Below are positions 1 to 64,000 of a stretch of 64,000 nt of DNA, one piece after another; position 1 is the stretch's first letter; the number at the start of each line of letters is the position of its first letter. The notes beneath the pieces were generated by a model. The model saw only the letters and a list, made by a program, of their open reading frames with translations. It was not told where the DNA came from and ran no database searches. The DNA comes from Escherichia phage GoldenSnicker. The position numbers and the translations under genes are program-made. Where the stretch lies: the sequence record OR896832.1. The stretch is one strand, 5' to 3'.

Positions 1-977
1 CATATAATTTAAACACTGTCACTGTTAAACTATCGGTTGATTCGAAATTAATTGCAAGGGAACGTGATTTAATTAATTTTGATGCGACTAAGATCTATTA
101 TGGTAACGTTCTTGATACGTTGGTCTTCCGAAGTAAAGATGAGCCTACCATTTTTGTTAATGGCAGAGAAGGTCGTTTTTATCACACCAACAATAAACCA
201 ACTAAAGCCGATGTTGGACTAGGTAATGTCACCAATGATGCGCAGGTTAAACGTGCTGGTGATATTATGGAAGGTAACTTGCAAGCGCCTAGAATGTTGG
301 CGACAAACGATCCTGCTGGTCCTAATGAATTGGTTCGTTTGAGCTACTTTGAGAGAAAATCAATGGTAGCAAATCCAACCATCATTGGAAACGTTGATTG
401 GAACACTCTTATTAATCGCGGTATCTATCGTGTGGAAAATGCTGGGTCGGGTACTAATAAACCGTCTGATAGCTATTATAACGGCGTTTTGATGGTATAT
501 CGCCCAGAAGATGCGGTCGGTACTCGTCGAATTGTTCAGGTGTATTATCCTGAATCTATTGACCATCCGATGTGCTGGCGTTCGTGTTCTAATGAATCAT
601 GGACTGCATGGAACTATGTAGATCACCGTAAATTGGCTGATATTCGCTATGTTAACGTAACTGGCGATACCATGACAGGACCGTTAACTGTTCCGGCTGC
701 AAATGGCGTTAGAACAGCTAAAACTAACTATAACGGGGATAACTGTTATGCGGCGTTAAGCGGTGCTGATGGTACTGCTATGATTCACCGCATTAGTGAT
801 ATTAAAGGGACCGAAAAGCTGGGGATCACCCACGACTCAAAGGTCGTGTTTTTCCGTTCTAGAAACAATACTCAAACCGTGGACCGCTATCAGCTTTATC
901 ATGAAGGTAATAAACCTACTCCGGCTGATGTTGGCGCGGTTCCACTTAATGCGGTGATTGATTTTGGTACTTTCTAA
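1..977 (+). CDS. long tail fiber protein, gp36-like (5' partial; frame open to window start)
   Basis: Frame of ORF 120..977 has no stop back to nt 3 (track start is an internal TTG); NKPT-x-ADVG motifs shared with downstream gp37; immediately upstream of gene 37. Confidence 0.6.
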   Translation, partial: YNLNTVTVKLSVDSKLIARERDLINFDATKIYYGNVLDTLVFRSKDEPTIFVNGREGRFYHTNNKPTKADVGLGNVTNDAQVKRAGDIMEGNLQAPRMLATNDPAGPNELVRLSYFERKSMVANPTIIGNVDWNTLINRGIYRVENAGSGTNKPSDSYYNGVLMVYRPEDAVGTRRIVQVYYPESIDHPMCWRSCSNESWTAWNYVDHRKLADIRYVNVTGDTMTGPLTVPAANGVRTAKTNYNGDNCYAALSGADGTAMIHRISDIKGTEKLGITHDSKVVFFRSRNNTQTVDRYQLYHEGNKPTPADVGAVPLNAVIDFGTF

Positions 978-981
978 TTTT

Positions 982-1010
982 AGCGGGGATTATCTCCCCG
1001 CTTTTCTAAA
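982..1010 (+). terminator. stem-loop/terminator-like element between gp36-like gene and gene 37
   Basis: 8-bp perfect stem AGCGGGGA-ttatc-TCCCCGCT followed by TTTTCTAAAT. Confidence 0.5.
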
Positions 1011-1047
1011 TAATATTATTCTAATAACCGTTTAAGGATTTTATAAA

Positions 1048-3951
1048 ATGGCAGATTTAAGCAGAATCCAATTTAAACGTACTAGCACTAAAGGCCGTCG
1101 ACCTGATGCTGGTACGATGAATCCGGGGGAATTGGCAATCAACCTTGCGGATCAATATCTTCTTACTAAAAATGATTCCGGTGCTATTATCAATTTAAGT
1201 TGTCCTCCGGTTTATGACAGCGATGTTACAATGGCGGGTAAGGTTAAAGGAAATAATTATATTTTAAGTAAAACCGCTAATTATTTTGAAGACCAAACCG
1301 CGCGAGATCTTAATTATTTTGGTGCGTTTCGACCGAATAATGCTGATGGTTGGTCTAACTTGATTCTGAACATTCCTCATCCCAGCGGTAAAGCACACGG
1401 TCGCGGGTTTGAATTTGAATATGGTTCTAGTTCCTCTCAGGTTAAAACCTATGGCTTTGATAAGGATGGTAACAAGAGATTCAGCTTTCGCATGTATCAC
1501 GAAGGTGATAAACCTACTCCCTCAGAATTGAACGTCTATAGCAAACAAGAAATTGACCGTATGTTTGTTAAGAACGTTAAAATGTCCACTCCTTCCGGTG
1601 AAGCAACCCGTGGTTATTTTAAAATTGCATCCGCAATGATCCCGCAGAGTGGTCGGATGGCGTTTCTGCGAATCTATGGTGGGAACGGATTTAATGTTAA
1701 CTCCTACGATCAGGTGGATTTCCTTGAAATTGTGATTCGTAGTGGTAATAATAACCCTAAAGGCGTTAGTATTGCTGCATATCGTCGAAATTCTTTGAAC
1801 GTCCATGAAGTATTTGCAATTAATACTTCCGGTGATAACTATGACATTTATGTTAACTATGGTCGCTTCACCGATAACGTTATTGTAGAGTTTGGAAAAA
1901 CTGTTGATGTTGCATTGACTGTTCACGATGTTCCTGAATTTTCGGCGACTAAACCAGAAACCGGAACTAAATTTGATGCTCGTGTTATTACCATGTTCAA
2001 CACCGAAAACAAAGCAGGAACGTTGATGTTTGATAATAACTCACAAGCAACCTATGATATTGTGAGCCTTAGCAATGCACCTGATAATAGCCGAAATTAT
2101 CTGCGTAAATTCCGTAGCAAAGCGAATGAAACAATATGGCATGAAACTGTTCAAGGTGATGTGTATCGTTTGGCTACTGGTTCCACCGACCAAAAAGAAG
2201 TATTAAAAATTGTTGGTAGTGATGGTTTATTTGTCAATAGACTTCATCTGCAAGGCAATAACGCGATTCGTATGTGGCGTCCTACTGGTTGTAGTAACTA
2301 TTTTGAATATATGGATCAGCGAGACGGGGCTAATAAACGTCAAGGGTGGTTTGGTTTTGGTTCTACAGAAACCAACGATTTTCAATGGTATAGTGACGAA
2401 GGTAAAAACTTTGTTAAGCTAGAAGCAAGTGGTCAAGTATCTTTAAGCGCAGGTGCAACCAAAATTGTATACACTAATGGTCAATATGTAGCTGCCAATT
2501 CTGATGCATACCGTATGATCTTTGGTAATTATGGTGCATTCTGGCGTAATGACGGCACTAAAGTTTATCTTATGTCTACTGCCGAAAATGATAGATTTGG
2601 TGGCTGGAATGCCTATCGTCCATTCATTTATGATTTAACTTCCGGTAACGTTCAATTAGGCGGTGATGGTAACGAAGATGCATTAACGTTAGAAAGTGCT
2701 TCTCGTGCCGCTCGCTTTAGTAATGACGTTTACATTAAGAAAGGGCTTTTGACTTTCGACGCTGGACGATTAGGATCTCGTGATTTCTTTAAAATCAACC
2801 ATTGGGGTGATAGCAATAACGCCCGTGATAACATTTTGCAGTTTGAAGACAGTCAGGGCGCACATTTTACCACTGAACGTGCTATGGGTACTGGTAACAT
2901 AACAGCACGTTTTAAAGGCTTTGTTCGTGTAGAATCTGGCGAAATTGCATTTGATGCTAATCGGGGGTCGCAGTCTCAATTTACCTTACACACATGGGGT
3001 AACGAGCAACGCAAACAGGTTTTTGAATGTAAGGATGCTACAAGTTATCACTGGTATACTGAACGTACTCAGGGTGGCACTGGACCTATTCTGTTCTGTA
3101 TGGCTGGTAGTCTAAACGTTGGTAGCAATATCACAACAACTGGTGCTGATATTACGTTTAAACGCGCTGGCAATAAGCACATCTGGTTTAGAGATCCAGA
3201 CGGTTTAGAGTTGGGCTTGATGTATTGCGATGACGCTGGTGTTATTCGCTTCCGTGGTCAGAAACAAGCCCAGGCGTGGAAATTTGCAGATAAAATGATC
3301 CAGTTGGAATCTGGTACTGTATCTGGTGGCGGTAATGGCCTGATTCGTGGTGAAGTTGCTGGCGGTAGTTGGGCTAGCTGGCGTGACCGTGCTGCTGGCC
3401 TTATGGTTGGGTGTCCTCAATCAACCGATTCCGCTCATAACATCTGGAAAGCTACTCATTGGGGTAAATATCACATCGCAGCAATGGGTGTACACGTTCC
3501 TAGCGGTACTATCGGTAATGCTATAGCTCGCCTAAACGTTCATGACGCCAACTTTGAATTTAGCGCCTCCGGTGACATGTCGGCAGGGCGTAACGGTTCG
3601 TTTAACGATGTTTATATTCGTTCTGATACTCGCCTTAAAATCAATAAGGAAGAGTATAAGGAGAATGCCACCGATAAAGTTAATCGCTTGACGGTATACA
3701 CCTATGACAAGGTTAAATCTTTAACCGACCGTACTGTCATTGCTCATGAAGTTGGTATTATTGCTCAGGATCTTGAAAAAGAATTGCCGGAAGCCGTAAC
3801 AACTTCTAAGATCGGCGATCCTGATAAGCCAGAAGAGATCTTAACAATTTCTAACTCTGCTGTCAACGCTCTTTTAATTAAGGCGTTTCAGGAAATGAGC
3901 GAAGAACTTAAAGCCGTTAAAGCTGAACTAGCGGAACTTAAAAAGAATTAA
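1048..3951 (+). CDS. 37: long tail fiber distal subunit gp37 with C-terminal intramolecular chaperone-like domain
   Basis: 967 aa; N-terminus MADLSRIQFKRTSTKG..GELAINL matches T4 gp37 N-terminus; C-terminal ~110 aa (..VIAHEVGIIAQDLEKELPEAV..ALLIKAFQEM..coiled coil) resembles S74-type auto-cleaving chaperone domains; RBS AAGGA. Confidence 0.88.
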   Translation: MADLSRIQFKRTSTKGRRPDAGTMNPGELAINLADQYLLTKNDSGAIINLSCPPVYDSDVTMAGKVKGNNYILSKTANYFEDQTARDLNYFGAFRPNNADGWSNLILNIPHPSGKAHGRGFEFEYGSSSSQVKTYGFDKDGNKRFSFRMYHEGDKPTPSELNVYSKQEIDRMFVKNVKMSTPSGEATRGYFKIASAMIPQSGRMAFLRIYGGNGFNVNSYDQVDFLEIVIRSGNNNPKGVSIAAYRRNSLNVHEVFAINTSGDNYDIYVNYGRFTDNVIVEFGKTVDVALTVHDVPEFSATKPETGTKFDARVITMFNTENKAGTLMFDNNSQATYDIVSLSNAPDNSRNYLRKFRSKANETIWHETVQGDVYRLATGSTDQKEVLKIVGSDGLFVNRLHLQGNNAIRMWRPTGCSNYFEYMDQRDGANKRQGWFGFGSTETNDFQWYSDEGKNFVKLEASGQVSLSAGATKIVYTNGQYVAANSDAYRMIFGNYGAFWRNDGTKVYLMSTAENDRFGGWNAYRPFIYDLTSGNVQLGGDGNEDALTLESASRAARFSNDVYIKKGLLTFDAGRLGSRDFFKINHWGDSNNARDNILQFEDSQGAHFTTERAMGTGNITARFKGFVRVESGEIAFDANRGSQSQFTLHTWGNEQRKQVFECKDATSYHWYTERTQGGTGPILFCMAGSLNVGSNITTTGADITFKRAGNKHIWFRDPDGLELGLMYCDDAGVIRFRGQKQAQAWKFADKMIQLESGTVSGGGNGLIRGEVAGGSWASWRDRAAGLMVGCPQSTDSAHNIWKATHWGKYHIAAMGVHVPSGTIGNAIARLNVHDANFEFSASGDMSAGRNGSFNDVYIRSDTRLKINKEEYKENATDKVNRLTVYTYDKVKSLTDRTVIAHEVGIIAQDLEKELPEAVTTSKIGDPDKPEEILTISNSAVNALLIKAFQEMSEELKAVKAELAELKKN

Positions 3952-3992
3952 GGAAACTCCCAGGGAAGGGGAACTACTAAGGAGAAACGGCT

Positions 3993-4232
3993 ATGGTCTA
4001 TAATATCGTCATTGGTGCTTTGTCTAATTTCGGAATGAAATTATTGTCAAAGTTAATTAGTGAAAAGATGCTCACTAAAATTTTCTTCTATTGCGCTCGT
4101 CGTCTTGCGGCTTATACCAATACGCCAATTGATGATCGTTTTGTGGAAGAACTTTATAAGGAGTTTAATAAAGATCAGTCAGAAGATAGTAACGAGCAAG
4201 ATAAACCTAGTGATAGTCAACTACCTAAATAA
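3993..4232 (+). CDS. hypothetical small protein (hydrophobic N-terminus, acidic C-terminus)
   Basis: 79-aa ORF with AAGGAG RBS 9 nt upstream; sits between gene 37 and holin where T2/T4 carry gene 38. Confidence 0.5.
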   Translation: MVYNIVIGALSNFGMKLLSKLISEKMLTKIFFYCARRLAAYTNTPIDDRFVEELYKEFNKDQSEDSNEQDKPSDSQLPK

Positions 4233-4265
4233 GAGTACACTGTCATAGTTATCTTAGGGCATTAT

Positions 4266-4922
4266 ATGCAAGTTTCTGAAAAAGGGAAAGACTTTGCTAT
4301 CTCAAATGTCCTGCGCGCTATTTTCACAACTAAAAGCACGGAGTTGCTCGTACTTCGTGTTTTTGCTGCCGTCGTGTTGTCCATATTGGCATTTGTCGTT
4401 TATAGTAAAAACGAGTTATTTGCGCTTTATAAAGAGACTCGTTATGAGACTTATGCTCACATTCTCCAGGTAGAGAAAGACCGCAATTTTGATAATGCAG
4501 CACAGGAGCAGTTACAGATAGTTCATGTGTCGGCTGATGCCGATTTTTCTGCTGTTTTTAGTTTTCGTCCGAAAAACCTAAACTATTTTGTTGATTTGGT
4601 GGCATATGAAGGAAAGCTACCACACACAATCGATGAAAAAAATTTAGGCGGATTCCCTATCAATAAAACGAGTGAAGAATATCGTAGGCATCTTTTAGGT
4701 AAATCATATTTTACCGATAAAGATTTCCAGTATATTCCATCAAGAGAAAAGAAATTAGAGAATATCGATATAGGTTTCATGTATTCTTGTCCTATATTCA
4801 ATCTCGATAATGTCTATTCTGGTAGTATCGCCATTTCATGGAAGAATAAACCGGATATTGACATTGAGAATTTAGATACTCTTTGCAATCAATCTGCCAG
4901 AATCCTCGGAAGGATTAGATAA
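4266..4922 (+). CDS. t: holin T
   Basis: 218 aa, single N-terminal TM segment; EQLQIVHVSADADFSAVFSFRPKNLNYFVDLVAYEGKLP nearly identical to T4 holin T; same length as T4 T. Confidence 0.92.
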   Translation: MQVSEKGKDFAISNVLRAIFTTKSTELLVLRVFAAVVLSILAFVVYSKNELFALYKETRYETYAHILQVEKDRNFDNAAQEQLQIVHVSADADFSAVFSFRPKNLNYFVDLVAYEGKLPHTIDEKNLGGFPINKTSEEYRRHLLGKSYFTDKDFQYIPSREKKLENIDIGFMYSCPIFNLDNVYSGSIAISWKNKPDIDIENLDTLCNQSARILGRIR

Positions 4923-4928
4923 CTTAAA

Positions 4929-4960
4929 GGGGAAGCCTTTCGGCCTCCCCTTCTTTTTAT
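4929..4960. terminator. bidirectional rho-independent terminator between convergent holin and minus-strand operon
   Basis: Hairpin GGGGAAGCC-TTTC-GGCCTCCCC followed by TTCTTTTTATT on + strand; A-rich on other side. Confidence 0.7.
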
Positions 4961-5205
4961 TGGCGCATAGACGCGCCTGAATCGCATTTTGACGCTGTAT
5001 GATGAAAACAGGTAGCGTACCAGTCATTGGCTTGTTTGTCTTCGTCAGAAAACGCGTAATTGCGTTGTATGCCGTTTTCTACTTTGACCAGTGCAATAGC
5101 TGTTTCTGGAAGATCAATCAATCGGACAAAATCACCATCTTCCCACTCTACACGAGCAATATCATAGCCCATCTCAAAGTATACAATCGCTTGTTCTAAT
5201 TTCAT
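4957..5205 (-). CDS. hypothetical protein (82 aa)
   Basis: Track ORF; last gene of minus-strand operon, followed by terminator 4929..4960. Confidence 0.5.
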   Translation of the reverse strand: MKLEQAIVYFEMGYDIARVEWEDGDFVRLIDLPETAIALVKVENGIQRNYAFSDEDKQANDWYATCFHHTASKCDSGASMRQ

Positions 5206-5531
5206 TCTGGAAACTTCCCGTAAACATTCTCTGCCAGCTTACGTGCATCTTTTACAATATCTTTCATGTAATGACTATAATTTTTAGCTAGATCAATGAT
5301 GCAGTCAACAAAGAAGTAATAGCGTCGCAGTGCTACCAGCTCAACATCTTCAAGATGACCATTTTCTCCAATCGCTGAAATATGTTTAAATTCCTTTTGG
5401 ATCGCGTCCATCGCTACATTAACTTCTTTTATAATATCTTTCGTATTATATGCACCTCGACTAATCAAAATTTTGGTTAGGTCTTCTGCTTTTTCGTGAA
5501 AGTTGTCAATTTCAAACTCGATCATAATCAC
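5202..5531 (-). CDS. hypothetical protein (109 aa), paralog of 5640..5972
   Basis: Track ORF; shares helical pattern and C-terminal ..AENVYGKF motif with neighbour. Confidence 0.55.
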   Translation of the reverse strand: MIMIEFEIDNFHEKAEDLTKILISRGAYNTKDIIKEVNVAMDAIQKEFKHISAIGENGHLEDVELVALRRYYFFVDCIIDLAKNYSHYMKDIVKDARKLAENVYGKFPE

Positions 5532-5639
5532 CTCTCATAATTTCACGCTGTTGTTTCAACATTTTTTCGTGGTTTGCTAATTCTATACCTTGTAATAGCA
5601 TAACCAGTGCAATTTTCAATGATTCATCATCTTTCATAA

Positions 5640-5972
5640 TCAAAATTTACCGAAAATATTCTCTGTCATAATTCTTGCTTCGTCGATTATTTTCGTCATG
5701 TTCATGGTGTAGTTATGATCATTTAGTGCCTTAATGACAACGAGCAAGGAATCTAAAAACACTCGATACCGGGTATATTCTACGCTATTTGTGAATACCG
5801 ATGTTTTCTCTACTTTATCGATCAGATAGCCTAAAACCGATAGCGCCTCGTTTACTTCCCTTGTTACTTTATCTGCGCTAAACAACACCGGATAAAGACG
5901 CGGTGTGATTAACCGCGCTGCCTCTTTCAATTCTGTCGCTTTCCATGATTCATATTTGTCATAGTTAAACAT
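5640..5972 (-). CDS. hypothetical protein (110 aa), paralog of 5202..5531
   Basis: Track ORF; C-terminal ..TENIFGKF similar to neighbour. Confidence 0.55.
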   Translation of the reverse strand: MFNYDKYESWKATELKEAARLITPRLYPVLFSADKVTREVNEALSVLGYLIDKVEKTSVFTNSVEYTRYRVFLDSLLVVIKALNDHNYTMNMTKIIDEARIMTENIFGKF

Positions 5973-5984
5973 TGTATAATCTCC

Positions 5985-6317
5985 TTACAGATGAAAACCT
6001 GTTACGATCACCGCATCGATCATACCGCTAGGAATAAACGGTTCACCCTCTTTTATTTCAACTTTGAATTGATGCCATTTCGCTAATACTTCTTCCGGTA
6101 CACCCAGCGATTCGGCGTCTGCTTTAGTTTCATCCATAATCCAACTAGGCTGCATGAGAGCATAGTTTACATAGTCCATTTCTGGGGTCATGTCATCAAT
6201 GTTAATATATTTGCAGTTGACGCGTTTCAGAATTTCAAATTCTTTATTGTCAACCTGTACCATGTATAATTCAGTAGTTTCTGGAATCAGTTCCCACACA
6301 ATCAGTACATTTTTCAT
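5985..6317 (-). CDS. hypothetical protein (110 aa)
   Basis: Track ORF; AAGGAG RBS; tightly packed in operon. Confidence 0.55.
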   Translation of the reverse strand: MKNVLIVWELIPETTELYMVQVDNKEFEILKRVNCKYINIDDMTPEMDYVNYALMQPSWIMDETKADAESLGVPEEVLAKWHQFKVEIKEGEPFIPSGMIDAVIVTGFHL

Positions 6318-6325
6318 AGTTCACC

Positions 6326-6694
6326 TCACTTAACAAAGATTTTCTTTAATGCTTTCAGGATCGTTGCTTCCGGCGCTTCTTCCGGTGGAGGAAGCAATTC
6401 TACCACTTCCTCTTCCAACTCGATATAGTCTACCAGATATTCTACATAGAATGCAAGTGCTTCCATGAAATTAAATGCTACATCCGATTCACCACAAGCG
6501 CCTACATGCATTGTATAAACATCACTGCGATCAAGTTTGTGGATGCTTCCCAGATAGTTCCGGTTATACCAGACTTCCCACACTTTCAGCTTTCCGGTTT
6601 TGGTTGCTGTTTTATAATCGGTTTCGTAATGATGCAATTGACGTTGCAGATCATTGATAATAACACATTTTTCGTAATTATTTTGAATTTCCAT
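6326..6694 (-). CDS. hypothetical protein (122 aa)
   Basis: Track ORF in co-directional array. Confidence 0.5.
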   Translation of the reverse strand: MEIQNNYEKCVIINDLQRQLHHYETDYKTATKTGKLKVWEVWYNRNYLGSIHKLDRSDVYTMHVGACGESDVAFNFMEALAFYVEYLVDYIELEEEVVELLPPPEEAPEATILKALKKIFVK

Positions 6695-6704
6695 GATGTA
6701 ATCC

Positions 6705-6896
6705 TCACTTATCGTTAAGAAGTTCTAAAACTTTCTGTCGTACTTTGTCAATATTAGTTGATTCAAAAACTGTACGGTATCCCCAGCTTTGACCGTATGA
6801 GCGGTTGCAATCTCCATATCCCCATTGTTCAACCTGATAGTATTCAAGGAATGGGTGCTGCCGAACTATGATACCATCGCGATTAAAAATTACCAT
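6705..6896 (-). CDS. hypothetical protein (63 aa)
   Basis: Track ORF in co-directional array. Confidence 0.45.
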   Translation of the reverse strand: MVIFNRDGIIVRQHPFLEYYQVEQWGYGDCNRSYGQSWGYRTVFESTNIDKVRQKVLELLNDK

Positions 6897-6919
6897 AATA
6901 TAATCCTCACGTCAACAAC

Positions 6920-7207
6920 TTATTTTCGGTTGTGGTCGCGATATGTTTTAAAATATCCCTCGTACCACGGTAAAATATCTGGATTTTTACCACTATACAG
7001 ACCTTTAACCATCATGTCAATAAGGCCATCTGGTGTTTGATAGTTTCCAGCTTTTATAAGCTCTCTGATTAAAATCTCTCTGTATATGTCTTTCGGATCT
7101 TCGTAATCAACTTGTATTGTGGTTGTGGTCTCATTCAATTTGGTTTCTGGAGTATCTCGCATTGCATCCCACCAATCTTTTGTGACCTTCATGTTATTGA
7201 ATTGCAT
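6920..7207 (-). CDS. hypothetical protein (95 aa)
   Basis: Track ORF in co-directional array. Confidence 0.5.
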   Translation of the reverse strand: MQFNNMKVTKDWWDAMRDTPETKLNETTTTIQVDYEDPKDIYREILIRELIKAGNYQTPDGLIDMMVKGLYSGKNPDILPWYEGYFKTYRDHNRK

Positions 7208-7218
7208 AATTTAACCTC

Positions 7219-7977
7219 TTACTTGCAAACGTATTGATCTACATCAATTGCGCCACCGAATGTAGGGTGACGTTTTTCAAATCGAATAGTTCCGTCGTTT
7301 GGTTCGAAAACGGAGTATTCATATAGATCTTTCTTGCCAACATTCTTATAAAACCCGCCTTTAGTCATAACGGTTTCTTGTACGTTTGCTTTGTGTACGT
7401 TGTATTCATCAATGTATACAAAATCAACCATCTTCCCATTTTTAATGGTTACTTTAAGATCCCCTGGCTTGTTTCCATATTTTGCATACAGTGGAGCTTC
7501 TTTAATTTTGGTGGAAATTCCATCTTTCATACTCCACTCATAACGAACGGTGCATTGATAGGTAAAAGTTTCGACCTTCTGTTCTTCCACCATTTTTTCT
7601 TCCTGTTTCGGTTGTTCTTCGTCAACCTTCACAGAAGTCTCTGAATCGCTTTCTGACGCGGTTTCTTCTTTAGGTAATACATTCATCAAGTTTTGGATTT
7701 GAGCGTTGTATACAGCCTCCAGTGGCTGAATCTGCCCGATATTGATCATTGTATCACGAACAGTTTTATTCCAGTTGCGTTGCTCTTGTTTCAGAGACGG
7801 ATCAATCTTAACAGCCTTAACATATACTTCATGAAGTTTAGAATCCAGTGCGGAGATTGACTCATTAGCACAAATAAACTTCTCTGATTTTGTAGTGGCT
7901 TTAGCGCAATCAAAGGACGCAGCATTAGCACCGAAAGCAGTAGCGGAAAGAACGATAGCAGCGATAATGTTTTTCAT
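7219..7977 (-). CDS. secreted protein with N-terminal DUF1311/LprI-like (lysozyme-inhibitor-like) domain
   Basis: Signal peptide MKNIIAAIVLSATAFGANA; FDCAKATTKSEKFICANESISALDSKLHEVY..QEQRNWNKTVRD fits C..A.T..E..IC..L..LD..L..Y..QR.W...RD pattern; first gene after promoter 8014..8042. Confidence 0.6.
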   Translation of the reverse strand: MKNIIAAIVLSATAFGANAASFDCAKATTKSEKFICANESISALDSKLHEVYVKAVKIDPSLKQEQRNWNKTVRDTMINIGQIQPLEAVYNAQIQNLMNVLPKEETASESDSETSVKVDEEQPKQEEKMVEEQKVETFTYQCTVRYEWSMKDGISTKIKEAPLYAKYGNKPGDLKVTIKNGKMVDFVYIDEYNVHKANVQETVMTKGGFYKNVGKKDLYEYSVFEPNDGTIRFEKRHPTFGGAIDVDQYVCK

Positions 7978-8013
7978 AATATATTCCTCAGTGTTTTTTG
8001 TCTTGATGGGAGT

Positions 8014-8042
8014 ATCTTACTACTCCCTTAATCCGGTGTCAA
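8014..8042 (-). promoter_or_regulatory. sigma70-type early promoter (TTGACA-17-TAAGAT) with hairpin GGGAGTA-N6-TACTCCC overlapping -10
   Basis: Minus-strand TTGACACCGGATTAAGGGAGTAGTAAGATACTCCC; ~35 nt upstream of ATG at 7977. Confidence 0.6.
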
Positions 8043-8049
8043 CTACTTT

Positions 8050-8205
8050 TTAAATTTCTTCTACAGTAAAGTCTTCAATGTTGTTGTGCTCGGAGAACGT
8101 TGCCAGACCAGCATTCCATGCATCATCCTCAGAGAAGAATACACCGTAACGTTCATATCCTTTAGCGCCTTCAAATTTAATCATTAATTTGTGAGTATGT
8201 TTCAT
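8050..8205 (-). CDS. hypothetical protein (51 aa)
   Basis: Start moved to internal ATG preceded by AAGGAGAATCAAA leader; downstream of promoter 8237..8265. Confidence 0.55.
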   Translation of the reverse strand: MKHTHKLMIKFEGAKGYERYGVFFSEDDAWNAGLATFSEHNNIEDFTVEEI

Positions 8206-8236
8206 TTTGATTCTCCTTCGTTGTCTTGATGGGTTT

Positions 8237-8265
8237 AGTATAGGGGATCGCCGATCCCCTGTCAA
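8237..8265 (-). promoter_or_regulatory. sigma70-type early promoter (TTGACA-17-TATACT) with palindromic GATC-containing spacer
   Basis: Minus-strand TTGACA GGGGATCGGCGATCCCC TATACT; spacer is a perfect inverted repeat with two GATC sites. Confidence 0.7.
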
Positions 8266-8275
8266 CAACTATTTT

Positions 8276-8488
8276 TTAATTTTTACCCGCTCGTGCATTA
8301 ATACGCATTTTCTGCATAGCCATGATCTGGCTTACTGCTTCTTCTTTACGTTCTTGCGTGATAACGTGACCAGATTCCGCAAACTCTCCCGCAACTTCTT
8401 CTACGATCTCGCGAACTTGAGAACGTCCAAAGATGCGGTTTCCTTCGTAGCTCATAAATTCAGTCACTACTTGCTCAATAGATTTCAT
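8276..8488 (-). CDS. hypothetical protein (70 aa)
   Basis: Track ORF; GGAGAATCAC leader upstream of ATG. Confidence 0.55.
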   Translation of the reverse strand: MKSIEQVVTEFMSYEGNRIFGRSQVREIVEEVAGEFAESGHVITQERKEEAVSQIMAMQKMRINARAGKN

Positions 8489-8517
8489 GTGATTCTCCTT
8501 TCGTTTGGTATGGGAGT

Positions 8518-8546
8518 ATGTTACTACTCCCTTATCTTTACGTCAA
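8518..8546 (-). promoter_or_regulatory. sigma70-type early promoter (TTGACG-17-TAACAT) with hairpin GGGAGTA-N6-TACTCCC
   Basis: Minus-strand TTGACGTAAAGATAAGGGAGTAGTAACATACTCCC upstream of ATG at 8488. Confidence 0.55.
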
Positions 8547-8549
8547 CAA

Positions 8550-8711
8550 CTATTTTAAATTATTTTCGACCTTCACCCATTCCGCGTATTCTTGCGCGGC
8601 TACTTTCGGATTTAGTCCGTCTTCGTACATTGCATCAAGTAATTCTTTGTCGGTGGGCTTATACCCTAGATAAGCCTCCACCTGATTTTTCCAAATTTTA
8701 TACCAGTTCAT
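8550..8711 (-). CDS. hypothetical protein (53 aa)
   Basis: Track ORF trimmed to ATG 5 nt after upstream stop (TGA-TAAT-ATG). Confidence 0.45.
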   Translation of the reverse strand: MNWYKIWKNQVEAYLGYKPTDKELLDAMYEDGLNPKVAAQEYAEWVKVENNLK

Positions 8712-8715
8712 ATTA

Positions 8716-8988
8716 TCACCAGTCAAGAGCGCGTGTCTCTGCGTCTTCCCATGCTTGATCCATAACAGCCTTGAAAACATATTCTAGAGTATCATCTTTA
8801 GAGAATCCGAAGACTTTAGACGGAATATCTTCGATTGCTACTCCCGCAACTTCTGCATTACGCGCTTGGCAATAATGCAACTCTAAGTTATCGAGATAGC
8901 GACCGCCTAATTTCTCCATATCATCCCAACATTTCCAGTAACCTACTTTATCTGCAATTGCCAACACTTTGCTGTTTTCGTTGTTCAT
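8716..8988 (-). CDS. hypothetical protein (90 aa)
   Basis: Start at internal ATG preceded by AAGGAGAATCAAAG; downstream of promoter 9020..9048. Confidence 0.55.
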   Translation of the reverse strand: MNNENSKVLAIADKVGYWKCWDDMEKLGGRYLDNLELHYCQARNAEVAGVAIEDIPSKVFGFSKDDTLEYVFKAVMDQAWEDAETRALDW

Positions 8989-9019
8989 CTTTGATTCTCC
9001 TTTTGTTTGGTATGGGTGT

Positions 9020-9048
9020 ATTATGCAATGCTGGATTATGGAAGTCAA
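9020..9048 (-). promoter_or_regulatory. sigma70-type early promoter (TTGACT-17-CATAAT)
   Basis: Minus-strand TTGACTTCCATAATCCAGCATTGCATAAT immediately after terminator 9060..9089. Confidence 0.55.
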
Positions 9049-9059
9049 ACAACTTTTCA

Positions 9060-9089
9060 AATAAAAAAAGCCGACCACAAGGATCGGCT
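9060..9089 (-). terminator. rho-independent terminator
   Basis: Minus-strand AAGCCGATCCTTGTGGTCGGCTTTTTTTATTT after stop of 9100..9495. Confidence 0.75.
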
Positions 9090-9099
9090 TAATAGTCAG

Positions 9100-9495
9100 T
9101 TACTTACTAAATTTCTTTTTGGCTTCGTCTACTGCATGAGATGCCAGCACCGCTGCCGCATGTGCACTTTTATCTGTGTTGCATAGAACACCCAGATAAA
9201 CATCACGCCAAAGTTTAATCATCTCGTAGATCATATCAATATCATTTTCTTGTTTGTTGGCGATGCTATTCGTCGTTATCTGGTAAGGCAACGGCTTGAT
9301 CTGTACTGGTTCCGCCATCGGGCTAATCGGTTTCGGATCAGTCATAATAGGTGCTGTTGTTGGTGGTGTTTTCCATACATCATTATTCCACGGTTTAATC
9401 GTTGTATCGTAAAGTTTATAAGGATTTTTGTCTGGATTAACCATCCAGGCATGATGAGTACCCAAACCATTTGAAGTAATGCGTCGTTCAGTCAT
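9100..9495 (-). CDS. hypothetical protein (131 aa)
   Basis: Track ORF; followed by terminator. Confidence 0.55.
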   Translation of the reverse strand: MTERRITSNGLGTHHAWMVNPDKNPYKLYDTTIKPWNNDVWKTPPTTAPIMTDPKPISPMAEPVQIKPLPYQITTNSIANKQENDIDMIYEMIKLWRDVYLGVLCNTDKSAHAAAVLASHAVDEAKKKFSK

Positions 9496-9697
9496 ACTTT
9501 CCCTCCAAAAATTCTTTCATCAAATAGTCTATCGTTGCTCTGTGTTCTGGTGTGTTTGTTATCTCTGCTAACTTGTTCAGAGATTCAATAGTGATCCGGT
9601 TGGCTTCTTCCATAGTCTCAAAGACCATCGGTACAATCTTTTTATTGTTGTACACGAAAGCCACATAACCGCCTTCTGGATATTCTTTCATAATCAA
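9488..9697 (-). CDS. hypothetical protein (69 aa)
   Basis: Track ORF; overlaps stop of gene 52 (translational coupling). Confidence 0.5.
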   Translation of the reverse strand: MIMKEYPEGGYVAFVYNNKKIVPMVFETMEEANRITIESLNKLAEITNTPEHRATIDYLMKEFLEGKYD

Positions 9698-11055
9698 CCC
9701 TTCTTAAGTTCTTTAAGATCTTTCTTATATTCCTTCATTGCGGTCGTCTTTGTCCAATACTCATATTCACTATGATGTTTATCGGCATCTTTGACCAGTC
9801 GATCATACTCTTCTTGAGTAACGCTATACAATGGCATAGAAACTAGCTTATCGGCGTATGGACGCAGTTTTTCATGTCCATTGATGGATTGCATTACCTC
9901 GGCCTTTTTCTTTCCCTGTAGCTCGATTTCTCCCTTAATTACGCGATCGATAAATTCGGCTTTAGCCATTGCATAATTGTATGCTTCCAGCGTTTCCGCT
10001 TGCATCAATTCAATGCGTTTATCGACATACCCTAAGCGAATTTCGACGAATCGACGGATCAGATCGCTCGCTTTCTCGAATACTTCAACTAAACCACGTT
10101 CATTAACCACTACGATATTCTGGGCTACTAACTGCGTTAGTTTAAAATCCTTCATGATTTGCTCATGTCGAGCGGATTCATCTTCACTTTTGAAATAATC
10201 GCGTTTCAGTGTTACTTCAAATCTGAATCCATCCTTAGAGCAACGGTCATTATATGAGACAATCAGATCTTTTTCTTCCAGTGCATCCAGTACCGCTACA
10301 TATTCTTCACGGTCGAACTTATAAGGAACTTCTGATATTGTCAGTTTAGTCTTGCCGTTTAGTTCATATGTACCCTCAAGAATCACACCATCGCGATCAT
10401 CTCGCGGGATAACTTTACCCGTGAATTTCGGGAATTGAACACTAGGTTCTTTATCCAGTTTTCCGGCAAGTGCTAGCTCTGTGCATTCAATAAGGCTTTC
10501 CAGTGAATGCGGTAAAATGTCAGTTTTATACCCTGTAGCAATACCACTAATACCATTAGCCAATACCATTGGCACAACTGGCAAGTAGAACGCTGGCGGG
10601 ATGTGTTCCAGATCTTCGTGCTTGGGTGCGCAATTCATATCTTTATAGATTTTAAAGAAGTTTTCATGCACGCGAGCAAAGATATAACGTGCCGCACCTG
10701 CTTTCTGGACTAAACGCGATCCGAAGTTACCTTGACCGTCAAGCAGTGGAGTATTATTGCTCCATGTATTCGCCATGAGTGATCCGGCTTCTACGGCATT
10801 AGTTTCCCCGTGGTGATAACCCAACTCAGCAACACCAGATCCAATATCTGCCATCTTACGGAATTTCTTACGGTCGCCTTTACTCTTTTGTAAAGCACAT
10901 TCCATAACAAAGCGTTGCACTGGTTTAAGCCCATCCACTAATTGAGGAATCCCGCGTTCCTCGGCAGAATAGATCGCATATTCCTTAGCTTCATTATGTA
11001 CAATGCTTTCAAGGCTGCGGTAAGTAACTGATTTATTCATCTTCACCTCATACAC
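9694..11055 (-). CDS. 52: DNA topoisomerase II medium subunit gp52 (GyrA-like)
   Basis: 453 aa; N-terminal ..RGIPQLVDGLKPVQRFVM.. topoisomerase IIA motif; size and position as T4 gp52. Confidence 0.88.
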   Translation of the reverse strand: MYEVKMNKSVTYRSLESIVHNEAKEYAIYSAEERGIPQLVDGLKPVQRFVMECALQKSKGDRKKFRKMADIGSGVAELGYHHGETNAVEAGSLMANTWSNNTPLLDGQGNFGSRLVQKAGAARYIFARVHENFFKIYKDMNCAPKHEDLEHIPPAFYLPVVPMVLANGISGIATGYKTDILPHSLESLIECTELALAGKLDKEPSVQFPKFTGKVIPRDDRDGVILEGTYELNGKTKLTISEVPYKFDREEYVAVLDALEEKDLIVSYNDRCSKDGFRFEVTLKRDYFKSEDESARHEQIMKDFKLTQLVAQNIVVVNERGLVEVFEKASDLIRRFVEIRLGYVDKRIELMQAETLEAYNYAMAKAEFIDRVIKGEIELQGKKKAEVMQSINGHEKLRPYADKLVSMPLYSVTQEEYDRLVKDADKHHSEYEYWTKTTAMKEYKKDLKELKKG

Positions 11056-11410
11056 GCTTACAAATCACATTCTTTACTTTATCAGATTTATCAGCCCAAT
11101 CCAATAGCCATTTTAACGGAAGGATTGACACAATAAACGGGGCAGCAATCAAAGCAAACATGATACACCTGATAATCAGGAAAACGCAAGTGACAAAACT
11201 AGCGATAGTGATCCCGACAAAACAAAATACCATAGAAAACAGAGTAATGATATAGAAAGGCCAGAATACCCACTCCCGCATCTTAACGCCTTTGTATTCT
11301 CTGAATTGCTTAAAATCTACAAACAACTCTCGGATAGACGCGTACAGGACCGAAAAATCATCTTTCATTGCTCTGAATGAGCAATCTTCTATTTTAGAAT
11401 GACCTAGCAT
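11048..11410 (-). CDS. hypothetical membrane protein (120 aa)
   Basis: Track ORF; two long hydrophobic segments. Confidence 0.5.
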   Translation of the reverse strand: MLGHSKIEDCSFRAMKDDFSVLYASIRELFVDFKQFREYKGVKMREWVFWPFYIITLFSMVFCFVGITIASFVTCVFLIIRCIMFALIAAPFIVSILPLKWLLDWADKSDKVKNVICKRV

Positions 11411-11412
11411 TA

Positions 11413-11706
11413 TTAACCGCCTTTCATCATTGATACTGGAATTGTTTTCTGATTTGTGTATAACTGGCCTACTTCAATTTTTTCTTGAATCAACACGACG
11501 TTACAATATCCACTGTCTTTAAGTTTTCTGATAATGACTCGCTTTTGTTCGTCGGTGATAGGATTGACTGTTCTCACCAATTCACCGCAAATAATAGCAC
11601 CATCTTTACAATTGCCAGTAACTTTCATGCTACGACCGTGAACAACAACCACATCACCGTAAATCACATTTTCGTCGTCGTATTTGGTAATAACCGTGAC
11701 CGTCAT
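11413..11706 (-). CDS. hypothetical protein (97 aa)
   Basis: Track ORF; RBS GAGGGAATACATT. Confidence 0.5.
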   Translation of the reverse strand: MTVTVITKYDDENVIYGDVVVVHGRSMKVTGNCKDGAIICGELVRTVNPITDEQKRVIIRKLKDSGYCNVVLIQEKIEVGQLYTNQKTIPVSMMKGG

Positions 11707-11726
11707 AATGTATTCCCTCTAAGAAA

Positions 11727-11744
11727 GGCCGCGCAAAGCGGCCT
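11727..11744 (-). terminator. stem-loop (possible weak terminator/attenuator)
   Basis: AGGCCGC-gcaaa-GCGGCCT between 11752..12078 and 11413..11706; weak T-run. Confidence 0.4.
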
Positions 11745-11751
11745 ATGTTTA

Positions 11752-12078
11752 TTATTGTTCTACAGTATAACTGTTGTTTTCAAGCCATGCAATAACAATC
11801 TTTTCGCCAATTTCATCGAGCATTTCATCAGAGCCATATTCTTTGATGAAAATCGATGGATCGTTATTGCTTACTACGTGCTGGATCACAACATGTTCAG
11901 GAATTGCGTCTAGCAGTTCGCTATGATCATACTCATTAACGATATCTTCAACACTAACATTATTAACCAAATCAACATCATCCATAGTCACAGTAACGCG
12001 ACCGGACGGACGCAATGAATATTGGCTACTTTCAACTTCAACATGTGCACTTTCGCAAGTAACTTTCATATCAACCAT
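11752..12078 (-). CDS. hypothetical acidic protein (108 aa)
   Basis: Track ORF in co-directional array. Confidence 0.5.
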   Translation of the reverse strand: MVDMKVTCESAHVEVESSQYSLRPSGRVTVTMDDVDLVNNVSVEDIVNEYDHSELLDAIPEHVVIQHVVSNNDPSIFIKEYGSDEMLDEIGEKIVIAWLENNSYTVEQ

Positions 12079-12092
12079 AATTAATTCCTCTG

Positions 12093-13094
12093 TTAGTAAT
12101 GGCTAAAACCTTCGGTTACATCTTCAACCACATAGTAACGATGACAGCGCATTTTGGCATTCGCATAATCTTTCGGGATACTTACAACGTGACGCGGATC
12201 AACTTTACATTTAATGATTCGGCCTCGTCCACCGCCATAGTGCGGAATATAGTGTTTCGCTGCAACGTGGAGGCCATTAGAGCAAGTGCGATCATCATCT
12301 GGGTCCACGTCTTTACGCTTCATTTTAACCGTGCGCCCTGGGCTATTATCAAACGTATGCGTAAAGAAATCTTTATAATCAACATCAACACGTTTCCATG
12401 CATAGAAGCAACCATCTTCCCCGATCTCAATGTCGTTGTGCTCTAAGAAGTCAAATAGACGATCTACGGCCTTACGGCTAGGGTTTTTCTTGCACTTCTC
12501 AAAGAAGTTCAGATAGTGCGTATATGGCTTATTCTCTTTAATCGACTCCACAACTCGACGAGTCAGATTATTATCAAGAACAATATTATGATAATACACA
12601 ATACCATTTTCGATACGGAAAGCGCCGTGATAATATACTTCAACCGCTTTCTTAATGTCAATCAGCGTAATTGCTTTAATAAAATCATTCTGCTTAACTG
12701 CTTCCAGTGCTTCATTAAAGTTAACATGTGATGGATCAGCAGTATAAACAATGTCACCACATGTAATAGTAATAAACTTAGTTGAGGCTATGGCTACGAT
12801 TTTTGAGGAAGTAGTCACGGGCTTTTTTGCGCGTTCACCGCCTTTTCCTTTACTGGTTTTACGGCGTGCTTTACGTTTTTCTAGTGCCTTGCGGCCTTCC
12901 GCTACTGCGTCTTTCTGAATCAGTAATACACGGGAAGCAGTGCGACGAGATACACCAAATGCTGCCGCAAGTGCTTCGCGGGTAGTAAACTTACCTTCAC
13001 CCCACTGTTTAGCCAGTTTGATTTGTTTCGCAGAATCCAGGCATTGAACGTTACGGTCAGAGACGGTGATTTTTGCTTTAGTCATAGTATTCAT
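12093..13094 (-). CDS. rIIB: rIIB lysis-inhibition/RexAB-exclusion protein
   Basis: 333 aa; C-terminal SRLFDFLEHNDIEIGEDGCFYAWK..FDNSPGRTVKM..DDDRTCSNGLHV..DPRHVVSIP.DYANAKMRC..YVVEDVTE closely matches T4 rIIB; N-terminal HTH. Confidence 0.88.
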   Translation of the reverse strand: MNTMTKAKITVSDRNVQCLDSAKQIKLAKQWGEGKFTTREALAAAFGVSRRTASRVLLIQKDAVAEGRKALEKRKARRKTSKGKGGERAKKPVTTSSKIVAIASTKFITITCGDIVYTADPSHVNFNEALEAVKQNDFIKAITLIDIKKAVEVYYHGAFRIENGIVYYHNIVLDNNLTRRVVESIKENKPYTHYLNFFEKCKKNPSRKAVDRLFDFLEHNDIEIGEDGCFYAWKRVDVDYKDFFTHTFDNSPGRTVKMKRKDVDPDDDRTCSNGLHVAAKHYIPHYGGGRGRIIKCKVDPRHVVSIPKDYANAKMRCHRYYVVEDVTEGFSHY

Positions 13095-13147
13095 TCCTCT
13101 ATTAGTTGGGCGACTCTCGCCGCCCGATTCACATCATTATACCAGAA

Positions 13148-13279
13148 TTATTTTGCTTCTACAACCTTGCGGATTGTGCGGTCTGATACATTATAGATTC
13201 GTGCCAGTTCGCCTTTAGTCAAGCCGCGAGCGTATTGTTTACGGATGGTTTCTTTCTGGATATCGGTCAGTTTAGTCAT
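13148..13279 (-). CDS. small HTH protein (43 aa), not in ORF track
   Basis: Translated by hand: MTKLTDIQKETIRKQYARGLTKGELARIYNVSDRTIRKVVEAK; strong RBS GAGGTGATATT; between rIIA stop and rIIB start. Confidence 0.5.
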   Translation of the reverse strand: MTKLTDIQKETIRKQYARGLTKGELARIYNVSDRTIRKVVEAK

Positions 13280-13290
13280 AATATCACCTC

Positions 13291-15399
13291 TTAAAATTTA
13301 ACATTCTTAACCAGTTTCATAAAGTCTTGTGCGCGTTTGTCATTATGCAGAATACGATACCAGTTATCTACAATATCATACAGTAACGGGCTATTCTCTT
13401 TAAACTTCGCACAAACTGCTTTAATTCGTTCGTTTGCTGCCGTGAATTTTTCATCACAGATCTTTTTAGTTTCTTCGTCCATAATCCAACGAGTACGAAG
13501 GAGTAACTTGGAAACCTCTTTATTATAATGACGACCGTACAGTCTGTCAATAAATTCTGGAACACAGCGTTCTAGTTCATCGTCATGAAACAACATAGTG
13601 ATCACACCAAGATATTCGCCATACCCCAGATGATTGGTCTTAACCTTCTTAGCCAGACCAGCCAGCTTACCGCGAACAAATTCTAGCGCACATTCCAATT
13701 GTTCGTCAACGAGATATTTTTGTGTCTCGTTACGAGTAATAATATACTTTGTTACCCCGAAGTAGTCAAGCGCCGTGTGTAATGTATTTTCACTATGGAT
13801 CGATTTACGACTACGGCTTTCGAATGCATCACCTACGCGGAACATGTGCAAGCCTGATAACTCGCGAATCTCTGCCGCTTTCATGTGATGGCTGGTTTTA
13901 TGCCAACTGTCACCAATCTTTTCCATGATATACACGTTAGGCAGCTTAGGAGTCGCTTCACGTTGTGTACGCTCGGTCTTCTCCGGTTTAACTGCTTTAG
14001 CACGCAGATCATCGGCCTCAGACACTTTAATCACGGTCATTTCAGAATCATCATAATACTGTTTGATGTACTCGAAAGTCTCCATATGTTTTTCGTTGCG
14101 CTGACGGAACACAAGTACCTTTTTATTGATGCCGTATTCCTGGACCATGCCGTTAAGAGTCAGTGCACGCAGTTTCGGTTTATCGGTATCATCAATAAGA
14201 CACGTAATATCTTCTTTATGCATCCATACAAAATGCGTAATGTTGTATTGACTGCTAACGAAAGCAGGGCGCAATTTACTTATTGTGTGACGAGTACGAT
14301 ACAGAGTATACACCTGACCTTCTACGTCATTAGGCGAATCTTTACCCGCATTCACAAACTTATTATAGATTGCTACCGGATCATCCCACTTCCCGATCTT
14401 ACCCATCTTGCTAATAATATTGCGTTGAGTCGATGAATACTCGCTCATAAATTGCGCAAGTTTACGCTCTGTTTTAATGTTGGCGATCTTCTCTTTAACC
14501 TTTTCCAACATCATTTCATTGATTTCTGCAATGCGTTTTTCGATGTTCGCTTTAGTCTCAATTGACAAGTGAACTTCTTCACGCGATGGCATCAGGTCCA
14601 GATCACCCAACTCAAAATTAATGTAAATGGTCTGGTGCTGGCGGTTTACAGCTTCTAACCATGTTCCGCGAACATATTCATACGGGATCGGATACTGGAT
14701 CTTACCCATGATTGCATATACTACATAGGAATCGTTATCACGCCCATTACAAACATAATAATTATCAAAGCTAGGGAAATAATTAATTTCGATTGCATTG
14801 ATATTAGGTTTGTGTTCCCCAAAATGACGCAGTACAAATTGCGCTTCTCGATGCCATGTCTGAATATCTTTTTCTTTCACTGGAATAGTGATTTTCAGAC
14901 CATTGTCTTCATCAGTCGGTTCGTCGAAAATCTGCACCATTTTCGGCATCGAGTTTTGCACAAATGCCGTAAAGCCATAAGCGCGACCATTGTAATAGTT
15001 TACGATTGTAAAGGTGTCGGTATAGCTATAAGCAGACTTCGCACCCAAACCAAAAGACCCGATATAGTCATTAGTCTGGTCTTTTGTTGATTCAAAGTAA
15101 ACCGTAAACAGTTGTTCTAATTCTTTCTTAGACGGAATACCAGTACCATAATCACGCACAGAAAAATACGGTTCGATTGCAGTCGGTAAATGAATATCAA
15201 ACGGACGATCTAAGGTTCCGGCTTCTTTGTGAGTGTCGGTAGCATTGCACGAATACTCACGGACGCAAGCACGCTCACAATATTGATAAGTGTTCTTAGA
15301 AAGCACCATAAAAGCCTTGCTACTTGCTTTCAGTGAAAAATCAACCGCACCGCTCAAGTCACTGCCAAATACTTCTTCATTATCAATATGCATTTTCAT
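13291..15399 (-). CDS. rIIA: rIIA protein (GHKL/HATPase-like ATPase domain)
   Basis: 702 aa; N-terminal ATPase-like motifs (..DYGTGIP.., ..GSFGLGAKSAY..); size and position upstream of rIIB as in T4. Confidence 0.85.
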   Translation of the reverse strand: MKMHIDNEEVFGSDLSGAVDFSLKASSKAFMVLSKNTYQYCERACVREYSCNATDTHKEAGTLDRPFDIHLPTAIEPYFSVRDYGTGIPSKKELEQLFTVYFESTKDQTNDYIGSFGLGAKSAYSYTDTFTIVNYYNGRAYGFTAFVQNSMPKMVQIFDEPTDEDNGLKITIPVKEKDIQTWHREAQFVLRHFGEHKPNINAIEINYFPSFDNYYVCNGRDNDSYVVYAIMGKIQYPIPYEYVRGTWLEAVNRQHQTIYINFELGDLDLMPSREEVHLSIETKANIEKRIAEINEMMLEKVKEKIANIKTERKLAQFMSEYSSTQRNIISKMGKIGKWDDPVAIYNKFVNAGKDSPNDVEGQVYTLYRTRHTISKLRPAFVSSQYNITHFVWMHKEDITCLIDDTDKPKLRALTLNGMVQEYGINKKVLVFRQRNEKHMETFEYIKQYYDDSEMTVIKVSEADDLRAKAVKPEKTERTQREATPKLPNVYIMEKIGDSWHKTSHHMKAAEIRELSGLHMFRVGDAFESRSRKSIHSENTLHTALDYFGVTKYIITRNETQKYLVDEQLECALEFVRGKLAGLAKKVKTNHLGYGEYLGVITMLFHDDELERCVPEFIDRLYGRHYNKEVSKLLLRTRWIMDEETKKICDEKFTAANERIKAVCAKFKENSPLLYDIVDNWYRILHNDKRAQDFMKLVKNVKF

Positions 15400-15413
15400 A
15401 ATATAATCCTCAC

Positions 15414-15671
15414 TTAATTAAAATCTTCTTTGTCCATCTCTGCGTAGATTACATCCCACGCCCATAAATCAATAAACGCATTATATGTCACGGTGCAATC
15501 GTTGTCAATCACTTCTTTCGCATATTTCTTGATGTTTTCGTAGGAAACTTGCGGGTCAATTTTGTGTTTACGAAGGTGCGCATATTCATATCTCAGACAT
15601 TTCATAAATAGGTCCATCGATTTCTTTTCTCGATGACACTTGGCGATCATAAAATCAAAACTTCGACTCAT
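15414..15671 (-). CDS. hypothetical protein (85 aa)
   Basis: Track ORF; RBS GGAG. Confidence 0.5.
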   Translation of the reverse strand: MSRSFDFMIAKCHREKKSMDLFMKCLRYEYAHLRKHKIDPQVSYENIKKYAKEVIDNDCTVTYNAFIDLWAWDVIYAEMDKEDFN

Positions 15672-15682
15672 TTTTCTACTCC

Positions 15683-15877
15683 TTATACATTTTCAATTAC
15701 CCATTGCAGATGGGCTTCTGCGTCAACCAGTTCAGCGCGGCTTTTCTCTAAGCACTTGCTGTATTCTTTACGTTCCCACTCGGCAATTTCGTTTTTCAGG
15801 ACTTCTTCATAGTAAGCAATTACGCCTTTCAGGTCTGAAACTTTACGGCTTGCCAATTCGATGTAATGGTTACGCAT
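15683..15877 (-). CDS. hypothetical protein (64 aa)
   Basis: Track ORF. Confidence 0.5.
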   Translation of the reverse strand: MRNHYIELASRKVSDLKGVIAYYEEVLKNEIAEWERKEYSKCLEKSRAELVDAEAHLQWVIENV

Positions 15878-16064
15878 TTTGATTCTCCTTTGTTACTAGA
15901 TAACGAATTTGGTCTTGCATTGCGATCAGTTCCCAGCGTGCTACTTTCATCATGGAAACTGACTCTTTGAACATAATATTAGCTTTTTCCTTATCCCCTG
16001 TCAAGTAGATTTCTGCAATTTTTTCACAAAATTTTTGAGTTTCTTCATTCTTAAACGGTTTCAT
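15870..16064 (-). CDS. hypothetical protein (64 aa)
   Basis: Track ORF trimmed to first ATG (track start is TTG); downstream of promoter 16095..16123. Confidence 0.5.
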   Translation of the reverse strand: MKPFKNEETQKFCEKIAEIYLTGDKEKANIMFKESVSMMKVARWELIAMQDQIRYLVTKENQNA

Positions 16065-16094
16065 ATAAGTCAACCTTTTGTTTTCTATGGGGAT

Positions 16095-16123
16095 ATTATG
16101 ATATATCCCCGATCCAGTGTCAA
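16095..16123 (-). promoter_or_regulatory. sigma70-type early promoter (TTGACA-17-CATAAT) with palindrome GGGGATAT-N6-ATATCCCC
   Basis: Minus-strand TTGACACTGGATCGGGGATATATCATAATATCCCC. Confidence 0.55.
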
Positions 16124-16131
16124 CGGATTTT

Positions 16132-16431
16132 TTAATCTTTTTTCAGTGCATCCATTACTCGCTCTGCGATCAGTTCTCTTAAGCACTGATAACCATGATA
16201 TTTGATGGCAATGTCACGCAGATCATTAACCAGTTCCCGTACTTCATGGTCTTTCAGATCGTCTCTGTATTTCGATTTAATCGTATCTTTAGGTGGATTG
16301 CGGATAACCTGAAAACCTTGTTCTGCAATCACTGCGGCTTCGCGCTGGCGTTCATGTTGTACTGTATTTTTGATCAGGTCTGCTTCCATGAACTTTGCCA
16401 TACTCATCATCATGTTATTCTTTTTGCTCAT
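16132..16431 (-). CDS. hypothetical protein (99 aa)
   Basis: Start moved to ATG preceded by GAGGATTTAATA; downstream of promoter 16466..16493. Confidence 0.5.
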   Translation of the reverse strand: MSKKNNMMMSMAKFMEADLIKNTVQHERQREAAVIAEQGFQVIRNPPKDTIKSKYRDDLKDHEVRELVNDLRDIAIKYHGYQCLRELIAERVMDALKKD

Positions 16432-16465
16432 TATTAAATCCTCATAAAAGAAAAGGGAGACTCCC

Positions 16466-16493
16466 ATTATAGAGAATCTCCCTTGTATGTCAA
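16466..16493 (-). promoter_or_regulatory. sigma70-type early promoter (TTGACA-16-TATAAT) followed by GGGAGTCTCCC palindrome
   Basis: Minus-strand TTGACATACAAGGGAGATTCTCTATAATGGGAGTCTCCC just after gene 39 stop. Confidence 0.6.
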
Positions 16494-16496
16494 GTG

Positions 16497-18320
16497 TTAT
16501 GATTGCATCCAAATTTTGCGCTGATCTGCATCTTCACTATAGAGCAAATCGAATAGCTCTTTATAGTTTTCCGGTAACGTGATGATCTCCATGACAGGAT
16601 CGTTGATCACGCGATGATAGTCTGATTCTGTGAGCGATGCTAAACCTTTTATATATCGAATGTTGTAACCTTTGATATTATCTCGGTCGTTCTCGAAATC
16701 TTCTAGGTCATAATACCATCGAACATCATCACCTTTCTTTGGTTCAGCAATGATAATAGGTGTTTTGATAAACCGGATTCGTCCATCTTCGAACAATTCA
16801 GGCCAACGTGCAAAGAAAGAGATCAGACTAGGCTTAATAGACCCGATCCCGTCGGTATCAGCGTCTGTCATAATCGCAATATTTTTGTATTGCATAACTT
16901 CCAATGCATCAACACCAAATTGCAAACCAGTGATCGCCATGATGTTAAAAATTTCGGCGTTCTTAACGATCTTTGCCTCTGGTTGCTCCCACGTTGTAAG
17001 AGTTTTACCTCGCAACGGGAAACCTCCATGTAAATCTTGATCACGTACAGAGATCAGATAGTTGATCGCGGAATCACCTTCCGTCAAAAACAGGGTAGTT
17101 TCTGCGTCAGTTCCAATAAGGTTAGCTTTAACGTGTTTTGCTACCTTAGCCCGTTTTGCTGCCTTTGCTGCCTTAGTCGCTGCCGCTTTATCTGCTGCCT
17201 CTTTGCGTGCCAGGACTACAGCAATAATAGGCATGATAATGTTTTCTTTCTTCGCAATGACTTTAGCCAGTTTTTTAAAGTCCAGATCAATGTGTCGCTT
17301 GATATCACCAGTTGGATTAGTCAAGCGTTCTTTTGTCTGTGAATCAAAGCGCAAGTTAGGCAATTCACGAACAATAAGAATACAGGTCAATCCAGACTTA
17401 ACCGCAGCTTTAGTAACATCAACCTTATATTCTTTCTTGATTCGTTTTACAATCTCTTCACAAAGATCATCTGTCACGTAGTCTACGTGTGTTCCCCCGT
17501 TTTTGGTAAACAGACCATTAGCAAAGGATACTGATTTAAAACCTTCTCCCTCGACCGCCGGAACTAGAGCAAGTGAAAAGTTTTTATCTTCAATGACAAA
17601 CGGATCATCATTGTATAGTTTAGCATAATCCTTGAACTTACTAACAATACGTTTACCATTAAACTTAAACGTGATCTTAGGAAAGATTACGCTCAATGAT
17701 TGCAGACGATCATGAACAATATCTAAAACAGAGTTGTCCATCATATAACCTTCGAAGTGGTCGAAGTCTGGGCAAAATGTAACCTTTGTTCCCTTCAATT
17801 TTGATGGTTTTGACGACCATGTGATATTTTCAGCGCCGTTTGTGCACTGTACGGTCATTTCTGTTTCGCCGTCACATGTTACACCAGTAAACCAATCGCT
17901 AAAGAAATTTGACAACGACGACCCCACACCGTTCATCCCTTGCGTTAATCGATTGGTATCATCAAAGTTAGACCCTGCTTTTGTTCGTGTCCATGCGGCT
18001 ACAGGTTGCGGAATCTGCGTACCCTCTGGGGTAGTAACCATATGTTGAGGAATACCGCGACCATTGTCTGTTACCGTAACAATATTGTTTTGGATATCGA
18101 CGCTAATCACATTGGCAAATTCAAAGTTAGTGCGGATCGCCTCGTCTACAGAGTTGTCGATGATCTCATCAATGATTTTAACCAGTCCAGGAACATATGA
18201 AATTTTTGTCCACTTACCGAACAGGAAACGTTGATGTTCTTCGTAAGTTGTTGATCCTATATACATTCCTGCACGCTTAAGGACATGTTCACGATCAGAT
18301 AAAATGCGAAACTCACTCAT
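16497..18320 (-). CDS. 39: DNA topoisomerase II large subunit gp39 (GyrB-like ATPase), unsplit
   Basis: 607 aa; GHKL ATPase/toprim motifs (..GDSAINYL.., ..DADTDG..); single ORF covering T4 39+60. Confidence 0.9.
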   Translation of the reverse strand: MSEFRILSDREHVLKRAGMYIGSTTYEEHQRFLFGKWTKISYVPGLVKIIDEIIDNSVDEAIRTNFEFANVISVDIQNNIVTVTDNGRGIPQHMVTTPEGTQIPQPVAAWTRTKAGSNFDDTNRLTQGMNGVGSSLSNFFSDWFTGVTCDGETEMTVQCTNGAENITWSSKPSKLKGTKVTFCPDFDHFEGYMMDNSVLDIVHDRLQSLSVIFPKITFKFNGKRIVSKFKDYAKLYNDDPFVIEDKNFSLALVPAVEGEGFKSVSFANGLFTKNGGTHVDYVTDDLCEEIVKRIKKEYKVDVTKAAVKSGLTCILIVRELPNLRFDSQTKERLTNPTGDIKRHIDLDFKKLAKVIAKKENIIMPIIAVVLARKEAADKAAATKAAKAAKRAKVAKHVKANLIGTDAETTLFLTEGDSAINYLISVRDQDLHGGFPLRGKTLTTWEQPEAKIVKNAEIFNIMAITGLQFGVDALEVMQYKNIAIMTDADTDGIGSIKPSLISFFARWPELFEDGRIRFIKTPIIIAEPKKGDDVRWYYDLEDFENDRDNIKGYNIRYIKGLASLTESDYHRVINDPVMEIITLPENYKELFDLLYSEDADQRKIWMQS

Positions 18321-18382
18321 TATTAAACCTCTTCATAACATAACCATAACTTACTGCAACCGCCACAAAGACGGCTGCAACA

Positions 18383-18410
18383 ATCATATTAAAAATTGAG
18401 TGATTGTCAA
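18383..18410 (-). promoter_or_regulatory. sigma70-type promoter (TTGACA-16-TATGAT) upstream of gene 39
   Basis: Minus-strand TTGACAATCACTCAATTTTTAATATGAT ~60 nt upstream of gene 39 ATG. Confidence 0.45.
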
Positions 18411-18419
18411 GTATATGAC

Positions 18420-18593
18420 TCATGACACGCGCACATTTTTATCGTAATACCCGCCATTAATCCCGCGCGGGGCAGTCAATCCCTGTTTGCATTCTTTACC
18501 GCATTCAGGGCATTCTGCCTTTTCACGCTCGGAAATTTTGCGGATTTTCTGAAATTGACCGTGTTCTTCACAAGAATAATCGTATAATGGCAT
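18420..18593 (-). CDS. small zinc-ribbon protein (57 aa)
   Basis: Track ORF trimmed to ATG after dexA stop; CxxC..CPECG motifs. Confidence 0.5.
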   Translation of the reverse strand: MPLYDYSCEEHGQFQKIRKISEREKAECPECGKECKQGLTAPRGINGGYYDKNVRVS

Positions 18594-18594
18594 A

Positions 18595-19263
18595 TTATCC
18601 CCTTTGTTTCTTAACTGAATTTGGATCTGGATTTTCTGGTAGGTCTTCCAGACCCATAGCATAACGTTGTGCATAGATTAGCATAAGAATATCGCGAGCG
18701 CAATCATGAATTGCATCATGTGCGATAAAACCATCTAGCGTACCCATTGGTAACGGACACTCACACATCCCGCGATGCATCAATGTACGCTCAATGGCGG
18801 TGCGAACATCTCGGATATTCCAGAATCGCACAGGTTCAAGGCTGAACGTCTCTCGTGTATTGTGTGCACGGCGGATCATATCAACTAGTAACGGAATATC
18901 AAACGCATTACCGCGTGACCACAATACGGATTTAACCGGATCTACTCCTACGGCTTCACAGAATGCGTTAAAACGCGCTAAACCTTCTTTAGTTGATACT
19001 TCCGTACCATTTGTGATTAATTGCTTTCTCATGCCTTCTGAGGCGGTATTCTTCCACCATTCAACCACACCATGATCAAACACCCTTACACCTTTCTGGG
19101 AAGGAATATCAAATTTTACCAGAAAGGAATTGTCAACCAGTTCTTTAAATGTAGGTGGATTGTGCGGATCTTCTTTAAATCCGATTGCCGCCATATTGAT
19201 AACCGCCCCATCAGGCGGATAACCTAAACTTTCAAAGTCAATCATTAAATCCACTGGAAGCAT
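18595..19263 (-). CDS. dexA: exonuclease A (DexA, DEDDh 3'-5' exonuclease)
   Basis: 222 aa; N-terminal ..IDFESLG.. exonuclease motif; size and position as T4 dexA. Confidence 0.8.
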   Translation of the reverse strand: MLPVDLMIDFESLGYPPDGAVINMAAIGFKEDPHNPPTFKELVDNSFLVKFDIPSQKGVRVFDHGVVEWWKNTASEGMRKQLITNGTEVSTKEGLARFNAFCEAVGVDPVKSVLWSRGNAFDIPLLVDMIRRAHNTRETFSLEPVRFWNIRDVRTAIERTLMHRGMCECPLPMGTLDGFIAHDAIHDCARDILMLIYAQRYAMGLEDLPENPDPNSVKKQRG

Positions 19264-19264
19264 T

Positions 19265-19504
19265 TTAAATATCCTCCGCGATATGCCGGAACAACTCCAG
19301 ATCGTTTTTATCTAACACTAGATTGCATTTGGTTGACCGATAATTGCAAACATTAATCAGTAAACTTTCCATCGCCTGTACCGACTGTACTTTATGTCGA
19401 AAAGACATTACATGTTGTGCATAATCAGCGTGAATTTTATCACGATGGAATGTTACGATGGCATCTAAACATAACAGTTTATCAAGTTCATCAATAATCA
19501 TCAT
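19265..19504 (-). CDS. hypothetical protein (79 aa)
   Basis: Track ORF between dda and dexA. Confidence 0.5.
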   Translation of the reverse strand: MMIIDELDKLLCLDAIVTFHRDKIHADYAQHVMSFRHKVQSVQAMESLLINVCNYRSTKCNLVLDKNDLELFRHIAEDI

Positions 19505-19505
19505 A

Positions 19506-19688
19506 TCAGTAACCCCGCTTAGTGAAGTGATCTATCATGGAATTAATACAATCGGCCTCGCTGATTCCAGATATACCCCATCCGTAGTTACCCCACCTGA
19601 AATGCATGTATACACATTCGCCATGATACGATACTTTCACTTCGTCAAATTCTGGGATACTTCGCATAATCATAATAATATTCCTCAA
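19506..19688 (-). CDS. hypothetical protein (60 aa)
   Basis: Track ORF; overlaps dda stop. Confidence 0.45.
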   Translation of the reverse strand: MRNIIMIMRSIPEFDEVKVSYHGECVYMHFRWGNYGWGISGISEADCINSMIDHFTKRGY

Positions 19689-21076
19689 ATATAGTCTACA
19701 CGATACCGTGCACGGGTAACACCCACATATAATAACTGCATTGCCAATTCAAAGTCAACATTATCTGTACACATGCAAGGGGTATACAGGAACACGCGGT
19801 CTACGCTGATTCCTTGTGACTTATGAATAGTGCAAGCTGGTAATGCTTTTACATTCAAGAACATACGCTTCATCGTCCAGAAAGAATCCCAATCCGGTTT
19901 AAATTTTGGATTCTCTTTCTTCATTTCGCGATATTGTCCGGCGACCGTATTCAGATAGATAGAGAAAATGTTCTTCTGACGTTGTTCTGTCAGAATGTTG
20001 ATTTCTACTAAATCTGGTTTATCTGTAGTGATTCCGACTGCATCTAACCCTACTTTCTGATTTAGGATTTCTTTGTCTTCGTCATCATCGACGCTTTCCA
20101 CTTTCAGAGTATATCCTAAAACTGGTTGCGGATCTACCCCCGTGCAACGTAATGTAAATTCACGCGGGATGACCTCTTTAACTCGGATCATCTCACCATT
20201 GTTAAAAATAACATTGGGAATCTTCTTCCCGCGTTCATCTCGCAGATATTCGATCAATGGTTCCTGAGTAACCAGAATTTCATCTACAATCACTGGTTCA
20301 TCGGTGTTATAAACGCGCTTACGTACAATTTCATTGAGTTTTTCGACGCTCTTGTTAGTGTAAGCCAGAATACGGTTTTCTAGAAGGTCTTCCGGCGTTT
20401 TAACGGTTTCGAAATAATGCTTCATAAACTCCGGCAGAGTTGAGCTATGGAATACACCCTCGTTACCGCACTGCTTTTCGAATACCCATTTACCATTACG
20501 GACAGCGGTTGCAACGTCAATTATTGGTGCATTGGACCGTTTAATCTCTGTGAGTTCTACATTCTGGAAATTTTCATCCGTGAAGAAAGGAGAGATCGAC
20601 GTTGCACCGCTCGGATCAACTGGTCGTAACTGGTGAGGATCGCCAACTGCAATAACAACAATTCGACCGTTGATACTCTTCATGAGAATATCAAATAGTT
20701 TCTTATCGACCATACTCGCTTCATCAACAATGATGATCTGAACATCATCTAGCTTAGGAGTATCTTTTTGCTCAAATACTTGAGTATCTTCATAGTTGGT
20801 CGGGTTAAGACGCAATAAAGCATGTAAAGTAAATGCTTGACGACCTACCGCTTTACTCAAAACTTTTTTAGCCTGGTGGGTAGGCGTTGCCAAAACCACA
20901 CCAGTTACACCACGGCGGACCATTTCCTGAACAATGAATTTCATCATTGCGGTTTTACCAGTACCCGCCGCACCACGGACAGTTGTATGCTTCTTTTGTT
21001 CAATGCGTTTCATTAGAACATCAAAAGCATGTTTTTGCCCGTCTGTTAACATATCGAAAGTTAATACTCTGCTCAT
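19685..21076 (-). CDS. dda: Dda SF1 DNA helicase
   Basis: 463 aa; Walker A GAAGTGKT, Walker B IIIVDEASMV; position as T4 dda. Confidence 0.85.
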   Translation of the reverse strand: MSRVLTFDMLTDGQKHAFDVLMKRIEQKKHTTVRGAAGTGKTAMMKFIVQEMVRRGVTGVVLATPTHQAKKVLSKAVGRQAFTLHALLRLNPTNYEDTQVFEQKDTPKLDDVQIIIVDEASMVDKKLFDILMKSINGRIVVIAVGDPHQLRPVDPSGATSISPFFTDENFQNVELTEIKRSNAPIIDVATAVRNGKWVFEKQCGNEGVFHSSTLPEFMKHYFETVKTPEDLLENRILAYTNKSVEKLNEIVRKRVYNTDEPVIVDEILVTQEPLIEYLRDERGKKIPNVIFNNGEMIRVKEVIPREFTLRCTGVDPQPVLGYTLKVESVDDDEDKEILNQKVGLDAVGITTDKPDLVEINILTEQRQKNIFSIYLNTVAGQYREMKKENPKFKPDWDSFWTMKRMFLNVKALPACTIHKSQGISVDRVFLYTPCMCTDNVDFELAMQLLYVGVTRARYRVDYI

Positions 21077-21390
21077 TATCCTAAAATCCTCACCTTGCGA
21101 ACACAGATAGTATTGAGTTCTCGCCGTACCCGTTCTTTCTCATATTCAGGAATTTTGTATTCTATACCATCCCGAACAATTTCAGAAGACCGGATTATAC
21201 CAAATTTTCGTTTAGGCACAACCTTGTATTTCGGTTCACCTGCCAATAGACTCTCACAATAATCTATCTGATCACACATTGACGCTAACGCAGCATCATG
21301 TGTTTCGCAAGTTAGGACGCGACCCTTCGCGTCCACTGAGTATTGAAAGAATCCGTCTTTATCACGATAACATACAGCAAATACATGCAT
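21076..21390 (-). CDS. hypothetical protein (104 aa)
   Basis: Track ORF. Confidence 0.5.
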   Translation of the reverse strand: MHVFAVCYRDKDGFFQYSVDAKGRVLTCETHDAALASMCDQIDYCESLLAGEPKYKVVPKRKFGIIRSSEIVRDGIEYKIPEYEKERVRRELNTICVRKVRILG

Positions 21391-22145
21391 TATAAACCTA
21401 CCTTCGCTTTCATCAATTCAATCCACGACGCATCAATCGGAAGCCCGTATTTCACGCGTTCTTTTTGTGCTGGCGTTAAGTTCTCATACTTAGAAAGAGA
21501 TTCAATCAAAACGCTGGTATATTTTAGCACGATTTCGGTATTGTTTGCAATAGCCTTAAGTTTTTCTTCTTTCTTGTTGATTTCGCTAAGGGCTTGCTTG
21601 AGATCTGCAATTTTCTGATAACGTTCTTCCATACGGAAGAGAGTATTTTTAATCGCTCGCTCGGCTGCCTCTGCTTTCTCCGGTTCGTTGTGCTTTTTGT
21701 GGCGCTCGATTGCTAATTTCTTTTCTTCGATTGCCATTTCCTGATTTTTGATGCGATTCTCGTTAAGTTCGATCCACTCGATGTACTTCGCACGTAGGGC
21801 AATTTCATCATCAGAAAGTTTACCGTTAGTTCCTAGTTCCTGGATCTCTTTAAGAGATTCGATAGTGTGATTGCCACGGAAAGAATTGTATTTCAGTTTA
21901 ACCGGAATTACATTGCCATCAACATATCCCAGATTGCAATCAATGCGCTCTAAGGAGAGTCCGTCATCACCTTCACCGAAAGCCTCACCTGAATAGGCAC
22001 AATGAGTCTGGCGGTAAATGTTACGAACAGTGACTAAGCTCATAGAGAAGTCTTTGTTGCGACGTGAAGCACCAGCCATGATAGAGTTCAGCCGGAAAAC
22101 AACCAGCGCCAATTCTTCGTTAGATTTAAAAGCAAACAGTTTCAT
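21390..22145 (-). CDS. hypothetical protein with C-terminal coiled coil (possibly Srd-like by size and synteny)
   Basis: 251 aa; sits between dda and Mod-like gene where T4 has srd; no motif-level confirmation. Confidence 0.4.
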   Translation of the reverse strand: MKLFAFKSNEELALVVFRLNSIMAGASRRNKDFSMSLVTVRNIYRQTHCAYSGEAFGEGDDGLSLERIDCNLGYVDGNVIPVKLKYNSFRGNHTIESLKEIQELGTNGKLSDDEIALRAKYIEWIELNENRIKNQEMAIEEKKLAIERHKKHNEPEKAEAAERAIKNTLFRMEERYQKIADLKQALSEINKKEEKLKAIANNTEIVLKYTSVLIESLSKYENLTPAQKERVKYGLPIDASWIELMKAKVGL

Positions 22146-22174
22146 AATTGATTCTCCTTAGTTGGCATGTGTGT

Positions 22175-22203
22175 ATTATTGTCTATCTGGTTTGTGCTGT
22201 CAA
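22175..22203 (-). promoter_or_regulatory. sigma70-type early promoter (TTGACA-17-AATAAT)
   Basis: Minus-strand TTGACAGCACAAACCAGATAGACAATAAT then conserved ..AAGGAGAATCAATT ATG leader. Confidence 0.5.
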
Positions 22204-22206
22204 CAC

Positions 22207-22710
22207 TTAAATTAAAGAAAATTTGTAAATCTCTATCAGATCGCCGTTACACGCGTAAACTTCCTCGATCTCATCAAGGATCATGGTCGTCCCTGTCTTG
22301 TATATGCACTCGCGCTCATCTGCCAACATAGCATACAAAGACAGTCGAGTAGTCGGATTGTCATACTCTTTAGACACCACTCGGTCAATAGCATGTTCGT
22401 AATAATTCATGCAAGGCTTGGTAGGTTTTATTGCAATAATCTTTCCTGTTGCATAAACATCGGTTGCAAAGTCCTCTGCTGTTGATTGTAGTGGCGTAAA
22501 GCTCATAGGACGCTCTACAACGAAAGAATCACCCACAATTAAGGTATCCAGCTTACGGCCTTCTCTTTTGCTCACACCGCGATACAAGGCTTCATGATGC
22601 ACTAACCGTTCAGTCTTTTCGATCAATCCATTAAGGATCGACATATCGATATTTTCTTTAGAGTTCATCACTTCATCAATGATGTTAAGTTCTTCTGGTG
22701 TAAATTGCAT
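22207..22710 (-). CDS. putative ADP-ribosyltransferase (ModA/ModB-like)
   Basis: Start at ATG after GGAGGC RBS; candidate R (LYRGVSK), S-x-T (MSFTPLQS) and E-R-E motifs; position of T4 modA/modB. Confidence 0.45.
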   Translation of the reverse strand: MQFTPEELNIIDEVMNSKENIDMSILNGLIEKTERLVHHEALYRGVSKREGRKLDTLIVGDSFVVERPMSFTPLQSTAEDFATDVYATGKIIAIKPTKPCMNYYEHAIDRVVSKEYDNPTTRLSLYAMLADERECIYKTGTTMILDEIEEVYACNGDLIEIYKFSLI

Positions 22711-22742
22711 AATAAAAAGCCTCCAATCTTTCGACGGGAGGC
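22711..22742 (-). terminator. terminator-like hairpin whose 3' arm is the downstream RBS
   Basis: Minus-strand GCCTCC-CGTCGAAAGATT-GGAGGC followed by TTTTTATT ATG. Confidence 0.45.
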
Positions 22743-22778
22743 ATAATAAAACCATTATAGAGTAGTGTCAACTAATTT

Positions 22779-23303
22779 TTAGTAGCCGCGTTCTTGACGG
22801 GCGAAGTTTTCAGCATTTTTCAGATAGTACAGAATAAAGAGTTCTTGAGCGTCAATACCCAGCGGGATCATCTTTGACAGAATGAAGTGGATCGCGTCCA
22901 CAAATTCAAATTTCACTTCAAGCTGATCTTCTGGTGACAGTTCAGAGAATTTACGCGCTCGCGCTTCCCCGTGGTTCTTTTTCCACATTTTCCAGATTGC
23001 ACTTGCATCTTTACCATTGGACATTCCACCCAGCGATGTGTAAAGCTCTCGTGTTTCGTCTGCGATAGCGTCATCCATCCGTTGCATCCAATCCAGCATT
23101 TCACCGCAAGTCTCTAGCTTAGTTGGATTTGGGACCCAATCAAATTTTTCGGATAATGCAACCTGCAAACCAGTTTGCATTTCGAGCATCACCTGAAACG
23201 GATCTTTACCTTCTGCAATAGCGTGATGATATGCGGCGATAGCCGCGTTAATATCTTTTTCGTTAACCAGACCAGCACAAGAATTAAATTCTGACATATT
23301 CAC
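22779..23303 (-). CDS. 56: gp56-like dCTP/dNTP pyrophosphatase (MazG-like)
   Basis: 174 aa; acidic E-x-x-E ... E-x-x-x-D helical motifs; immediately downstream of gene 61 as in T4. Confidence 0.6.
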   Translation of the reverse strand: MNMSEFNSCAGLVNEKDINAAIAAYHHAIAEGKDPFQVMLEMQTGLQVALSEKFDWVPNPTKLETCGEMLDWMQRMDDAIADETRELYTSLGGMSNGKDASAIWKMWKKNHGEARARKFSELSPEDQLEVKFEFVDAIHFILSKMIPLGIDAQELFILYYLKNAENFARQERGY

Positions 23304-23311
23304 CTCATTAA

Positions 23312-24340
23312 TTAAAATTTACAATATTTCATAAACCGCATTTTAGCCATCAGACCTTGTACGGTGTTCTCTTTGATGTATTCCATGATCTGGTCGCGTG
23401 TAGCGCCCTCGTCCTGAATCATGGCGTTAACGTCTTTAGAATGCCACGGGCAGCGATCCCACAAAACAATCTTTTCCCCTGCATTGATAAACTTTTCCAG
23501 TCGGTGCATTGTATCGGCAGACCGTGGTTCCGCATCAAGTACAAACACTCGCTGATCAGGGAAAGGAATTTCATCTAATCCCAAAGTACCGCCAGTAATT
23601 GCACACCCGTTATCAATAAACAATGAATCGATCGGACCTTCTAAGAAATACACTGGCCTACTCGGATCGGCGCGTTCAAGACCATAGACCTTACTCGCTA
23701 ACTCATGAGTTTTAATCGTCATATATTTGGTCTTTCCGTAATCCTTTCTCAATGCTCGCCCCTGAATGGATTCTATCTTGTTCTCGCGGTTAAAGATAGG
23801 AATCACTAAACGCGGTTCAGGTTGTGGATTCTTGAAAGTATCAGCCTTAATGTGATTTGCTACCTTTTGCCATTCTCTCGTGAAATACAGAAGATCCCAT
23901 TTATCGTGGGGAATGCAACGATCACTGACATACTTTATTATAGGATGATTAGCCGGAAGAGTATCTAATCTCTCGCAGAAAGGCAATGTTTGCACTTTCT
24001 TAATCTCCGGCTTTTCTACCTTTTTCAGTGGCTTGAACGTGGTGTTCTTGTGGTCGCCTTGTTCCTTCCGTCGTTCCATAAGCCATTCCCTGAATAGGTC
24101 CGGCTTATATTGTTTAAGAAATTCACCTAACGGCTGATTGTAGTTACAGTTGAAACAACCACAACGCAAACTATCCTTATAGGTATAGATACGGAATCGC
24201 GCTTGAGTATGATTTTTCTTTGAGTCACCGCAGATCGGACAACTACAGACCAGCGTAAATGAGCTAGTATGCAACCGTTTAAAATTTCGTTCGCCGTATA
24301 TGGCTTTTTCCGCTATTTCATAATCTGCGTAGTAAATCAT
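23312..24340 (-). CDS. 61: DNA primase gp61
   Basis: 342 aa (same as T4 gp61); N-terminal zinc ribbon CSCPICGD..CGCFNC; toprim-like C-terminal region. Confidence 0.85.
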   Translation of the reverse strand: MIYYADYEIAEKAIYGERNFKRLHTSSFTLVCSCPICGDSKKNHTQARFRIYTYKDSLRCGCFNCNYNQPLGEFLKQYKPDLFREWLMERRKEQGDHKNTTFKPLKKVEKPEIKKVQTLPFCERLDTLPANHPIIKYVSDRCIPHDKWDLLYFTREWQKVANHIKADTFKNPQPEPRLVIPIFNRENKIESIQGRALRKDYGKTKYMTIKTHELASKVYGLERADPSRPVYFLEGPIDSLFIDNGCAITGGTLGLDEIPFPDQRVFVLDAEPRSADTMHRLEKFINAGEKIVLWDRCPWHSKDVNAMIQDEGATRDQIMEYIKENTVQGLMAKMRFMKYCKF

Positions 24341-24349
24341 AATAACCTC

Positions 24350-24553
24350 TTATAGCTCAAATTTCATGAAAGTTCCTACACTTTCATTTTCATTCTCTCC
24401 GTTTTCATCTAAGCCAAATTTATAGACACTACCATCTGGCGATGTGTAAGAGAATACACGAAAACGGCCTACCGGGTCAAGTTCTGTAAATTCATATTCT
24501 TTTCCGGCTTCAAAAAGTGCATATGTGCTTTTAAGACATTTCATCGTAATCAT
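24350..24553 (-). CDS. hypothetical protein (67 aa)
   Basis: Track ORF; ATG overlaps stop of upstream small ORF (ATGA). Confidence 0.5.
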   Translation of the reverse strand: MITMKCLKSTYALFEAGKEYEFTELDPVGRFRVFSYTSPDGSVYKFGLDENGENENESVGTFMKFEL

Positions 24554-24693
24554 TTAAGTGCCACCGACAACAGAATGAGAACTACACCAACATACATTGT
24601 GATCTCGGATAACTTTTCTGTTTTTGTTTTGTGTCCAGATAATCCGAAAACAACAACACCGACAATAGCGGACAGCAAGCCAACGATAAACAT
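24550..24693 (-). CDS. small membrane protein (47 aa, two predicted TM helices), not in ORF track
   Basis: Hand translation MFIVGLLSAIVGVVVFGLSGHKTKTEKLSEITMYVGVVLILLSVALK; stop overlaps next ATG. Confidence 0.4.
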   Translation of the reverse strand: MFIVGLLSAIVGVVVFGLSGHKTKTEKLSEITMYVGVVLILLSVALK

Positions 24694-24700
24694 GATGATA

Positions 24701-24877
24701 CTAAGCACCGTCTTTCTCCTTTTTGCGTTTTTCTTTACCCGCTACACTAGGTCCACGATTGGTAATAGATCCGCTCGTTTCACCTGCTGCGATCTTCTCA
24801 GGATTGCCGCCAGCATCGCCAGCGGTCATATCTTCTTTGAGTTTATTTTCTTCAACAAACTGTTTAAATCCAATCAT
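24701..24877 (-). CDS. small hydrophilic protein (58 aa), not in ORF track
   Basis: Hand translation MIGFKQFVEENKLKEDMTAGDAGGNPEK..; ATG overlaps stop of 24874..25251 (ATGA). Confidence 0.35.
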   Translation of the reverse strand: MIGFKQFVEENKLKEDMTAGDAGGNPEKIAAGETSGSITNRGPSVAGKEKRKKEKDGA

Positions 24878-25251
24878 AGAATAATCTCTTTCAGTAAGTC
24901 AACAATCTGGTCTTTCGTCAGTTTATCCTGATTCTCTACAATCTTGATAACACAAGCGTTAACATCTTTGCGAGTCACTCGGGAGATCGTTTTAATACGA
25001 TGAAACGGTTCGTAGAAATATACTGCTTCATTATAGAGCGCAGCAATTTTTCGACGCATTTGATCTTTATCTGACAAGAAAACAAGTGCTGTTTTATGAC
25101 CTTCTACACCCGCCACGTTATATAGTTCAGCAACACCCCAGCGACCTTCCGGTTCAATCATTCCGGCGTGTTTACCGTCGATAAAAATAAGAATATCTCC
25201 GTTGAATGCGGTTTTGAATGCTACATCTTCCGGCGTAATCATATTTTTCAT
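24874..25251 (-). CDS. hypothetical protein (125 aa)
   Basis: Track ORF. Confidence 0.5.
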   Translation of the reverse strand: MKNMITPEDVAFKTAFNGDILIFIDGKHAGMIEPEGRWGVAELYNVAGVEGHKTALVFLSDKDQMRRKIAALYNEAVYFYEPFHRIKTISRVTRKDVNACVIKIVENQDKLTKDQIVDLLKEIIL

Positions 25252-25281
25252 AATATCGTCTCCTTAGAGTTTCATTATAGA

Positions 25282-25917
25282 TCAAGCGAATGTAGAAAGC
25301 AAACGTTTTGTTTCTTTCAGTTGTCGTTCAAGATCTTTGCGTTTCTCTTTAAGTTGCATTTTAGCATTATTTCGCTGTTTTTCAACATCTTTATCAATGC
25401 TCTTATTCCAGTTATCAATATCAGAATAAGTTGGTATACCCAATTCTAGACCTAATGCGGTTGGATACAGGGTAACAGTCCATAAACCGCTAATCTTCTT
25501 AAATAGGTCGGGGTGTAGTGTACTATCTACATCTTCCGGTGTCAACTCTTTTTCTTCTTTCAGTGGTGGGATCTCGTCATATGGTTCCAGTGCATTTACT
25601 TTAATATCAGATACCTCATCAAAGAATCCGCGTACATCCGCAGGAAATACACAAGCAATTTCCCAACCGTGATCACGCAGAGAAGTAATATTTTTCACTC
25701 CCCCACCATGTGTGATGATTGATGTGACATTGCCATCAAGGTCCACCGAATTTACGAGAAATGGCTTATCGTCTGTCAGATCATTATAAAACTGTGCTTC
25801 GGCTGTAGTCATCTCCAGAAACAGATCTCGGATCGGACGACCATCAGGTGCGTTACCTTCCTTGAGAGTATAAAAGCGACTTACGATCCATTTTGGCGGT
25901 AAAGCATTAGCGATCAT
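25282..25917 (-). CDS. hypothetical protein (211 aa)
   Basis: Track ORF; RBS AGGAGATAT. Confidence 0.5.
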   Translation of the reverse strand: MIANALPPKWIVSRFYTLKEGNAPDGRPIRDLFLEMTTAEAQFYNDLTDDKPFLVNSVDLDGNVTSIITHGGGVKNITSLRDHGWEIACVFPADVRGFFDEVSDIKVNALEPYDEIPPLKEEKELTPEDVDSTLHPDLFKKISGLWTVTLYPTALGLELGIPTYSDIDNWNKSIDKDVEKQRNNAKMQLKEKRKDLERQLKETKRLLSTFA

Positions 25918-25967
25918 GTTATATCTCCTATCAAATCATTCACCAGCGCCCCGCAGGGCGCATTTTA

Positions 25968-27380
25968 TTAGAAAGTCATGTTATTTGCTAGCTCGTCGAG
26001 TTTTTCTCGTTTCTCGGCTTGCTGTGCGCTTTGTGGTTTAACTTGTGCATTCTCCTGATCTGCGATCTGGTTTGGTACTTCATACCAACGCTGATTGCCT
26101 TTTTTCACACCAACGTTAAACCGTGAATAATAGTTCTTATCACCGTAACGAGACTTGATCTGCTTCATGAGTTGGACGCCCATTTTAGCCAGGTCTTCGG
26201 TTTCGATAACACCCAACATAAAGTCGGCAGTAGCCGGAAGACCTGCTGATTCAGCGGTATCACTCATGTTAAGGTCGGAAGCATCCCAACCCGCGCGGGT
26301 AGTCTGTGCCGCAGTCCAACCAACAACATCCCACTTAACAAAAAATCCTCGCAGTTCTTCCGCAATCGCCTTAACTAGTGTGTAACTATTTTCAGAGTAT
26401 ACACGCAAGCGAGACGATGCGCAAATCCCCAGATAGTCAACAATCACAACATCAGGTTTAAACTGTTTCTTGAGTCGCAATTCATTCATTAACGCCTCAA
26501 AGTGATTGGAGTTCGCGCCACCAGTCGGATACTGCTTGATCATCAATTTTCCAACCGGACGATCTCCGATCTTCTTATTCTTAACACGCTTCATACGTGC
26601 GGAATATTCCGCAAAAGAAACATTACCATTATCCAATTCATCTAATGTAATGTCAAGCAAGTTTGCGTCGATACGTTTGGCTACGACATGCTCTGCCATC
26701 TCCATTGAGATATACAATACATCATAACCACATTCCATATAATCCGCAGCAAGAGAACATAATCCAAGCGATTTACCAACATTTACACCAGCAAGCAACA
26801 CATTTAGCGTTTTTCTTTCCGCACCTCCTTTCGTGATTTTATTCAACATCGGCAGCTTAAACGGGATCTTATTCGCCTTAGTCTGATATAGCAAGAATCG
26901 TTTTTCAAAGTCATTAAACCAGTCATGACCTACATCAGAATCAAACGTAATGGATAGTGCTTCCTGCATGATCTCAGGAATAGCACCCTCACTCGGCAAT
27001 TTCTTATTCTGTTTCTCTTTTGGTAGTTGTGCGTTCGCCTGAATCTCTAGCGCCCGTGACATTGCATTATACATGGCACGGTCACGAATAAATTTTTCGG
27101 TTTCCTTCATTAACCAATCAAGGTCTTCCGGTGTATTCTCAAGCGAATCAAGAAGAGTTTTAGCCCCTTCATATGTTGTCTGATTGCCTCTCTCCTTGTC
27201 TAAAGCAATCTGTAATGCAGTTGGCGTAGGAATGTTGGAATATTCGTCTACGTGCTTTTTAATCAGCTTATAAATCAGTTTTTCTTCGTCTTCGGTGAAG
27301 TAGTCCGCTTTAAGGTGAGGCCATACATTCGTAAAGAATGCGCCATTGTAAATCAACTGTGAAAAGATAGTTTTAATCAT
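25968..27380 (-). CDS. 41: replicative DNA helicase gp41 (DnaB-like)
   Basis: 470 aa; Walker A LLAGVNVGKS; RecA-like C-terminal domain; position between 61 and uvsX. Confidence 0.9.
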   Translation of the reverse strand: MIKTIFSQLIYNGAFFTNVWPHLKADYFTEDEEKLIYKLIKKHVDEYSNIPTPTALQIALDKERGNQTTYEGAKTLLDSLENTPEDLDWLMKETEKFIRDRAMYNAMSRALEIQANAQLPKEKQNKKLPSEGAIPEIMQEALSITFDSDVGHDWFNDFEKRFLLYQTKANKIPFKLPMLNKITKGGAERKTLNVLLAGVNVGKSLGLCSLAADYMECGYDVLYISMEMAEHVVAKRIDANLLDITLDELDNGNVSFAEYSARMKRVKNKKIGDRPVGKLMIKQYPTGGANSNHFEALMNELRLKKQFKPDVVIVDYLGICASSRLRVYSENSYTLVKAIAEELRGFFVKWDVVGWTAAQTTRAGWDASDLNMSDTAESAGLPATADFMLGVIETEDLAKMGVQLMKQIKSRYGDKNYYSRFNVGVKKGNQRWYEVPNQIADQENAQVKPQSAQQAEKREKLDELANNMTF

Positions 27381-27694
27381 ACATAGCCCCCAACTACACG
27401 CATAACAAAGGTCTTGAGTTTATACCAGAAAGTTTCTTTTTTCAACTTTTCTTCTGCTTCTTTGATCTGCGCGGTTAACGCCTTAATGACGTGTGGATAT
27501 ACCACATCACGATCTGACGGCGTGGAGTAGTCGACCACAATACCTTTAGTGTCTGGATCGTATTCAACATTATGAATATAGACAATATGATGCTCTCCCT
27601 CTTCATCAACAATTATCAATTCCTGAATAACTGTCTTCATTGCTTCTTGAATCAAGCCGTGTGCTTCTTCTAAACTTGTTGGTTTCTTATCCAT
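27377..27694 (-). CDS. hypothetical protein (105 aa), in the position of T4 gene 40
   Basis: Track ORF; conserved leader GAGAGGATTATATT ATG; overlaps gene 41 start. Confidence 0.45.
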   Translation of the reverse strand: MDKKPTSLEEAHGLIQEAMKTVIQELIIVDEEGEHHIVYIHNVEYDPDTKGIVVDYSTPSDRDVVYPHVIKALTAQIKEAEEKLKKETFWYKLKTFVMRVVGGYV

Positions 27695-27714
27695 AATATA
27701 ATCCTCTCTAGATA

Positions 27715-27740
27715 TGAAAAAGGGGCACGTAGCCCCTTTA
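27715..27740 (-). terminator. rho-independent terminator after uvsX
   Basis: Minus-strand AAAGGGGCTACGTGCCCCTTTTTC. Confidence 0.7.
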
Positions 27741-27749
27741 CTACCATTG

Positions 27750-28820
27750 TTATGCTAACATATCTTCGATTTCTTTGTCAACTGCTTCGTCGCTGATCAC
27801 TTGCCCCAGCTTATAATGATCGTTGATTGCTTCGTTAAACTTATCGTTTGTCAGAAGCGGTTTCCAGAACTCAATGCTATTGGTTTCTTTAGCACGGAAC
27901 TTGCGTTCTTCGGTTTCCATCTCTCCGGTCTCAGTATTCAGGATTGAACGAGAATACCAGCCGTTTGACGGTTTCACTACCCAACCTAACTCTACAGCCA
28001 ACTCCAGCAAACCGGAATAAGGATCGATGCCACCGCTAAATGTTACGCTAATCGGGAACTTAGATTTTTCTTTAACGGTTCGTGATTTTTCCGCATTCAG
28101 GATAAAATCATAACCAGTAATTTCGGTTCCTTCTTTCTGCTGACGACGACCAATAATGAAAACTTCATTGGCTGAATACATCGCGCCCGTACCGCCGGAC
28201 ATAACGGTCTTACTAAACATTTCTTGTGTTTCGTAAGTGTGGTTAATAGCGATGCACGGGATATCATTCATAGTCAGATATGGCGTCACCATACGGAACA
28301 AGCCTTTAAGTGCTTTAGCTCGCGTCATATCCTGTGCAGATTTCTCATTAATCGCGTCTTCAACTTCTTTTTTACTTGCTAAGTTACCGATTGAGTCAAT
28401 AAAGATGATCACTTTATCTTCACGGGTAATTTGCTCAAGCTGGTTCATGATTTCAAATTTAAGTTCTTCGATGTTCTTGATTGGAACATGCACCACGCGA
28501 TCAGGGTCTACACCCATAGACTCCAGATATGCGGAAGTAATACCAAACTCAGAATCAAAGAACAAGCACGCCGCATCAGGATTCTGTTTCATGTATGCAC
28601 TAACGCAAGTTAATCCCATGTTTGATTTAAAGTGCTTAGACGGACCAGCAAAGAAAATCAGACCAGATTGAAAGCCTTTTTTAAGATCACCTGAAAACGC
28701 AATATTCAGCATCGGGATCTTAGTGCGAGTATTTGTTTTTTCGTTAAAGAAGCTGGATTTAGACAGTACCGCAGTAGTTTTCAGGGTAGAGTTCTTTTTC
28801 AGTTTTTCCAGTACAGACAT
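27750..28820 (-). CDS. uvsX: UvsX recombinase (RecA/Rad51-like)
   Basis: 356 aa; RecA-fold motifs (..IFFAGPSKHFKSN.., ..VIIFIDSIGNL..); position as T4 uvsX. Confidence 0.88.
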   Translation of the reverse strand: MSVLEKLKKNSTLKTTAVLSKSSFFNEKTNTRTKIPMLNIAFSGDLKKGFQSGLIFFAGPSKHFKSNMGLTCVSAYMKQNPDAACLFFDSEFGITSAYLESMGVDPDRVVHVPIKNIEELKFEIMNQLEQITREDKVIIFIDSIGNLASKKEVEDAINEKSAQDMTRAKALKGLFRMVTPYLTMNDIPCIAINHTYETQEMFSKTVMSGGTGAMYSANEVFIIGRRQQKEGTEITGYDFILNAEKSRTVKEKSKFPISVTFSGGIDPYSGLLELAVELGWVVKPSNGWYSRSILNTETGEMETEERKFRAKETNSIEFWKPLLTNDKFNEAINDHYKLGQVISDEAVDKEIEDMLA

Positions 28821-28831
28821 TATTAATACCT

Positions 28832-29020
28832 CTATTCAGTTAATCCGTAATACTTTAATTGCTTCATTGTTATTCGATCTTTGTAGTGCTCTTGAATTAA
28901 CTTTTTCATCGCATCAACATCGATCGTCACAAATACTTCGTTGCTGTGATTTCCGTGAACTTTCTTGAAATGCTCTATGCCTTCCTCACGTTCACGTTTA
29001 ATCTTTTCAATGTCTCTCAT
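28832..29020 (-). CDS. hypothetical protein (62 aa)
   Basis: Track ORF trimmed to first ATG; only gene between gp43 and uvsX. Confidence 0.45.
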   Translation of the reverse strand: MRDIEKIKREREEGIEHFKKVHGNHSNEVFVTIDVDAMKKLIQEHYKDRITMKQLKYYGLTE

Positions 29021-29064
29021 CGTATATTTCTCACGTTGGCGGGTATCGTCACCCAACACCCGCC

Positions 29065-29092
29065 ATTATACACACTTTATCTTAAATGTCAA
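29065..29092 (-). promoter_or_regulatory. sigma70-type promoter (TTGACA-16-TATAAT) overlapping 3' end of gene 43
   Basis: Minus-strand TTGACATTTAAGATAAAGTGTGTATAAT; -35 lies within last codons of gene 43; followed by GGCGGGT..ACCCGCC stem-loop. Confidence 0.55.
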
Positions 29093-31760
29093 ACAGGTCA
29101 GTCAGAGAAGCAACTTTCTCATATTGCAGCTTTGCAGCCGTGGTAATGTTCTCCAGTGGTTTGACGAAAGTCTTATTAAACAACAAAGGCCAGTCTAACC
29201 ACTTTAACACCTCTGATTCAATTTCTGGTGGAATACGAGTACCGGACAACCAACCAAAACAGATTTCTCCAAACGGATTTCGATCTTTCAGCGGTACAAT
29301 CATAACCTTCTCGCCCTCACGAATCGGATCTAGTCCAAATTTTCGAGCATTACGATTATAACACAATACACTCTTAACCGCATACGGACAACCCTTAATC
29401 GGATACCCGTTTGAATCGCTGTATTTCTGTAGGTTGTTTGCAGATGATACCGCAGCAACATCAAGATAGTCAAGTTTTCTAAATTCTTGCTCAAAAATAC
29501 CGTAGTATTCCTGCAATGACTCTTCCCCTTCCTGCAACATACGGCGAATACATTCTTTCAGTGATTTCTGACATGCTTTAGGGGTGGAGCTACGTTGCGT
29601 TTCCAAGCCCATGATTTTTAGCTTAGGTTCAGCAAAGCGCGTTCCTTCCATATCCCAAACATTAAGAGCATAACGTTTTTTGCCAGTCCAGAATCCACCG
29701 ATACCCGCAGATTTCAACGGAGGACCAGCAATTGCCTCGCGGTCCATAAACATCAAGTGCTCATAGTTGTTCATGTACTCGCATAACTCGCGATATCCCT
29801 TGTCGATAATAGGTTCCATTCGATGTTTACCGAAATTATCAAGGAAGTCAACAAGTTTTTCGGTATCGTCGAAACGGTCTTCCCCGCCAACCTTATCAAC
29901 AACATTGTTAACCAGCACATAAACGGAGTCAGTATCACAATAACGAACATATGCAAAATCGGTTGTTCCGCAAAGCTCGTTTAAGTATTCGTTAATCTTA
30001 CGCTCAATCCACTGAATTGCAAGCTGACCAAACAAGGTGATCGCACTAGCGTTACGGAGATCATAAAAACGGAATTTAGGATTCCCCAACGCACCATAAA
30101 GGGAGTTGATCAAAACTTTACGAGAAAGCTGGTTTGTATTGCACAAGATCGACTCGTCTTTACATTCTTCCAGCAATTTCTCTAAGGCATCTTTACTTAA
30201 TTCAGAAAGCATCGATTTAAACGCTTCATCAAAGTCGTGACGCACTTCAACGCTATAGCTAATGGTCCCCCCATAAACATGATTTTCATCGTGTAGAATC
30301 GCTTTACATAGTTCAGCATTGCGATCACATGCCAACATCATGTTTTTGTACTGCTTACGCTGATCGAATACCTTTTTAATCTCAATCGGTACGATACCAT
30401 GAATATCTTTTCGATACATCCATCCGTTAGGCGAGCAAGAATACTCATCACTCGGACGTGGTGCAGTTTTATTGATATACTCGTGCATCGGTGCAGCATC
30501 AAAAGATCCGGCGATTGTTTCCGGCGAAATATTAACCTGTCGAATAATAGATGGATACAGACTTGTTAAGTCAAAGCTCATCATCCAACGGTAAGCATTA
30601 GGTACTGGCTCTTTTACAAATGCGCCCGGATAAGTCTGCTTAGGCTGTATCTTGTTCTCCGGTACTACTTTACCCTCAGCTTTCAGAGATCCGAAAATAA
30701 TAGCATCCCATACTTTCATCGGGTTATAAACATGGTTAAATTTAATCTTTGCATAGAAACATAGACTATACACAAGATCGATAAATCCACGCTTTTTATC
30801 AATCGCCAGCACACGATCAACGTCGCCGATGTTATAATCGATGTAAAGTTGATGGTTATCATCACGCAATTTCTTTAACGGACCATCATAATCAACCTTA
30901 CCGATTCCTGTCTCATATTCAGCAACATAATCTAATGCATATGTTGGTTGAGTAGTAAAGCTAAATTTCTTGTACAGGTCAATATAATCAAGGCTTTCGA
31001 TCCCCATGATCGTAAATGCTTCACGCTCGTTGCCAAAATCATCCTGTGAGATTCGGGATTTAATCTTACCGCACGGGCTTAGACGGTTAGCGGTTCTACT
31101 TCCGAACTTATTGCTGATACGTTTAATGATATATGGAATATCGAATGTTTCTGTGTTCCAGCCAGTGAAACCAACTGGTCGGTTTTCCTCAAAGAATCGG
31201 ATGTATTCTAACAGCAATTCATCTTCTGTGTCATAGACGTTATAAACAACGCGCTCTACAATATCAGGTCGAAGAATAGACTTGCTTGCTTCCCAGATTT
31301 CACCGTTTTTTCCTTTCAAATCAAATACAAAGAAACGATCATGTACGGAATCATAATGCGTAATTGCATCGATAGGATATTTCGCTTCTTCTGGTTTAGG
31401 AAATTCCGGTGCAGTGACCTCGATATCAACCCATGCTACACGGATTTTATTTCGGTCATATCGAATCTCGCCTTTATATGTATCGGACAGATAGGAGATG
31501 ATAAAATCATCCATCCCTAGTGCCTCCTGCCCCATTTCTCCCATCTTTTTACGCCATTTGTTGGCCTCGTTCATAGATGGGAATTTTTTAGCAATGCAAG
31601 GCTTGCCGTAGATATCTTTATAATTCGTAACCATACCAGGCGCGGCATGATGAAATAAAGTTGGCGTATATTCAACGTAACGCTCTTGTTCTTGTCCAGC
31701 ATCATCAATATAACGCTCGTAGATCTTATCACCCACTCGCTCACATGACAGAAAATACAT
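29082..31760 (-). CDS. 43: DNA polymerase gp43 (family B)
   Basis: 892 aa from ATG preceded by GAAGGAG; exo and pol motifs (..YCDTDS..); position between uvsX and regA. Confidence 0.92.
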   Translation of the reverse strand: MYFLSCERVGDKIYERYIDDAGQEQERYVEYTPTLFHHAAPGMVTNYKDIYGKPCIAKKFPSMNEANKWRKKMGEMGQEALGMDDFIISYLSDTYKGEIRYDRNKIRVAWVDIEVTAPEFPKPEEAKYPIDAITHYDSVHDRFFVFDLKGKNGEIWEASKSILRPDIVERVVYNVYDTEDELLLEYIRFFEENRPVGFTGWNTETFDIPYIIKRISNKFGSRTANRLSPCGKIKSRISQDDFGNEREAFTIMGIESLDYIDLYKKFSFTTQPTYALDYVAEYETGIGKVDYDGPLKKLRDDNHQLYIDYNIGDVDRVLAIDKKRGFIDLVYSLCFYAKIKFNHVYNPMKVWDAIIFGSLKAEGKVVPENKIQPKQTYPGAFVKEPVPNAYRWMMSFDLTSLYPSIIRQVNISPETIAGSFDAAPMHEYINKTAPRPSDEYSCSPNGWMYRKDIHGIVPIEIKKVFDQRKQYKNMMLACDRNAELCKAILHDENHVYGGTISYSVEVRHDFDEAFKSMLSELSKDALEKLLEECKDESILCNTNQLSRKVLINSLYGALGNPKFRFYDLRNASAITLFGQLAIQWIERKINEYLNELCGTTDFAYVRYCDTDSVYVLVNNVVDKVGGEDRFDDTEKLVDFLDNFGKHRMEPIIDKGYRELCEYMNNYEHLMFMDREAIAGPPLKSAGIGGFWTGKKRYALNVWDMEGTRFAEPKLKIMGLETQRSSTPKACQKSLKECIRRMLQEGEESLQEYYGIFEQEFRKLDYLDVAAVSSANNLQKYSDSNGYPIKGCPYAVKSVLCYNRNARKFGLDPIREGEKVMIVPLKDRNPFGEICFGWLSGTRIPPEIESEVLKWLDWPLLFNKTFVKPLENITTAAKLQYEKVASLTDLFDI

Positions 31761-31792
31761 AATATAAACTCCTTCACTTACGAAAGACACTC

Positions 31793-31821
31793 ATTATAGG
31801 GGAATCGACTTAGTTTGTCAA
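31793..31821 (-). promoter_or_regulatory. sigma70-type promoter (TTGACA-17-TATAAT) for gene 43, flanked by inverted repeat ATAGGGG/CCCCTAT
   Basis: Minus-strand GGGATAGGGGTATTGACAAACTAAGTCGATTCCCCTATAAT. Confidence 0.6.
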
Positions 31822-31842
31822 TACCCCTATCCCATCAGTATC

Positions 31843-32205
31843 TTAGCGTCCGATCTGATATTTCTCGATCAGAGTCCACTCTTCTTTCTGTTTGAAAGAC
31901 AGTACACGGAAATTATTAACTTCGGTAGTTTCAAAATCACTATCAATCAGGGTACACAGATTCCACTGCGCCAGAAGTTTTGCAATGTTATTACGGCGTA
32001 ATTCATCTTCCCACGTCATTTTAACACTACGACCATCTAATTTCAACAACTCCTTGAAATGAACGATGTAATAGCGCCCTTTCTTCTGGAGAATATGACA
32101 AGACTGATACAGTGTCTTGTCTCGATTGTTGGCAATGCCGCAGCGGGTTAAAGTCTCCTTAATTTTAAGGAAGTTTTCAGGACTAATCAAATTAATTTCA
32201 ATCAT
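31843..32205 (-). CDS. regA: translational repressor RegA
   Basis: 120 aa; MIEINLISPENFLKIKETLTRCGIANNRDKTLYQSCHILQKKGRYYIVHFKE closely matches T4 RegA. Confidence 0.9.
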   Translation of the reverse strand: MIEINLISPENFLKIKETLTRCGIANNRDKTLYQSCHILQKKGRYYIVHFKELLKLDGRSVKMTWEDELRRNNIAKLLAQWNLCTLIDSDFETTEVNNFRVLSFKQKEEWTLIEKYQIGR

Positions 32206-32206
32206 T

Positions 32207-32785
32207 TTACCACCTTTCTATAATCTTTTTAAGTCGTTTCCTTTCTGTCTGATTCTTCGTAACACCCGCCAAAAGTTCATCGGTCGCATACGGTTTAATG
32301 TGCTTCAATAACTTGTCCATATATCCCTTTTCATTAGCCAAATCGAGATAAAACCGGGCGTCATCCATATTTACACAATATGCTTTCGCCACTGCCATTA
32401 AAACCAATTTTTGGTCCAATTCTTCTGTTAGTTTAGCCCATTTACCGTATCGTTTCCCCTTAGAAATACTCTGTAAGAGATAATCAAAATGCATTTGATC
32501 TGGGAGGCCATGACCGATTAAATTCATCACATACGCGCTATATAGACAATCTGCGTGCTGCGAAAGAGCGGTATTAATCCATCTCTGATTGTATGCAGAA
32601 TTGTTTCCCACATTAACGCGCTGTTTATCTAAGGTGATATGATCCATCAGAGCAAATAATGCATTGTCGGTTTTCTCGGTGAATGTATCCGCTAATTCAG
32701 ACACTTTTTCCCAATCACGAGAGCGCCATGCAATTTCATGCTCGTTTAATTGTGTATCATCTTCACCGAAAAATTGACCTAACAT
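32207..32785 (-). CDS. 62: clamp loader small subunit gp62
   Basis: 192 aa; size and position between regA and gene 44 as in T4. Confidence 0.75.
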   Translation of the reverse strand: MLGQFFGEDDTQLNEHEIAWRSRDWEKVSELADTFTEKTDNALFALMDHITLDKQRVNVGNNSAYNQRWINTALSQHADCLYSAYVMNLIGHGLPDQMHFDYLLQSISKGKRYGKWAKLTEELDQKLVLMAVAKAYCVNMDDARFYLDLANEKGYMDKLLKHIKPYATDELLAGVTKNQTERKRLKKIIERW

Positions 32786-33759
32786 TATACGAACTCCAAT
32801 TCAACCATTAATTGCATTAACAAAAAGACAATGTGAATCTCTTTATCAGCCGCGTGCGCAAACATCTGATTATTTTCACCGATAATCTCAGTGAGACGAA
32901 TAATAGACGCTGGCTTAACTTGAGTATACAACTCATTATAAAGTTTCTTGACAAATTGAGCGTATGTATTGGTATAGCGTGGTGCGAGTTTACGCACATT
33001 AGCAAACTGTTTAGTTTTAAGTGCTTCCACCACATCGGTTACTTCGGTATTGCTACTTTCGATAACCATGCTCAATACGCCAGCATCAATTTTACCATGT
33101 TTAGCGTAGCGGTCCAAAAGTTTCATTACGCGTCGGAAGTCTGGGAAGTTCTGCTTAACCAGTTCCGCCAATACGCGCATTTCTTCTACTGGCACACCTT
33201 CTTTATCAAGAATTGCTTTACACCGGACGATCATTTCTTTCATCATGCGAAGCTGATCATCTTTAGTAGGAGATCCAAACGTGATGGGATCAAATCGAGA
33301 TCGTAACGCTGGGATAATACCTTCTAGATCGTTTGCTGTGATAATGAATGTCACGTTGTTTGAGTATGCCTCAGAGAAACTACGCAAGTGTCTTTGAGCG
33401 TCAGCCAAACCCGCTCGGTCATACTCATCGATAATAACAACTTTGCCTTTTTCTCGTTTTTCTTCATCAAGTGATACACTCTGCGCAAAGCGTGTAATCT
33501 CATCGCGGATAAAATCAATCTTACAATCTGCGCCGTTAACAAACAGATAATCGACACCCACATCTTCGCAAAGCGCCTTAGCAACGGTTGTTTTACCAGT
33601 ACCCGGCGATGGGCTATGCAGAATCATTGAAGGGATTCGGCCTTGCTTAACAATCTGCGCGAAGATCTTTTTATCTGCTTCCGGCAGAATACATTCAGAA
33701 ATTGATTTCGGACGGTATTTCTGTTCCCACTGAAACTCATTTTCATTAACACTCAGCAT
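32785..33759 (-). CDS. 44: clamp loader large subunit gp44 (AAA+)
   Basis: Start at ATG after GAGGTGAT RBS; EQKYRPKSISECILP and Walker A GTGKTT as in T4 gp44. Confidence 0.88.
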   Translation of the reverse strand: MLSVNENEFQWEQKYRPKSISECILPEADKKIFAQIVKQGRIPSMILHSPSPGTGKTTVAKALCEDVGVDYLFVNGADCKIDFIRDEITRFAQSVSLDEEKREKGKVVIIDEYDRAGLADAQRHLRSFSEAYSNNVTFIITANDLEGIIPALRSRFDPITFGSPTKDDQLRMMKEMIVRCKAILDKEGVPVEEMRVLAELVKQNFPDFRRVMKLLDRYAKHGKIDAGVLSMVIESSNTEVTDVVEALKTKQFANVRKLAPRYTNTYAQFVKKLYNELYTQVKPASIIRLTEIIGENNQMFAHAADKEIHIVFLLMQLMVELEFV

Positions 33760-33785
33760 ATAATCACCTCTCACAAATTACATCA

Positions 33786-33812
33786 TTAAAACGGGGAGTA
33801 TTTACACTCCCC
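33786..33812 (-). terminator. rho-independent terminator/attenuator between genes 45 and 44
   Basis: Minus-strand GGGGAGTGTAAATACTCCCCGTTTTAAT. Confidence 0.6.
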
Positions 33813-33824
33813 ACAAACATTATA

Positions 33825-34511
33825 TTAGTCGGTGTAGCTGGAGTCAAGGTCACACGCGATCATATAAGATACGGTTTCACTTGCCAGCCATACAGCCTTA
33901 CGGCGAGTGAAGCTCAGTTTGTAATCGCCAAAGTCAGTAGCAACCAGTTTCATGTTATCTTTACGAATAAAGAAATGGAAGTCTGCGGTTCCGGTATATT
34001 CGCCCATATCAAGACAAAACATCTCATTAGGATTATTTTTGTCAATCTCTTCCCAACCTTTGATCATCAGACGACCATCAATCGGAAGAAATTCAAGGCG
34101 GTCCACTTTAAGCTGATTGCTCATTTTCATAAGCTGTTTCAGATCGTCGTTGCTCAGTTCGTAATCTACATCGCTTGCAGGTGGAGTAACTCGGCCTTTC
34201 GGTGATACGATAGCAGCAGCACTAGCACCAGGATAATTAATTTTCAGACGATCATTAGACACACGAATGTTACCAGTGCGGTTATCAACCGTAATATCTG
34301 CTTCATCGCCTACCAGATTCAGAATACCCAAGAAAGAGTTAAGATCATAGATCCCAATTTCGTGTTCCAGTTCTTGATTCAGAGTCGCTTCACCATATAC
34401 AACGTTTGTCATGTTTTTGGTGATCAGGACGTTTCCTTTTTTCAGGATGATACCTGGGTTAATAGCGGAAAAGTTTTTCAGGGTAGCAATGGTTTCTTTA
34501 GTCAGTTTCAT
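33825..34511 (-). CDS. 45: sliding clamp gp45
   Basis: 228 aa from second Met; MKLTKETIATLKNFSAINPGIIL matches T4 gp45 N-terminus. Confidence 0.9.
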   Translation of the reverse strand: MKLTKETIATLKNFSAINPGIILKKGNVLITKNMTNVVYGEATLNQELEHEIGIYDLNSFLGILNLVGDEADITVDNRTGNIRVSNDRLKINYPGASAAAIVSPKGRVTPPASDVDYELSNDDLKQLMKMSNQLKVDRLEFLPIDGRLMIKGWEEIDKNNPNEMFCLDMGEYTGTADFHFFIRKDNMKLVATDFGDYKLSFTRRKAVWLASETVSYMIACDLDSSYTD

Positions 34512-34541
34512 CAAATCACCTTTATCATGTTAATCAATTAA

Positions 34542-34940
34542 TTACGGGTTTACTTCGTGCTCATTTTGAATCTTTAGCATTCTTTCGATAAATTTTTTCT
34601 CGGCTTCCTTATCGGATGAGTGAGTATACTTCAATCCAATGTAAGCTGTCAAGTATTGTTGCAGAGCATAGACAGTAACAGGATTCTTTGCGGTCTTTTT
34701 TCCGTCGAGATATACCAGATCACCACGAACATCAAACGCAAGTTTACGACGAATCACATCATCAACAAATTTATCTAGGACAAAATACCACTCAATACAC
34801 TCTATCCCGTGACGGTAGTTCATTACATCATTATCTTTGATATAGTCAAACGGAATATGACATAATTTACTATTTTGTAGGATGAATAGCATTTGTTCTT
34901 TTAAGCTCATACGTTTCATTCTATCACTTCCCATCAGCAA
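34542..34940 (-). CDS. hypothetical protein (132 aa); RpbA candidate by synteny
   Basis: Track ORF immediately upstream of gene 45. Confidence 0.45.
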   Translation of the reverse strand: MLMGSDRMKRMSLKEQMLFILQNSKLCHIPFDYIKDNDVMNYRHGIECIEWYFVLDKFVDDVIRRKLAFDVRGDLVYLDGKKTAKNPVTVYALQQYLTAYIGLKYTHSSDKEAEKKFIERMLKIQNEHEVNP

Positions 34941-35316
34941 TTGCGATCAGACGAGTTACTACTACGCTAGCGGCTTCAATCAGCAGTTCATCAGTGTCAA
35001 TCTGATAACCCTTTTCGAGAATATCTTTACCTCGAATAGTTTTAGCACCTTTAGCAATTGAATCATCGTAATACTTGCGCATTGCCGCGATCCATTCTTT
35101 TTGCACCATATCATCAATATGCGCGTACAGTTCAAAGCGTGCTTGCTGCGGGATAACCTTCATTTTAGCTTTCTCGCTTTCTGGCATTTGTAGTACCCAC
35201 GCTTTACGGATCTTGTTCATTGCTCGGTCAAATTCGAGACTGGTTTTCTTGTTCTGAATGTCTGCTACAGTAATTTTAGCCAGGTTTGCGGAAGTAGTCA
35301 TAATATTAATCTCCAA
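34924..35316 (-). CDS. hypothetical protein (130 aa); alternative RpbA candidate
   Basis: Track ORF between gene 46 and 45. Confidence 0.45.
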   Translation of the reverse strand: MEINIMTTSANLAKITVADIQNKKTSLEFDRAMNKIRKAWVLQMPESEKAKMKVIPQQARFELYAHIDDMVQKEWIAAMRKYYDDSIAKGAKTIRGKDILEKGYQIDTDELLIEAASVVVTRLIAIADGK

Positions 35317-35331
35317 AATAAAATCAGTATA

Positions 35332-35562
35332 TCACGTTCTAAAGTTTGTTGCAACCCCAGCATCAGGGTAATCAAGTTTATCAAAGTTGGGGACCAGCAT
35401 AAACTCATGATGACGGCAAGACAACATTTTTGTTATGTCTTCATCGCTGTATATGCTGTTTTTCATATCCCCCATACTAACTACATATTCTTCACCGGAA
35501 TATAGATTGATTAAGGTATACAATTCTAACTCCGGCTGCGTTACTCTGTCAAATGTTAACAT
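35332..35562 (-). CDS. hypothetical protein (76 aa)
   Basis: Track ORF overlapping gene 46 stop. Confidence 0.45.
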   Translation of the reverse strand: MLTFDRVTQPELELYTLINLYSGEEYVVSMGDMKNSIYSDEDITKMLSCRHHEFMLVPNFDKLDYPDAGVATNFRT

Positions 35563-37231
35563 TCATTTCAGTGAATCGCCCACGTTTAACCATCTTGAGA
35601 TGACGGCTAAAATCATCAGGGTTATGGTCACGATGGCTGATAATATACACGTTATCATCTAACTTGTCAATGATGGAATCAAGTGCTTTTACGCCTTGAA
35701 CATCCGTAGCCCCATCATAAATTTCGTCGAGTACCAACAAAGAAATATTAGTACCAGATACTTTACCAGCAACATCACGCCATGTAAAGAGCATCGCAAG
35801 GTCAATACGTGCCTTTTCGCCTTGACTGAATGATGTATACGAAAACGATTCACGCCCCCGTGATTTGATTGTTTCGTTAAACTCTTCATCTAGCGTAAAG
35901 ATATAATCCGCTTCCATGATATCAAGATAATATGCAATCCGATCATTGAAATATGGAATATATTTCTTGACGATAGACGCCTTAACACCGGAATCCTTCA
36001 ACATTTCTGTTACAAATCCACGGTGATATTTTTCAAGAACTAGCTTTGATTTTTCATTAGTAATCTCTACCAGTTCGTGTTCCAGTTTAGCAAGTTCTTC
36101 GGAATTGTCAACCCTTTCTTTTTGTAATTCCTGAATTGCTTTCTGGATCTGTTTAGCACGACCTACAGATGCCGTTAAATTCGCTCGCTGCGACTCTATA
36201 GCGCGTTTAATTTCCAAGACCTTAGTTTGTGCTGCCTGGAAAGAATTGGCTTTCTCTGCGTATTCTACGCGTTTCTCGTCAATCAGAGACAGTTTATGTT
36301 CCGCTTGTGCTTTTTGTTCGCGTACAGCCTGATCATTACCCTGAATGATCGGTTGTGTGCACGTAGGACAGATCCCGCCTTTCTCGTGCATATGGATAAC
36401 ACGGTCAAAGTTCTGGATCTGCGCACCAATCTGTGCGATAGCAGTATTAATTTTAGCCAATGCCGCGCTAGGATCTTCCGGCATAACAACAGCCAATAGC
36501 TCATCGGTCAAGCGTGTTTCTTCGGCTTTAAATGCTTTAGCCGATTCTACCTCTTTATCATACATATTCTGTAAACGCTGGAGATTCTCGGCACTCGCCT
36601 TGCTAGCGTCTTCTATGTACTTTTTATGAGTGTTGATTTGTTGCTGAACGTGATTAGCTTTCATTTCCTGCATTTGGATATTCTGGGTAATCTCGCGCAC
36701 ATACGCTTTATTCAGTTTATCCATTTCGCCTAGCGTAGCAATATCAAGCAAATCCTCGACCAGTTTACGGCGACCCGCTGCCGGAAGACTCATAAACGGA
36801 ACATAACCAGCAGTGCCTAAAACAACGATCTGTTTGAAGCTGGCTAGGTTCATGCCTATGATACCTTCAAAATATTCCTGAAAGTCTTTGGTGCTTGCGC
36901 TCTCGTCGATCTTTTGACCGTCGCGATGCACTTCGAATACTTCCGGTTTTTGACCACGTTTTATATAAAACTCTTTCCCGTCCAGTTCAAACCAGACTTC
37001 GACTAACAGTTTCTTTTTGTTGACGCTGTTAATCAATTGGCCTTTCTTGATACTACGAAACGGTTTACCGAACAACACAAAGCAAAGCGCCTCGATCATT
37101 GTTGATTTACCAGCACCGTTAACACCAGTGATTAGTGTCTTTTTGAATCCGTCTAGCTGAATCTCAACAGGTTCAGCACCCACGCTCATTATATTTTGAT
37201 AGCGCAAGGTTTTAAAATTTAACTTTGCCAT
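35549..37231 (-). CDS. 46: recombination nuclease subunit gp46 (Rad50/SbcC-like ATPase)
   Basis: Start at MAKLNFKTLRYQNIMSVG..; Walker A GVNGAGKST; long coiled coil; ABC signature; position as T4 gene 46. Confidence 0.88.
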   Translation of the reverse strand: MAKLNFKTLRYQNIMSVGAEPVEIQLDGFKKTLITGVNGAGKSTMIEALCFVLFGKPFRSIKKGQLINSVNKKKLLVEVWFELDGKEFYIKRGQKPEVFEVHRDGQKIDESASTKDFQEYFEGIIGMNLASFKQIVVLGTAGYVPFMSLPAAGRRKLVEDLLDIATLGEMDKLNKAYVREITQNIQMQEMKANHVQQQINTHKKYIEDASKASAENLQRLQNMYDKEVESAKAFKAEETRLTDELLAVVMPEDPSAALAKINTAIAQIGAQIQNFDRVIHMHEKGGICPTCTQPIIQGNDQAVREQKAQAEHKLSLIDEKRVEYAEKANSFQAAQTKVLEIKRAIESQRANLTASVGRAKQIQKAIQELQKERVDNSEELAKLEHELVEITNEKSKLVLEKYHRGFVTEMLKDSGVKASIVKKYIPYFNDRIAYYLDIMEADYIFTLDEEFNETIKSRGRESFSYTSFSQGEKARIDLAMLFTWRDVAGKVSGTNISLLVLDEIYDGATDVQGVKALDSIIDKLDDNVYIISHRDHNPDDFSRHLKMVKRGRFTEMNVNI

Positions 37232-37475
37232 TAATCCACTCCGCAATCACACATTCCATAATATTAAATGCTAACACATCTTCATCAATATTGTAAACAC
37301 TTGCCGCCTTCACTTTAACTAATGTGTCTCTGCGATCTGGCAACATGATCACATAATCCAGTGTCGCCGGATCATATGTCATAAAGGGATCAACATAAAT
37401 CCCTTTATTCAATGCCAGATATTCGCGAAGACCTTCTATAACCCTGTGTCTAAGGTAGGTCATCGATAGAATCAT
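37212..37475 (-). CDS. hypothetical protein (87 aa)
   Basis: Track ORF between genes 47 and 46. Confidence 0.5.
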   Translation of the reverse strand: MILSMTYLRHRVIEGLREYLALNKGIYVDPFMTYDPATLDYVIMLPDRRDTLVKVKAASVYNIDEDVLAFNIMECVIAEWINGKVKF

Positions 37476-38056
37476 TTTAGTTTATGTTCCTCTAAAAATT
37501 CTTCAATTTCACCTTGCAGGTCTTCCGCTTGTTGTTCCAGAATATCGCGAAATTCACCTACAGTCAAGCGATAATCACACTTCACCAGTCGATGTGGGAG
37601 AATATACCCTTTATACATCGTCTCTGACGCTTCCAGGAATACCCCACTATGCATGACAGAGATCCAACCTGTTAGCGTCAATGGAGTATTCGGAAAATAA
37701 TATTTGCTGGATTGTTTCCACTGGACGAAAGCACCATATACAATCGGATTATATTCACCAACCACACTCTTAATAATGGATTCTACTTTGTCTTTTACAA
37801 AGTCGCCAATATCCATAGTTATCATCAACTCTTTTGGATTAATGATTTTAAGGTAACGACGGTAGCCGTCATCATACCACATCTTAACAACTGACCGATC
37901 AATATTCGCTTTCAGATAGCCATAGATCGGATTCTTGTAATATGATTGTTTTAGTGTGTATGTGTGCACCAATTTAATAAAATGTTCCATTACCAACAAA
38001 TCAGAATCAGCCGCGACCATAGTCGTATTCATAATATGTTCCTCGTTCAATCTCAT
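37472..38056 (-). CDS. hypothetical protein (194 aa)
   Basis: Track ORF. Confidence 0.5.
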   Translation of the reverse strand: MRLNEEHIMNTTMVAADSDLLVMEHFIKLVHTYTLKQSYYKNPIYGYLKANIDRSVVKMWYDDGYRRYLKIINPKELMITMDIGDFVKDKVESIIKSVVGEYNPIVYGAFVQWKQSSKYYFPNTPLTLTGWISVMHSGVFLEASETMYKGYILPHRLVKCDYRLTVGEFRDILEQQAEDLQGEIEEFLEEHKLK

Positions 38057-38324
38057 ATTGTTTCAGGTCTTCTAAAAGTTCATCCACTGCTTGTTTCAGC
38101 ACATGACGCAGCGTAAAGTAATAGCTTTCATCAAATTCTATTTCCGCGCGAGGAATAGAACGAAACTTACACTTAACAGTAGTATCAGTGAGTCGCTTTT
38201 CGACCATCATCCGAACTTCTTCATGCTCTTTGGAATACCATACATCAACGGAGATCCCCTTACGTCGAGCAAACATAGGCAATGCCGCATTAAATTCCAT
38301 TACCTTTTGTGCAAGTGTTTTCAT
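38007..38324 (-). CDS. hypothetical protein (105 aa)
   Basis: Track ORF; overlaps neighbour by ~50 nt, start uncertain. Confidence 0.4.
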   Translation of the reverse strand: MKTLAQKVMEFNAALPMFARRKGISVDVWYSKEHEEVRMMVEKRLTDTTVKCKFRSIPRAEIEFDESYYFTLRHVLKQAVDELLEDLKQYEIERGTYYEYDYGRG

Positions 38325-38572
38325 CGTACAGACCCCATAGATCCACGCGCAATAACATTCTGGGTAATATCAGCAACCTTACGGGATACAATGTTTGTTA
38401 GCCCCTCTTTGGTGATATGTTCACGATCAAATGGGATTTCGTCATGAGTCCACAAACCATAGTTAGACCGAAATGATAGCATATACTGACCATCTCGCAC
38501 AACCTCAAATACATGGATCTTAGTGAATTTCGATAAACCTTCGTTGATTTCTTTCAGTGCATTAGCAATCAT
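38321..38572 (-). CDS. hypothetical protein (83 aa)
   Basis: Track ORF trimmed to ATG after TTGGAGGTTGTT; downstream of promoter 38598..38626. Confidence 0.5.
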   Translation of the reverse strand: MIANALKEINEGLSKFTKIHVFEVVRDGQYMLSFRSNYGLWTHDEIPFDREHITKEGLTNIVSRKVADITQNVIARGSMGSVR

Positions 38573-38597
38573 AACAACCTCCAATCAATTTTTAGAG

Positions 38598-38626
38598 AGT
38601 ATACCGGGGATTTCTCCCCGCGTCAA
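38598..38626 (-). promoter_or_regulatory. sigma70-type promoter (TTGACG-17-TATACT) with palindromic spacer CGGGGA-gaaa-TCCCCG
   Basis: Minus-strand TTGACGCGGGGAGAAATCCCCGGTATACT directly after gene 47 stop. Confidence 0.6.
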
Positions 38627-39652
38627 CTAACTTTTTGCGCTATTTACTTCGGCTAAAAGTTCATCAGAAATACGCTTGACCGCCGCAAGTTCTTCCGGTT
38701 CTAGGTTTTGTTCTTCCAGATATTCATAGACCATCTGAATAGTGCTTTTAACTTCAATAACACCTGTTTCCTGTGATGCGCTACTCTCCAGTTTATGGAC
38801 CACTTTTAGCTTGTGTACAACGGCCTCTAACGCGCTTTCTAACTTAGTTAACCCATTATCAGCAACCGTTGCAATAAGACGCACACTAAGCCCCTTAAAG
38901 CGTTCTACATCGATTTTATCATCTGACGGGTAAGTGATACGCACATGATAAGTTTTGTCATTCTGGATAAACTCTTTTTTGTGTGTATCGGTATCGAATA
39001 CCCAAAAACCACGCGGATCGTTTTCGTCACCAGCCGTTAGTGTGTATGGTGTACCAATATACGTTACGTTACCGCCATCACTGATAGTATGAAAGTGACC
39101 AGAAAACACTTCACGGTATTTCTTGAGGAAGTCCGCGCTATAACCTTCTGATTTTAGCCCTTTATAGAAATAGTAACCGGACAATTCCCAATGGCCTACA
39201 CAATATTCGCTGAATGAGTTTTGAATAAACTCTAAAATCTCTGATTTATTGTCATCACAAAACCACGGGAACAGATCAAATGATACACCATCAAAGGTAA
39301 CTGTTTCCGGTTTATCAATAACTTTAATACAATCATACTGGCTTAACACTTCACGCGGTGCGTTAGGCTGGATCTTGTTTCGTTTAAACATATCATGGTT
39401 CCCGACCGTGGTATAACAAGTAATATCAGCCTCTTCCAGTAACGGGATGATTTTCGTTCTATTAAAACGCATAGTTGCATGTGTGATTGCTTTTCGGCAA
39501 TCAAACCAGTCCCCTGTCTGAATCCATGTCTTAATATTATGCTCTTTGGAGTATTCAACCGCTTTCTTGATGGTGTCAAGAATATACTCATGCACCCACG
39601 GATCATCGCCACCGATACCAGTATGCAGATCACCTAAAAGCAAAATTTTCAT
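38627..39652 (-). CDS. 47: recombination nuclease subunit gp47 (Mre11/SbcD-like)
   Basis: 341 aa; phosphoesterase motifs (MKILLLGDLH.., ..GNHD.., ..GHFH..); position as T4 gene 47. Confidence 0.88.
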   Translation of the reverse strand: MKILLLGDLHTGIGGDDPWVHEYILDTIKKAVEYSKEHNIKTWIQTGDWFDCRKAITHATMRFNRTKIIPLLEEADITCYTTVGNHDMFKRNKIQPNAPREVLSQYDCIKVIDKPETVTFDGVSFDLFPWFCDDNKSEILEFIQNSFSEYCVGHWELSGYYFYKGLKSEGYSADFLKKYREVFSGHFHTISDGGNVTYIGTPYTLTAGDENDPRGFWVFDTDTHKKEFIQNDKTYHVRITYPSDDKIDVERFKGLSVRLIATVADNGLTKLESALEAVVHKLKVVHKLESSASQETGVIEVKSTIQMVYEYLEEQNLEPEELAAVKRISDELLAEVNSAKS

Positions 39653-39684
39653 AGTCTCTTCCTCTCTTCGTTTTCGATGCTCTC

Positions 39685-39713
39685 ACTATATCACAGAAAA
39701 ATAAAAAGGGAAA
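39685..39713 (-). promoter_or_regulatory. possible extended -10 promoter (TGaTATAGT) upstream of gene 47
   Basis: Minus-strand ..TTATTTTTCTGTGATATAGTGAGAG; poor -35. Confidence 0.35.
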
Positions 39714-39722
39714 CCCCTTTAA
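39697..39722 (-). terminator. weak terminator-like hairpin
   Basis: Minus-strand AAAGGG-GTTT-CCCTTT followed by TTATTTTTC. Confidence 0.4.
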
Positions 39723-39743
39723 GAGTCTCCCTTATAAAAGCCA

Positions 39744-40031
39744 TTACAGCATACTTAATACCGTTTGCCGTGTACTAATCCACATAGCAGAAAGCAGTTC
39801 TGGCGTGTGTGGCTGTTTGTAGATATCACGTAACTTTCCGATAGCGTAGATATACGCATCACGATTATCATCGATGATAGCTTGTTCAGCCCACCGCTTA
39901 AGGCGTGCAATCTCTCGCGAGTTCTTACGCAAGATCTTTTCCGCTTTCTTAGCGGCTTTAGCCTCTAGTTCTGCTTGTACTTTGTCTACTTCATTCACTG
40001 CAATCTGGTCATGCTGTTCATCGTAAGTCAT
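39744..40031 (-). CDS. hypothetical protein (95 aa)
   Basis: Track ORF. Confidence 0.5.
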   Translation of the reverse strand: MTYDEQHDQIAVNEVDKVQAELEAKAAKKAEKILRKNSREIARLKRWAEQAIIDDNRDAYIYAIGKLRDIYKQPHTPELLSAMWISTRQTVLSML

Positions 40032-40032
40032 G

Positions 40033-40266
40033 TTATTTTCCTTCTGGGATATAGTCGATGATTAAAGAAAATTCATCTTCTGATACATTATAGCTATGTG
40101 AGATTGTACCCGTAAAGACCTCAAGATCCGGTGATTTGATATTGCACGGATCGATAATCACCGGAACGCCGCAATCTCTCAAAAATAATTTGGCGAAATA
40201 CGGCACGAGGTCAGTTTCAAACTCTGCTTCTTCCAGCAAACGGGAAATGTTAATTTTCAATCTCAT
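40033..40266 (-). CDS. hypothetical protein (77 aa)
   Basis: Track ORF overlapping gene 55 stop. Confidence 0.5.
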
Positions 40267-40783
40267 AAAATTGGTCCAGGCTAGGCAATTCCTCGGTCAA
40301 TACATCTTCAACCTTTGGCGCTTTCGGTTTATTGACCGATTCCTCGTAGTTGTTGATTTTATCGTAAATGTCCTGTATGAATGCCTCATCAGCAATCTGG
40401 CACATATCAGCGTCGCGTTCGTCATATACATGATGCACAAAATATTTGTATTTTGCGGCTGTCGCTGTTCTCTCTTTTTTAATGCGCTGTACAAAAGCAT
40501 TAAAGCACGCTTGCGTGATGTAAGCATGAGGATTTTTATACTTTGTCTCGTCAAAATTAATCAAACCCTTGACCGCCGCTTCGATTCCGTCGTCGATCAT
40601 TTCTTCGCGCCATGTTTGACTATAACCAGAAAAGTTAAAACGACGTGATAGATTTTTAGAGATTTGCATAATTGCTAGGCCGATTTGATCGCTCATTGGA
40701 ACTTGCCGACCTTGTGCTGCAATTTGTTGTTTCCAACGGCAAATTTCTTCGTAAAGCTCTTTATTGTTTACATAATCAGACAC
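40250..40783 (-). CDS. 55: late-transcription sigma factor gp55
   Basis: 177 aa (GTG start); ..[58 protein letters not shown].. near-identical to T4 gp55 core. Confidence 0.9.
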
Positions 40784-40823
40784 TTCGCACCCTCGCTATT
40801 ATTTAGGAAATAACCCTTTCGGG

Positions 40824-42293
40824 CTATTCCCCATTGCCATTATACTTTCTTTGCTTAGTTATCCACACTCTAACCATCTCTACTGATTCACCGTCAGACG
40901 GATCAAGAGTTTTTCCCTTTTTCTTCATGCGGTACTTAAATCCGTTAAATCTTGCATTCTCTTGCTCGTTAAAGTCGAACATCTTTTTAAATGATTTTCG
41001 CCCTTTACGCTCACCACATTCTAGCGGAATCATTCGGTCTGTTATTACATTGGCATTAGGTAGAAACGTTTTTAGATAATCTACCAACGCCCAATCAGGA
41101 ACATATAGATTAACATTCTCCTTGCTCTCGTTGTCTCTCAGGTTACAACGCAAACATAATTGAAATGCTGGTTCCAGATAATCAGACACATGACGCGCTT
41201 TCAAAAACTCATTTGTCGGGAGATCACAACTATTAGCAAGACCTTTTAAAATATCAATCTCCCATCGTTGAGGGTTAAAGCTGAACATCACAGCAACATT
41301 TTTATGATGAATGTAAGAGTTAAGACCATAAGACCCGTAAGGTATCCGCTCACCAATACCATTTGTACACGCTTCTCGGTCCCGATTCACGGTATAAATG
41401 AAGTCATCGCCACATTCATTTTTAACCATATCAACAAGACGTTCAAAGGTATTGTTTGTTTCTGACTGGTGACGCGACCATCGTTCAGAGTCCGTCATAA
41501 GGATGATATTAACTCTATCTGTATTTTTATACTCTTTGAAATATAGTCTGGATTCTAGCGCACTCGGAACAAAATCGCAATTTGCATAGTATCGTAGATA
41601 CTTCCCACTATATGTATCAAATAGATTTGCACATGCTATCGTAACCTTTTTAAAGTCTCCCCACGTACCGTGTTTGTTATCGTTCAAGAAAACAATTTTC
41701 GACCCATTCTTCCGGTGTCCTTCGTTATGTTTTACCATAACGTTGATTTTCTTCTCTAATAACGCCTCATAAAGCCCTCTAAGAGAAGAATCGATCATAT
41801 CAGTACCATCCTTTGCACTTTCTATCTTTTCTTTGATAGCGGCCTTCTCAGAGTCTTTTAGAACTAAGTTCTGTAGGCATTCCGATTCGTCGGCGATTGG
41901 TTCGCAATGCTTCGTGATAAGTTCAAGATTAGACTTAAACGGATACTCATTAAATTCAACCAGTTGAGGAACTTCATCAATGTAAAGAGCATATTCACCA
42001 AACATTTTTGAACGTTCCATATTAGATAACGCTGTATGTGTAATGAATATCACATCAGCACCGTCTTTAACTGATTGCATTATCGACGCTTGCACTGTCT
42101 TAAGGCTTCTTAGTCTTGTGCTATCAATCAAGACAGCACGACCGCCCATTCTTTTAAACTTATTGTAAGATTGTTCACTTAAAACACGAGATGGCGAAGC
42201 AATAACCGCTTTTTCTTTTGTCTCTAGGACGTGGGAAAGTATAGCATCAGTTTTCCCCGCCGCTGGCAATGCGATTAATGTTTCAATCTTCAT
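40824..42293 (-). CDS. P-loop NTPase of unknown function (489 aa)
   Basis: Walker A LIALPAAGKTD and Walker B-like LYIDEVPQ in N-terminal ~170 aa; ~300-aa C-terminal region without recognisable motifs. Confidence 0.6.
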   Translation of the reverse strand: MKIETLIALPAAGKTDAILSHVLETKEKAVIASPSRVLSEQSYNKFKRMGGRAVLIDSTRLRSLKTVQASIMQSVKDGADVIFITHTALSNMERSKMFGEYALYIDEVPQLVEFNEYPFKSNLELITKHCEPIADESECLQNLVLKDSEKAAIKEKIESAKDGTDMIDSSLRGLYEALLEKKINVMVKHNEGHRKNGSKIVFLNDNKHGTWGDFKKVTIACANLFDTYSGKYLRYYANCDFVPSALESRLYFKEYKNTDRVNIILMTDSERWSRHQSETNNTFERLVDMVKNECGDDFIYTVNRDREACTNGIGERIPYGSYGLNSYIHHKNVAVMFSFNPQRWEIDILKGLANSCDLPTNEFLKARHVSDYLEPAFQLCLRCNLRDNESKENVNLYVPDWALVDYLKTFLPNANVITDRMIPLECGERKGRKSFKKMFDFNEQENARFNGFKYRMKKKGKTLDPSDGESVEMVRVWITKQRKYNGNGE

Positions 42294-42580
42294 TAGAAAC
42301 CCTTACGTCGTGCTTTCTGGCATTTCTTGATCATTTTATCAGAAATTTCGCGCTTAGGTGCAATCTCTTTCACACCGAAAGCACTAATGCCAAATTCAGA
42401 GAGAATATATTCAACCAACAATTCACGCACACGCGCTTTACCGATATTCACGCCGTTATTTTTCAGATATGTCTGGCCTTCGACTTGCATCAGATCTAAA
42501 TCTGCGTCGGTAATATTGATTTCTTCCATGCGCCCAAATCGAGAATAAACCATGTGTGCGATTGCATTGTGTACTAACAT
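42293..42580 (-). CDS. hypothetical protein (95 aa)
   Basis: Start at ATG after GAGGAATATATT RBS. Confidence 0.5.
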   Translation of the reverse strand: MLVHNAIAHMVYSRFGRMEEINITDADLDLMQVEGQTYLKNNGVNIGKARVRELLVEYILSEFGISAFGVKEIAPKREISDKMIKKCQKARRKGF

Positions 42581-42601
42581 AATATATTCCTCACTCAAGA
42601 A

Positions 42602-42760
42602 TTACTTAATGATACTTACTTTACCAGATCCGTGACAATGAGCGCAACACCCATCACCGCGCAATCCTGTTCCGTTACAGTGTTTACACTTCTTCAACGG
42701 TAAAGTCATTATAGCAAATAAAGCAATAATGAACACCGAAACTAAATTCTCAATAATCAT
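42602..42760 (-). CDS. small membrane-anchored DnaJ-type zinc-finger protein (52 aa), not in ORF track
   Basis: Hand translation MIIENLVSVFIIALFAIMTLPLKKCKHCNGTGLRGDGCCAHCHGSGKVSIIK; two CxxCxGxG repeats after a TM helix. Confidence 0.45.
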   Translation of the reverse strand: MIIENLVSVFIIALFAIMTLPLKKCKHCNGTGLRGDGCCAHCHGSGKVSIIK

Positions 42761-43019
42761 AAATAGCCCTCAGTTCTTTATAGCCTCCAATGTGCTCGTT
42801 GTCAATGAATATCTGGGGGTATACAAACCGGAGGCTCTTTGAGTTTAGCCTCCCCGCCAGTTCTTCAATCATATCACGGTCGGGAATAATGTCAACCCCA
42901 ACCTGCTTGAATACTGGTTTAAGTGTATACGGAATACCCAGATCATCCAGTAGCTTCATTGCACCAATACAACCATAACAATGATAAGCCTCTTTCGGTA
43001 TACCGTATATCTCGATCAT
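42750..43019 (-). CDS. nrdH: glutaredoxin-like protein (NrdH-like)
   Basis: 89 aa; CYGC redox motif near N-terminus; position of T4 nrdH upstream of nrdG. Confidence 0.6.
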   Translation of the reverse strand: MIEIYGIPKEAYHCYGCIGAMKLLDDLGIPYTLKPVFKQVGVDIIPDRDMIEELAGRLNSKSLRFVYPQIFIDNEHIGGYKELRAIYDY

Positions 43020-43492
43020 TTCTCAGCCTTTAATCTTTCTAGTTCTTCTTCCAGTTCCTTGATCCGTTGGTCACGTTCAAAGTCACGCTGTAACTTAGTG
43101 GCGAATACTCGTTTAAACTGATTGTAATCATCGATTTTAAACACTTCTTCTTCGCCATAGCGACGCACAGAAACTTCGTAGTTATTGAAGAATTGTTGCA
43201 TCATTGCTTCGGATGATAGCTCTGCTGATACCACTTTAAAATATTGATCTTCTGTAGGCGAAAACCAATTACAAGCATAAAGATAAACCTTTTCATTGTC
43301 TGGACACTGGTAAGCCTTACCATCGATTTCAATCACAGAAACATATTCAGGTATACTAGATGAATCAATAGCTAAGACTTTAAACGCACGGTCCCCGATA
43401 AACTCGGAGATCACACGATTCGCATCACTGGTTGCAAATGCTTTACGCGCTTGTTCGTTTTTCCACTGATAGGTCATACCAACAACAAACAT
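43016..43492 (-). CDS. hypothetical protein, member of W-x-GKTY paralog family
   Basis: Start at MFVVGMTYQWKNE.. after GAGGA RBS; shares ~90-aa domain (..FKVL..IEIDGK.Y..F..EV) with 43494..45327 and 49703..51791 genes. Confidence 0.55.
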   Translation of the reverse strand: MFVVGMTYQWKNEQARKAFATSDANRVISEFIGDRAFKVLAIDSSSIPEYVSVIEIDGKAYQCPDNEKVYLYACNWFSPTEDQYFKVVSAELSSEAMMQQFFNNYEVSVRRYGEEEVFKIDDYNQFKRVFATKLQRDFERDQRIKELEEELERLKAEK

Positions 43493-43493
43493 A

Positions 43494-44318
43494 TTACCAT
43501 CCTCGCTCTTTACCAATCAAAAATTCAACTTCACGACGTTTAATGTCTTCTTGAAGGTCTTTAATCTTCTGGCGATCTTGCATGATTTCATCCATCTTGT
43601 CAAGTGCCGCAATGAAATCATCGAAACGTTCAAAGGTTTTACCTTCATTTGCTTCGCCAAATTTAACCATTGTCAGGCCGTAACGACTACTAAACAGACG
43701 TTTCAACTGTCCAACGATTTTAGAATCAGTGGTTATAACTTCCAATTCTTCTACTTCACGAAAGATTTTTCTATCAGAATCAATAAACCAGCTAGTTCCT
43801 TTATGGTCTCTATCTTCGGTTGCGCTCATTAGAGTATGGTCTTTACCATCAATTTCAATTACATCAATTTGCCCACATGGACTAACATTTTTAACAGTAA
43901 AAGGTCTATAATTTATTGCTCGTGCAATAACATAATTAAGGTTAGATACGTTTTCAGCATAATGGCAGAAGTCGGTCATAGCATTCGCATCTTTCCAAGT
44001 ATAAGTTTTACCAACTTCCCATTTCTGGGGAACTTCTTCAACTTCACGAAAGAATTTTCTATCGAATGGACTAAAGAAATATGTTGCCGTCCAAATGTCT
44101 TTTCCTGTAGCAGTTTTCGCCGTATGATAAACACCGTCTAGCTCTATTGCATCAATCCAACCGTTACCATCGATCTCGATGATGGTAAATGGCTTGTCAC
44201 CAATAGCTGCACTAATATCGCTGTTAAGTGGAGAAAGAACACCTTCTCCGTTAGTAATAAACTCAGTTTTAGCGTTTTCGTCTTTCCAGGTGTAAGTTTT
44301 ACCAATTTCCCATTTCAT
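43494..44318 (-). CDS. hypothetical protein with two tandem copies of the W-E-x-GKTY-x-WKD domain
   Basis: 274 aa; MKWEIGKTYTWKDENAK.. and internal ..QKWEVGKTYTWKDANAM.. repeats, each followed by ..IEIDG..F.REVEE. Confidence 0.6.
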   Translation of the reverse strand: MKWEIGKTYTWKDENAKTEFITNGEGVLSPLNSDISAAIGDKPFTIIEIDGNGWIDAIELDGVYHTAKTATGKDIWTATYFFSPFDRKFFREVEEVPQKWEVGKTYTWKDANAMTDFCHYAENVSNLNYVIARAINYRPFTVKNVSPCGQIDVIEIDGKDHTLMSATEDRDHKGTSWFIDSDRKIFREVEELEVITTDSKIVGQLKRLFSSRYGLTMVKFGEANEGKTFERFDDFIAALDKMDEIMQDRQKIKDLQEDIKRREVEFLIGKERGW

Positions 44319-44330
44319 AATATATTCCCC

Positions 44331-44795
44331 TTAACCGATTTTATCAAGTTCGTTTAATGCTTTCTCTGCTTCCTGTATAGCTTGCACCCTTTCCGGCATT
44401 TTGTCAAGAAAATCTTTCAACTCTTCAAAACTGGAGATATGACGCAATGCGTTAGCACCGATAGCCGCATGTGATTTGCATTCAAAGCGGATTTTATAAT
44501 TATCCATCGCCAACTTGAGAAGATCAATTAATTTAGATTCTTCTGGAATAATAATTTCTTCAAATCTGCTACGGTCATGATCCAGAAACCAACAAGATAG
44601 ACCTACATCGGTTGAACTCATATAAGTTCCATCATGAAGATAAACAGACCGCACGTATCCTTTTTTCGCATCAACCGACGCAACTTTAAACGGTAATCGC
44701 AGATATTTCAAATAATCAACATCATACCATTTAAAAAATTGGTTTGCATCTTTTACATCTTTCCACGCATAGGTCTTACCAGCTTCCCATTTCAT
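44331..44795 (-). CDS. hypothetical protein, W-E-x-GKTY paralog family
   Basis: Start at MKWEAGKTYAWKD; C-terminal coiled coil. Confidence 0.55.
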   Translation of the reverse strand: MKWEAGKTYAWKDVKDANQFFKWYDVDYLKYLRLPFKVASVDAKKGYVRSVYLHDGTYMSSTDVGLSCWFLDHDRSRFEEIIIPEESKLIDLLKLAMDNYKIRFECKSHAAIGANALRHISSFEELKDFLDKMPERVQAIQEAEKALNELDKIG

Positions 44796-44799
44796 AATA

Positions 44800-45327
44800 T
44801 CATCTCTCATTTTTGATACGTGATTCTAATTGGATCATACGGTCGCGCGTTTGTTTGTATTCTCGGATAGCACCGATCCGGCTAGGCATACCATCCAGTA
44901 CGCTCTTAATACCTTCTAGGGTAGTAATTTTGGCAATGCTATTATGTAACCCCATCTTATCGATCAACTGAATGTCGTAGGCTTCCATAAGCAGACCCAG
45001 GTGTTCTAAAGTTAGGTCTTCTTCTTTTTCTTCCGAATCTGGAATCTTAGGTTCAATAATAACTTCGGTAAAGAAACGACGCTCACCCGACCAAAACCAC
45101 ACACCGGAACAGCCAATAGGGGATTCTTTTAACGTCATAGAGTCGAAATCACTACCAATAATAGTAATTTCTCTAACATCACCATCATCGTCAAGGTCTT
45201 CTACCCTAAACGGGCGACCAGCCAACAAGTCAACAATACATCTGTTAATAGACGACGAAAATTTAGTCAGTTCGGCTTTCGACGCTTCGCATTCAATCTT
45301 GTAAGTTTTACCAACTTCCCATTCCAT
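44800..45327 (-). CDS. hypothetical protein, W-E-x-GKTY paralog family
   Basis: Start at MEWEVGKTYKIE after GAGGTGATTATT RBS. Confidence 0.55.
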   Translation of the reverse strand: MEWEVGKTYKIECEASKAELTKFSSSINRCIVDLLAGRPFRVEDLDDDGDVREITIIGSDFDSMTLKESPIGCSGVWFWSGERRFFTEVIIEPKIPDSEEKEEDLTLEHLGLLMEAYDIQLIDKMGLHNSIAKITTLEGIKSVLDGMPSRIGAIREYKQTRDRMIQLESRIKNER

Positions 45328-45337
45328 AATAATCACC

Positions 45338-45847
45338 TCAAATAATTTTCACTGGAATACTATTAACAATCTTGTATTGTACTTGATTGTCAGACCCCCG
45401 CCACGGCTTCTTCGTTGGCATATCTTTAATATAACGCCCATCGATGAACATGTCAACTGATTCTACAATTTTTCTTTGCTCATCATTCAATTGGTCAAGG
45501 GTATAACCAGACCATAGCCAAATATCTTTATTTGGCATCCATGATTTTACTTCATCGATGATCCGCTGTACACCCTTTAAATTGCGTTTATACAGTGGAT
45601 CGCCACCTAAGAATGTTAGCCCCTGAATAAAATCAGGTCTAAGCAGGTCCAGAATCAATCCCATTGTATCATCGGTGAATGGTTCCCCGTTCTTAGGATT
45701 GAGTAGGCTAGCATTAAAGCAACCATCACATGCGTGTGAACATCCGGTAACGTAAAGGGAGACTCTCACTCCCTCACCGTTAACCATATCACAATCTTTA
45801 ATATCGGCATAGCGTAGTTTGCCGTATGTATCAGAACTCATATTCAA
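45338..45847 (-). CDS. nrdG: anaerobic ribonucleotide reductase activating protein NrdG (radical SAM)
   Basis: 169 aa; radical-SAM cysteine cluster GCSHACDGC; upstream of nrdD. Confidence 0.85.
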   Translation of the reverse strand: MNMSSDTYGKLRYADIKDCDMVNGEGVRVSLYVTGCSHACDGCFNASLLNPKNGEPFTDDTMGLILDLLRPDFIQGLTFLGGDPLYKRNLKGVQRIIDEVKSWMPNKDIWLWSGYTLDQLNDEQRKIVESVDMFIDGRYIKDMPTKKPWRGSDNQVQYKIVNSIPVKII

Positions 45848-45983
45848 TTACCCCGAACTCGTTTACAATCTGCGCTTTATAGTAACCACCGCGAGATGCT
45901 AATAGATAAGCTGGGCTTAGGTATTCGTATTCACGGATTTCTACTTGTGCGTTTTCAGTTTCCCAAATCAGTAAAGTCCACAT
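45831..45983 (-). CDS. hypothetical protein (50 aa)
   Basis: Start at ATG preceded by CAGGAGAATCAAAT; downstream of promoter 46026..46054. Confidence 0.45.
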   Translation of the reverse strand: MWTLLIWETENAQVEIREYEYLSPAYLLASRGGYYKAQIVNEFGVIEYEF

Positions 45984-46025
45984 ATTTGATTCTCCTGTAA
46001 AGTTGTATCTCGTCTTGATGAATAT

Positions 46026-46054
46026 AGTATAGGGGATCTCGCGATCCCCGTCAA
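46026..46054 (-). promoter_or_regulatory. sigma70-type promoter (TTGACG-17-TATACT) with palindromic GATC-containing spacer
   Basis: Minus-strand TTGACGGGGATCGCGAGATCCCCTATACT. Confidence 0.65.
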
Positions 46055-46058
46055 GCAT

Positions 46059-46592
46059 TTATTTTAACTTTTTTCGAATGTATTCAGACCATTCCTTCCC
46101 TGTCATTTCGGACCCGTTCTGGAAACTGAAATATTCATACGGCATCGAGTCAAGATAAAACAGGATCATACATCGCGCCATATAATACCAATCACGATTA
46201 AAGTAAACTACGTTATCACCAGTACCTTCAACCCCTTTATCATAACCATCGCGGGTACGGGCGACCCATTGAATAGTATCATTTTTCTCGCGGATCGTAA
46301 CAGGTTCCCAATATCCAGCACATCCAGCATGACCACACGAACAAGTCAGGAAATATTGACCTTTTGCTTTGTTGTCATCCCATTCACGATGGATTGGTTC
46401 GATCTCGTGAAACAGTGCTAAGCAATCATGATTATGCAACACTGGCTTACCATCAATCAATGCATGGAATGTATACAAACGACCAGTAGACAAATAGCTA
46501 TCCTCACGCTCAACCAGTTCAATAGCAATCTTTTTAGCTCGTTCTTTGTGTCGTTGTGCTTTACGCTTACGGTTTAATGATTTCATAGTCAC
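46059..46592 (-). CDS. hypothetical protein (177 aa)
   Basis: Track ORF; basic N-terminus, Cys/His-rich core. Confidence 0.5.
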   Translation of the reverse strand: MTMKSLNRKRKAQRHKERAKKIAIELVEREDSYLSTGRLYTFHALIDGKPVLHNHDCLALFHEIEPIHREWDDNKAKGQYFLTCSCGHAGCAGYWEPVTIREKNDTIQWVARTRDGYDKGVEGTGDNVVYFNRDWYYMARCMILFYLDSMPYEYFSFQNGSEMTGKEWSEYIRKKLK

Positions 46593-46603
46593 CTCACATT
46601 ATT

Positions 46604-47146
46604 TCAAAGATCGCGATATTGTACATTATGAAAATGAGAACTTGCATTACCAATATTGTAGATAACAAATTCTTCATCCGGCGCTTGCGCTACAAATTGA
46701 GTATGAGCAACCGCTACGACTTTAAAAATACGATCCGTGATCTTGTGCTTAATTTCTGCCCCTACTTCCATAGGAACATATTCATTTGTTTCTGTTTCAG
46801 TCGCAAAACAGCCATCTTCTTCATAAGCACGAACAAATCGGTCGCAATCAGTACGCTTAACAAATTCAAGAGTATATAATTCTCGTGAATTGTCGGTATA
46901 GACCAATACAGAATTATTATGATAGCGAATCACATACAGGTTATTATCATCGTCAATTACGCAAAAGCTACGGATTCCTTCGCCTTGACTCCAGCAGATA
47001 TTAACCACCGTTCCTCTAATAAAAAAACTTTCCTTTAAATTAAAACTAGCCAATGTGCTAGCGTGCATTTTAACAACAACACCATCGCCAATTTCCAGTT
47101 TACGAAGTTTAACTTCTTTGCTCAGTACACAAAACATCATCATCAT
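46604..47146 (-). CDS. hypothetical protein (180 aa)
   Basis: Track ORF; RBS GAGAGGACAAC; downstream of promoter 47176..47203. Confidence 0.5.
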   Translation of the reverse strand: MMMMFCVLSKEVKLRKLEIGDGVVVKMHASTLASFNLKESFFIRGTVVNICWSQGEGIRSFCVIDDDNNLYVIRYHNNSVLVYTDNSRELYTLEFVKRTDCDRFVRAYEEDGCFATETETNEYVPMEVGAEIKHKITDRIFKVVAVAHTQFVAQAPDEEFVIYNIGNASSHFHNVQYRDL

Positions 47147-47175
47147 GTTGTCCTCTCGTTGTTTTCGATGTGAGC

Positions 47176-47203
47176 ATTATACATTAGATAATCATGTTGT
47201 CAA
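47176..47203 (-). promoter_or_regulatory. sigma70-type promoter (TTGACA-16-TATAAT)
   Basis: Minus-strand TTGACAACATGATTATCTAATGTATAAT immediately after nrdD terminator. Confidence 0.6.
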
Positions 47204-47210
47204 CACCCCA

Positions 47211-47241
47211 AAACGAAAAAGCCGACCCTTTCGGATCGGCT
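47211..47241 (-). terminator. rho-independent terminator after nrdD
   Basis: Minus-strand AGCCGATCCGAAAGGGTCGGCTTTTTCGTTTT. Confidence 0.7.
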
Positions 47242-47246
47242 GAAAA

Positions 47247-49109
47247 TTACATGTGCTTAACGCGGTTTACCATCTCGGAGTGTTTCCCGTGGTTAAATGG
47301 ACGCAGATCAACAGATCCAAGATATCCACTAACGCGGCGGATAACATTCATCTTTTCCAGATTGTCGTTGCCGCAATCAGGACAAACAAAACCAGACTCG
47401 GTCGCTCTCATTTCCTTATTAGATCCGCATACATGACATACATCAGAAGGAGTATTAACACCGAAGTAGTGCAATTTATCCATTGCATAGTCTACTACAG
47501 TTTCAAGACCTTTCAGGTTGTTTTTCATGTCTGGGAACTCAACATAAGAGATCATGCCACCGGACGCCAGCCAGTGATAATCTTTCTCAAAGTCAATTTT
47601 CTCAAACGGTGTAACCTTCCGGTCTACGTCAAGGTGGAATGAGTTGGTGTACCAGTCTTTATCGGTAGCACCCTTAACAATACCAAATTGCTCTCTGTCC
47701 AGTCGATTAAATCGATAGCAAAGGCTCTCGGCTGGCGTACCGTAAAGACTAAACCCAAGTCCGGTTTCGTCCTTCCATTTTTCAGTATAATGACGCAAGA
47801 TCTTAAGAATATGTTTACCGTATCGCTGCGCATCTTCCGAATCAAACGGATGAACACCAAACAGGACGCTCAATACCTCATGTAAACCAATATATCCAAG
47901 AGAGATACTAGCGCGACCATCTTTCAGCACTTCCAAAATTTCATCGTTTTGATGAATACGGAAAAATGCACCTTCTGTATACAGCACCGGAGCAACATTG
48001 GCTTTAGCCCCTTTTAAAGCGTCTACGCGACTCATGAGCGCATCAAAGCAAATAGGCATACGATTAGCTAGCTCTTGTTCGAATAGCTCAATTCTGCGCA
48101 TTACAGACGCTTTACCAGCACGACGAGCGGCAATAAGGGCAATACGCGGAAGATTCAGAGTCACAACACCTAAGTTATTGCGTCCGTCTAATACTTCCTC
48201 GCCTTTCTCATTATGCCACACACCCAGGAAGCTACGACAACCCATCGGGCTAACCGGAACACTAGATCCAGTGATGCTACGGTTATTCTTCGCAGAGATA
48301 TAATCAGGGTAAAGACGCTTACTCGAACATTCCAATGCAAGTTGCTTAATGTCGTAGTTCGGATCTTCCGGTTTAAGGTTTAATCCTTCTTCTAAGAACA
48401 TCACCAGCTTAGGAAACACCGGAGTTATACCATCTTTACCTAAACCTTTAGTTCGAACTTTCAGGATCGCTTTCTGAATCAGTTTTTCTTCCCAGCTAGT
48501 ACCCATACCAAAGGTTAAAGTCACAAAAGGCGTTTGACCGTTGGTGGAGAACAAAGTGTTGATTTCATATTCCAACGCTTGATACCCGTCTAACGTTTCT
48601 TTTTCTGTCTTCTCTTGTGCATAGAGAGTATCAGCTTTGATTCCGTAGGTTTCGGCATCAGCAAGGTGTTTATGATATGTTTTCTCAACGTATGGCGCTA
48701 AAACCTGATCGATGTTTGCAATTGTGGTCCCGCCATATTGATGACTTGCCACCTGTGCGATAATTTGAGCGGTTACAGCACATGCAACACCGATCGATTT
48801 AGGACTTTCGATTTGTGCGCTACCCAATTTAAAACCATTCTCTAGCATGTCTTTAAGATTAACAAGACAGCAGTTAGTAAACGGCATAGCGGGTGCATAA
48901 TCCATATCATGATAATGAATATCACCGTCTACATGCGCTTTATAGATGTGCTCAGGTAACACGGTTTTAGCAATCTGTTTAGACACAGCACCAGCAATCA
49001 GGTCTCGACGTGTCGGGAATGTTCGCGCGTCTTTGTTCGCGTTCTCTTTGCTTACTTCGTTTTCTTTACCCGTTGCGATCTCTGTAATGTCTTTGATTAG
49101 TTTTTCCAT
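47247..49109 (-). CDS. nrdD: anaerobic ribonucleoside-triphosphate reductase NrdD
   Basis: 620 aa; C-terminal glycyl-radical region ..RVSGYLG.. and zinc-ribbon cysteines; uninterrupted ORF. Confidence 0.9.
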   Translation of the reverse strand: MEKLIKDITEIATGKENEVSKENANKDARTFPTRRDLIAGAVSKQIAKTVLPEHIYKAHVDGDIHYHDMDYAPAMPFTNCCLVNLKDMLENGFKLGSAQIESPKSIGVACAVTAQIIAQVASHQYGGTTIANIDQVLAPYVEKTYHKHLADAETYGIKADTLYAQEKTEKETLDGYQALEYEINTLFSTNGQTPFVTLTFGMGTSWEEKLIQKAILKVRTKGLGKDGITPVFPKLVMFLEEGLNLKPEDPNYDIKQLALECSSKRLYPDYISAKNNRSITGSSVPVSPMGCRSFLGVWHNEKGEEVLDGRNNLGVVTLNLPRIALIAARRAGKASVMRRIELFEQELANRMPICFDALMSRVDALKGAKANVAPVLYTEGAFFRIHQNDEILEVLKDGRASISLGYIGLHEVLSVLFGVHPFDSEDAQRYGKHILKILRHYTEKWKDETGLGFSLYGTPAESLCYRFNRLDREQFGIVKGATDKDWYTNSFHLDVDRKVTPFEKIDFEKDYHWLASGGMISYVEFPDMKNNLKGLETVVDYAMDKLHYFGVNTPSDVCHVCGSNKEMRATESGFVCPDCGNDNLEKMNVIRRVSGYLGSVDLRPFNHGKHSEMVNRVKHM

Positions 49110-49120
49110 TGTATCACCTA

Positions 49121-49144
49121 TTAAAAAGCGGGATTTCTCCCGCT
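49121..49144 (-). terminator. rho-independent terminator
   Basis: Minus-strand AGCGGGAGAAATCCCGCTTTTTAAT after stop of 49154..49648. Confidence 0.65.
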
Positions 49145-49153
49145 CGTTGATAG

Positions 49154-49648
49154 TTATTTTACCAGTTCTGCTAATTCTTTTTCTTTAGCTTCTAGTTCAG
49201 CTTTAAGCTGTTTAATCTCTTGTCGCTTCTTATTAGCGGCTTCCTGCTTACTATTTCGGATAATCTGATCTAGATACAACTCCCAATCCTGAATATTTTT
49301 GATAATGTAACCGTCAACATTAATTGGTCGTAGATTCAGTACAGCTTCCAGTTTAGTTGCAAAAACTTTAATTGCTGGGGTGAAGTATTCATATTCGTTA
49401 TCTTCAAACCAATAACCTAGACTTGCATTCTCAATACGAAGATGAAGTTTAAGATCAAGGTCTTTATCATCGGTATATAGGTCTTTTACACAACCCATAG
49501 AATTAACAACAACTTTAAAACGAATTTTATCTACACCACCAAAAACATCTTCAAGAATATCAGCAATTGAGCTATTAGCGCAAGATTGGTCGCTGAATGC
49601 GTCAAGGTTTTCTTTAGTTACAGTATACCAAACATCTTGTACCCACAT
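49154..49648 (-). CDS. hypothetical protein (164 aa) with C-terminal coiled coil
   Basis: Track ORF; conserved leader GAGAGGATTATATT ATG; downstream of promoter 49679..49706. Confidence 0.55.
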   Translation of the reverse strand: MWVQDVWYTVTKENLDAFSDQSCANSSIADILEDVFGGVDKIRFKVVVNSMGCVKDLYTDDKDLDLKLHLRIENASLGYWFEDNEYEYFTPAIKVFATKLEAVLNLRPINVDGYIIKNIQDWELYLDQIIRNSKQEAANKKRQEIKQLKAELEAKEKELAELVK

Positions 49649-49678
49649 AATATAATCCTCTCGTTGTTAAGTGGGAGT

Positions 49679-49706
49679 ATTATAGCATACTCCCTTCGCA
49701 TGTCAA
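49679..49706 (-). promoter_or_regulatory. sigma70-type promoter (TTGACA-16-TATAAT) with hairpin GGGAGTA-N-TACTCCC
   Basis: Minus-strand TTGACATGCGAAGGGAGTATGCTATAATACTCCC; -35 overlaps upstream stop codon. Confidence 0.65.
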
Positions 49707-50881
49707 GCACTAACTTTTTTCTTTACTGCTTTCACCTTCTGGCGAATTGCTCGAATCTCTTCGATCTCTTTTTCAGTCTCTTTAACAATTTCTTTGCGAT
49801 TCTGAATATCTGTATCGAGATTATCATCAAGTTTAGGCAGCATGTCAATCAAGAACTTTTTAAAGTCTTTCAGGTTTCGAATAACAGCACCTTCGCCCAT
49901 TACCGCAACACCCACACCATCCGGCAGATCACCAAACAGCTTAACCAGTTCAGACAGATGATCATGATCTTCTAGTGCTTCTTCCGGTTCAGATGGCAGT
50001 TCAACAAAGTTATAACGTTCATCATTGCTGATCAAGTGATACCAGCAAAGCCCGAAAGATTTCGGTGTATATTCTACACCATCAATTTCAACCGCGTCAA
50101 CACTTCCATAATCATCTACTTTAGTTACCTTAAATCCTTGTCCCAGCTTTTGAACAATTTCAACAACATGACTTGATACAGTTTCAGCGGTAAACCAATA
50201 TGGCAAATTATGCTGATTTGGTTTGTAGCGTTCACCTACTTTAAATCTCTGACCATCCGCTTGCATAGAATGAAATTGTTGTTTCGTGATTTCCGCGAAG
50301 TATTCAAATTCGCTACCGTCAAACAAGCAATTCCATTGATCACAAAAACGGTCCGCCTTAACAGTTTCACCTTTCGCGGTGATCATGGTAGCCGATCCAT
50401 GAAATTCTTCTTCAACCAAAAAGCCATATTCGACAAAATCAACAAGTTTCATGGCTTCTTTGTGCTCTGGGTCATGCTCTCCCCAGAATCGCTTAAATTC
50501 TTGCAAACCTTCTGGTGTAAACGAATAACATTTACCTTTTTCAAAGTAAGTCGGCATTGCATCCTCTTTCTTGTTCATCGCTTCGTATGCCTCTTTTGAG
50601 ATACGTTTAAAGTATTTGCGCTCATTGTGCATAATCATAGTAGCCCAATAATAAACGATATCCTCAGCGGAATAAACTACATCTCCAGCTTCAATAGTAA
50701 TAACATGACCGTGGTCATCTTTTTCTAATACTTTAAAGCCCTTTTCTACGATTTCAGCAACCCGAATATGACCACGGCGCGAAGCATCGGTCAGAATAAT
50801 TGAATAGCGAGAAAAGTCTAGAAACTCATCTTTACCGCCTTCACGGAATGCATAGTAATGACCTTCAAAGAATTTAGCCAT
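49703..50881 (-). CDS. hypothetical protein (392 aa), multi-domain member of the paralog family
   Basis: Shares NERKYFKRI[ST]K motif with 50938..51504 and ..FKVTKVDDYGSVDAVEIDGVEYT.. with the 43-45 kb family; acidic/coiled-coil C-terminus. Confidence 0.6.
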   Translation of the reverse strand: MAKFFEGHYYAFREGGKDEFLDFSRYSIILTDASRRGHIRVAEIVEKGFKVLEKDDHGHVITIEAGDVVYSAEDIVYYWATMIMHNERKYFKRISKEAYEAMNKKEDAMPTYFEKGKCYSFTPEGLQEFKRFWGEHDPEHKEAMKLVDFVEYGFLVEEEFHGSATMITAKGETVKADRFCDQWNCLFDGSEFEYFAEITKQQFHSMQADGQRFKVGERYKPNQHNLPYWFTAETVSSHVVEIVQKLGQGFKVTKVDDYGSVDAVEIDGVEYTPKSFGLCWYHLISNDERYNFVELPSEPEEALEDHDHLSELVKLFGDLPDGVGVAVMGEGAVIRNLKDFKKFLIDMLPKLDDNLDTDIQNRKEIVKETEKEIEEIRAIRQKVKAVKKKVSA

Positions 50882-50912
50882 AATATAATCCTCTCGTTGT
50901 TTAGACGGGAGT

Positions 50913-50941
50913 ATCTTACTACTCCCGTTTCATCATGTCAA
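50913..50941 (-). promoter_or_regulatory. sigma70-type promoter (TTGACA-17-TAAGAT) with hairpin GGGAGTA-N6-TACTCCC
   Basis: Minus-strand TTGACATGATGAAACGGGAGTAGTAAGATACTCCC. Confidence 0.6.
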
Positions 50942-51504
50942 GCGTTAAATGACTTTTGGATCTCTTTCAGTTCAGCTACTTTATCGGCGCTGAATTTAGC
51001 GTAGGTATCATGTCGAATAATTTCACTTTCAAGAAAGGTTTCCAGCCGAGATCTATTTTCAATAAGGAACTCTTTCAGGTCTTCCGCGTTCTTGATAAAG
51101 ATTTTATTGTCGGTAATGTCATCTTCAATCGCAAAGGAGATAGAGCGAACTTTACCAAACAAGTTAATCAGATCTTCCAGAGATTCTTCTTTCTTAATTG
51201 GTTTCATTTCTTCAAACTGCTTTTTAGTGATGCGTTTAAAGTATTTGCGCTCGTTTGCAGCAATCAGAACAGATGCACCTTCATACTCATGAGTTTCTAC
51301 CAGATACACACGCCCCATCGCATCAACAGTGAGAACTTTAAAGCCGTTACAAAGCACGTCATGCAAGAACTTATTATGTTGCGGACATCGTTTGATAAAT
51401 TCTGCGACTGTTTCTGCACTACGGAAAGTATAGTAACGACCTCGTTCAAAAACAGCATCATTTGAAGACTTAGCCGGATACAATTTATACGTTTTCTGTA
51501 CCAT
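50938..51504 (-). CDS. hypothetical protein (188 aa), paralog family member
   Basis: Start at MVQKTYKLYPAK after GAGGATTATATT; NERKYFKRITK motif. Confidence 0.55.
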   Translation of the reverse strand: MVQKTYKLYPAKSSNDAVFERGRYYTFRSAETVAEFIKRCPQHNKFLHDVLCNGFKVLTVDAMGRVYLVETHEYEGASVLIAANERKYFKRITKKQFEEMKPIKKEESLEDLINLFGKVRSISFAIEDDITDNKIFIKNAEDLKEFLIENRSRLETFLESEIIRHDTYAKFSADKVAELKEIQKSFNA

Positions 51505-51518
51505 AATATAATCCTCTA

Positions 51519-51791
51519 TCATTTCACTAATTGAACAGCACGAAACAGAATGCGGTCACACGGAAGAAGCATAAATTCCCAACGCGGATCAAAGTCTTTA
51601 GCGGTATATGTTTTCCCATCAACCGAGATTTCACTTACATAACCAATAGGTGACACTTTAAGAACAGTAAACCCATTCTTGATGGCTTCGTAGGTATCTT
51701 TCAATCCTTCGTAGTCATCCTCTAGGAAGTCTTTACGTGCTTGCTCAGATTTAAAAACATAGGCAACACCGGATTTAAACATCTTACGCAT
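51519..51791 (-). CDS. hypothetical protein (90 aa), paralog family member
   Basis: Start at ATG after AAGGAGAATCAACA; ..FKSEQARKDF..FTVLKVSPIGYVSEISVDGKTY.. resembles 43016..43492. Confidence 0.55.
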   Translation of the reverse strand: MRKMFKSGVAYVFKSEQARKDFLEDDYEGLKDTYEAIKNGFTVLKVSPIGYVSEISVDGKTYTAKDFDPRWEFMLLPCDRILFRAVQLVK

Positions 51792-51822
51792 TGTTGATTC
51801 TCCTTCTTGATTAGATGGGAGT

Positions 51823-51851
51823 ATTTTACTACTCCCATTTCTTATTGTCAA
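51823..51851 (-). promoter_or_regulatory. sigma70-type promoter (TTGACA-17-TAAAAT) with hairpin GGGAGTA-N6-TACTCCC
   Basis: Minus-strand TTGACAATAAGAAATGGGAGTAGTAAAATACTCCC. Confidence 0.6.
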
Positions 51852-51854
51852 CTA

Positions 51855-52328
51855 CTATCTTAATCTTTGTATAAATTGTTTCTTATACTTCTTCGTGATC
51901 TCTTCTCGTGTATCAGCGTCGCAGTAATCGAAACCTTCTGCGTCCATAATAGCAACCATCTCCGCGCGTGTCAAGCGTGAAAATCGTTTTACTTTATCAA
52001 CAGCATATTGAGGATGTAAATGATTGTTGGTGTAGTCTCCTTTGATGTAATTAACATAGTTTGTAGCCCAAACAACGAAATCAGCACCTAAAGCACCAAC
52101 ACCAAACCGTTTAAAGTCTCCGGTCAACGATCCTTCTAGGCGGTTGCAACACGAATGAAGCAATCCCCTTACGCGGCCTTGCCCTTTACCATCTAGATCG
52201 TGGTCGTGGTCAAGATGGTTTTTGCTCATATCCTCAAAAAGTGGCAATTGACAAAGGGGGCAAATGCCCCCCTGTTTTTCGAATAGTTCTTGTTTGTACT
52301 CTTTAGCACTATTAGCAGTCAGTAACAT
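51855..52328 (-). CDS. 49: recombination endonuclease VII (gp49)
   Basis: Start at MLLTANSAKEY after GGAGGGTG; ..NHLDHDHDLDGKGQGRVRGLL..CN..EG.. H-N-H/zinc motifs closely match T4 endo VII. Confidence 0.88.
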   Translation of the reverse strand: MLLTANSAKEYKQELFEKQGGICPLCQLPLFEDMSKNHLDHDHDLDGKGQGRVRGLLHSCCNRLEGSLTGDFKRFGVGALGADFVVWATNYVNYIKGDYTNNHLHPQYAVDKVKRFSRLTRAEMVAIMDAEGFDYCDADTREEITKKYKKQFIQRLR

Positions 52329-52352
52329 AAATTCACCCTCCAAAGAAGGTAT

Positions 52353-52634
52353 TTAACCATTAATCTTGTTTTTGACTACAAAGGATCGGAACTCATCAAA
52401 GCCACCGATATAATCACCATCATAGAAAATCTGCGGCATGGTGGCAATAACTTCTACCCCTGCGCGATCCTGAATGTCGGCAATGATAGAATCAATCTTT
52501 ACCGGACGACCGTTTTCGTCCACACCATCATTGACAGGAATATAGATGTAAGGGATCTTACGCGATTCACAAAGGCGCTTTGCATTCTGGCAATACTTAC
52601 AGTTGTAACCTTCAAAACCAAAAATTTCTACCAT
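52353..52634 (-). CDS. nrdC: thioredoxin/glutaredoxin NrdC
   Basis: Start at MVEIFGFEG; CKYCQNAKRL redox motif and ..MPQIF..G..IGGFDEF.. match T4 NrdC. Confidence 0.75.
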   Translation of the reverse strand: MVEIFGFEGYNCKYCQNAKRLCESRKIPYIYIPVNDGVDENGRPVKIDSIIADIQDRAGVEVIATMPQIFYDGDYIGGFDEFRSFVVKNKING

Positions 52635-52642
52635 GTTGTACC

Positions 52643-53455
52643 TCAATCTACGTTAGTTACATAAACTTCTTGTGTATCAGAAGACTTACCACCTGAACGA
52701 TCTAGGCAATAGGTCTTATTCAACAGGACGCAGTTTAAATCATTCCGCTTGATAAAGTCAAGAAGATGATCATTTACCTTTCCCTTATGATGTGTGACAT
52801 TACTGATACCAAACTGAAAACCACGCGCCATAATAGATTCTACCCACTGATAGAATTTAATCTCTTCCTCGTCACTCCAGAACTTATTATATTCCGCAGA
52901 AGTGATAAGGTACGGCGGGTCCAAATAAACGAAATCACCTGGCAAGATCTCGATCTCGTCATAACGACCAGACGTAAAACTGATTCGACCGTCTTTGTTT
53001 TCTTCCTTAAAATTCAGGACACGCTCTACCGCGTTTTCGTTAAAAGTCCGGCGACCAAAATTAGCATTAAATTCGCCCTTCCGGTTATGGCGGTTAAGGT
53101 TGCTAAAACTGTGCTGAATCAACACAAACAGCGATAGCGGATCTGGATTCTCGTTATACTTCTTACGGAATGCCATGTAAGCATCTTTATCATCGCGAGA
53201 CAAACCATTTTCGGCAATAATCCGCTTGATCGTAAAAACCGGATCAGGACACTCGTCAATGGCCTTGTAAGCATCAATTAAGCGGTGATCATAGTCATTA
53301 GCCAGAACATCCCCTTCGACGTACAGAGACACGCTCAAACCGCCACAAAAGGCATCGACAAAGCGGTTATAGTGCTTAGGGAAATATTTACTAACACCGG
53401 GCAATAACTTTTCCTTATTGCCCGTATAGGGAATTAAACCTAATGCTTTCTTCAT
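52643..53455 (-). CDS. dam: DNA adenine methyltransferase Dam (GATC N6-A MTase)
   Basis: 270 aa; AdoMet motif FVDAFCGGLSVSL and catalytic DPPY (GDFVYLDPPYLITSAEYNKFWS) closely match T4 Dam. Confidence 0.88.
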   Translation of the reverse strand: MKKALGLIPYTGNKEKLLPGVSKYFPKHYNRFVDAFCGGLSVSLYVEGDVLANDYDHRLIDAYKAIDECPDPVFTIKRIIAENGLSRDDKDAYMAFRKKYNENPDPLSLFVLIQHSFSNLNRHNRKGEFNANFGRRTFNENAVERVLNFKEENKDGRISFTSGRYDEIEILPGDFVYLDPPYLITSAEYNKFWSDEEEIKFYQWVESIMARGFQFGISNVTHHKGKVNDHLLDFIKRNDLNCVLLNKTYCLDRSGGKSSDTQEVYVTNVD

Positions 53456-53886
53456 TATCCCTTCCTCAAATAAGTTCGTTCAATCTCTACCAGTTCGAAA
53501 AATTCTTGCCAATCACACGGAAAGTTGCAGTTTCCAAAATGGTCTTCGTTATAGAGTTCTTTACCGGATGGCAACTTAATATCTGTTACAGTATACCAAC
53601 CGCAACAATCGCAATCACCCTCAGCAACAGAAACCTTCGTAGGAATTTGCATCATTGCCAGATAGGTTGGCACGTCAGACTGTTCAAAGATCATGTAACC
53701 TTCATGGTCAAACGAGACAAAATTGTCATCACCCAAAAAAGGAATGTAATGGTCATAATCGGTTACATATTGACCGTGCAATTCCCACTCTACAATTTTA
53801 ACATTACCGCTAAACTTGATACCCATAATTTCAACAAGAAAATGAGTATCGTCAATGTAAATCTTACTAGGAGTTGGATAAACCAT
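53455..53886 (-). CDS. hypothetical protein (143 aa)
   Basis: Track ORF; Cys-rich segment DCDCCGW. Confidence 0.5.
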   Translation of the reverse strand: MVYPTPSKIYIDDTHFLVEIMGIKFSGNVKIVEWELHGQYVTDYDHYIPFLGDDNFVSFDHEGYMIFEQSDVPTYLAMMQIPTKVSVAEGDCDCCGWYTVTDIKLPSGKELYNEDHFGNCNFPCDWQEFFELVEIERTYLRKG

Positions 53887-53896
53887 TATATAATCC

Positions 53897-54193
53897 TCAT
53901 ATCTCAGAGAATAGAATCTCTGTTAGCTTCACTGACTGCTCTCTGAATGTTAGCGTATACTCGAAAGGAAAGTCAACACCCAACTTCAAAAGAGAATAGC
54001 CTACCGCCTCTTTATGCTTATCGGTTAGGGCGATCCTAACCAATTCCCGTTGAATCTCTTTAGGCGGTGAATGGATAGTAACACGGGTATCATGTAATGT
54101 CCAATCACCATTTCGAATTAAGATTAACGGTTTATCATCATTGAAGATCACCGACCCCTTTCCGGTCGGTGAATGTTTTATATTAATCATCAA
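53897..54193 (-). CDS. hypothetical protein (98 aa)
   Basis: Track ORF. Confidence 0.5.
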   Translation of the reverse strand: MMINIKHSPTGKGSVIFNDDKPLILIRNGDWTLHDTRVTIHSPPKEIQRELVRIALTDKHKEAVGYSLLKLGVDFPFEYTLTFREQSVKLTEILFSEI

Positions 54194-54404
54194 ATTCTAA
54201 GAAATATTCTGGAACGATATAACCGTTAAAGTCATTGCACTTATAAAAATGTGGTGCATTTAATGCTGGGTGAGCGTTTGTAAACCGCACGTCAGCCAGA
54301 AACAGAACGTAATTAATAGGTCTAATACCGACAGAATCAGGGTCTAAACCTTTTTCTTTCAGTTCAGCCAGCGTTAAAACTCGTCCAGATCGTAACTTAG
54401 CCAT
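54183..54404 (-). CDS. hypothetical protein (73 aa)
   Basis: Track ORF. Confidence 0.45.
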   Translation of the reverse strand: MAKLRSGRVLTLAELKEKGLDPDSVGIRPINYVLFLADVRFTNAHPALNAPHFYKCNDFNGYIVPEYFLEFDD

Positions 54405-54690
54405 GATTTACCCCCAATTCATCAAGATTATGTCGCAGCATTTCAGAGTATTTTTCTACTTCCTTGATCTTAGTGTGGATCTCCACGATCTCATCTTCAC
54501 TATCAGAAAGTTTAATGGTAATAGGGGTGCTGCTTTTACCCGCCTTGATCGCTTCTTTCAGTTCAACCAACATGTCCGCGTGTTTCAATAGTAATTCTTC
54601 ACGCTGAACATAAGCGACGGTCAAAGCCTCATCAGCAATTTCTAAAGCATTTTCAGCGACACCAACAACCATTTTACGAGTAGACAGCAT
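54397..54690 (-). CDS. hypothetical protein (97 aa)
   Basis: Track ORF. Confidence 0.5.
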   Translation of the reverse strand: MLSTRKMVVGVAENALEIADEALTVAYVQREELLLKHADMLVELKEAIKAGKSSTPITIKLSDSEDEIVEIHTKIKEVEKYSEMLRHNLDELGVNHG

Positions 54691-54704
54691 AAATTCACCT
54701 CACA

Positions 54705-55013
54705 TTATTTCACGTTAACGCCGTCATCAATCCAGCCGACGCTATTTGGTTTAACAGTTTTACCATAGGATGCATACTTAATCAAGCATGGTTTAACATC
54801 GTTATCAAATCTTCCTAAGCGTACTCCAAAGTCAGGAATATCCATGTAAGCGGCTTTATATCCCCATGTACCATATTCAGAATCAATCTCAACCGGACGG
54901 CCTTTAAAAGCATACACTACACCGTGACGGTCAACGATAACATAGCAATAGCCAGCCGGAAGATACACAGTTTCACCGTAAACTTTAACTGGAGTAGCAG
55001 AAGAGATAAACAT
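54705..55013 (-). CDS. hypothetical protein (102 aa)
   Basis: Start at ATG after GAGGATTATATT leader; downstream of promoter 55048..55076. Confidence 0.5.
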   Translation of the reverse strand: MFISSATPVKVYGETVYLPAGYCYVIVDRHGVVYAFKGRPVEIDSEYGTWGYKAAYMDIPDFGVRLGRFDNDVKPCLIKYASYGKTVKPNSVGWIDDGVNVK

Positions 55014-55047
55014 AATATAATCCTCACATCGTTCATTTGATGCGGTC

Positions 55048-55076
55048 ATTATATGATAACCGCATTTTCATGTCAA
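55048..55076 (-). promoter_or_regulatory. sigma70-type promoter (TTGACA-17-TATAAT)
   Basis: Minus-strand TTGACATGAAAATGCGGTTATCATATAAT. Confidence 0.6.
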
Positions 55077-55082
55077 CAGTTT

Positions 55083-55391
55083 TTAAAAATCTTCTTCCGG
55101 TTTATATCGACCGTCGTCTTCTTGTTTTGGAGTAAATCCTTTATGCGTGCGCGGCTTCGCTTCCGGTTTCCCCGCGATCGATAGTCCAAGCCATTTAAGA
55201 AGTTTGTATGAGTAAGCGATGATCACAACTACCCACGTTAAAGGCCATACAATAGAACAAATGGCATATGCTCCAGTATCGACCTCTTTGGTGTCCTTAT
55301 CGAATCTGGCATACAAGCAAATTATAAGATAGGTGATCATTGCACCAGTAGGCCAGATATAAAGAACATTAACAATATCTTGTGTTGTCAC
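55083..55391 (-). CDS. hypothetical membrane protein (~102 aa, start uncertain)
   Basis: Track ORF trimmed to GTG preceded by GGAGGA directly after upstream stop; two hydrophobic segments. Confidence 0.4.
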   Translation of the reverse strand: MTTQDIVNVLYIWPTGAMITYLIICLYARFDKDTKEVDTGAYAICSIVWPLTWVVVIIAYSYKLLKWLGLSIAGKPEAKPRTHKGFTPKQEDDGRYKPEEDF

Positions 55392-55401
55392 GTTATCCTC
55401 C

Positions 55402-55680
55402 TTACATGTCTTGCAGTGCATAAAAGCATTTTTCTTCGTAGTCATAGAAAATGTCAAAGTATGCTTTTTCTACATACTCGCCATTGATCCAAGCGGCAGT
55501 AACAATCAGAGTGGTCCAGTTAGAACCGCTCTCAACCGTGAAGGTTTTAATACCCAGCTTCGCTGCCAAGTCGAACGCAAACCGGACGCAACCACGGCAG
55601 GAAGTGATATTGGAAGTTTTGATTTTAAAGCCACCGCGAGTTTTAGAAATTTCTACTTTAGCGAAAGACAGGTTGCTCAT
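55402..55680 (-). CDS. hypothetical protein (92 aa)
   Basis: Start at ATG after AAGGAGAATCAAA; downstream of promoter 55723..55751. Confidence 0.5.
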   Translation of the reverse strand: MSNLSFAKVEISKTRGGFKIKTSNITSCRGCVRFAFDLAAKLGIKTFTVESGSNWTTLIVTAAWINGEYVEKAYFDIFYDYEEKCFYALQDM

Positions 55681-55722
55681 TTTGATTCTCCTTAAGAAAG
55701 TGTGTTTCGTTTTGATGTGTGT

Positions 55723-55751
55723 AGTATAGGGGATCACCGATCCCCTGTCAA
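55723..55751 (-). promoter_or_regulatory. sigma70-type promoter (TTGACA-17-TATACT) with palindromic GATC-containing spacer
   Basis: Minus-strand TTGACAGGGGATCGGTGATCCCCTATACT. Confidence 0.7.
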
Positions 55752-55759
55752 CAACTTTT

Positions 55760-56023
55760 TTATGATTTTAGTGAATTAACTACTACATCAAAATGATGTA
55801 CAGAGTACACCTTATTAAACACATACTCATCGTGTTTAGGAATAGCCCCTAATCGCTCTATTTCGCTCGCTAACACGATAAACTGTTTATCCGGTGCATT
55901 TACCTTATATGCTTCAACAACGCACGGGAAACGCGTTTCAGAGAGTTCTGGATAGTTTTCTGAATCCATCAGGACAATGAATACCCTGTTACATTGATTG
56001 TAGAATCCTGTTTTTGATTTCAT
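55760..56023 (-). CDS. hypothetical protein (start uncertain; overlaps upstream ORF)
   Basis: Track ORF 55760..56089 overlaps 55989..56330 by ~100 nt in another frame; trimmed to internal ATG. Confidence 0.35.
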   Translation of the reverse strand: MKSKTGFYNQCNRVFIVLMDSENYPELSETRFPCVVEAYKVNAPDKQFIVLASEIERLGAIPKHDEYVFNKVYSVHHFDVVVNSLKS

Positions 56024-56330
56024 CAAGTTTTCTTCTCTGTACAATTCGTGAAATCTTCCTTTCATGATTTCGTTGGTTCTTGTCTTCACAGTTTACCCAC
56101 TCAACAAGATCTTTACCTAACTCGAAAGCCCATTCTCGGTCTTGCTTTACGTTTTGTAGGTATGGACTTTCTGACACTCTACGAAGTGATGTTGTCGTAA
56201 CAAGAATGATCCCAGGAATGGTCGGATGTTCCTTTCCATATACAATAGGACGCGAGTCACTATCAATACCTTGTAAGAAGGTGTATCCTGAATCACTTAG
56301 AATCATATACTTTTTCATTTCACACATCAC
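55989..56330 (-). CDS. hypothetical protein (113 aa)
   Basis: Track ORF. Confidence 0.45.
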   Translation of the reverse strand: MMCEMKKYMILSDSGYTFLQGIDSDSRPIVYGKEHPTIPGIILVTTTSLRRVSESPYLQNVKQDREWAFELGKDLVEWVNCEDKNQRNHERKISRIVQRRKLDEIKNRILQSM

Positions 56331-56584
56331 AGTTTCCTCAACCAGTTATTCAAGCGAGTAAACCATGATGCTTTTCGTGCTTCTTTTACTTTATGTGCAC
56401 GTAAACCACTGAAACACCATTCATAATCATCACTGAAACATGATTCAACAGGAACACCCGCATTTCGTAGTTCTCTGGTCGTTATCATGAATCCTTGACA
56501 TAATGGGCGACCTTCAACAATGATAGGAAGTTTAACTTTTTCCATGAAAGTATACCCAGCACGGTCAATAATTTCAATCTTCAT
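56327..56584 (-). CDS. hypothetical protein (85 aa), KIEIID paralog
   Basis: MKIEIIDRAGYTFMEKVKLPIIVEGR.. near-duplicate of 56603..56800 N-terminus. Confidence 0.5.
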   Translation of the reverse strand: MKIEIIDRAGYTFMEKVKLPIIVEGRPLCQGFMITTRELRNAGVPVESCFSDDYEWCFSGLRAHKVKEARKASWFTRLNNWLRKL

Positions 56585-56602
56585 AATATAATCCTCAATT
56601 AG

Positions 56603-56800
56603 TTATACCGCCCAGGCTTCATTTGCACGAAAACACCATTCATACTCAGGAAAATAACCTTTAATTGGTACGCCAGCTTTTTGTAGTTCCTGCGTTTCTA
56701 CAAGATAATCAAGCCCATATCGACGACCTTCCACGATGATAGGAAGTTTAACGCCATTCATGAAAGAAAATCCACCGTCATCAATAATTTCAATTTTCAT
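56603..56800 (-). CDS. hypothetical protein (65 aa), KIEIID paralog
   Basis: MKIEIIDDGGFSFMNGVKLPIIVEGR.. Confidence 0.5.
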   Translation of the reverse strand: MKIEIIDDGGFSFMNGVKLPIIVEGRRYGLDYLVETQELQKAGVPIKGYFPEYEWCFRANEAWAV

Positions 56801-57044
56801 TTACATTATCTCCATAGATCTTTCCAGCAATATCAATTTCACCAGCGCGAACATCTAGGATAAGATGCGGTAGGTGTATGCAGTTTTCCCACCCTACGCG
56901 CTTCATTTCTGAAACAGTGACGTAAGCCCACCCGTTCGCTGTAATAAAGTCTACTTCAACCTTGAGAGGAAAGCAAGACTTTTCTATGTCTTCGAATCCG
57001 ACAATGTGTTTTGTCGTTGAATATGGAATATATCCGGTGATCAT
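56790..57044 (-). CDS. hypothetical protein (84 aa)
   Basis: Track ORF. Confidence 0.45.
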   Translation of the reverse strand: MITGYIPYSTTKHIVGFEDIEKSCFPLKVEVDFITANGWAYVTVSEMKRVGWENCIHLPHLILDVRAGEIDIAGKIYGDNVNEN

Positions 57045-57475
57045 TTTGTGATCTCCTTATACTCAACACACCATAAGCGGGTAGCCCATGATAAACGCTC
57101 ATAACGCTGGCAGAAATCGGACCATAGATATTGTGTACCGTCTTGCATGGTTGAAATATGCGTTTTCTCACCTACTTTCACGAAAGAAGTATTCGATTTT
57201 GTGATCTCGACCGGAGTATATCCGAAAGCGGGTTCCAAGTCAACATCTGAACTAAATGCCAGTTTAACAGAATTTGTTTTTCTGACCGCTGTCCGGTTTC
57301 CTTCTGGGTACAGCACAGCAGGTTTAGCGCCTAAGCGGATAAACTCAGCATTTTTAATGAACAGAATATCATGATAACCGTCATATTCCGACACTTCCAT
57401 AGTAACAGGAAAATCGATATGTGCTAAACCTGGTAGATCTCGCATATCATGAAATGTAGCCATAATCTTTTTCAT
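57041..57475 (-). CDS. hypothetical protein (144 aa)
   Basis: Start at ATG after GAGGAATATAGA RBS. Confidence 0.5.
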   Translation of the reverse strand: MKKIMATFHDMRDLPGLAHIDFPVTMEVSEYDGYHDILFIKNAEFIRLGAKPAVLYPEGNRTAVRKTNSVKLAFSSDVDLEPAFGYTPVEITKSNTSFVKVGEKTHISTMQDGTQYLWSDFCQRYERLSWATRLWCVEYKEITK

Positions 57476-57485
57476 TCTATATTCC

Positions 57486-57683
57486 TCACTCTTCTGTTTC
57501 ATTTCTTTTATATGGTACTATAACAGGATTAATACAGCAAGCACCAATTACGTTATGAGCACCACAATTTAAACATTTATAGTCATGGAACTTATTAAGG
57601 AATCGACCAAACTCATAGCCGACTAACGCCGCATGTACTTGAGTCTCGATCTCATCCATATCAGCCAATGTTTTAACCTTCAT
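57486..57683 (-). CDS. small zinc-ribbon-like protein (65 aa)
   Basis: Start at ATG after GAGGATTATATT; CLNCG..GACC cysteines. Confidence 0.45.
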   Translation of the reverse strand: MKVKTLADMDEIETQVHAALVGYEFGRFLNKFHDYKCLNCGAHNVIGACCINPVIVPYKRNETEE

Positions 57684-57693
57684 AATATAATCC

Positions 57694-57984
57694 TCAAATT
57701 GTAGTTTTGCGAAGATGGTCATTACATGCTTTTAATGCATCGGTCGCGGTGTCATAGCGAGTATTATCATAGCACCAATAACCATCTGTCAACTGATAAA
57801 TTAATCCATCCTTTTTAGCTTCAATGAAAGACAATTCTTTGAAAGTTTCTACTTTCTTTGCTGATACTCCACGGTCACGGCGCTTATAGAGTTTAGCCAA
57901 AATGCGTTCAGCTTGTTCCTCTTTATCACCAGACAGATCCCAGATGATGTTTCGGATATGCTTGATTAATTGTTCAGTGGTCAT
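57694..57984 (-). CDS. hypothetical protein (96 aa)
   Basis: Track ORF; AAGGAGAATCAAAG leader; downstream of promoter 58014..58041. Confidence 0.55.
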   Translation of the reverse strand: MTTEQLIKHIRNIIWDLSGDKEEQAERILAKLYKRRDRGVSAKKVETFKELSFIEAKKDGLIYQLTDGYWCYDNTRYDTATDALKACNDHLRKTTI

Positions 57985-58013
57985 CTTTGATTCTCCTTAG
58001 TTGGTATGCGTGC

Positions 58014-58041
58014 ATTATAGCATTGTGATTATCTTTGTCAA
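58014..58041 (-). promoter_or_regulatory. sigma70-type promoter (TTGACA-16-TATAAT)
   Basis: Minus-strand TTGACAAAGATAATCACAATGCTATAAT right after terminator 58052..58079. Confidence 0.6.
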
Positions 58042-58051
58042 CACACAAAAA

Positions 58052-58079
58052 CAAAAAAGGCTACCCCGAAGGATAGCCC
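58052..58079 (-). terminator. rho-independent terminator after gp38-like gene
   Basis: Minus-strand GGGCTATCCTTCGGGGTAGCCTTTTTTGTTTTTG. Confidence 0.7.
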
Positions 58080-58085
58080 ATAAAA

Positions 58086-58865
58086 TTACACGCGAGCACC
58101 GTAGATCGTGCCTACTTTATCCCAGCGAGGGGCATTGCCAGTAACAGCCTTACCAGCCGCTCCGCCATTATATTCCGATCCCTGTCCACGGATATTACAT
58201 TTACCACCAGCGCCACCAGCATCACCACCGTTACCGCCATTATATACACCGTTGACAGACCCTTTACCTGGAGCGGAAATAGTACCAGCAGTAGCACCCT
58301 GTTCCATATTAGCAGACCCACCAGCAGCGCCAAATGGACGACCGCCGCCACCTCCAAAAGTCAATTTCATTTGTGGAAAAGGAGACCAGTATCCTCCGCC
58401 ACCACCGCCACCGCCACCGCAAATAGCGCCGTTATTTGTGATGCGTAAGCGTGTGCCTATACCGTTGTTAATTGCATTACCACCAGCACCACCAGCGGAG
58501 TTATTGCCACCATTACCACCACGCCCCCAAACATGAACACCTGCATTAATGATCAATGTTACATATTCGTTTGTTAACGAGCTAGGGAAGTCAAGACAAG
58601 GAACGCCAGTAGATTGGGAAACAATATTACCCGTGATAGTAATTACTACAGGAGTAGATCCTTGTGCTTTCATCCAGTTAATAAGAGTGTCTTTATTGTA
58701 AGAGTTACTAGCACCAATGCTATAATGAATCTCTTTAGAGCGTCCGACCATCGCGGACATATACGCCGGACGACCTAAGCGAACAGCTTGCATTGCGGCG
58801 CTCATCCACCGTTGACCAGTCTCGGACACAGCAGATGATCCTACCCATCCAGAAGATATTGCCAT
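58086..58865 (-). CDS. 38: gp38-like glycine-rich receptor-binding adhesin (T2/T6 type)
   Basis: 259 aa; N-terminus MAISSGWVGSSAVSETGQRWMS.. and glycine-rich motifs (GRGGNGG, GGGGGGGGG, GGGGGRPFG, GGNGGDAGGAGG) ending ..TIYGARV, matching recalled T2 gp38 architecture; RBS GAGGAAATTTT. Confidence 0.7.
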   Translation of the reverse strand: MAISSGWVGSSAVSETGQRWMSAAMQAVRLGRPAYMSAMVGRSKEIHYSIGASNSYNKDTLINWMKAQGSTPVVITITGNIVSQSTGVPCLDFPSSLTNEYVTLIINAGVHVWGRGGNGGNNSAGGAGGNAINNGIGTRLRITNNGAICGGGGGGGGGYWSPFPQMKLTFGGGGGRPFGAAGGSANMEQGATAGTISAPGKGSVNGVYNGGNGGDAGGAGGKCNIRGQGSEYNGGAAGKAVTGNAPRWDKVGTIYGARV

Positions 58866-58878
58866 AAAATTTCCTCAC

Positions 58879-58901
58879 AAGAAAAGCCCCATTTAAGGGG
58901 C
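58879..58901 (-). terminator. rho-independent terminator immediately upstream of gp38-like gene
   Basis: Minus-strand GCCCCTTAAATGGGGCTTTTCTTG after stop of 58920..59141. Confidence 0.65.
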
Positions 58902-58919
58902 ATTGATTGATAATATTAC

Positions 58920-59141
58920 TTAGATGATCTCTGCTTCACCATTCAGGAAGAAAGACCATGTTTTGTTAGGATAGCGAAGCGCCCATGATTCAGCGGTTTT
59001 AACACCAGCTTCGAACAATTGACGGCTGGTTACTTTAGCCATACCATCTTCGATGGCAACGTTTTCAATAATCATCGGGTACTTAGCGCCACGCATGAAA
59101 CCGAAGCCAGCGGAAGATTTGATAATTTTAACCGTTGCCAT
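58920..59141 (-). CDS. hypothetical protein (73 aa), distant KIEIID-family relative
   Basis: MATVKIIKSSAGFGFMRGAKYPMIIENV.. ; AGGAGAATCAAAA leader; downstream of promoter 59183..59211. Confidence 0.5.
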   Translation of the reverse strand: MATVKIIKSSAGFGFMRGAKYPMIIENVAIEDGMAKVTSRQLFEAGVKTAESWALRYPNKTWSFFLNGEAEII

Positions 59142-59182
59142 TTTTGATTCTCCTAGAAAGTGTATCTCGTTTCGATGTGTGT

Positions 59183-59211
59183 ATTATGCAATAACACCGG
59201 ATCGCTGTCAA
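59183..59211 (-). promoter_or_regulatory. sigma70-type promoter (TTGACA-17-CATAAT)
   Basis: Minus-strand TTGACAGCGATCCGGTGTTATTGCATAAT. Confidence 0.55.
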
Positions 59212-59230
59212 CACTTTCTAAGAAAAATTT

Positions 59231-59515
59231 TTAAACTAATCGAATATAGCCCAGAATTTCAGCACCTTTAGCCAGTCCTAAAACTTCCCATTCAAGGTCT
59301 CCATAGTCATAATTTGCAACCATCAACTGACCATTTTTCATGCAGCAATCATGAGAGAAAATTTGCCCCGCATAAACTACGATAGTGATAAACTTTCCTG
59401 ATTCTGGCGGTGTGGAAGACAAAGCGACCATATGACCATTCAGCTTAGTCACCAGTGATGGAACAATAAAATTCGGGCTTACCTTAATACCGTTAAATTC
59501 GTTTGTGTCTTTCAT
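59231..59515 (-). CDS. hypothetical protein (94 aa)
   Basis: Track ORF. Confidence 0.5.
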   Translation of the reverse strand: MKDTNEFNGIKVSPNFIVPSLVTKLNGHMVALSSTPPESGKFITIVVYAGQIFSHDCCMKNGQLMVANYDYGDLEWEVLGLAKGAEILGYIRLV

Positions 59516-59862
59516 GCCAGACCTCGCAAAACACTAATAGCATAATCATGCTGGTTATTCATAATATCAATTGCATTGTGATAACGAGCTAAACCATCAA
59601 GGATAAATTCTTGTTTATCTTGTTTCAGTTTGGTATCACGCGCAGCCATAAGAGCATCAAGAACAGGTCCAAAGTGATTATCTAATTCATCTTCGGTTGC
59701 AATGTTTCCTATTGCCTCGTCGATCCGTGATTCTAATGCTTGCTTTTCGTTGATCACTTGCTGGGTATATTCCAACACATCAAGAATATCGCGGGTAACG
59801 TCGCCATGATAAGGTATTCCCGCATGAAGATGATCAATTAGTCGTTGAATGTCAATGTTCAT
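59512..59862 (-). CDS. hypothetical protein (116 aa)
   Basis: Track ORF. Confidence 0.5.
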   Translation of the reverse strand: MNIDIQRLIDHLHAGIPYHGDVTRDILDVLEYTQQVINEKQALESRIDEAIGNIATEDELDNHFGPVLDALMAARDTKLKQDKQEFILDGLARYHNAIDIMNNQHDYAISVLRGLA

Positions 59863-60197
59863 TTGTAACCCTCCTCTGAAAGCACATCCCAGATCGTTGA
59901 GTCAAGGTGCATTAAATTCCACATAATAGAGTCATAACTACCGAAGCCAGAAGTAAAAATTACATCACACTGGCGATAGGTCTTATGAAAATCGGTGGCT
60001 GTCTCTGCATCAATAGGCATATCGTCACCGGAAAGCACCAGACATTTAAGAATCATAACTCTGTTAGCCGTTGGCGCTTGCTTAGTCTTTTCAGCATATT
60101 TTTCGATGATCCGTTTTGCCTTTTCTTCTTTGATACGTCCAGACCAAATCCGGTTTCTATATTGATTCATAATAATTTCAATCACATCATTTTGCAT
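59859..60197 (-). CDS. hypothetical protein (112 aa)
   Basis: Track ORF. Confidence 0.5.
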   Translation of the reverse strand: MQNDVIEIIMNQYRNRIWSGRIKEEKAKRIIEKYAEKTKQAPTANRVMILKCLVLSGDDMPIDAETATDFHKTYRQCDVIFTSGFGSYDSIMWNLMHLDSTIWDVLSEEGYK

Positions 60198-60396
60198 TCT
60201 TCACGGTCTCCATAATTGTTTTGTAAGCCAGTTTAAGATGATCACCGAAAAACTTTGCGGTGTTACCCTTCGGATCGCGGAGCATGGTTTCTACGATCTC
60301 ATCGGCAGTAACAATTTCTCCTTTCTTTGCTGCATGTTCTACCATATACTTCAAAGTTTCTTCGGAAGCAAGTGCTGCGGCTACTGGATTAATCAT
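60187..60396 (-). CDS. hypothetical protein (69 aa)
   Basis: Track ORF; AAGGAGAATCAAA leader; downstream of promoter 60426..60454. Confidence 0.5.
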   Translation of the reverse strand: MINPVAAALASEETLKYMVEHAAKKGEIVTADEIVETMLRDPKGNTAKFFGDHLKLAYKTIMETVKNAK

Positions 60397-60425
60397 TTTG
60401 ATTCTCCTTTGTTGTCGATGTGTGC

Positions 60426-60454
60426 ATTATGCTATACCCTATTCCGGTTGTCAA
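60426..60454 (-). promoter_or_regulatory. sigma70-type promoter (TTGACA-17-CATAAT)
   Basis: Minus-strand TTGACAACCGGAATAGGGTATAGCATAAT just after terminator 60461..60496. Confidence 0.55.
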
Positions 60455-60460
60455 CACCTA

Positions 60461-60496
60461 AAAACGAAAAAGCCACCCTTTCGGATGGCTTTTTGA
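60461..60496. terminator. rho-independent terminator (symmetric A-run/T-run)
   Basis: AAAAACGAAAAAGCCACCCTTTCGGATGGCTTTTTG; ~230 nt downstream of stop of 60725..61123. Confidence 0.7.
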
Positions 60497-60724
60497 TTAT
60501 ATTTTATTCACGTCCATTTGTATAGTAGTGTTTGAATCGACCTTTGCTAAACTAGTTAAACATAGTAACCAATTCACCATCCCTTTCCAATGATAACACT
60601 TCCTCGTCTTAGACGGGTCTTCCGATTCGGCAGTAATTGAACACGCGAAAGTATGAGGAAGCCAAATAGTTGTGTTAATGCTAGTATTCTTTTACTTCTG
60701 GTATGCATCCCACGGTGACTAACA

Positions 60725-61123
60725 TTAAGACAGTCGAGTGAGTTTATAAATTGTTTTAAAACATAGAGCTTTGATATCGTCTAAAACGCTCTGTAACGAG
60801 CTATCAACATCATTATAAATCTCACTAGCCATTTGCGTTAACTCTTGCAAATAGGCAATTTCGCTAATCTCCTTGCGGACGACCAACGTTGGCTGATAAC
60901 GACCAGTGATCCCAATATTGGTTTCAGTGAAATCATCAACCAATTCTTGCATTTCAAGATAGAACTCTTCTAGAGCCTTATGTTTTGCATAAGATCCAGG
61001 ACCAGTTACCCCAAAATGCGCAGAATGCATATAAGTAACACTCATCAGACATTCACCGATAAAGCGGTCAACTTTATTAGCTTTCCCCTCTTCGGACGTC
61101 TTTCGAAAATCACTGAATTTCAT
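60725..61123 (-). CDS. Dps/ferritin-like four-helix-bundle protein (132 aa)
   Basis: Start at MKFSDFRK after GGAGAATCGAGAAC; ..YMHSAHFGVTGPGSYAKHKALEEFY..ELVDDFTE.. resembles Dps signature H..W..G..F..H..EE. Confidence 0.45.
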   Translation of the reverse strand: MKFSDFRKTSEEGKANKVDRFIGECLMSVTYMHSAHFGVTGPGSYAKHKALEEFYLEMQELVDDFTETNIGITGRYQPTLVVRKEISEIAYLQELTQMASEIYNDVDSSLQSVLDDIKALCFKTIYKLTRLS

Positions 61124-61412
61124 GTTCTCGATTCTCCATATTATGCAACATAACAAACTGTTGTGCGGCATATTCCCCCATAATAAAACACTGCTTAGAA
61201 TCCATACATTTACTACGAGCATACATCTTCATAATATGGGCATGAAATTTCTGGCTGGTTTCAATGGAAGGAGATATTTTGTTTACATATACTATCATTG
61301 CACCGTCGAAATAATCAGTAAAATCACCAGTTGGATCATATTGATCAGCACTGACACTTCCGACCGCAGTCAAGCATATTGCCGCTGTTAGAGTTTTACG
61401 AATAAATGACAT
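61110..61412 (-). CDS. secreted/periplasmic protein (100 aa)
   Basis: Signal peptide MSFIRKTLTAAICLTAVGSVSA; TATAAATA late-promoter-like motif ~33 nt upstream. Confidence 0.5.
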   Translation of the reverse strand: MSFIRKTLTAAICLTAVGSVSADQYDPTGDFTDYFDGAMIVYVNKISPSIETSQKFHAHIMKMYARSKCMDSKQCFIMGEYAAQQFVMLHNMENREHEIQ

Positions 61413-61445
61413 AAGTCATTCCCCCAGATTAAAAATATTCAGTTA

Positions 61446-61453
61446 TATTTATA
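61446..61453 (-). promoter_or_regulatory. T4 late-promoter-like TATAAATA box
   Basis: Minus-strand TATAAATA (plus tatttata) 33 nt upstream of ATG at 61412. Confidence 0.4.
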
Positions 61454-61480
61454 ATCTGGGGCTTTATTTATGATTAACTC

Positions 61481-62077
61481 TTATTTGGTAGTACCGTCAA
61501 TAAAATGTTTACGGCACACAGAGACATATTTATCCTCTGCACCAACTTCTATTTGAGCACCATCGCGAATAACATTACCCTCTTTATCTACACGAAGGAC
61601 CATTGTTGCTTTCTTGCCACAATGACAAATACCCTTCATTTCGACCAGTTTATCAGCAAATGCCATTAATGCCGCAGATCCTTCAAATAGATTGCCCTGA
61701 AAGTCGGTGCGAAGGCCATAGCACAGTACAGGGATATTTGCATCATCGACAAGCGCACACAAGCCTAAAACATGCTCTTTAGTCATAAATTGGGCTTCAT
61801 CTACAAATACAGCATCAGGACGCCATCGATCCGGTCTACGCTTACCTAACGATTCACGATAAACCAAATCGAAAAGATCATCCGATTTAGTGAAGGTGAT
61901 CGCTGGAGCACTTAGACCAATTCGGGAAACAACTTCACTTTCTGAATCTCGATTATCAATCGCTGGCTTAAGAATTAATACTCGCATATCACGTTCGGTA
62001 TAGTTATAAGCACTTTGTAACAGAGAAGTTGATTTGCCAGCGTTCATAGATGCATAGTAGAAATATAGTTGCGCCAT
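61481..62077 (-). CDS. tk: thymidine kinase
   Basis: 198 aa; Walker A MNAGKST, C-terminal CHCGKKA zinc ribbon; size as T4 Tk. Confidence 0.88.
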   Translation of the reverse strand: MAQLYFYYASMNAGKSTSLLQSAYNYTERDMRVLILKPAIDNRDSESEVVSRIGLSAPAITFTKSDDLFDLVYRESLGKRRPDRWRPDAVFVDEAQFMTKEHVLGLCALVDDANIPVLCYGLRTDFQGNLFEGSAALMAFADKLVEMKGICHCGKKATMVLRVDKEGNVIRDGAQIEVGAEDKYVSVCRKHFIDGTTK

Positions 62078-62370
62078 TAATTAATCTCCAAAAATCCAGC
62101 AAGACCTAAACCGATATAAGTCCAGATACAAAGGAAAAAGAAGCAAACACCCATAGCAAAGATAAATCCGCGTAGTGTCTTTGGATAACCTACCCAATAT
62201 TCCCGACCATCTTCTAACCGGATCAGCTTATTTCCTTGAGAGTCCATATCAATTACAACATGTTTATTTCTGGATTGTAACAGATATTGCTTGACAATCT
62301 CAATACCCGCCATAATAACAATAACGAAATTGAAAGTCCACATAACAAGGTTAATGGTAGTCTCAAGCAT
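62077..62370 (-). CDS. hypothetical membrane protein (97 aa)
   Basis: Track ORF; two hydrophobic helices. Confidence 0.5.
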   Translation of the reverse strand: MLETTINLVMWTFNFVIVIMAGIEIVKQYLLQSRNKHVVIDMDSQGNKLIRLEDGREYWVGYPKTLRGFIFAMGVCFFFLCIWTYIGLGLAGFLEIN

Positions 62371-62605
62371 TTTCTATCACCTCCACCCAATCAGGCGTTT
62401 CCTGAAATACTCCTTCGCCTTCGTGGTGGATGCATCCTTTATTGCTACAATACATCCACCAATCCCACATTCCCCACGGTAAACGCTGCATATCGTCGTT
62501 ACAGCAAGTGAAGACAATAGGCCAACCACATCTAACACATCGGCAGTTTTCCTTCATGTGAGCGGTATTAGGCTTCTTCATAGATGACTCCAATATAATC
62601 GACAT
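62363..62605 (-). CDS. Cys-rich small protein (80 aa)
   Basis: Track ORF; CRCVRCGW..CCNDD..C..GC. Confidence 0.45.
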   Translation of the reverse strand: MSIILESSMKKPNTAHMKENCRCVRCGWPIVFTCCNDDMQRLPWGMWDWWMYCSNKGCIHHEGEGVFQETPDWVEVIENA

Positions 62606-62772
62606 TTACATTTAGGGCAATGCGGTTCTTTAATATAATACCCGTCTGTCTTTGGAACACTAACAGGAGCGGTTTTTATATTGTATTCCGTGAAACAACG
62701 AAAACAAGTTACGTTTTCCACAGACTGACGTTTCACCCAATAACCGGAATAGAGGTCATTTTTATTTGTCAT
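62578..62772 (-). CDS. small zinc-ribbon-like protein (64 aa)
   Basis: Start at internal ATG after GGTGGTGG; CFRC..CPKCKC motifs. Confidence 0.4.
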   Translation of the reverse strand: MTNKNDLYSGYWVKRQSVENVTCFRCFTEYNIKTAPVSVPKTDGYYIKEPHCPKCKCRLYWSHL

Positions 62773-63217
62773 ATTCCACCACCACAATGTTAATGTCTGG
62801 AGTAGCAATATTAATGATTTCTTCTACACATTCCCACTCAAGGCCACCGATACCGCAACCGATTTTAGGGATATAGAAAGGCTGTATAGCACCTTCAAAA
62901 ACATCATTGAGAGTCTCAAATCCTTTCAGGATAGCACCATATTCAGCATTTGGACCCGGTCGGAATTGGGTATAGAGATTCACCCCGCACCAGTTATAAC
63001 CATTAACTTGATGCGTCCAGACACTAAACCCACCCAACTTTTCTACCTTACCGCGAGAAGTTTGCTTGTCAATCTCTAACGCTTGCGGGAACTCTTTCGC
63101 GATATCCGCAGCAATACCAGCGCCCATAGTATGAAAACAATTACAACCATGAATTAAATGACCGTTTCCTTGTTTAAACAGGGCGATGAGATCGCCCTTT
63201 ACAGTATCAATAATCAT
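62762..63217 (-). CDS. macro-domain protein (ADP-ribose binding/hydrolase-like)
   Basis: 151 aa; ..HGCNCFHTMGAGIAADIA.. and ..IGCGIGGLEW.. match macro-domain glycine-rich pockets; RBS AGAGGTTTATAAT. Confidence 0.7.
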   Translation of the reverse strand: MIIDTVKGDLIALFKQGNGHLIHGCNCFHTMGAGIAADIAKEFPQALEIDKQTSRGKVEKLGGFSVWTHQVNGYNWCGVNLYTQFRPGPNAEYGAILKGFETLNDVFEGAIQPFYIPKIGCGIGGLEWECVEEIINIATPDINIVVVEYDK

Positions 63218-63232
63218 ATTATAAACCTCTAA

Positions 63233-63592
63233 TTAGTCACGGGAAGACAACCCAGCCATAAAACGGCTTAACAGTGTGTCGCGATAAGCAAAGCATAATT
63301 GCTTATCAGGGGCAGTATCACAAAGGTTGCGTTTTGTTTTAGCAAAGCTGGCAATACTCAGATCCCACGCTCGATTTTTTCGTTTTTCGTCTCGACCTTG
63401 TTTGTATGCTTCATCAAGTTCGAGCGCGATAAAATCACTACACATGTTATCATCATCACAGAAAGTTTTAATGATCTTTTTGTTGATCTCAAATCCTTTG
63501 TATTCAAACTTTGGATAAGGGCGCTCATTACTAGCAAGCGCACCAGCAGAGAACATCATAGCAATCATAGCAATTATTGTCAACTTTTTCAT
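63233..63592 (-). CDS. secreted/periplasmic protein (119 aa)
   Basis: Signal peptide MKKLTIIAMIAMMFSAGALA; four cysteines; directly downstream of SLT-like gene. Confidence 0.5.
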   Translation of the reverse strand: MKKLTIIAMIAMMFSAGALASNERPYPKFEYKGFEINKKIIKTFCDDDNMCSDFIALELDEAYKQGRDEKRKNRAWDLSIASFAKTKRNLCDTAPDKQLCFAYRDTLLSRFMAGLSSRD

Positions 63593-63599
63593 ATATTCC

Positions 63600-64000
63600 T
63601 CAATAGCGTTTAGTTTTAAGAATGCCTTTACTCTTTAGATGGTTAGCCTTTTTTAGTACGTCATCAGCATAGCCTAACCCAGCTTTATAGTTCCATCCAG
63701 CATTGTAAGAAGCTAGCGCGAGTCGGATATTACCGTTTCTAACATCCAGCCAGTATGCTAACTCATCCATCGCGTAGAATGCAGAAACCTCGCGATTCAT
63801 GATAAAGTTGATAGTCTGGAGATCACTCATTTTAACACCGCGCTTTGCATTTTTCGCTTTCACCGTTTTAAGGTAATTTTGAAATAATCCATAAGCATGA
63901 TGATTTTTCTTTGGTGCTAAGTTTGCACCCGCGCTTGATTCTTGCCATGCGATACCCGCCAGGATGTGACCTAAACCCTTTCCGTTATAGCGAATATTCG
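63600..64000 (-). CDS. lytic transglycosylase-like protein (SLT domain), N-terminus beyond window end
   Basis: Frame open from 64000 to stop at 63600; ..WQESSAG..YGLFQ..SYNAGWN.. SLT catalytic motifs (E-S, GLxQ, AYNxG). Confidence 0.6.
   Translation of the reverse strand, partial: NIRYNGKGLGHILAGIAWQESSAGANLAPKKNHHAYGLFQNYLKTVKAKNAKRGVKMSDLQTINFIMNREVSAFYAMDELAYWLDVRNGNIRLALASYNAGWNYKAGLGYADDVLKKANHLKSKGILKTKRY

Follow-up and report, generated by a model that had tools for sequence, protein, structure and literature searches.

The replicative helicase gene 41 of Escherichia phage GoldenSnicker (OR896832.1) is separated from the gene that follows it on the minus strand, dc2, by a 50-nt spacer, and this spacer holds a perfect GC-rich hairpin followed by the ribosome-binding region of dc2. 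The locus thus raises the question of which of its two strands the hairpin acts on, and whether it ends transcription, shapes the stability or translation of the message, or serves at the level of the DNA itself. Here, we address these possibilities using the whole stretch of 64,000 nt that was analysed, referred to throughout as the window, together with related sequences from Krischvirus and from more distant T4-like phages.

Genomic setting and structure of the hairpin

Over the 2.7 kb surrounding the hairpin, identity is 99.6% with Escherichia phage kaaroe and 98.9% with RB49, and this stretch matches 58 records of Krischvirus, the RB49-like genus of T4-type phages. The gene order on the minus strand, following the RB49 annotation, is 43, ORF025, uvsX, 40, 41, dc2, dc1, 61.1, two small ORFs and 61 (Table 1), with gene 41 encoding a protein 59% identical to T4 gp41. 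Beyond the spacer, dc1 and dc2 hold the place taken in T4 by dmd, 61.4, sp and 61.2. The two genes span 24874-25917 and code for proteins of 125 aa (Dc1) and 211 aa (Dc2); a Pfam search found no family for either product, tblastn with Dc2 gave matches in the 58 Krischvirus records only, with no homologue outside the genus, and an IMG/VR search for more divergent dc2-linked loci returned two, both from Krischvirus.

The preliminary description had placed the motif GCGCCC-cgca-GGGCGC in the gap after gene 41, and this is exact: on the plus strand, 25946-25961 reads GCGCCC CGCA GGGCGC and is followed by ATTTTATT, with 6 T in 8. Read in the direction of the operon, the spacer (25918-25967) with its borders runs UAA UAAAAU GCGCCC UGCG GGGCGC UGGUGAAUGAUUUGAU AGGAG AUAUAAC AUG, the hairpin starting 6 nt past the gene 41 stop codon and ending 28 nt short of the dc2 start codon. 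The 8 nt beyond the stem on the sense strand are UGGUGAAU, with 3 U, so the richer T-run does lie on the plus, non-coding side, as had been noted. This plus-side run is the complement of UAAUAAAAU, in which the stop codon of gene 41 is followed by another in-frame UAA and then by AAU. The predicted stability of the RNA is -14.2 kcal/mol on the minus (sense) strand, against -12.7 kcal/mol on the plus strand.

Table 1. Positions of the spacer elements and of neighbouring genes and signals (numbering of the window)
Feature	Position	Strand	Description
uvsX	27750-28820	minus	RB49 annotation
Gene 40	27377-27694	minus	RB49 annotation
Gene 41	25968-27380	minus	replicative helicase, 470 aa; from ORF list; RB49 'g41 DNA primase-helicase subunit'
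Nearest upstream sigma-70-like promoter	26628-26656	minus	inside gene 41; TTGACA-17-GATAAT, 11/12; RB49 'hypothetical early promoter'
Gene 41 stop codon	25968-25970	minus	TAA; from ORF list
A-rich 5' flank	25962-25967	minus	UAAAAU; first three bases are the second in-frame UAA; complement is the plus-strand T-run
Stem-loop	25946-25961	minus	5' arm GCGCCC 25961-25956; loop UGCG 25955-25952; 3' arm GGGCGC 25951-25946
3' flank	25930-25945	minus	UGGUGAAUGAUUUGAU; no U-run; AU-rich; predicted single-stranded
dc2 Shine-Dalgarno	25925-25929	minus	AGGAG; 7 nt ahead of ATG at 25917-25915; ribosome binding site in MN882349
dc2	25282-25917	minus	211 aa; from ORF list and RB49 annotation
Primase gene 61	23312-24340	minus	RB49 annotation

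Structures of this kind are far more frequent in the window than expected by chance. Two all-GC 6-bp stems with a 4-nt loop were observed where first-order Markov simulations expect 0.02 per 64-kb window, and stems with a length of 6 bp or more and five or more GC pairs show an approximately 11-fold excess in simulations of the same type (18 observed, 1.6 expected). Although intergenic DNA makes up 6.2% of the window, 15 of its 44 perfect hairpins are intergenic. The GCGCCC/GGGCGC stem itself occurs once in the window. In an Rfam covariance-model scan of 24000-29000 with E-values up to 5, nothing overlapped the spacer, the sole match being a chance-level 'drum' at 28058-28173.

The loop points to a probable role on the sense strand

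As a perfect stem reads alike on both strands, the orientation of such a hairpin is readable only from its loop and flanks. On the transcribed strand, the loop reads UGCG and belongs to the UNCG tetraloops, with C-G as the closing pair, C(UGCG)G, whereas the loop on the plus strand, CGCA, belongs to no stable tetraloop class. The same asymmetry is found at other gene ends in the window: seven of eight tetraloop hairpins lying just past stop codons, a count that takes in stems with G-U pairs, have a sense-strand loop of the GNRA or UNCG class (GAAA four times, GCGA, UUCG and UGCG) and none has one on the antisense strand, while the seven tetraloop hairpins that lie within genes include no GNRA or UNCG loop at all. 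The UUCG tetraloop was first found in T4 mRNA (PMC4371310, PMC1702504), and such loops are frequent in the intergenic stem-loops and terminators of that phage (PMC1702504). The GoldenSnicker hairpin resembles these T4-type elements in its short GC-rich, C-G-closed stem, in carrying a UNCG loop on the sense strand, and in its place directly past a stop codon in an early/middle operon; it differs in having UGCG (in its relatives UACG or UGUG) rather than UUCG in the loop, and in its lack of a U-tract.

The hairpin had been described earlier as oriented against the operon, a reading that the UNCG loop on the sense strand does not support; nor do the counterparts of the hairpin in other phages (described below), which carry UUCG, UACG or GAAA on the sense strand after gene 41. 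The best reading is that the hairpin acts in the sense-strand RNA and is not directed at antisense transcription.

Promoters and termination on the two strands

Public annotation is divided on the strand. At the hairpin, MK327932 carries a putative terminator on the minus strand and MN882349 a terminator on the plus strand (at the equivalent positions L002:3647-3662 and L005:487-507, respectively), and MK327941 also lists a putative terminator there. The plus-strand assignment amounts to an intrinsic terminator for antisense transcription, in which the hairpin followed by AUUUUAUU would halt polymerases running against the early operon, as the preliminary description had also suggested as one possibility. 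The plus strand does offer a stem followed by a T-run (GCGCCCCGCAGGGCGC then ATTTTATT), this being the better of the two runs, and a consensus scan lists the hairpin first among plus-strand terminator-like sites. What this strand does not offer is a predicted source of transcripts. A scan of the whole 64-kb window for sigma-70 promoters (TTGACA-N16-18-TATAAT, at least 11/12) found 32 near-consensus sites, every one of them on the minus strand, and the late-promoter consensus TATAAATA has a single site, at 61446-61453 on the minus strand, against 5.7 expected by chance; the number of promoter-like sites in a 12-kb consensus scan was no higher than in shuffled sequences. No credible plus-strand gene lies nearby, the loop on that strand is outside the stable classes, and gene 41, which ends in two stop codons in tandem (UAA UAA), accounts for the T-run.

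A further comparison comes from the terminator discriminant of d'Aubenton-Carafa and colleagues, which reportedly joins a weighted score of the T-tail to the energy of the stem per nucleotide. Taken as a relative ranking only, it gives -14.8 for the hairpin on the sense strand and -8.1 on the antisense strand, while five sense-strand hairpins of the window that do have U-runs score from +8.6 to +40.9. Of nine hairpins tested in the window, no other has an antisense value above its sense value, a point in favour of antisense termination, but the antisense value is itself still negative. Taken with the absence of an antisense T-run from the related RB16-type hairpins (see below), the promoter map speaks against the proposal, and we regard termination of antisense transcription as highly improbable.

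The sense strand fares no better as a canonical intrinsic (Rho-independent) terminator. The GC stem-loop is present, with six G-C pairs, a 4-nt loop and a predicted -14.2 kcal/mol, but the U-tract is not (UGGUGAAU, 3 U in 8), the site is absent from the minus-strand list of the terminator scan, and the hairpin does not stand at the end of a transcription unit, the dc2 start codon following 28 nt past the stem without a promoter of its own. Within the interval between the gene 41 stop and the dc2 start, the best hexamer pair matches 8/12, and no promoter of at least 11/12 was found on the minus strand anywhere from 26656 to 22771, a region that holds dc2, dc1, 61.1 and primase gene 61. The nearest upstream promoter lies inside gene 41; its transcripts would begin approximately 650 nt ahead of the stop codon of that gene and could reach dc2 only through the hairpin. 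Because dc2 through 61 need read-through, the hairpin cannot be a tight terminator, and it is a canonical terminator on neither strand. Given the 3 U in 8 and the discriminant of -14.8, the termination component on the sense strand may indeed be negligible.

Two side observations belong to the promoter map. The promoter inside gene 41 may be a dedicated promoter for dc2 through 61. Elsewhere on the minus strand, a 274-nt gap in our crude gene model at 18321-18594 folds at -79.5 kcal/mol and by eye appears to contain a short ORF, absent from the ORF list, in which Cys-x-x-Cys occurs twice (MPLYDYSCEEHG...CPECGKEC...), followed by an 11/12 promoter; judged by these motifs, the putative product is reminiscent of small zinc-ribbon proteins.

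Conservation within Krischvirus

Among nine Krischvirus sequences with up to 7% divergence, the 50-nt spacer varies at two sites, both of them interior loop bases (25953 and 25954), compared with 89 of 282 flanking third-codon sites (Fisher p = 1e-5). More broadly, a 64-nt region is kept with at most one mismatch in 58 of 58 phage records. The stem is unchanged in all sampled Krischvirus, for which reason covariation within it is not assessable, and the variation that does occur falls mostly in the loop, which reads UGCG, UACG or UGUG. Six one-mismatch records were read, and four of them (Sf20, kvi, SSG23 and Brandy) have UACG. This is the commonest variant, in which the change falls at the free N position of UNCG, and G-to-A at that position is seen in several lineages. 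The other two one-base differences read lie outside the stem-loop, with a U-to-C beside the stem in MIZ4 and a G-to-A 3 nt past the stem in GEC-3S as the sole changes in otherwise invariant 5' and 3' flanks, respectively. Loop positions U1 and G4 are invariant in all sequences read, and C3 is changed to U in two, RB49 and G2494, whose UGUG loop falls outside the UNCG motif; the UNCG class is therefore preferred and not obligatory.

The neighbouring spacers are, however, conserved to an equal degree, with 1 of 30 positions variable between dc1 and dc2 and 1 of 55, a loop base, between uvsX and 40, against 15% of third positions. The conservation is thus a constraint on spacers generally and confers no special status on the one after gene 41.

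This bears on the proposal that the hairpin and its flanks control translation by shaping the ribosome-binding region of dc2, or that the spacer is the operator of a protein. An example of such coupling would be pairing of the end of gene 41 (UUUCU and AAAU) with AUUU and GGAGA, which would keep the dc2 Shine-Dalgarno out of reach until the helix was opened by a ribosome ending its translation of gene 41. The minimum-free-energy fold of the 71-nt region does extend the hairpin with exactly those pairs, and the invariance of the entire spacer, stem and beyond, is what such a role would lead one to expect, as is the compact layout of stop codon, hairpin, Shine-Dalgarno and start codon in the closest counterparts of the hairpin, described in the next section. 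The extension, however, contributes only about 1.3 kcal/mol, makes up 4% of the ensemble and is missing from the centroid structure; it has no counterpart in the spacers of RB16-type phages, and the invariance extends to neighbouring spacers just as strongly. Translational control of dc2 therefore seems to us improbable. As a separate matter, RegB cleavage at the GGAG of the dc2 Shine-Dalgarno was considered and rejected: GGAGAUAUAAC agrees at 7 of 11 positions with the single-stranded consensus GGAGRAYARAA (PMC1702504), which may not be that of the RB49 RegB itself, and misses the strongly preferred A6, Y7 and A8.

Post-gene-41 hairpins across T4-like phages

To place the hairpin in a wider context, 80 IMG/VR loci were gathered with a gp41 profile and the sequence beyond each gene 41 stop codon was examined. 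An enterobacterial-type clade, comprising loci with gp41 55-63% identical together with Krischvirus, provided 29 distinct downstream sequences, and 21 of these have a hairpin of -9.6 kcal/mol or better starting between -2 and +6 nt from the gene 41 stop. Where the loop of these 21 hairpins is a tetraloop, it reads UUCG, UACG, UGCG or GAAA on the sense strand without exception (16/16). In the marine T4-likes sampled, with gp41 approximately 41% identical, no post-41 hairpin was found, and the feature is therefore limited to the enterobacterial-type clade. The best explanation for the GoldenSnicker hairpin is that it is the Krischvirus version of a stem-loop which most enterobacterial-type T4-like phages have at this place after gene 41.

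Three arrangements of the hairpin and its surroundings appear, here called Classes A to C. In Class A (L019, L031-37, L040 and L042), the stem is followed by a U-run, with 3-7 U in 8 (weak in L019 and L042), and then by an early promoter matching 9-11/12, the next start codon lying 54-96 nt away; these are terminator-plus-promoter modules. In Class B (Krischvirus, the RB16-type L015 and L016, L023 and L082), there is neither a U-run nor a promoter (at most 8/12), the next start codon is 13-28 nt away, and stop codon, hairpin, Shine-Dalgarno and start codon are all packed within 31-53 nt. Class C is T4 itself, where the hairpin between gene 41 and dmd (L007:3555-3612) is nested inside an early promoter, its 15-bp stem overlapping GTTTACA-N17-TATAGT. 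Across the post-41 hairpins, the presence of a U-run therefore tracks the presence of a downstream promoter. The RB16-type members of Class B have no T-run on the antisense side, so that this run is a peculiarity of Krischvirus and not what is conserved at the position.

In T4, the two arms of the stem occupy the DNA between the -35 box (GTTTACA) and the -10 box (TATAGT) of what appears to be an early promoter for dmd and overlap these boxes, and the post-41 DNA of this phage is possibly a terminator hairpin and a promoter in one.

Relation to PeSL cassettes and other intercistronic hairpins

Intergenic GC stem-loops of RB49 and phi1 have been treated as terminators or attenuators (PMC2839356), and the promoter-early stem-loop (PeSL) cassettes of these phages (Arbiol et al. 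2010, PMC2839356; Comeau et al. 2014, PMC4122927) are among the closest known systems and occur in the same genus. The hairpin shares with them a GC stem with G and C runs, an intergenic position, and the succession of GC stem-loop, Shine-Dalgarno and start codon of an ORFan, here dc2. It lacks their sigma-70 promoter and AT-rich UP region, with 8/12 as the best match, where the true PeSLs of the window have promoters of 10-12/12 (in the gaps at 49649, 50882, 31791 and 16074). Nor is its stem repeated, the repeated stems of the window being of the GGGAGTA... and AGGGGATC... types.

These two families, GGGAGTA...TACTCCC and AGGGGATC...GATCCCCT, are found at 8008-8027, 33793-33812, 49673-49694 and 50905-50928, and also at 8242-8260, 46032-46049 and 55728-55746, and they resemble the PeSL cassettes of RB49 and phi1.

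One PeSL member has been assayed for its effect on expression. The PeSL211/210 stem-loop lowered lacZ expression about as much as rrnB T1 (PMC2839356). In the RB49 genome sequence, from which we took it and from which the assay oligonucleotide may differ, this stem-loop reads GGGGAU-CACGU-AUCCCC followed by UAUACUAC, likewise without a U-run. A fall in lacZ expression does not separate termination from RNA decay. The earlier statement that the GoldenSnicker hairpin cannot terminate the minus-strand transcript is accordingly sound as to the missing U-run on the sense side, but too strong as a prohibition, a related stem-loop being able to cut downstream expression without one.

The resemblance to PeSLs also raises the possibility that the hairpin works at the level of DNA, as what remains of a PeSL-type recombination cassette or as one of its halves. 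It would then mark where core gene 41 gives way to the variable 41-61 region, and would serve modular gene shuffling and not an RNA function. G-run/C-run stem-loops of the PeSL type do mediate ORFan shuffling in RB49 and phi1 (PMC2839356), the hairpin stands exactly where a core gene borders on dc2 and dc1, genes confined to Krischvirus, and T4 carries different genes, dmd and others, at the same position. Against this, the promoter half is missing, the stem sequence is not repeated in the window, all 58 of 58 records carry dc2, with no difference in gene content seen at the junction, and the strand-specific bias towards UNCG and GNRA loops points to selection on RNA. We consider a role in recombination quite improbable.

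A second T4 comparison concerns the other end of gene 41. In T4, a 3' end mapped in vivo falls just past a stem-loop, within the 358-nt region that precedes gene 41 (Hinton 1989, as reported in PMC12152347). That stem-loop and the GoldenSnicker hairpin both belong to the uvsX-40-41 unit and to a polycistronic message that needs read-through, but the T4 site is upstream of gene 41 and ours downstream. The direct counterpart of the T4 site in the window is a sister hairpin between uvsX and 40 (27719-27739, minus strand), AAAGGGGC-UACGU-GCCCCUUU then UUCAUAUC, with no promoter after it. Its sole variable site among Krischvirus is the loop base 27727, and MK327932 annotates it as a putative terminator.

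Outside the phages, bacterial intercistronic hairpins such as the REP elements in malE-malF protect upstream mRNA from 3' exonucleases. By analogy, the hairpin could be compared with these stabilisers as a stable intercistronic stem-loop without terminator activity that would contribute to differential expression within an operon, although it has no sequence relation to REP elements, is much shorter and has a function assigned by inference only. In summary of these comparisons, the hairpin is of an already known kind: it is an ordinary member of the UNCG-capped intercistronic hairpins, and neither a canonical terminator nor a PeSL.

A probable leaky attenuator and 3'-end stabiliser

What, then, does a sense-strand hairpin without a U-tract do? 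With neither a U-tract nor a promoter downstream, it is at most a leaky attenuator, and we think it probably acts both as such and as a stabiliser of mRNA 3' ends on the sense transcript, with read-through into dc2-61. Attenuation and exonuclease protection are what we infer here; the structure itself, its sense-strand loop signature, its conservation, its shared position across genera and the need for read-through are observed.

The proposed sequence of events is as follows. The stem-loop would fold in the nascent uvsX-40-41 message, 6 nt past the gene 41 stop codon, where some polymerases may pause or stop while the rest continue into dc2, dc1, 61.1 and probably primase gene 61. 3' ends would arise at the hairpin or through cleavage in the AU-rich spacer just downstream, the 3' flank being a possible endonuclease entry site as judged from its predicted single-strandedness, and would then be shortened as far as the stem, which its C(UNCG)G cap makes very stable. 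RNase II, RNase R and PNPase, 3' exonucleases of the host, degrade T4 mRNAs (PMC3014915), and the capped stem would block 3'-to-5' enzymes of this type and so stabilise the helicase message. It is above all as an exonuclease barrier, giving messages that contain gene 41 a stable 3' end, that the hairpin would serve. The suggestion in the preliminary description of an RNA processing or stability element is thereby supported as a possibility. A non-exhaustive literature query found no Krischvirus transcriptome, Term-seq, transcript-end or half-life data with which to compare this scheme.

A bolder version would treat the post-41 hairpins that have no U-run, those of Krischvirus and the RB16-type phages, as a distinct non-terminating class, derived from terminator-plus-promoter modules by loss of both U-tract and promoter and acting purely post-transcriptionally, with the Krischvirus A-tract perhaps also able to block stray antisense polymerases. 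We hold this to be rather unlikely. If it were true, the helicase message would gain a stable 3' end, and cleavage in the AU-rich, conserved spacer would leave the dc2-61 message with a structured 5' end.

Implications

For the individual hairpin, the result carries little weight beyond the quality of annotation, its main value being to correct a strand assignment on which public Krischvirus records disagree. The practical lesson is that loop class, comparative context and the promoter map, and not the nearest T-run, should decide to which strand a symmetric GC hairpin is assigned. For the T4-like phages, the link between U-tract and promoter illustrates how, at a single conserved position of the genome, a terminator-promoter module may take the place of a read-through hairpin and vice versa, and this link could guide both the annotation of operons and the engineering of therapeutic RB49-like phages.

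What the first reader, a model, noticed from the sequence alone, without database searches (positions are those of the whole stretch)
28821..29081. Cytosine-modification genes absent from their T4-syntenic slots despite a gp56-like pyrophosphatase
In T4, beta-glucosyltransferase and gene 42 (dCMP hydroxymethylase) lie between uvsX and gene 43, and alpha-glucosyltransferase lies between genes 47 and 55. Here the uvsX-43 interval holds only a 62-aa ORF and the 47-55 interval two small ORFs. A gp56-like MazG-type pyrophosphatase (22779..23303) is retained. The phage may use unmodified cytosine or a different modification pathway, or these genes lie outside the window.
Basis: partly seen in the sequence, partly recalled or inferred. 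Interest (0 to 1): 0.55.

Follow-up and report, generated by a model that had tools for sequence, protein, structure and literature searches.

The report
RB49-like phage without cytosine-modification genes
This window comes from an RB49-like (Krischvirus) relative of phage T4 that lacks T4's cytosine-modification genes and has instead lost most common restriction sites from its DNA; this is real, but it is already published for this group of phages.

Summary
The uvsX-43 interval (28821..29081) holds only an early promoter with a stem-loop and a conserved 62-aa ORF. The 47-55 interval holds only homologues of T4 a-gt.4 and a-gt.5. A full-length gene 56 homologue (49% identical to T4 gp56) is present.

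The window is 97-99% identical to Krischvirus phages (RB49, JSE, vB_Eco_SAP). In the complete SAP genome I found no homologue of gp42, alpha-gt, beta-gt, beta-alpha-gt, alc, denB, ndd or arn. Its only thymidylate-synthase-family gene keeps the dUMP-specifying Asn.

The sequence gives independent support for unprotected cytosine. Twenty-four hexamer palindromes (EcoRI, HindIII, BamHI and others) occur 0 times in the window against about 179 expected. T4 and 20 other T4-like loci show no such loss.

The absence of these genes with gene 56 retained is already published (Petrov 2010; PMC8056088; PMC12115623; PMC13390438). RB49 and TB34 DNA were shown experimentally to carry canonical cytosine.

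gp56 keeps every invariant catalytic residue. It most likely serves as a dUTPase and pool-balancing enzyme. Its substrate preference cannot be read from sequence.

One open puzzle remains. A 2026 paper reports T6-type modified cytosines in SAP with no genes to make them. I judge this more likely a sample problem than a hidden pathway.

The parts
28821..29081 (.). uvsX-43 interval (261 bp), the slot where T4 carries segA, b-gt, 42, imm and imm.1
   Evidence: The flanking genes were identified by tblastn. The interval has the same length, with no indels, in SAP, JSE, L008 and L009.
29065..29092 (-). Perfect sigma-70 promoter TTGACA-16-TATAAT. Its -35 box lies in the last codons of gene 43.
   Evidence: It scores 12 of 12 consensus positions. 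It is one of 32 near-consensus early promoters in the window, all on the minus strand.
29038..29065 (-). G-rich/C-rich 12-bp stem-loop directly after the -10 box. Together with the promoter it matches the published RB49/phi1 PeSL motif (promoter-early stem-loop).
   Evidence: RNA fold gives -22.2 kcal/mol, z = -4.95, and 0 of 200 shuffles fold as well. The PeSL description is in PMC4122927.
28832..29020 (-). 62-aa ORF of unknown function, the only gene in the slot
   Evidence: It matches phrog_12120 at E 4e-42. It has no Pfam hit. It is intact and 98-100% identical in four Krischvirus relatives. It has no homologue in the T4 regions held or in 24 other T4-like loci.
27750..28820 (-). uvsX recombinase
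   Evidence: 63% identical to T4 UvsX, E 2.5e-151.
29082..31760 (-). Gene 43 DNA polymerase
   Evidence: 55% identical to T4 gp43 over 903 aa.
38627..39652 (-). Gene 47 (SbcD-like nuclease subunit)
   Evidence: 57% identical to T4 gp47.
39744..40031 (-). a-gt.4 homologue (95 aa)
   Evidence: tblastn with T4 a-gt.4 gives E 1.8e-12. The ORF is listed.
40033..40266 (-). a-gt.5 homologue (77 aa)
   Evidence: tblastn with T4 a-gt.5 gives E 5.8e-8. The ORF is listed.
40250..40783 (-). Gene 55 late sigma factor
   Evidence: 61% identical to T4 gp55.
22779..23297 (-). Gene 56 homologue, an all-alpha NTP pyrophosphatase annotated as dCTPase-dUTPase
52643..53455 (-). Dam-type N6-adenine DNA methyltransferase, the only DNA methyltransferase found in the window
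   Evidence: It is 47% identical to T4 Dam. It matches Pfam MethyltransfD12 at E 4.6e-30 and NCBIfam TIGR00571 dam at 152 bits against a cut-off of 114.85.

Best explanation
The window is part of the early-gene region of a Krischvirus (RB49-like 'pseudo-T-even'). This lineage does not have the T-even hydroxymethylcytosine system at all.

It has no dCMP hydroxymethylase and no glucosyltransferases. It also lacks the genes that in T4 attack or silence cytosine DNA (alc, denB, ndd) and arn. Its virion DNA therefore carries ordinary cytosine, plus Dam-type N6-methyladenine.

Protection from Type II restriction comes from removing recognition sites from the genome, not from modifying bases.

The T4 slots are occupied minimally. 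The 43-uvsX slot holds one early promoter with a stem-loop (a PeSL-type element) driving a 62-aa ORF of unknown function. The 47-55 slot holds only a-gt.4 and a-gt.5.

Gene 56 is retained because it belongs to the nucleotide-metabolism set shared by nearly all T4-like phages, not to the hmC module. Inferred role: it removes dUTP/dUDP and supplies dUMP to thymidylate synthase. Its action on dCTP must be weak or controlled, because the phage needs dCTP. In T4, dC-DNA growth requires loss of gene 56.

Shown: gene content, synteny, site loss, and an intact and conserved gp56. Inferred: gp56 substrate preference, and the actual base composition of this particular isolate.
For: Identity:
- The window is 97-99% identical to Krischvirus genomes.
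- It has no tRNA genes, as reported for the genus (PMC7552041).

Absence of the pathway:
- T4 gp42, b-gt and a-gt have no hit in the window or in the whole 165,332-bp SAP genome. The one exception is a weak gp42 match to td (E 0.006).
- That td protein keeps the thymidylate-synthase motif GLPFNVASY, where T4 gp42 reads GFRNDYAW at the stretch I matched by eye. It scores as thymidylate synthase in Pfam and NCBIfam.
- alc, denB, ndd, arn, motA and asiA have no credible hit in the window or in SAP; the only match is arn at E 0.029 in SAP, taken as chance. cd, denA, frd and pseT are present in SAP outside the window.
- I took 101 ORFs from the 43-uvsX slot of 20 other T4-like loci. These include the 280-aa ORF I take to be beta-alpha-gt and the gp42-like proteins of about 25% identity. 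Only gp43 fragments matched the window, and only the gp42-like proteins matched td in SAP.
- Pfam and PHROG scans of about 50 larger ORFs found no glycosyltransferase, no second thymidylate-synthase-like protein and no C5-methyltransferase.

Site loss:
- 25 of 64 hexamer palindromes are absent from the window, against 42 of 4032 non-palindromic hexamers (Fisher p = 4e-30).
- The 24 palindromes absent from SAP occur 0 times in the window against 178.8 expected.
- In the T4 regions the same set gives 102 observed against 96.5 expected, and 164 against 166.4. Twenty other T4-like loci have observed/expected ratios of about 0.75-1.1.
- GATC is not depleted (363 observed, 357 expected), consistent with the phage's own Dam.

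Literature:
- RB49 lacks hmC and is cut by HpaII and NheI (PMC4041780).
- TB34 has canonical cytosine by LC-MS (PMC13390438).
- Gene 42 is absent and gene 56 present in RB49-type phages (PMC2993671 Table 4; PMC8056088; PMC12115623 Table 4).
- Myoviridae coliphages without the hydroxymethylase gene avoid 55.8% of E. coli restriction sites, against 2.4% for those with it (PMC6286503).

gp56:
- It is intact, with all invariant residues present.
- dN/dS is about 0.21 between diverged Krischvirus alleles.
Against: - PMC13390438 reports that Krischvirus SAP, 97-99% identical to this window, contains 5-hmdC and alpha-gentiobiosyl-mdC with no identifiable genes. If that is real, the absence of known genes does not prove unmodified DNA.
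- The rest of this phage's own genome is not available. The whole-genome claim rests on a close relative.
- The gp56 catalytic and conserved residues do not differ between phages with and without gene 42. The inferred shift away from dCTPase activity therefore has no sequence support.
- Many ORFs in the window have no assigned function.
Confidence: 0.85

Rival explanations
1. Krischvirus phages, this one included, can replace cytosine with hmC and glycosylated hmC through an unrecognised pathway encoded by ORFs of unknown function. gp56 and gp1 would be the recognisable remnants of that pathway.
For: [quoted passage not shown]
- gp56 is retained and under purifying selection.
- Many window ORFs have no assigned function.
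Against: - SAP's reported profile is the same as that of seven T6-like Tequatrovirus phages in the same collection. SAP DNA was also the least digested by BrxU. Both points fit a mixed or mislabelled sample; this is my inference.
- Almost all SAP-versus-TB34 differences are single-base homopolymer indels, C>T changes at CCCGG, or indels at GGTCTA. These look like sequencing artefacts. The window agrees with SAP at the two CCSGG positions that fall inside it (33602 and 53397). The two phages are then effectively identical, yet TB34 has canonical cytosine.
- SAP has no homologue of gp42, a-gt, b-gt or the ORF I take to be beta-alpha-gt.
- SAP shows the same complete loss of 24 palindromes. That is unexpected for a lineage whose DNA is protected by hypermodification.
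- RB49 DNA is cut by cytosine-modification-sensitive enzymes.
Confidence: 0.05
2. Gene 42 and the glucosyltransferase genes exist but lie in the roughly 100 kb of this phage's genome that the window does not cover.
For: Only 64 kb of about 165 kb is visible. T4-like genomes do relocate genes; dam and gene 38 sit at non-T4 positions here.
Against: - The complete genome of SAP, 97-99% identical, has none.
- The literature reports none in any Krischvirus.
- The loss of restriction sites argues the lineage has long been exposed to restriction.
Confidence: 0.02
3. gp56 here is still a dual dCTPase/dUTPase like T4's. Its role would be to divert dCTP/dCDP through dCMP deaminase and thymidylate synthase towards dTTP for a 40% G+C genome, not mainly to remove dUTP.
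For: - All conserved residues are shared with gp56 of gene-42-bearing phages.
- cd, td and frd are present in SAP.
- The window is 40% G+C. The host is near 51% (my own knowledge).
Against: - From my knowledge of T4 genetics, and from the T4GT7 genotype quoted in PMC12115623, making dC-DNA in T4 requires knocking out gene 56. An equally active dCTPase should therefore starve a dC-DNA phage of dCTP.
- There are no biochemical data for any Krischvirus gp56.
Confidence: 0.3

Closest known systems
Phage RB49 and the genus Krischvirus (phi1, JSE, TB34, SAP, W115, kaaroe)
   Same: The window is 97-99% identical in nucleotide sequence and has the same gene order. The 261-bp 43-uvsX interval with its 62-aa ORF is the same, a-gt.4 and a-gt.5 lie between 47 and 55, and there are no tRNA genes.
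   Different: No record is identical; the best are 98-99%. The window carries its own gene 56 allele, 69% and 57% identical in amino acids to the SAP and JSE alleles. It lacks the homing endonuclease genes that flank genes 56 and 61 in those phages.
T4 dC-DNA mutants such as T4GT7 (42-, 56-, denB deletion, alc-)
   Same: The natural gene content matches what T4 needs to lose in order to grow with cytosine DNA: no 42, no denB, no alc, with denA kept (genotype quoted in PMC12115623).
   Different: Gene 56 is retained and intact here, whereas it must be inactivated in T4GT7. ndd, arn, motA and asiA are also absent.
T4 gp56 dCTPase-dUTPase (Pfam dUTPase_2; all-alpha NTP pyrophosphatase / MazG superfamily)
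   Different: It operates in a phage with no gene 42, so the T4 role of excluding dCTP in favour of hm-dCTP cannot apply. The substrate preference is untested.
PeSL (promoter-early stem-loop) elements of RB49/phi1 (Arbiol 2010; PMC4122927)
   Same: A near-perfect TTGACA-N16-TATAAT promoter followed by a G-run/loop/C-run stem-loop, next to a small lineage-specific ORF in a variable slot.
   Different: I did not compare it with the published PeSL list. Only a few of the 32 near-consensus promoters in the window have an equally strong stem-loop.
Restriction-site avoidance in coliphage Myoviridae without the hydroxymethylase gene (Rusinov 2018, PMC6286503)
   Same: The contrast is the same: phages without the hydroxymethylase avoid sites and phages with it do not.
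   Different: Here the loss is complete for 24 of 64 hexamer palindromes, and I measured it directly on this window and on five Krischvirus loci. That paper's main text does not name RB49.

Membership tests
Krischvirus (RB49-like Straboviridae) | High nucleotide identity and collinearity with genus members | tested here: met
   The window is 97-99% identical to SAP, TB34, W115, RB49 and JSE over the whole window.
Krischvirus (RB49-like Straboviridae) | No tRNA genes, as reported for the genus in PMC7552041 | tested here: met
   ARAGORN finds none in the 64 kb.
T-even hmC / glucosyl-hmC DNA modification system | dCMP hydroxymethylase (gp42, a thymidylate-synthase-family enzyme with Asp in place of the TS Asn) | tested here: not met
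   There is no hit in the window. The only thymidylate-synthase-family gene in the SAP genome keeps Asn (GLPFNVASY) and scores as thymidylate synthase.
T-even hmC / glucosyl-hmC DNA modification system | DNA glucosyltransferases (alpha-gt, beta-gt, beta-alpha-gt) | tested here: not met
   tblastn finds none in the window or in SAP. The larger ORFs give no glycosyltransferase Pfam hit.
T-even hmC / glucosyl-hmC DNA modification system | dCTPase gp56 and dNMP kinase gp1 | tested here: met
   gp56 is present. gp1 is annotated in SAP outside the window, and I did not check it further. Both are also present in phages without hmC (PMC2993671), so they do not diagnose the system.
T-even hmC / glucosyl-hmC DNA modification system | Functions directed against cytosine DNA (alc, denB) and arn | tested here: not met
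   There are no credible hits in the window or in SAP at E <= 0.1. The single arn match, E 0.029, lies on the opposite strand inside a baseplate gene.
T-even hmC / glucosyl-hmC DNA modification system | Modified cytosine in virion DNA | not testable with these tools
   Literature only: RB49 and TB34 are canonical, and SAP is reported as modified.
gp56 / dUTPase_2 (all-alpha NTP pyrophosphatase superfamily) | Profile match above the curated threshold, and full-length homology to T4 gp56 | tested here: met
   Pfam PF08761 scores 24.8 bits against 22.9. PHROG 173 matches at E 5e-37. Identity to T4 gp56 is 49%.
gp56 / dUTPase_2 (all-alpha NTP pyrophosphatase superfamily) | All-alpha fold related to MazG and dimeric dUTPase | tested here: met
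gp56 / dUTPase_2 (all-alpha NTP pyrophosphatase superfamily) | Conserved acidic metal-binding residues | tested here: met
   D80, E81, E84, D124, E127, E131 and D134 are invariant in 60 homologues and present here. They are also kept in the diverged SAP and JSE alleles.
gp56 / dUTPase_2 (all-alpha NTP pyrophosphatase superfamily) | dCTP versus dUTP substrate preference | not testable with these tools
   No residue separates gp56 of phages with gene 42 from those without it.
PeSL element (RB49/phi1) | Near-perfect sigma-70 early promoter followed by a G(n)-loop-C(n) stem-loop | tested here: met
   The promoter scores 12 of 12. The stem-loop folds at -22.2 kcal/mol, z = -4.95. The motif definition is in PMC4122927.

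The most novel reading that the evidence does not exclude
Krischvirus phages encode an unrecognised route to hydroxymethyl- and glycosyl-cytosine DNA, as claimed for vB_Eco_SAP. It would be switched on in some isolates or conditions and would use none of the known thymidylate-synthase-like or glycosyltransferase enzymes. The retained gp56 would be part of that route, and the enzymes would lie among the unassigned ORFs of this early region.
Probability: 0.05. Interest if true: 0.85.

Novelty: already known. Interest (0 to 1): 0.2.

Why it matters
As it stands this is a correct re-derivation of a textbook-level difference between T-even and pseudo-T-even phages. It explains three known properties of RB49-type phages: they can be cut by ordinary restriction enzymes, they can be targeted and engineered like unmodified DNA, and they perform generalised transduction.

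Two small open questions attach to it:
- What gp56 does in a phage that needs dCTP. This question was also raised in PMC8056088.
- Whether the 2026 report of T6-type modified cytosine in Krischvirus SAP is real.

The complete loss of 24 hexamer palindromes gives a simple sequence-only test that speaks against a long-standing hypermodification in this lineage.

Tried and rejected
- **Specificity residues in gp56.** I aligned gp56 from 24 of the 25 IMG/VR T4-like loci with the window and T4 proteins, and classed the loci by whether the 43-uvsX slot holds gp42, a distant gp42-like protein, or neither. No position separates the classes. The idea that sequence reveals a dUTPase-only enzyme was dropped.
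- **Hidden glycosyltransferase, TS-like or C5-methyltransferase genes.** I scanned about 50 larger ORFs of the window and of SAP with Pfam and PHROGs and found none. SAP's second methyltransferase-like protein has an NPPF motif, the amino-methyltransferase type, and not a C5-cytosine signature.
- **Remnants of the missing genes.** I looked in the 261-bp and 91-bp gaps for leftovers of gp42, b-gt or a-gt and found none.
- **SAP versus TB34.** I examined the published differences for a causal gene. They are homopolymer indels and motif-bound changes that look technical.
- **Original RB49 paper.** Desplats 2002 could not be retrieved.
- **Exact source genome.** No record is identical to the window.

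Full report
**What the window is.**
- A 5-kb probe around the finding is 98-99.3% identical to Escherichia phages of the genus Krischvirus: vB_Eco_SAP, vB_Eco_TB34, kaaroe, W115, RB49 and JSE.
- A 24-kb probe gives the same set at 97-98%.
- Local blastn maps nearly the whole window onto SAP positions 73349..138543 at 97-98%; the first 2 kb is only about 90% identical, and about 500 bp (1943..2451) did not align.
- G+C is about 40%. There are no tRNA genes.
- No record is identical to the window, so this is another member of the RB49 group.

**Checking the observation.**
- On the minus strand the order is 43 (29082..31760), a 62-aa ORF (28832..29020), uvsX (27750..28820), then 40, 41 and so on to 61 (23312..24340) and 56 (22779..23297).
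- Between 47 (38627..39652) and 55 (40250..40783) lie two ORFs of 95 and 77 aa. They are homologues of T4 a-gt.4 and a-gt.5 (E 1.8e-12 and 5.8e-8).
The order there is uvsX-segA-b-gt-42-imm-imm.1-43 and 47-47.1-a-gt-mobB-a-gt.2-a-gt.3-a-gt.4-a-gt.5-55.
- The 47-55 slot here therefore keeps the two T4 genes next to 55 and lacks a-gt, mobB, a-gt.2, a-gt.3 and 47.1.

**What is in the 261 bp.**
- There is a perfect sigma-70 promoter, TTGACA-16-TATAAT, at 29092..29065. Its -35 box lies inside the last codons of gene 43.
- It is followed immediately by a 12-bp G-rich/C-rich stem-loop at 29065..29038. The fold energy is -22.2 kcal/mol, z = -4.95, and none of 200 shuffles folds as well.
- This combination is what Arbiol, Comeau and Krisch described in RB49 and phi1 as PeSLs (promoter-early stem-loops), elements associated with variable slots (PMC4122927).
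- It is one of 32 near-consensus early promoters in the window, all on the minus strand.
- The 62-aa ORF belongs to phrog_12120, function unknown, and has no Pfam match.
- The ORF is intact with 0-1 amino-acid changes in SAP, JSE and two IMG/VR Krischvirus contigs, and the interval has no indels among them.
- It has no homologue in the T4 regions I hold or in 24 other T4-like loci.

**Are the missing genes elsewhere?**
- I fetched the whole 165,332-bp SAP genome.
- T4 gp42, b-gt and a-gt give no hit in the window or in SAP. The one exception is a weak gp42 match (E 0.006) to SAP's thymidylate synthase.
- That protein keeps the TS motif GLPFNVASY, where T4 gp42 reads GFRNDYAW at the corresponding stretch by my own reading. 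It scores as thymidylate synthase in Pfam and NCBIfam.
- alc, denB, ndd, arn, motA and asiA are absent. cd, denA, frd and pseT are present, outside the window.
- To cover the other known T4-like modification genes, I took all 101 ORFs of at least 70 aa upstream of uvsX, a stretch that contains the 43-uvsX slot, in 20 non-Krischvirus loci. These include the 280-aa ORF between 42 and uvsX, which I take to be beta-alpha-gt, and the roughly 25%-identical gp42-like proteins found in nine loci.
- Only gp43 C-terminal fragments matched the window. Only the gp42-like proteins matched SAP, and they matched td.
- Pfam and PHROG scans of about 50 larger ORFs of the window and of SAP gave no glycosyltransferase, no second TS-like protein and no C5-cytosine methyltransferase.
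- The only DNA methyltransferase in the window is a Dam-type N6-adenine enzyme at 52643..53455.

**Independent evidence from the sequence itself.**
- If cytosines are not globally modified, the genome is exposed to Type II restriction enzymes.
- 25 of the 64 hexamer palindromes are absent from the window. They include GAATTC, AAGCTT, GGATCC, TCCGGA, CTGCAG, GGTACC, CCATGG, CCGCGG, CAGCTG and AGTACT.
- Only 42 of 4032 non-palindromic hexamers are absent (Fisher p = 4e-30).
- For the 24 palindromes absent from SAP, the window has 0 occurrences against 178.8 expected from a maximal-order Markov model.
- JSE (1 observed, 84 expected), L008, L009 and L010 (0 against 61, 58 and 16) show the same loss.
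- The two T4 regions give 102 against 96.5 and 164 against 166.4.
- All 20 other T4-like loci have ratios near 1. This includes two loci that lack gp42 in the slot.
- GATC is not depleted (363 against 357), consistent with the phage's own Dam. It is depleted in T4 (88 against 273).
- The general contrast is published. Myoviridae coliphages without the hydroxymethylase gene avoid 55.8% of E. coli recognition sites, against 2.4% for those with it (PMC6286503).

**What was already known.**
- Petrov et al. 2010 list gene 42 in T-even, JS98, RB69, CC31, Acinetobacter and 44RR-type phages only. They list gene 56 in all but the giant phages (PMC2993671 Table 4).
- PMC8056088 states that the RB43 and RB49 groups lack all enzymes for non-canonical bases yet keep DenA and the dCTPase-dUTPase. 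It asks how they cope.
- PMC12115623 Table 4 gives Krischvirus as dCTPase+, hmC-, denB-, denA+, ndd-, alc-.
- PMC4041780 shows that RB49 DNA is cut by HpaII and NheI.
- PMC13390438 (2026) shows canonical cytosine in Krischvirus TB34 by LC-MS. [quoted passage not shown]
- The finding is therefore a correct rediscovery.

**gp56.**
- The protein matches Pfam dUTPase_2 just above threshold and PHROG 173.
- It has no sequence match in the PDB.
- An AlphaFold2 model built on 60 homologues has pLDDT 95.6 and is all-helical.
- All 27 invariant columns of the family are present.
- I compared gp56 from loci with gp42, with a distant gp42-like protein, and with neither. No residue tracks the presence of gene 42. 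Sequence gives no evidence for or against a change in substrate preference.
- My inference rests on T4 genetics. T4 strains that make dC-DNA carry mutations in both 42 and 56 (genotype of T4GT7 quoted in PMC12115623). A dC-DNA phage should therefore not tolerate a T4-strength dCTPase.
- The retained function is then most likely the dUTPase and dUMP-supply role that Petrov et al. call essential.

**The SAP anomaly.**
- PMC13390438 reports that SAP, unlike the 99.96%-identical TB34, contains 5-hmdC and alpha-gentiobiosyl-mdC. The authors call this unexplained.
- Their Table S5 lists the differences between the two genomes. In the SAP sequence these are almost all single-base changes in homopolymer runs, which would frameshift polymerase, UvsX, gp45, gp47, topoisomerase and NrdB.
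- The remainder are C>T changes confined to CCCGG/CCGGG and indels at GGTCTA/TAGACC.
- The window keeps CCSGG at the two such positions it covers, 33602 and 53397, and it has intact ORFs.
- These differences look technical, so the two phages are probably the same genotype.
- SAP's modification profile equals that of seven T6-like phages in the same collection, and SAP DNA was the least cut by BrxU.
- Together with SAP's complete loss of 24 palindromes, I judge a mixed or mislabelled sample more likely than a hidden pathway. This is inference, not proof.

**Verdict.** The 'unmodified cytosine' reading is supported. The feature is already known and of low interest. There is a small residual chance, about 5%, that Krischvirus hides an unknown modification route.

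Noticed in passing
whole window; also L001, L008, L009, L010 and SAP (L003-L006): 25 of 64 hexamer palindromes are completely absent from the window, including the EcoRI, HindIII, BamHI, PstI, KpnI, NcoI, SacII, PvuII, ScaI and BspEI sites. For the 24 absent from SAP the count is 0 against about 179 expected. The loss is shared by the five other Krischvirus-type sequences tested (SAP, JSE, L008, L009, and L010, a short contig whose gp56 allele is SAP-like) and is absent from T4 and 20 other T4-like loci. GATC is not depleted here but is in T4.
   Followed up: yes
22779-23297 (gene 56), compared with SAP L004:46156-46674 and JSE L001:7783-8301: Gene 56 is a sharply bounded patch of divergence within the genus. 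Nucleotide identity to SAP drops to 67-86% across the ORF while both flanks are 99-100%. Amino-acid identity is 69% (window/SAP), 57% (window/JSE) and 59% (SAP/JSE), with dN/dS about 0.21 and the catalytic residues kept. SAP and JSE have homing endonuclease genes next to 56, and the window has none. T4 has segF next to 56. This may be allele replacement driven by homing endonucleases.
   Followed up: partly
29038-29092 (-): A perfect TTGACA-16-TATAAT promoter overlaps the end of gene 43 and is followed by a 12-bp GC stem-loop (-22.2 kcal/mol). This matches the published PeSL motif of RB49/phi1. The window has 32 near-consensus promoters, all on the minus strand, and a few have similar stem-loops, for example at 18410, 22771 and 33847.
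   Followed up: partly
SAP versus TB34 (PMC13390438 Table S5), checked on L003-L006: Most of the roughly 60 published differences between the 'modified' SAP and the 'unmodified' TB34 are single-base changes in homopolymer runs. All 14 substitutions sit at CCCGG/CCGGG, and seven or eight changes (insertions and one complex variant) sit at GGTCTA/TAGACC or AGAC/GTCT. This pattern is typical of sequencing or basecalling artefacts, possibly at methylated motifs.
   Followed up: partly
L003:39772-40290 (-) (SAP, outside the window): A 172-aa protein with a GmrSD_N (DUF262) domain, E 4.8e-20. This is the N-terminal domain of Type IV enzymes that cut glucosyl-hmC DNA. In a phage with cytosine DNA it could act against competing T-even phages.
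   Followed up: no
L004:10691-11923 (-) (SAP td, outside the window): The thymidylate synthase is 410 aa, with an insertion of about 120-140 aa between the two halves of the TS domain. The NCBIfam match is split in two, with its best-scoring stretch covering residues 254-410. The active-site Asn motif is kept.
   Followed up: partly
L006:12388-13227 (+) (SAP, outside the window): A 279-aa methyltransferase-like protein with an NPPF motif lies among the baseplate genes. It gives weak MTS, Eco57I and N6_Mtase matches. This may be the 'DNA-cytosine methyltransferase' that PMC8056088 mentions for the RB49 group. Its target is unknown.
   Followed up: partly
58086-58865 (-): A T2-type gp38 tail-fibre adhesin gene (Pfam GP38, E 6e-73) lies on the minus strand among early genes, about 54 kb from the tail-fibre genes at the start of the window.
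   Followed up: no
40824-42293 (-): A 489-aa protein next to gene 55 has a weak DEAD-box/P-loop match and belongs to phrog_2467, function unknown. It occupies the place of T4 55.1-55.x.
   Followed up: no
43494-44318, 49154-49648 and 49703-50881 (-): Three proteins share PHROG families (3710 in all three; 5347 and 622 in the first and third), and the first and third also match goF-like families. They appear to be a small paralogous family in the nrd region.
   Followed up: no
62762-63217 (-) in the window; L005:48634-49098 (-) in SAP: The window encodes a macro-domain protein of 151 aa. SAP, outside the window, encodes an Acb1 (anti-CBASS) homologue at E 1.5e-51. Both are likely counter-defence genes.
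   Followed up: no
L022 and L029 (IMG/VR T4-like contigs): Two non-Krischvirus loci have uvsX-imm-43 with no gp42-like gene in the slot, yet show no palindrome loss. Their gp56 is 68-80% identical to T4's. They may make modified bases with genes located elsewhere.
   Followed up: no

Follow-up and report, generated by a model that had tools for sequence, protein, structure and literature searches.

Kazlauskas et al. (2018) described pVOG1685/pVOG9714, a predicted helicase family of viruses and plasmids whose members are uncharacterised, come from 'some T4-like phages and SPbeta' and resemble superfamily 2 (SF2) only remotely. The family occurs as fusions with archaeo-eukaryotic primases from mobile elements, in the order primase-N/helicase-C, and its pVOG9714 was linked to UL9 (PMC5862659). 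A weak DEAD/DEAH match of RB49ORF044c, a protein of phage RB49, had been published in 2006 (PMC1524935), and phage W115 carries a 'putative helicase' annotation. A possible helicase identity for the gene studied here was already suggested in these 2006 and 2018 reports, and our analysis does not overturn current views. Among SF2 motors, XPD/DinG translocate 5'-3'; herpesvirus UL9, remotely similar to the protein studied here, is generally reported to move 3'-5'. In T4, the alpha-glucosyltransferase gene (a-gt) sits between genes 47 and 55, an 87-aa gene, 55.1, lies between 55 and 55.2, and 55.2 is transcribed early and inhibits host topoisomerase I (PMC4396842).

A gene of non-T-even T4-like phages

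We analysed a minus-strand ORF in a 64,000-nucleotide stretch of DNA from Escherichia phage GoldenSnicker (OR896832.1; hereafter the window). The ORF encodes 489 aa from an ATG start to a TAG stop (Table 1). By tblastn it was 100% identical to RB49 NP_891615 (RB49ORF044c), and the source of the window is an RB49-like Krischvirus. The protein matched phrog_2467 (E 9e-175), and homologues of 31-74% identity occurred in dozens of phage genomes, placing the ORF far above chance. The gene was matched in 243 of 50,697 phage records; all matches above 95% identity (n = 58) were Krischvirus records.

Close relatives were restricted to non-T-even T4-like phages, and T4 itself has no homologue. Scanning 185,579 species genomes returned two loci only, each with T4-like phage synteny, so these probably represent phage contamination and the close relatives are not cellular. 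A search of NCBIfam with the protein gave zero matches. The first-pass annotation had called the function unknown, and in the literature searched we found neither an experimental function for this protein nor biochemical or genetic data for any member of the helicase family.

Table 1 Features of the predicted helicase gene and its surroundings in the window (aa, residues of the 489-aa protein; positions in nucleotides)
Feature	Position	Strand	Evidence
Complete ORF, predicted superfamily 2 helicase	40824..42293	-	ORF list, tblastn, RB49 annotation, phrog_2467
RecA-like domain 1, first part, aa 1-110, motifs I, Ia, Ib and II	41964..42293	-	Pfam DEAD, invariant columns, model secondary structure
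Insertion of ~95 aa, aa 111-205, mixed strand/helix module between motifs II and III	41679..41963	-	Model, fold matches
RecA-like domain 1, second part, aa 206-255, with motif III	41529..41678	-	Alignments, model
RecA-like domain 2, aa 256-420, motifs IV, V, Va and VI and VPD strand	41034..41528	-	
C-terminal tail, aa 421-489, basic	40827..41033	-	Alignments, model, hhalign
Motif I (Walker A), ALPAAGKT, aa 8-15; core AAGKT, aa 11-15	42249..42272	-	
Motif Ia, ASPSRVLSEQS, aa 32-42		-	
Motif Ib, VIFITH, aa 81-86		-	
Motif II (Walker B), LYIDEV, aa 103-108	41970..41987	-	
Motif II with following residue, LYIDEVP, aa 103-109; core DEVP, aa 106-109	41967..41987	-	
Motif III, CAN, aa 221-223, within VTIACAN	41625..41633	-	
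Motif IV, FIYTVN, aa 298-303	41385..41402	-	
Motif V, YGLNSY, aa 322-327	41313..41330	-	
Motif Va, VAVMFSFNP, aa 333-341		-	
Motif VI, Q378/R382/R386	41136..41162	-	
VPD strand, aa 398-400		-	
101-aa gene, T4 55.2 homologue (DUF7570), upstream of the helicase gene	42293..42598	-	Pfam E 1.4e-28, RB49 and RB43 annotation
13-bp RNA hairpin with GAAA loop, across the helicase stop codon, just upstream of gene 55	40803..40833	-	RNA fold
Gene 55	40250..40783		
Dda homologue	19685..21076		

Helicase motifs and their conservation

The first-pass annotation had recognised a P-loop NTPase from Walker A and Walker B-like motifs. Both are present and their catalytic residues are invariant in homologues: G13, K14, T15, D106 and E107 among the 22 phage homologues, and K14, D106 and E107 also in 87 distant relatives (18-28% identity). 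The motif VI residues Q378, R382 and R386 were likewise invariant in both the 22-phage and the 87-relative alignments, and across the family alignments K14, D106, E107, G323, N325, Q378, R382 and R386 remained invariant down to ~20% identity.

The same annotation had seen no helicase motifs in the following ~300 aa, which proved incorrect. Motifs III-VI are conserved there, and motifs IV-VI belong to a second predicted RecA-like domain. In the family alignments, SF2 motifs Ia, Ib, III, IV, V and VI are present but divergent; A222 and N223 of motif III are nearly invariant, and the VPD strand of RecA-like domain 2 is conserved. The N-terminal 130 aa pass Pfam DEAD/DEAH (PF00270; 27.4 bits, cut-off 26; residues 11-130, N-terminal domain only), a model that matched 10 of the 22 close and 53 of the 73 distant family members; ResIII matched 34 of the 73. 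Helicase_C-type Pfam models gave zero matches to the 489-aa query at E up to 1.

Predicted fold and comparison with known helicases

Structure prediction had been proposed as a check on the first-pass annotation. The AlphaFold model, a prediction built on only 22 sequences (pLDDT 86.8, pTM 0.75), has two alpha/beta RecA-like domains, and its motifs II and III are separated by an insertion composed of strands (E) and helices (H) in the order E113-119, H121-127, H147-162, H166-179, E186-189 and E198-204. The C-terminal tail begins with a low-confidence linker followed by three helices (435-438, 443-458 and 468-484), in which E445 and W477 are invariant. By hhalign, the tail aligned to a weak helix-turn-helix stretch of a distant relative, P0089, and it may have a role in DNA binding. 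RecA-like domain 1, the insertion, RecA-like domain 2 and the helical tail fill the full length of the protein, which has no extra catalytic domain.

The top fold matches were XPD/DinG proteins, which matched over two domains (313-377 aligned residues); many SF2 proteins matched by a single domain. The phage insertion shares the sequence position of the XPD/DinG Arch domain, placed between motifs II and III in a DinG review, and more than 310 residues align. However, XPD, Rad3, DinG and CasDinG have an Fe-S or pseudo-Fe-S domain between motifs Ia and II, which the phage protein lacks: ~38 residues, partly disordered, separate motifs Ia and Ib, residues 43-100 are cysteine-free, and C130 and C380 are the only invariant cysteines. 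The phage protein also differs in being much shorter, in having DEVP rather than DEAH as motif II, and in its Walker A motif, which lies eight residues from the N-terminus. An XPD/DinG-like fold that is predicted to lack the Fe-S domain may reveal how such motors manage without this module.

Sequence comparisons did not single out a subfamily. Neither the single protein nor the 22-sequence phage profile found anything relevant in PDB, and a 73-sequence profile returned generic SF2 N-terminal matches only, XPD/DinG chains being absent. The query had no match to the XPD/DinG Pfam models DEAD_2 and Helicase_C_2 with E as high as 1, and these models were not among the best 25 of the 35 Pfam families matched by the 73 relatives. 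Using hhalign, the phage profile gave nothing significant against E. coli DinG (probability 0.4%), and probabilities against single E. coli DinG, RhlE and UvrB sequences ranged over 0.4-20%; these comparisons are uninformative, so no SF2 subfamily is supported or excluded by them.

DEAD-box RNA helicases have a DEAD motif II and an upstream Q motif; the phage protein has DEVP instead, and the seven residues before its Walker A stretch leave no room for a Q motif. UL9, whose closest folds are DEAD-box proteins, is like the phage protein a viral SF2 member with an atypical motif II (DEVM/DEIM), but it carries a 'Bridge' motif and, towards the C-terminus, a large region for dimerisation and SAP origin binding. 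The phage protein has neither; when we looked for a UL9-like origin-binding region, the tail offered only ~70 aa. T4 Dda (SF1B) and UvsW (SF2) belong to families other than that of the phage helicase, UvsW aligning over one domain only. The pVOG1685/9714 family is likewise remote from known SF2 proteins, found in T4-like phages and linked to primases, a likeness drawn from its published description.

The predicted helicase gene lies between genes 55 and 55.2

As the first-pass annotation had stated, the ORF adjoins gene 55, which follows immediately downstream. On its other side, the TAA stop of the 55.2 homologue and the helicase ATG overlap by one base (TAATG), so the two genes are probably translationally coupled. 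The hairpin across the helicase stop codon (-20.3 kcal/mol, z -3.16) lacks a U-tract. The ORF fills the 55/55.2 slot, the place of 55.1 in T4. The earlier comparison with the T4 alpha-glucosyltransferase region was mistaken, since a-gt is found beyond gene 55, between it and gene 47. The helicase is not one of the housekeeping proteins that the first-pass annotation gave as examples, T4 55.x or PhoH-like: the next ORF is the one homologous to 55.2, 55.1 is unrelated and PhoH was unmatched. We also considered T4 55.1 as a remnant of the helicase gene and rejected this (hhalign probability 0.4%).

The gene order nrdH, 55.2, helicase, 55, a-gt.5, a-gt.4, 47 was kept across phage genera, and the helicase adjoined gene 55 in most genera compared. 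In RB43-type phages gene 34, not 55, follows the helicase, and the link to 55.2 persists. Between genera, helicase divergence (35-42%) was similar to the values for gp55 (34-63%) and gp47 (38-56%). The late-promoter consensus is nearly missing from the window; upstream sigma-70-like promoter candidates were no better than expected in shuffled sequence and were discarded.

Distant relatives in mobile islands

An exhaustive profile search recovered 1328 cluster representatives (50% identity) in two size classes and tied the phage family to ~800-aa proteins of mobile islands. When the distant alignment was used for a large protein search, most of the hits were phage proteins already recovered. 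The island relatives come after an integrase and an AlpA/HTH_17 gene, and the C-terminal domain of the ~800-aa proteins has an archaeo-eukaryotic primase-polymerase fold. One island encodes the helicase and the primase domain as two separate, neighbouring genes. The fusions found had the order helicase-N/primase-C. The N-terminal extension of another relative, P0127, did not match the primase-domain profile, so the primase-N/helicase-C order of the 2018 paper was not reproduced. Some short relatives had weak C-terminal helix-turn-helix matches, below Pfam thresholds, and one distant relative adjoins a type I restriction-modification system and transposases.

Discussion

We consider it probable that the ORF encodes an active ATP-dependent SF2 nucleic-acid motor, an accessory replication/recombination helicase from a family confined to phages and mobile elements. 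ATP would be bound and hydrolysed in the cleft between the two RecA-like domains, at a site formed by K14 and T15 of Walker A, D106 and E107 of Walker B, and Q378, R382 and R386 of motif VI, and domain movements would draw single-stranded DNA through the core. The insertion at the Arch position would probably aid in enclosing or splitting the duplex, and the basic helical tail may be a binding site for DNA or a partner protein. We would expect ATPase and unwinding activity, with DNA favoured over RNA as the substrate; any polarity ascribed to the motor would be a prediction too. The helicase may be made early, alongside the 55.2 topoisomerase I inhibitor, and its proposed role would be to open DNA at initiation sites, R-loops or stalled forks, acting beside phage Dda and gp41. 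As homologues of Dda, gp41 and UvsX are already encoded in the same window, the need for a further helicase is unexplained, and T-even phages manage without this one, which counts against the proposed role.

A more specific reading, which we regard as unlikely, is that non-T-even T4-like phages have a sequence-directed initiator, a UL9 counterpart derived from the helicase/primase-polymerase replicases of islands, which would recognise sites in phage DNA, possibly via the C-terminal tail, and melt them. This reading is suggested by the distant relatives, which take the position of the replicase behind integrase and AlpA and are joined to, or lie next to, a primase-polymerase, and by the helix-turn-helix matches of some short relatives, together with the hhalign placement of the phage tail; motif II DEVP is near UL9 DEVM/DEIM, and the 2018 paper ties the related pVOG9714 to UL9 (PMC5862659). 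However, no DNA-binding domain is recognisable in the phage protein, its relatives have only sub-threshold helix-turn-helix matches, and the UL9 model PF02399 did not match the query, with a weak, sub-threshold match in one distant relative. To our knowledge, firing at T4-type origins starts from R-loops and involves no dedicated initiator, and we know of no origin beside the helicase gene. If present, an initiator of this kind would open origins or R-loops in a replication start absent in T4, and co-translated 55.2 might help by keeping the DNA negatively supercoiled and easily melted. We give slightly less credence to a role in anti-defence, also raised by the first-pass annotation, or in host takeover, in which the motor would strip or decoy a host immune or repair complex and so offset the unmodified cytosine DNA of these phages. 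Its slot is that of T4 55.1, beside 55.2, and both T4 genes modulate host proteins (PMC4396842); the gene is missing in T4 and confined to the 243 phage records, and one distant relative lies near a restriction-modification system. Strict synteny and core-like divergence from Aeromonas to Escherichia phages, unlike that of patchy, fast-evolving anti-defence genes, nevertheless disfavour this role, as do the complete set of catalytic motifs and the sole match to PADLOC defence-system models, at chance level (13.6 bits). Phylogeny is a confounder of the correlation with unmodified DNA.

The remaining explanations appear highly improbable. An RNA helicase or transcription-linked remodeller could act together with late sigma factor gp55, whose gene is its neighbour in most genera, and DEAD/DEAH, the only Pfam model above threshold, covers mostly RNA helicases. 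Yet the protein lacks both the DEAD tetrad and space for a Q motif, its best two-domain fold matches are DNA helicases, its relatives pair with DNA primase-polymerases, and in the RB43-type order it is the link to 55.2, not that to gene 55, that is kept. Least credible of all is a nucleotide- or DNA-modifying enzyme, as the first-pass annotation had proposed, or an inactive helicase-like scaffold. The sole argument for either is the lack of an assigned function, and positive evidence is nil. The helicase architecture leaves no spare domain for other chemistry, the alpha-glucosyltransferase slot is on the opposite side of gene 55, and family-wide invariance of the ATPase catalytic residues argues against a dead scaffold.

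If the prediction of an accessory helicase holds, RB49-, RB43- and Aeromonas-type T4-like phages have a helicase beyond Dda and gp41 that is missing in T4, drawn from a large and wholly uncharacterised family that otherwise serves integrative islands beside primase-polymerases. In ~240 phage records, the annotation could be changed from 'hypothetical protein' to 'putative SF2 DNA helicase'.

Locus and gene neighbourhood

The six-frame ORF list contains an ATG-started ORF of 489 codons at 40824-42293 (-), exactly as the first-pass annotation had claimed, and its Walker A (ALPAAGKT, residues 8-15) and Walker B (LYIDEV, residues 103-108) elements and its adjacency to gene 55 were likewise confirmed. 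The protein begins MKIETLIALPAAGKTDAIL. By megablast, bases 38000-45000 share 98.8% identity with Escherichia phage vB_ESM-pEJ01 and 98.4% with RB49, and the window is an RB49-like Krischvirus; the RB49 match falls into two pieces because the HNH endonuclease gene RB49p040 (555 bp) is missing from the gene 47/a-gt.4 gap (~39653-39743). Conservation marks the ORF as a real gene: its product is 100% identical to RB49 NP_891615 (a 'hypothetical protein' in the annotation), phrog_2467 (a family of unknown function) matches it over the full length (E 9e-175), and homologues of 31-74% identity occur in many phage contigs.

The proposal that the ORF lies where T4 carries alpha-glucosyltransferase did not hold. 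In T4 (47, 47.1, a-gt, mobB, a-gt.2 to a-gt.5, 55, 55.1, 55.2 ... nrdH), the a-gt slot lies between genes 47 and 55; the ORF is across gene 55 from it, in the slot of the 87-aa gene 55.1. Nor is it a T4 55.x protein, since T4 55.1 is unrelated and the 55.2 homologue is a separate upstream ORF, whose TAA stop overlaps the helicase ATG by one base.

Several features of the neighbourhood were also observed. The helicase stop codon sits inside a 13-bp RNA hairpin with a GAAA tetraloop (-20.3 kcal/mol, z -3.2), just 5' of the gene 55 ribosome-binding site; a classical terminator was ruled out, as no U-tract follows. Between nrdH and 55.2, a 52-aa ORF ('putative membrane protein' in the phage W115 annotation) combines a hydrophobic helix at its N-terminus with two CxxCxGxG repeats (KHCNGTG ... 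AHCHGSG) resembling a DnaJ-type zinc finger. Farther upstream lie four adjacent, paralogous ORFs, all 'hypothetical' in RB49, with a common N-terminal module of ~90 aa (W-E-x-G-K-T-Y-x-W-K ... W-F), present twice in the 274-aa member, and a helical C-terminus.

Features of the locus and the helicase, and fold matches of its model
Feature	Position, motif or score	Details
Gene 55	40250-40783	directly downstream of helicase
RNA hairpin	~40803-40833 (-)	helicase stop codon inside
55.2 homologue	42293-42598	101 aa; upstream of helicase; RB49 and RB43 annotation; Pfam DUF7570, E 1.4e-28
52-aa ORF	42602-42760 (-)	between nrdH and 55.2
Four paralogues	43016-45336 (-)	166, 274, 159 and 178 aa
Alpha/beta domain, motifs I to II	aa 1-110	AlphaFold2 model
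Mixed insertion	aa ~111-205	AlphaFold2 model
First domain resumed, motif III	aa ~206-255	AlphaFold2 model
Second alpha/beta domain, motifs IV to VI	aa ~256-420	AlphaFold2 model
Short three-helix tail	aa 435-484	AlphaFold2 model
Motif I	PAAGKT	22 phage homologues
Motif Ia	IAS-x-SR-x-LS-x-QS	22 phage homologues
Motif Ib	VIFITH	22 phage homologues
Motif II	LYIDEVP	22 phage homologues
Motif III	VTIA-x-AN	22 phage homologues
Motif IV	FIYT-x-N-x-x-R	22 phage homologues
Motif V	(H/Y)GLN-x-Y	22 phage homologues
Motif Va	FS(F/Y)NP	22 phage homologues
Motif VI	PAFQLC-x-R-x-x-x-R	22 phage homologues
Additional conserved strand	VPD	22 phage homologues
S. tokodaii XPD	17.0	313 aligned residues
XPD 3crv	15.7	336 aligned residues
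Finegoldia DinG	15.0	362 aligned residues
E. coli DinG	14.6	377 aligned residues
Rad3	14.6	349 aligned residues
CasDinG	14.3	332 aligned residues

A predicted SF2 helicase in a separate family

The first-pass annotation had seen no recognisable helicase motifs in the ~300 aa after the NTPase core. Pfam DEAD/DEAH, however, scores 27.4 bits on residues 11-130 (gathering score 26) and also picks up 10 of the 22 close relatives and 53 of the 73 distant ones (ResIII, 34 of 73), and when the 22 phage homologues are aligned, invariant or near-invariant blocks read as SF2 motifs I-VI. K14, D106, E107, G323, N325, Q378, R382 and R386 are invariant even across 87 relatives at 18-28% identity to the query, and these columns are the predicted ATP-binding and hydrolysis set.

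An AlphaFold2 model built from the 22-sequence alignment (mean pLDDT 86.8, pTM 0.75) most resembled XPD and DinG helicases. An insertion sits at the Arch-domain position, between motifs II and III. The protein lacks an Fe-S domain, with residues 43-100 free of cysteine and only C130 and C380 invariant cysteines. The phage profile matched no PDB chain, a broad-profile PDB search returned generic SF2 N-terminal matches only (among them Mss116, reverse gyrase, XPB, PriA, RecG, Mfd and UvrB), and hhalign against E. coli DinG was null. With no specific sequence-level tie to XPD/DinG in these searches, assignment as a DinG was set aside, and we therefore place the product in a separate SF2 helicase family, with a predicted architecture nearest XPD/DinG.

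Distribution in phages

By tblastn, the gene is present in 243 of 50,697 phage records, from Krischvirus, RB43-type, Aeromonas, Proteus/Morganella, Cronobacter/Citrobacter/Enterobacter and comparable T4-like phages (160-235 kb); each of the 58 hits exceeding 95% identity is a Krischvirus record. T4-type phages lacked it in this search, as did T4's own locus on inspection. Close relatives were confined to T4-like phage genomes in scans of a species-level genome collection and IMG/VR. Two contigs with T4-like synteny, one filed as 'Flagellimonas marina' (NZ_JBHSCL010000010.1, 178,077 bp; nrdH, 55.2, helicase) and one from a 'Bacilli' MAG (JBOFGC010000083.1; nrdH, helicase, gp55, gp47), are probably phage sequence inside bacterial assemblies.

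Across 31 loci, the order nrdH, (55.2), helicase, gp55, a-gt.5, a-gt.4, gp47 held with few exceptions; RB43-type phages retain nrdH, 55.2 and helicase, followed by gene 34. Between genera, identity at the same loci was 35-42% for the helicase, 34-63% for gp55 and 38-56% for gp47. This gp55/gp47-like divergence and the near-universal gene order indicate vertical descent under purifying selection, with the T-even lineage lacking the gene.

A wider family in mobile elements

Searched exhaustively with the profile, 1.84 billion cluster representatives yielded 1328 family proteins at E <= 1e-3 (773 at E <= 1e-10), in length classes of ~480-550 and ~750-890 aa. Long members, such as P0043 and a Bradyrhizobium chromosomal 'DEAD/DEAH box helicase family protein', continue from the helicase core into ~310 aa with the consensus LDF(D/E)-x-G ... 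RFRV ... SGLD-x-SK ... F-Y-L-P, whose model (pLDDT 86.5) matches archaeo-eukaryotic primase-polymerase folds. At two loci (L007 and L008), the gene order is tyrosine integrase, AlpA-like HTH gene, long protein, cargo genes. In a metagenomic integrative island with integrase and AlpA (L043:10001-12350 (+)), core (463 aa) and primase-polymerase domain (258 aa; hhalign probability 100%, E 1e-64 against the primase-domain profile) are separate adjoining genes followed by DUF927 genes, the same modules being fused elsewhere as proteins of ~800 aa. The helicase core is thus a repeated component of replication modules in integrative mobile elements, where it is linked by fusion or adjacency to a DNA primase-polymerase.

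At another locus (L041:8804-18774), which looks like a mobile or defence island, the neighbours of a 526-aa distant relative are a complete type I restriction-modification system (HsdR/S/M), several transposases and a gene for a non-specific endonuclease.

Previous indications

RB49ORF044c was listed with a weak DEAD/DEAH match (E 0.069) by Nolan et al. 2006 (PMC1524935), and one recent phage record (W115) already carries the label 'putative helicase'. Kazlauskas et al. 2018 described domains with remote SF2 similarity fused to some mobile-element primases, their closest homologues being uncharacterised proteins of 'some T4-like phages and SPbeta' (pVOG1685/9714) (PMC5862659). Our literature search found no experimental work on the family, which spans phages and mobile elements; this member is an uncharacterised, putative SF2 helicase that others had flagged before. 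Our additions are the predicted XPD/DinG-like architecture lacking an Fe-S domain, the occurrence in integrase/AlpA islands of helicase-N/primase-C fusions and of split pairs, and the strict synteny nrdH, 55.2, helicase, 55.

Proposed function

The best-supported reading, which we consider reasonably probable, is an active SF2 DNA helicase/translocase, produced early alongside 55.2 and serving as an accessory replication/recombination helicase. ATP turnover in the inter-domain cleft would drive ssDNA translocation, with strand separation possibly helped by the insertion at the Arch position. The tie to primase-polymerase is the strongest argument here for a DNA substrate and replication business, and an RNA- or transcription-linked helicase is very improbable. 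Since the window already encodes Dda and gp41 (with UvsX and topoisomerase II subunits), the protein would be an additional helicase.

A site-directed initiator helicase, like UL9 or the island replicases, is unlikely. The atypical motif II of UL9 (DEVM/DEIM; UL9 structure paper, 2026) recalls the phage DEVP, but the nearest folds of UL9 are DEAD-box proteins, and its large origin-binding C-terminal region is missing from the phage protein. Certain short relatives gave weak, sub-threshold C-terminal helix-turn-helix matches, and hhalign placed the phage tail against such a stretch in the distant relative P0089, which is only a suggestion that the tail may bind DNA. An anti-defence or host-takeover motor, quite unlikely in our estimate, is disfavoured by the synteny and core-like divergence. 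The nucleotide- or DNA-modifying enzyme of the first-pass annotation, or a dead scaffold, seems least probable of all, in view of the invariant catalytic residues and the lack of a spare domain.

Early expression of the helicase is likely, because T4 55.2 is transcribed early (PMC4396842) and the T4 late-promoter consensus TATAAATA is scarce, occurring once in 64 kb (61446-61453, -) against 5.7 +/- 2.3 expected from shuffles. This scarcity also fits a window made almost wholly of early and middle genes.
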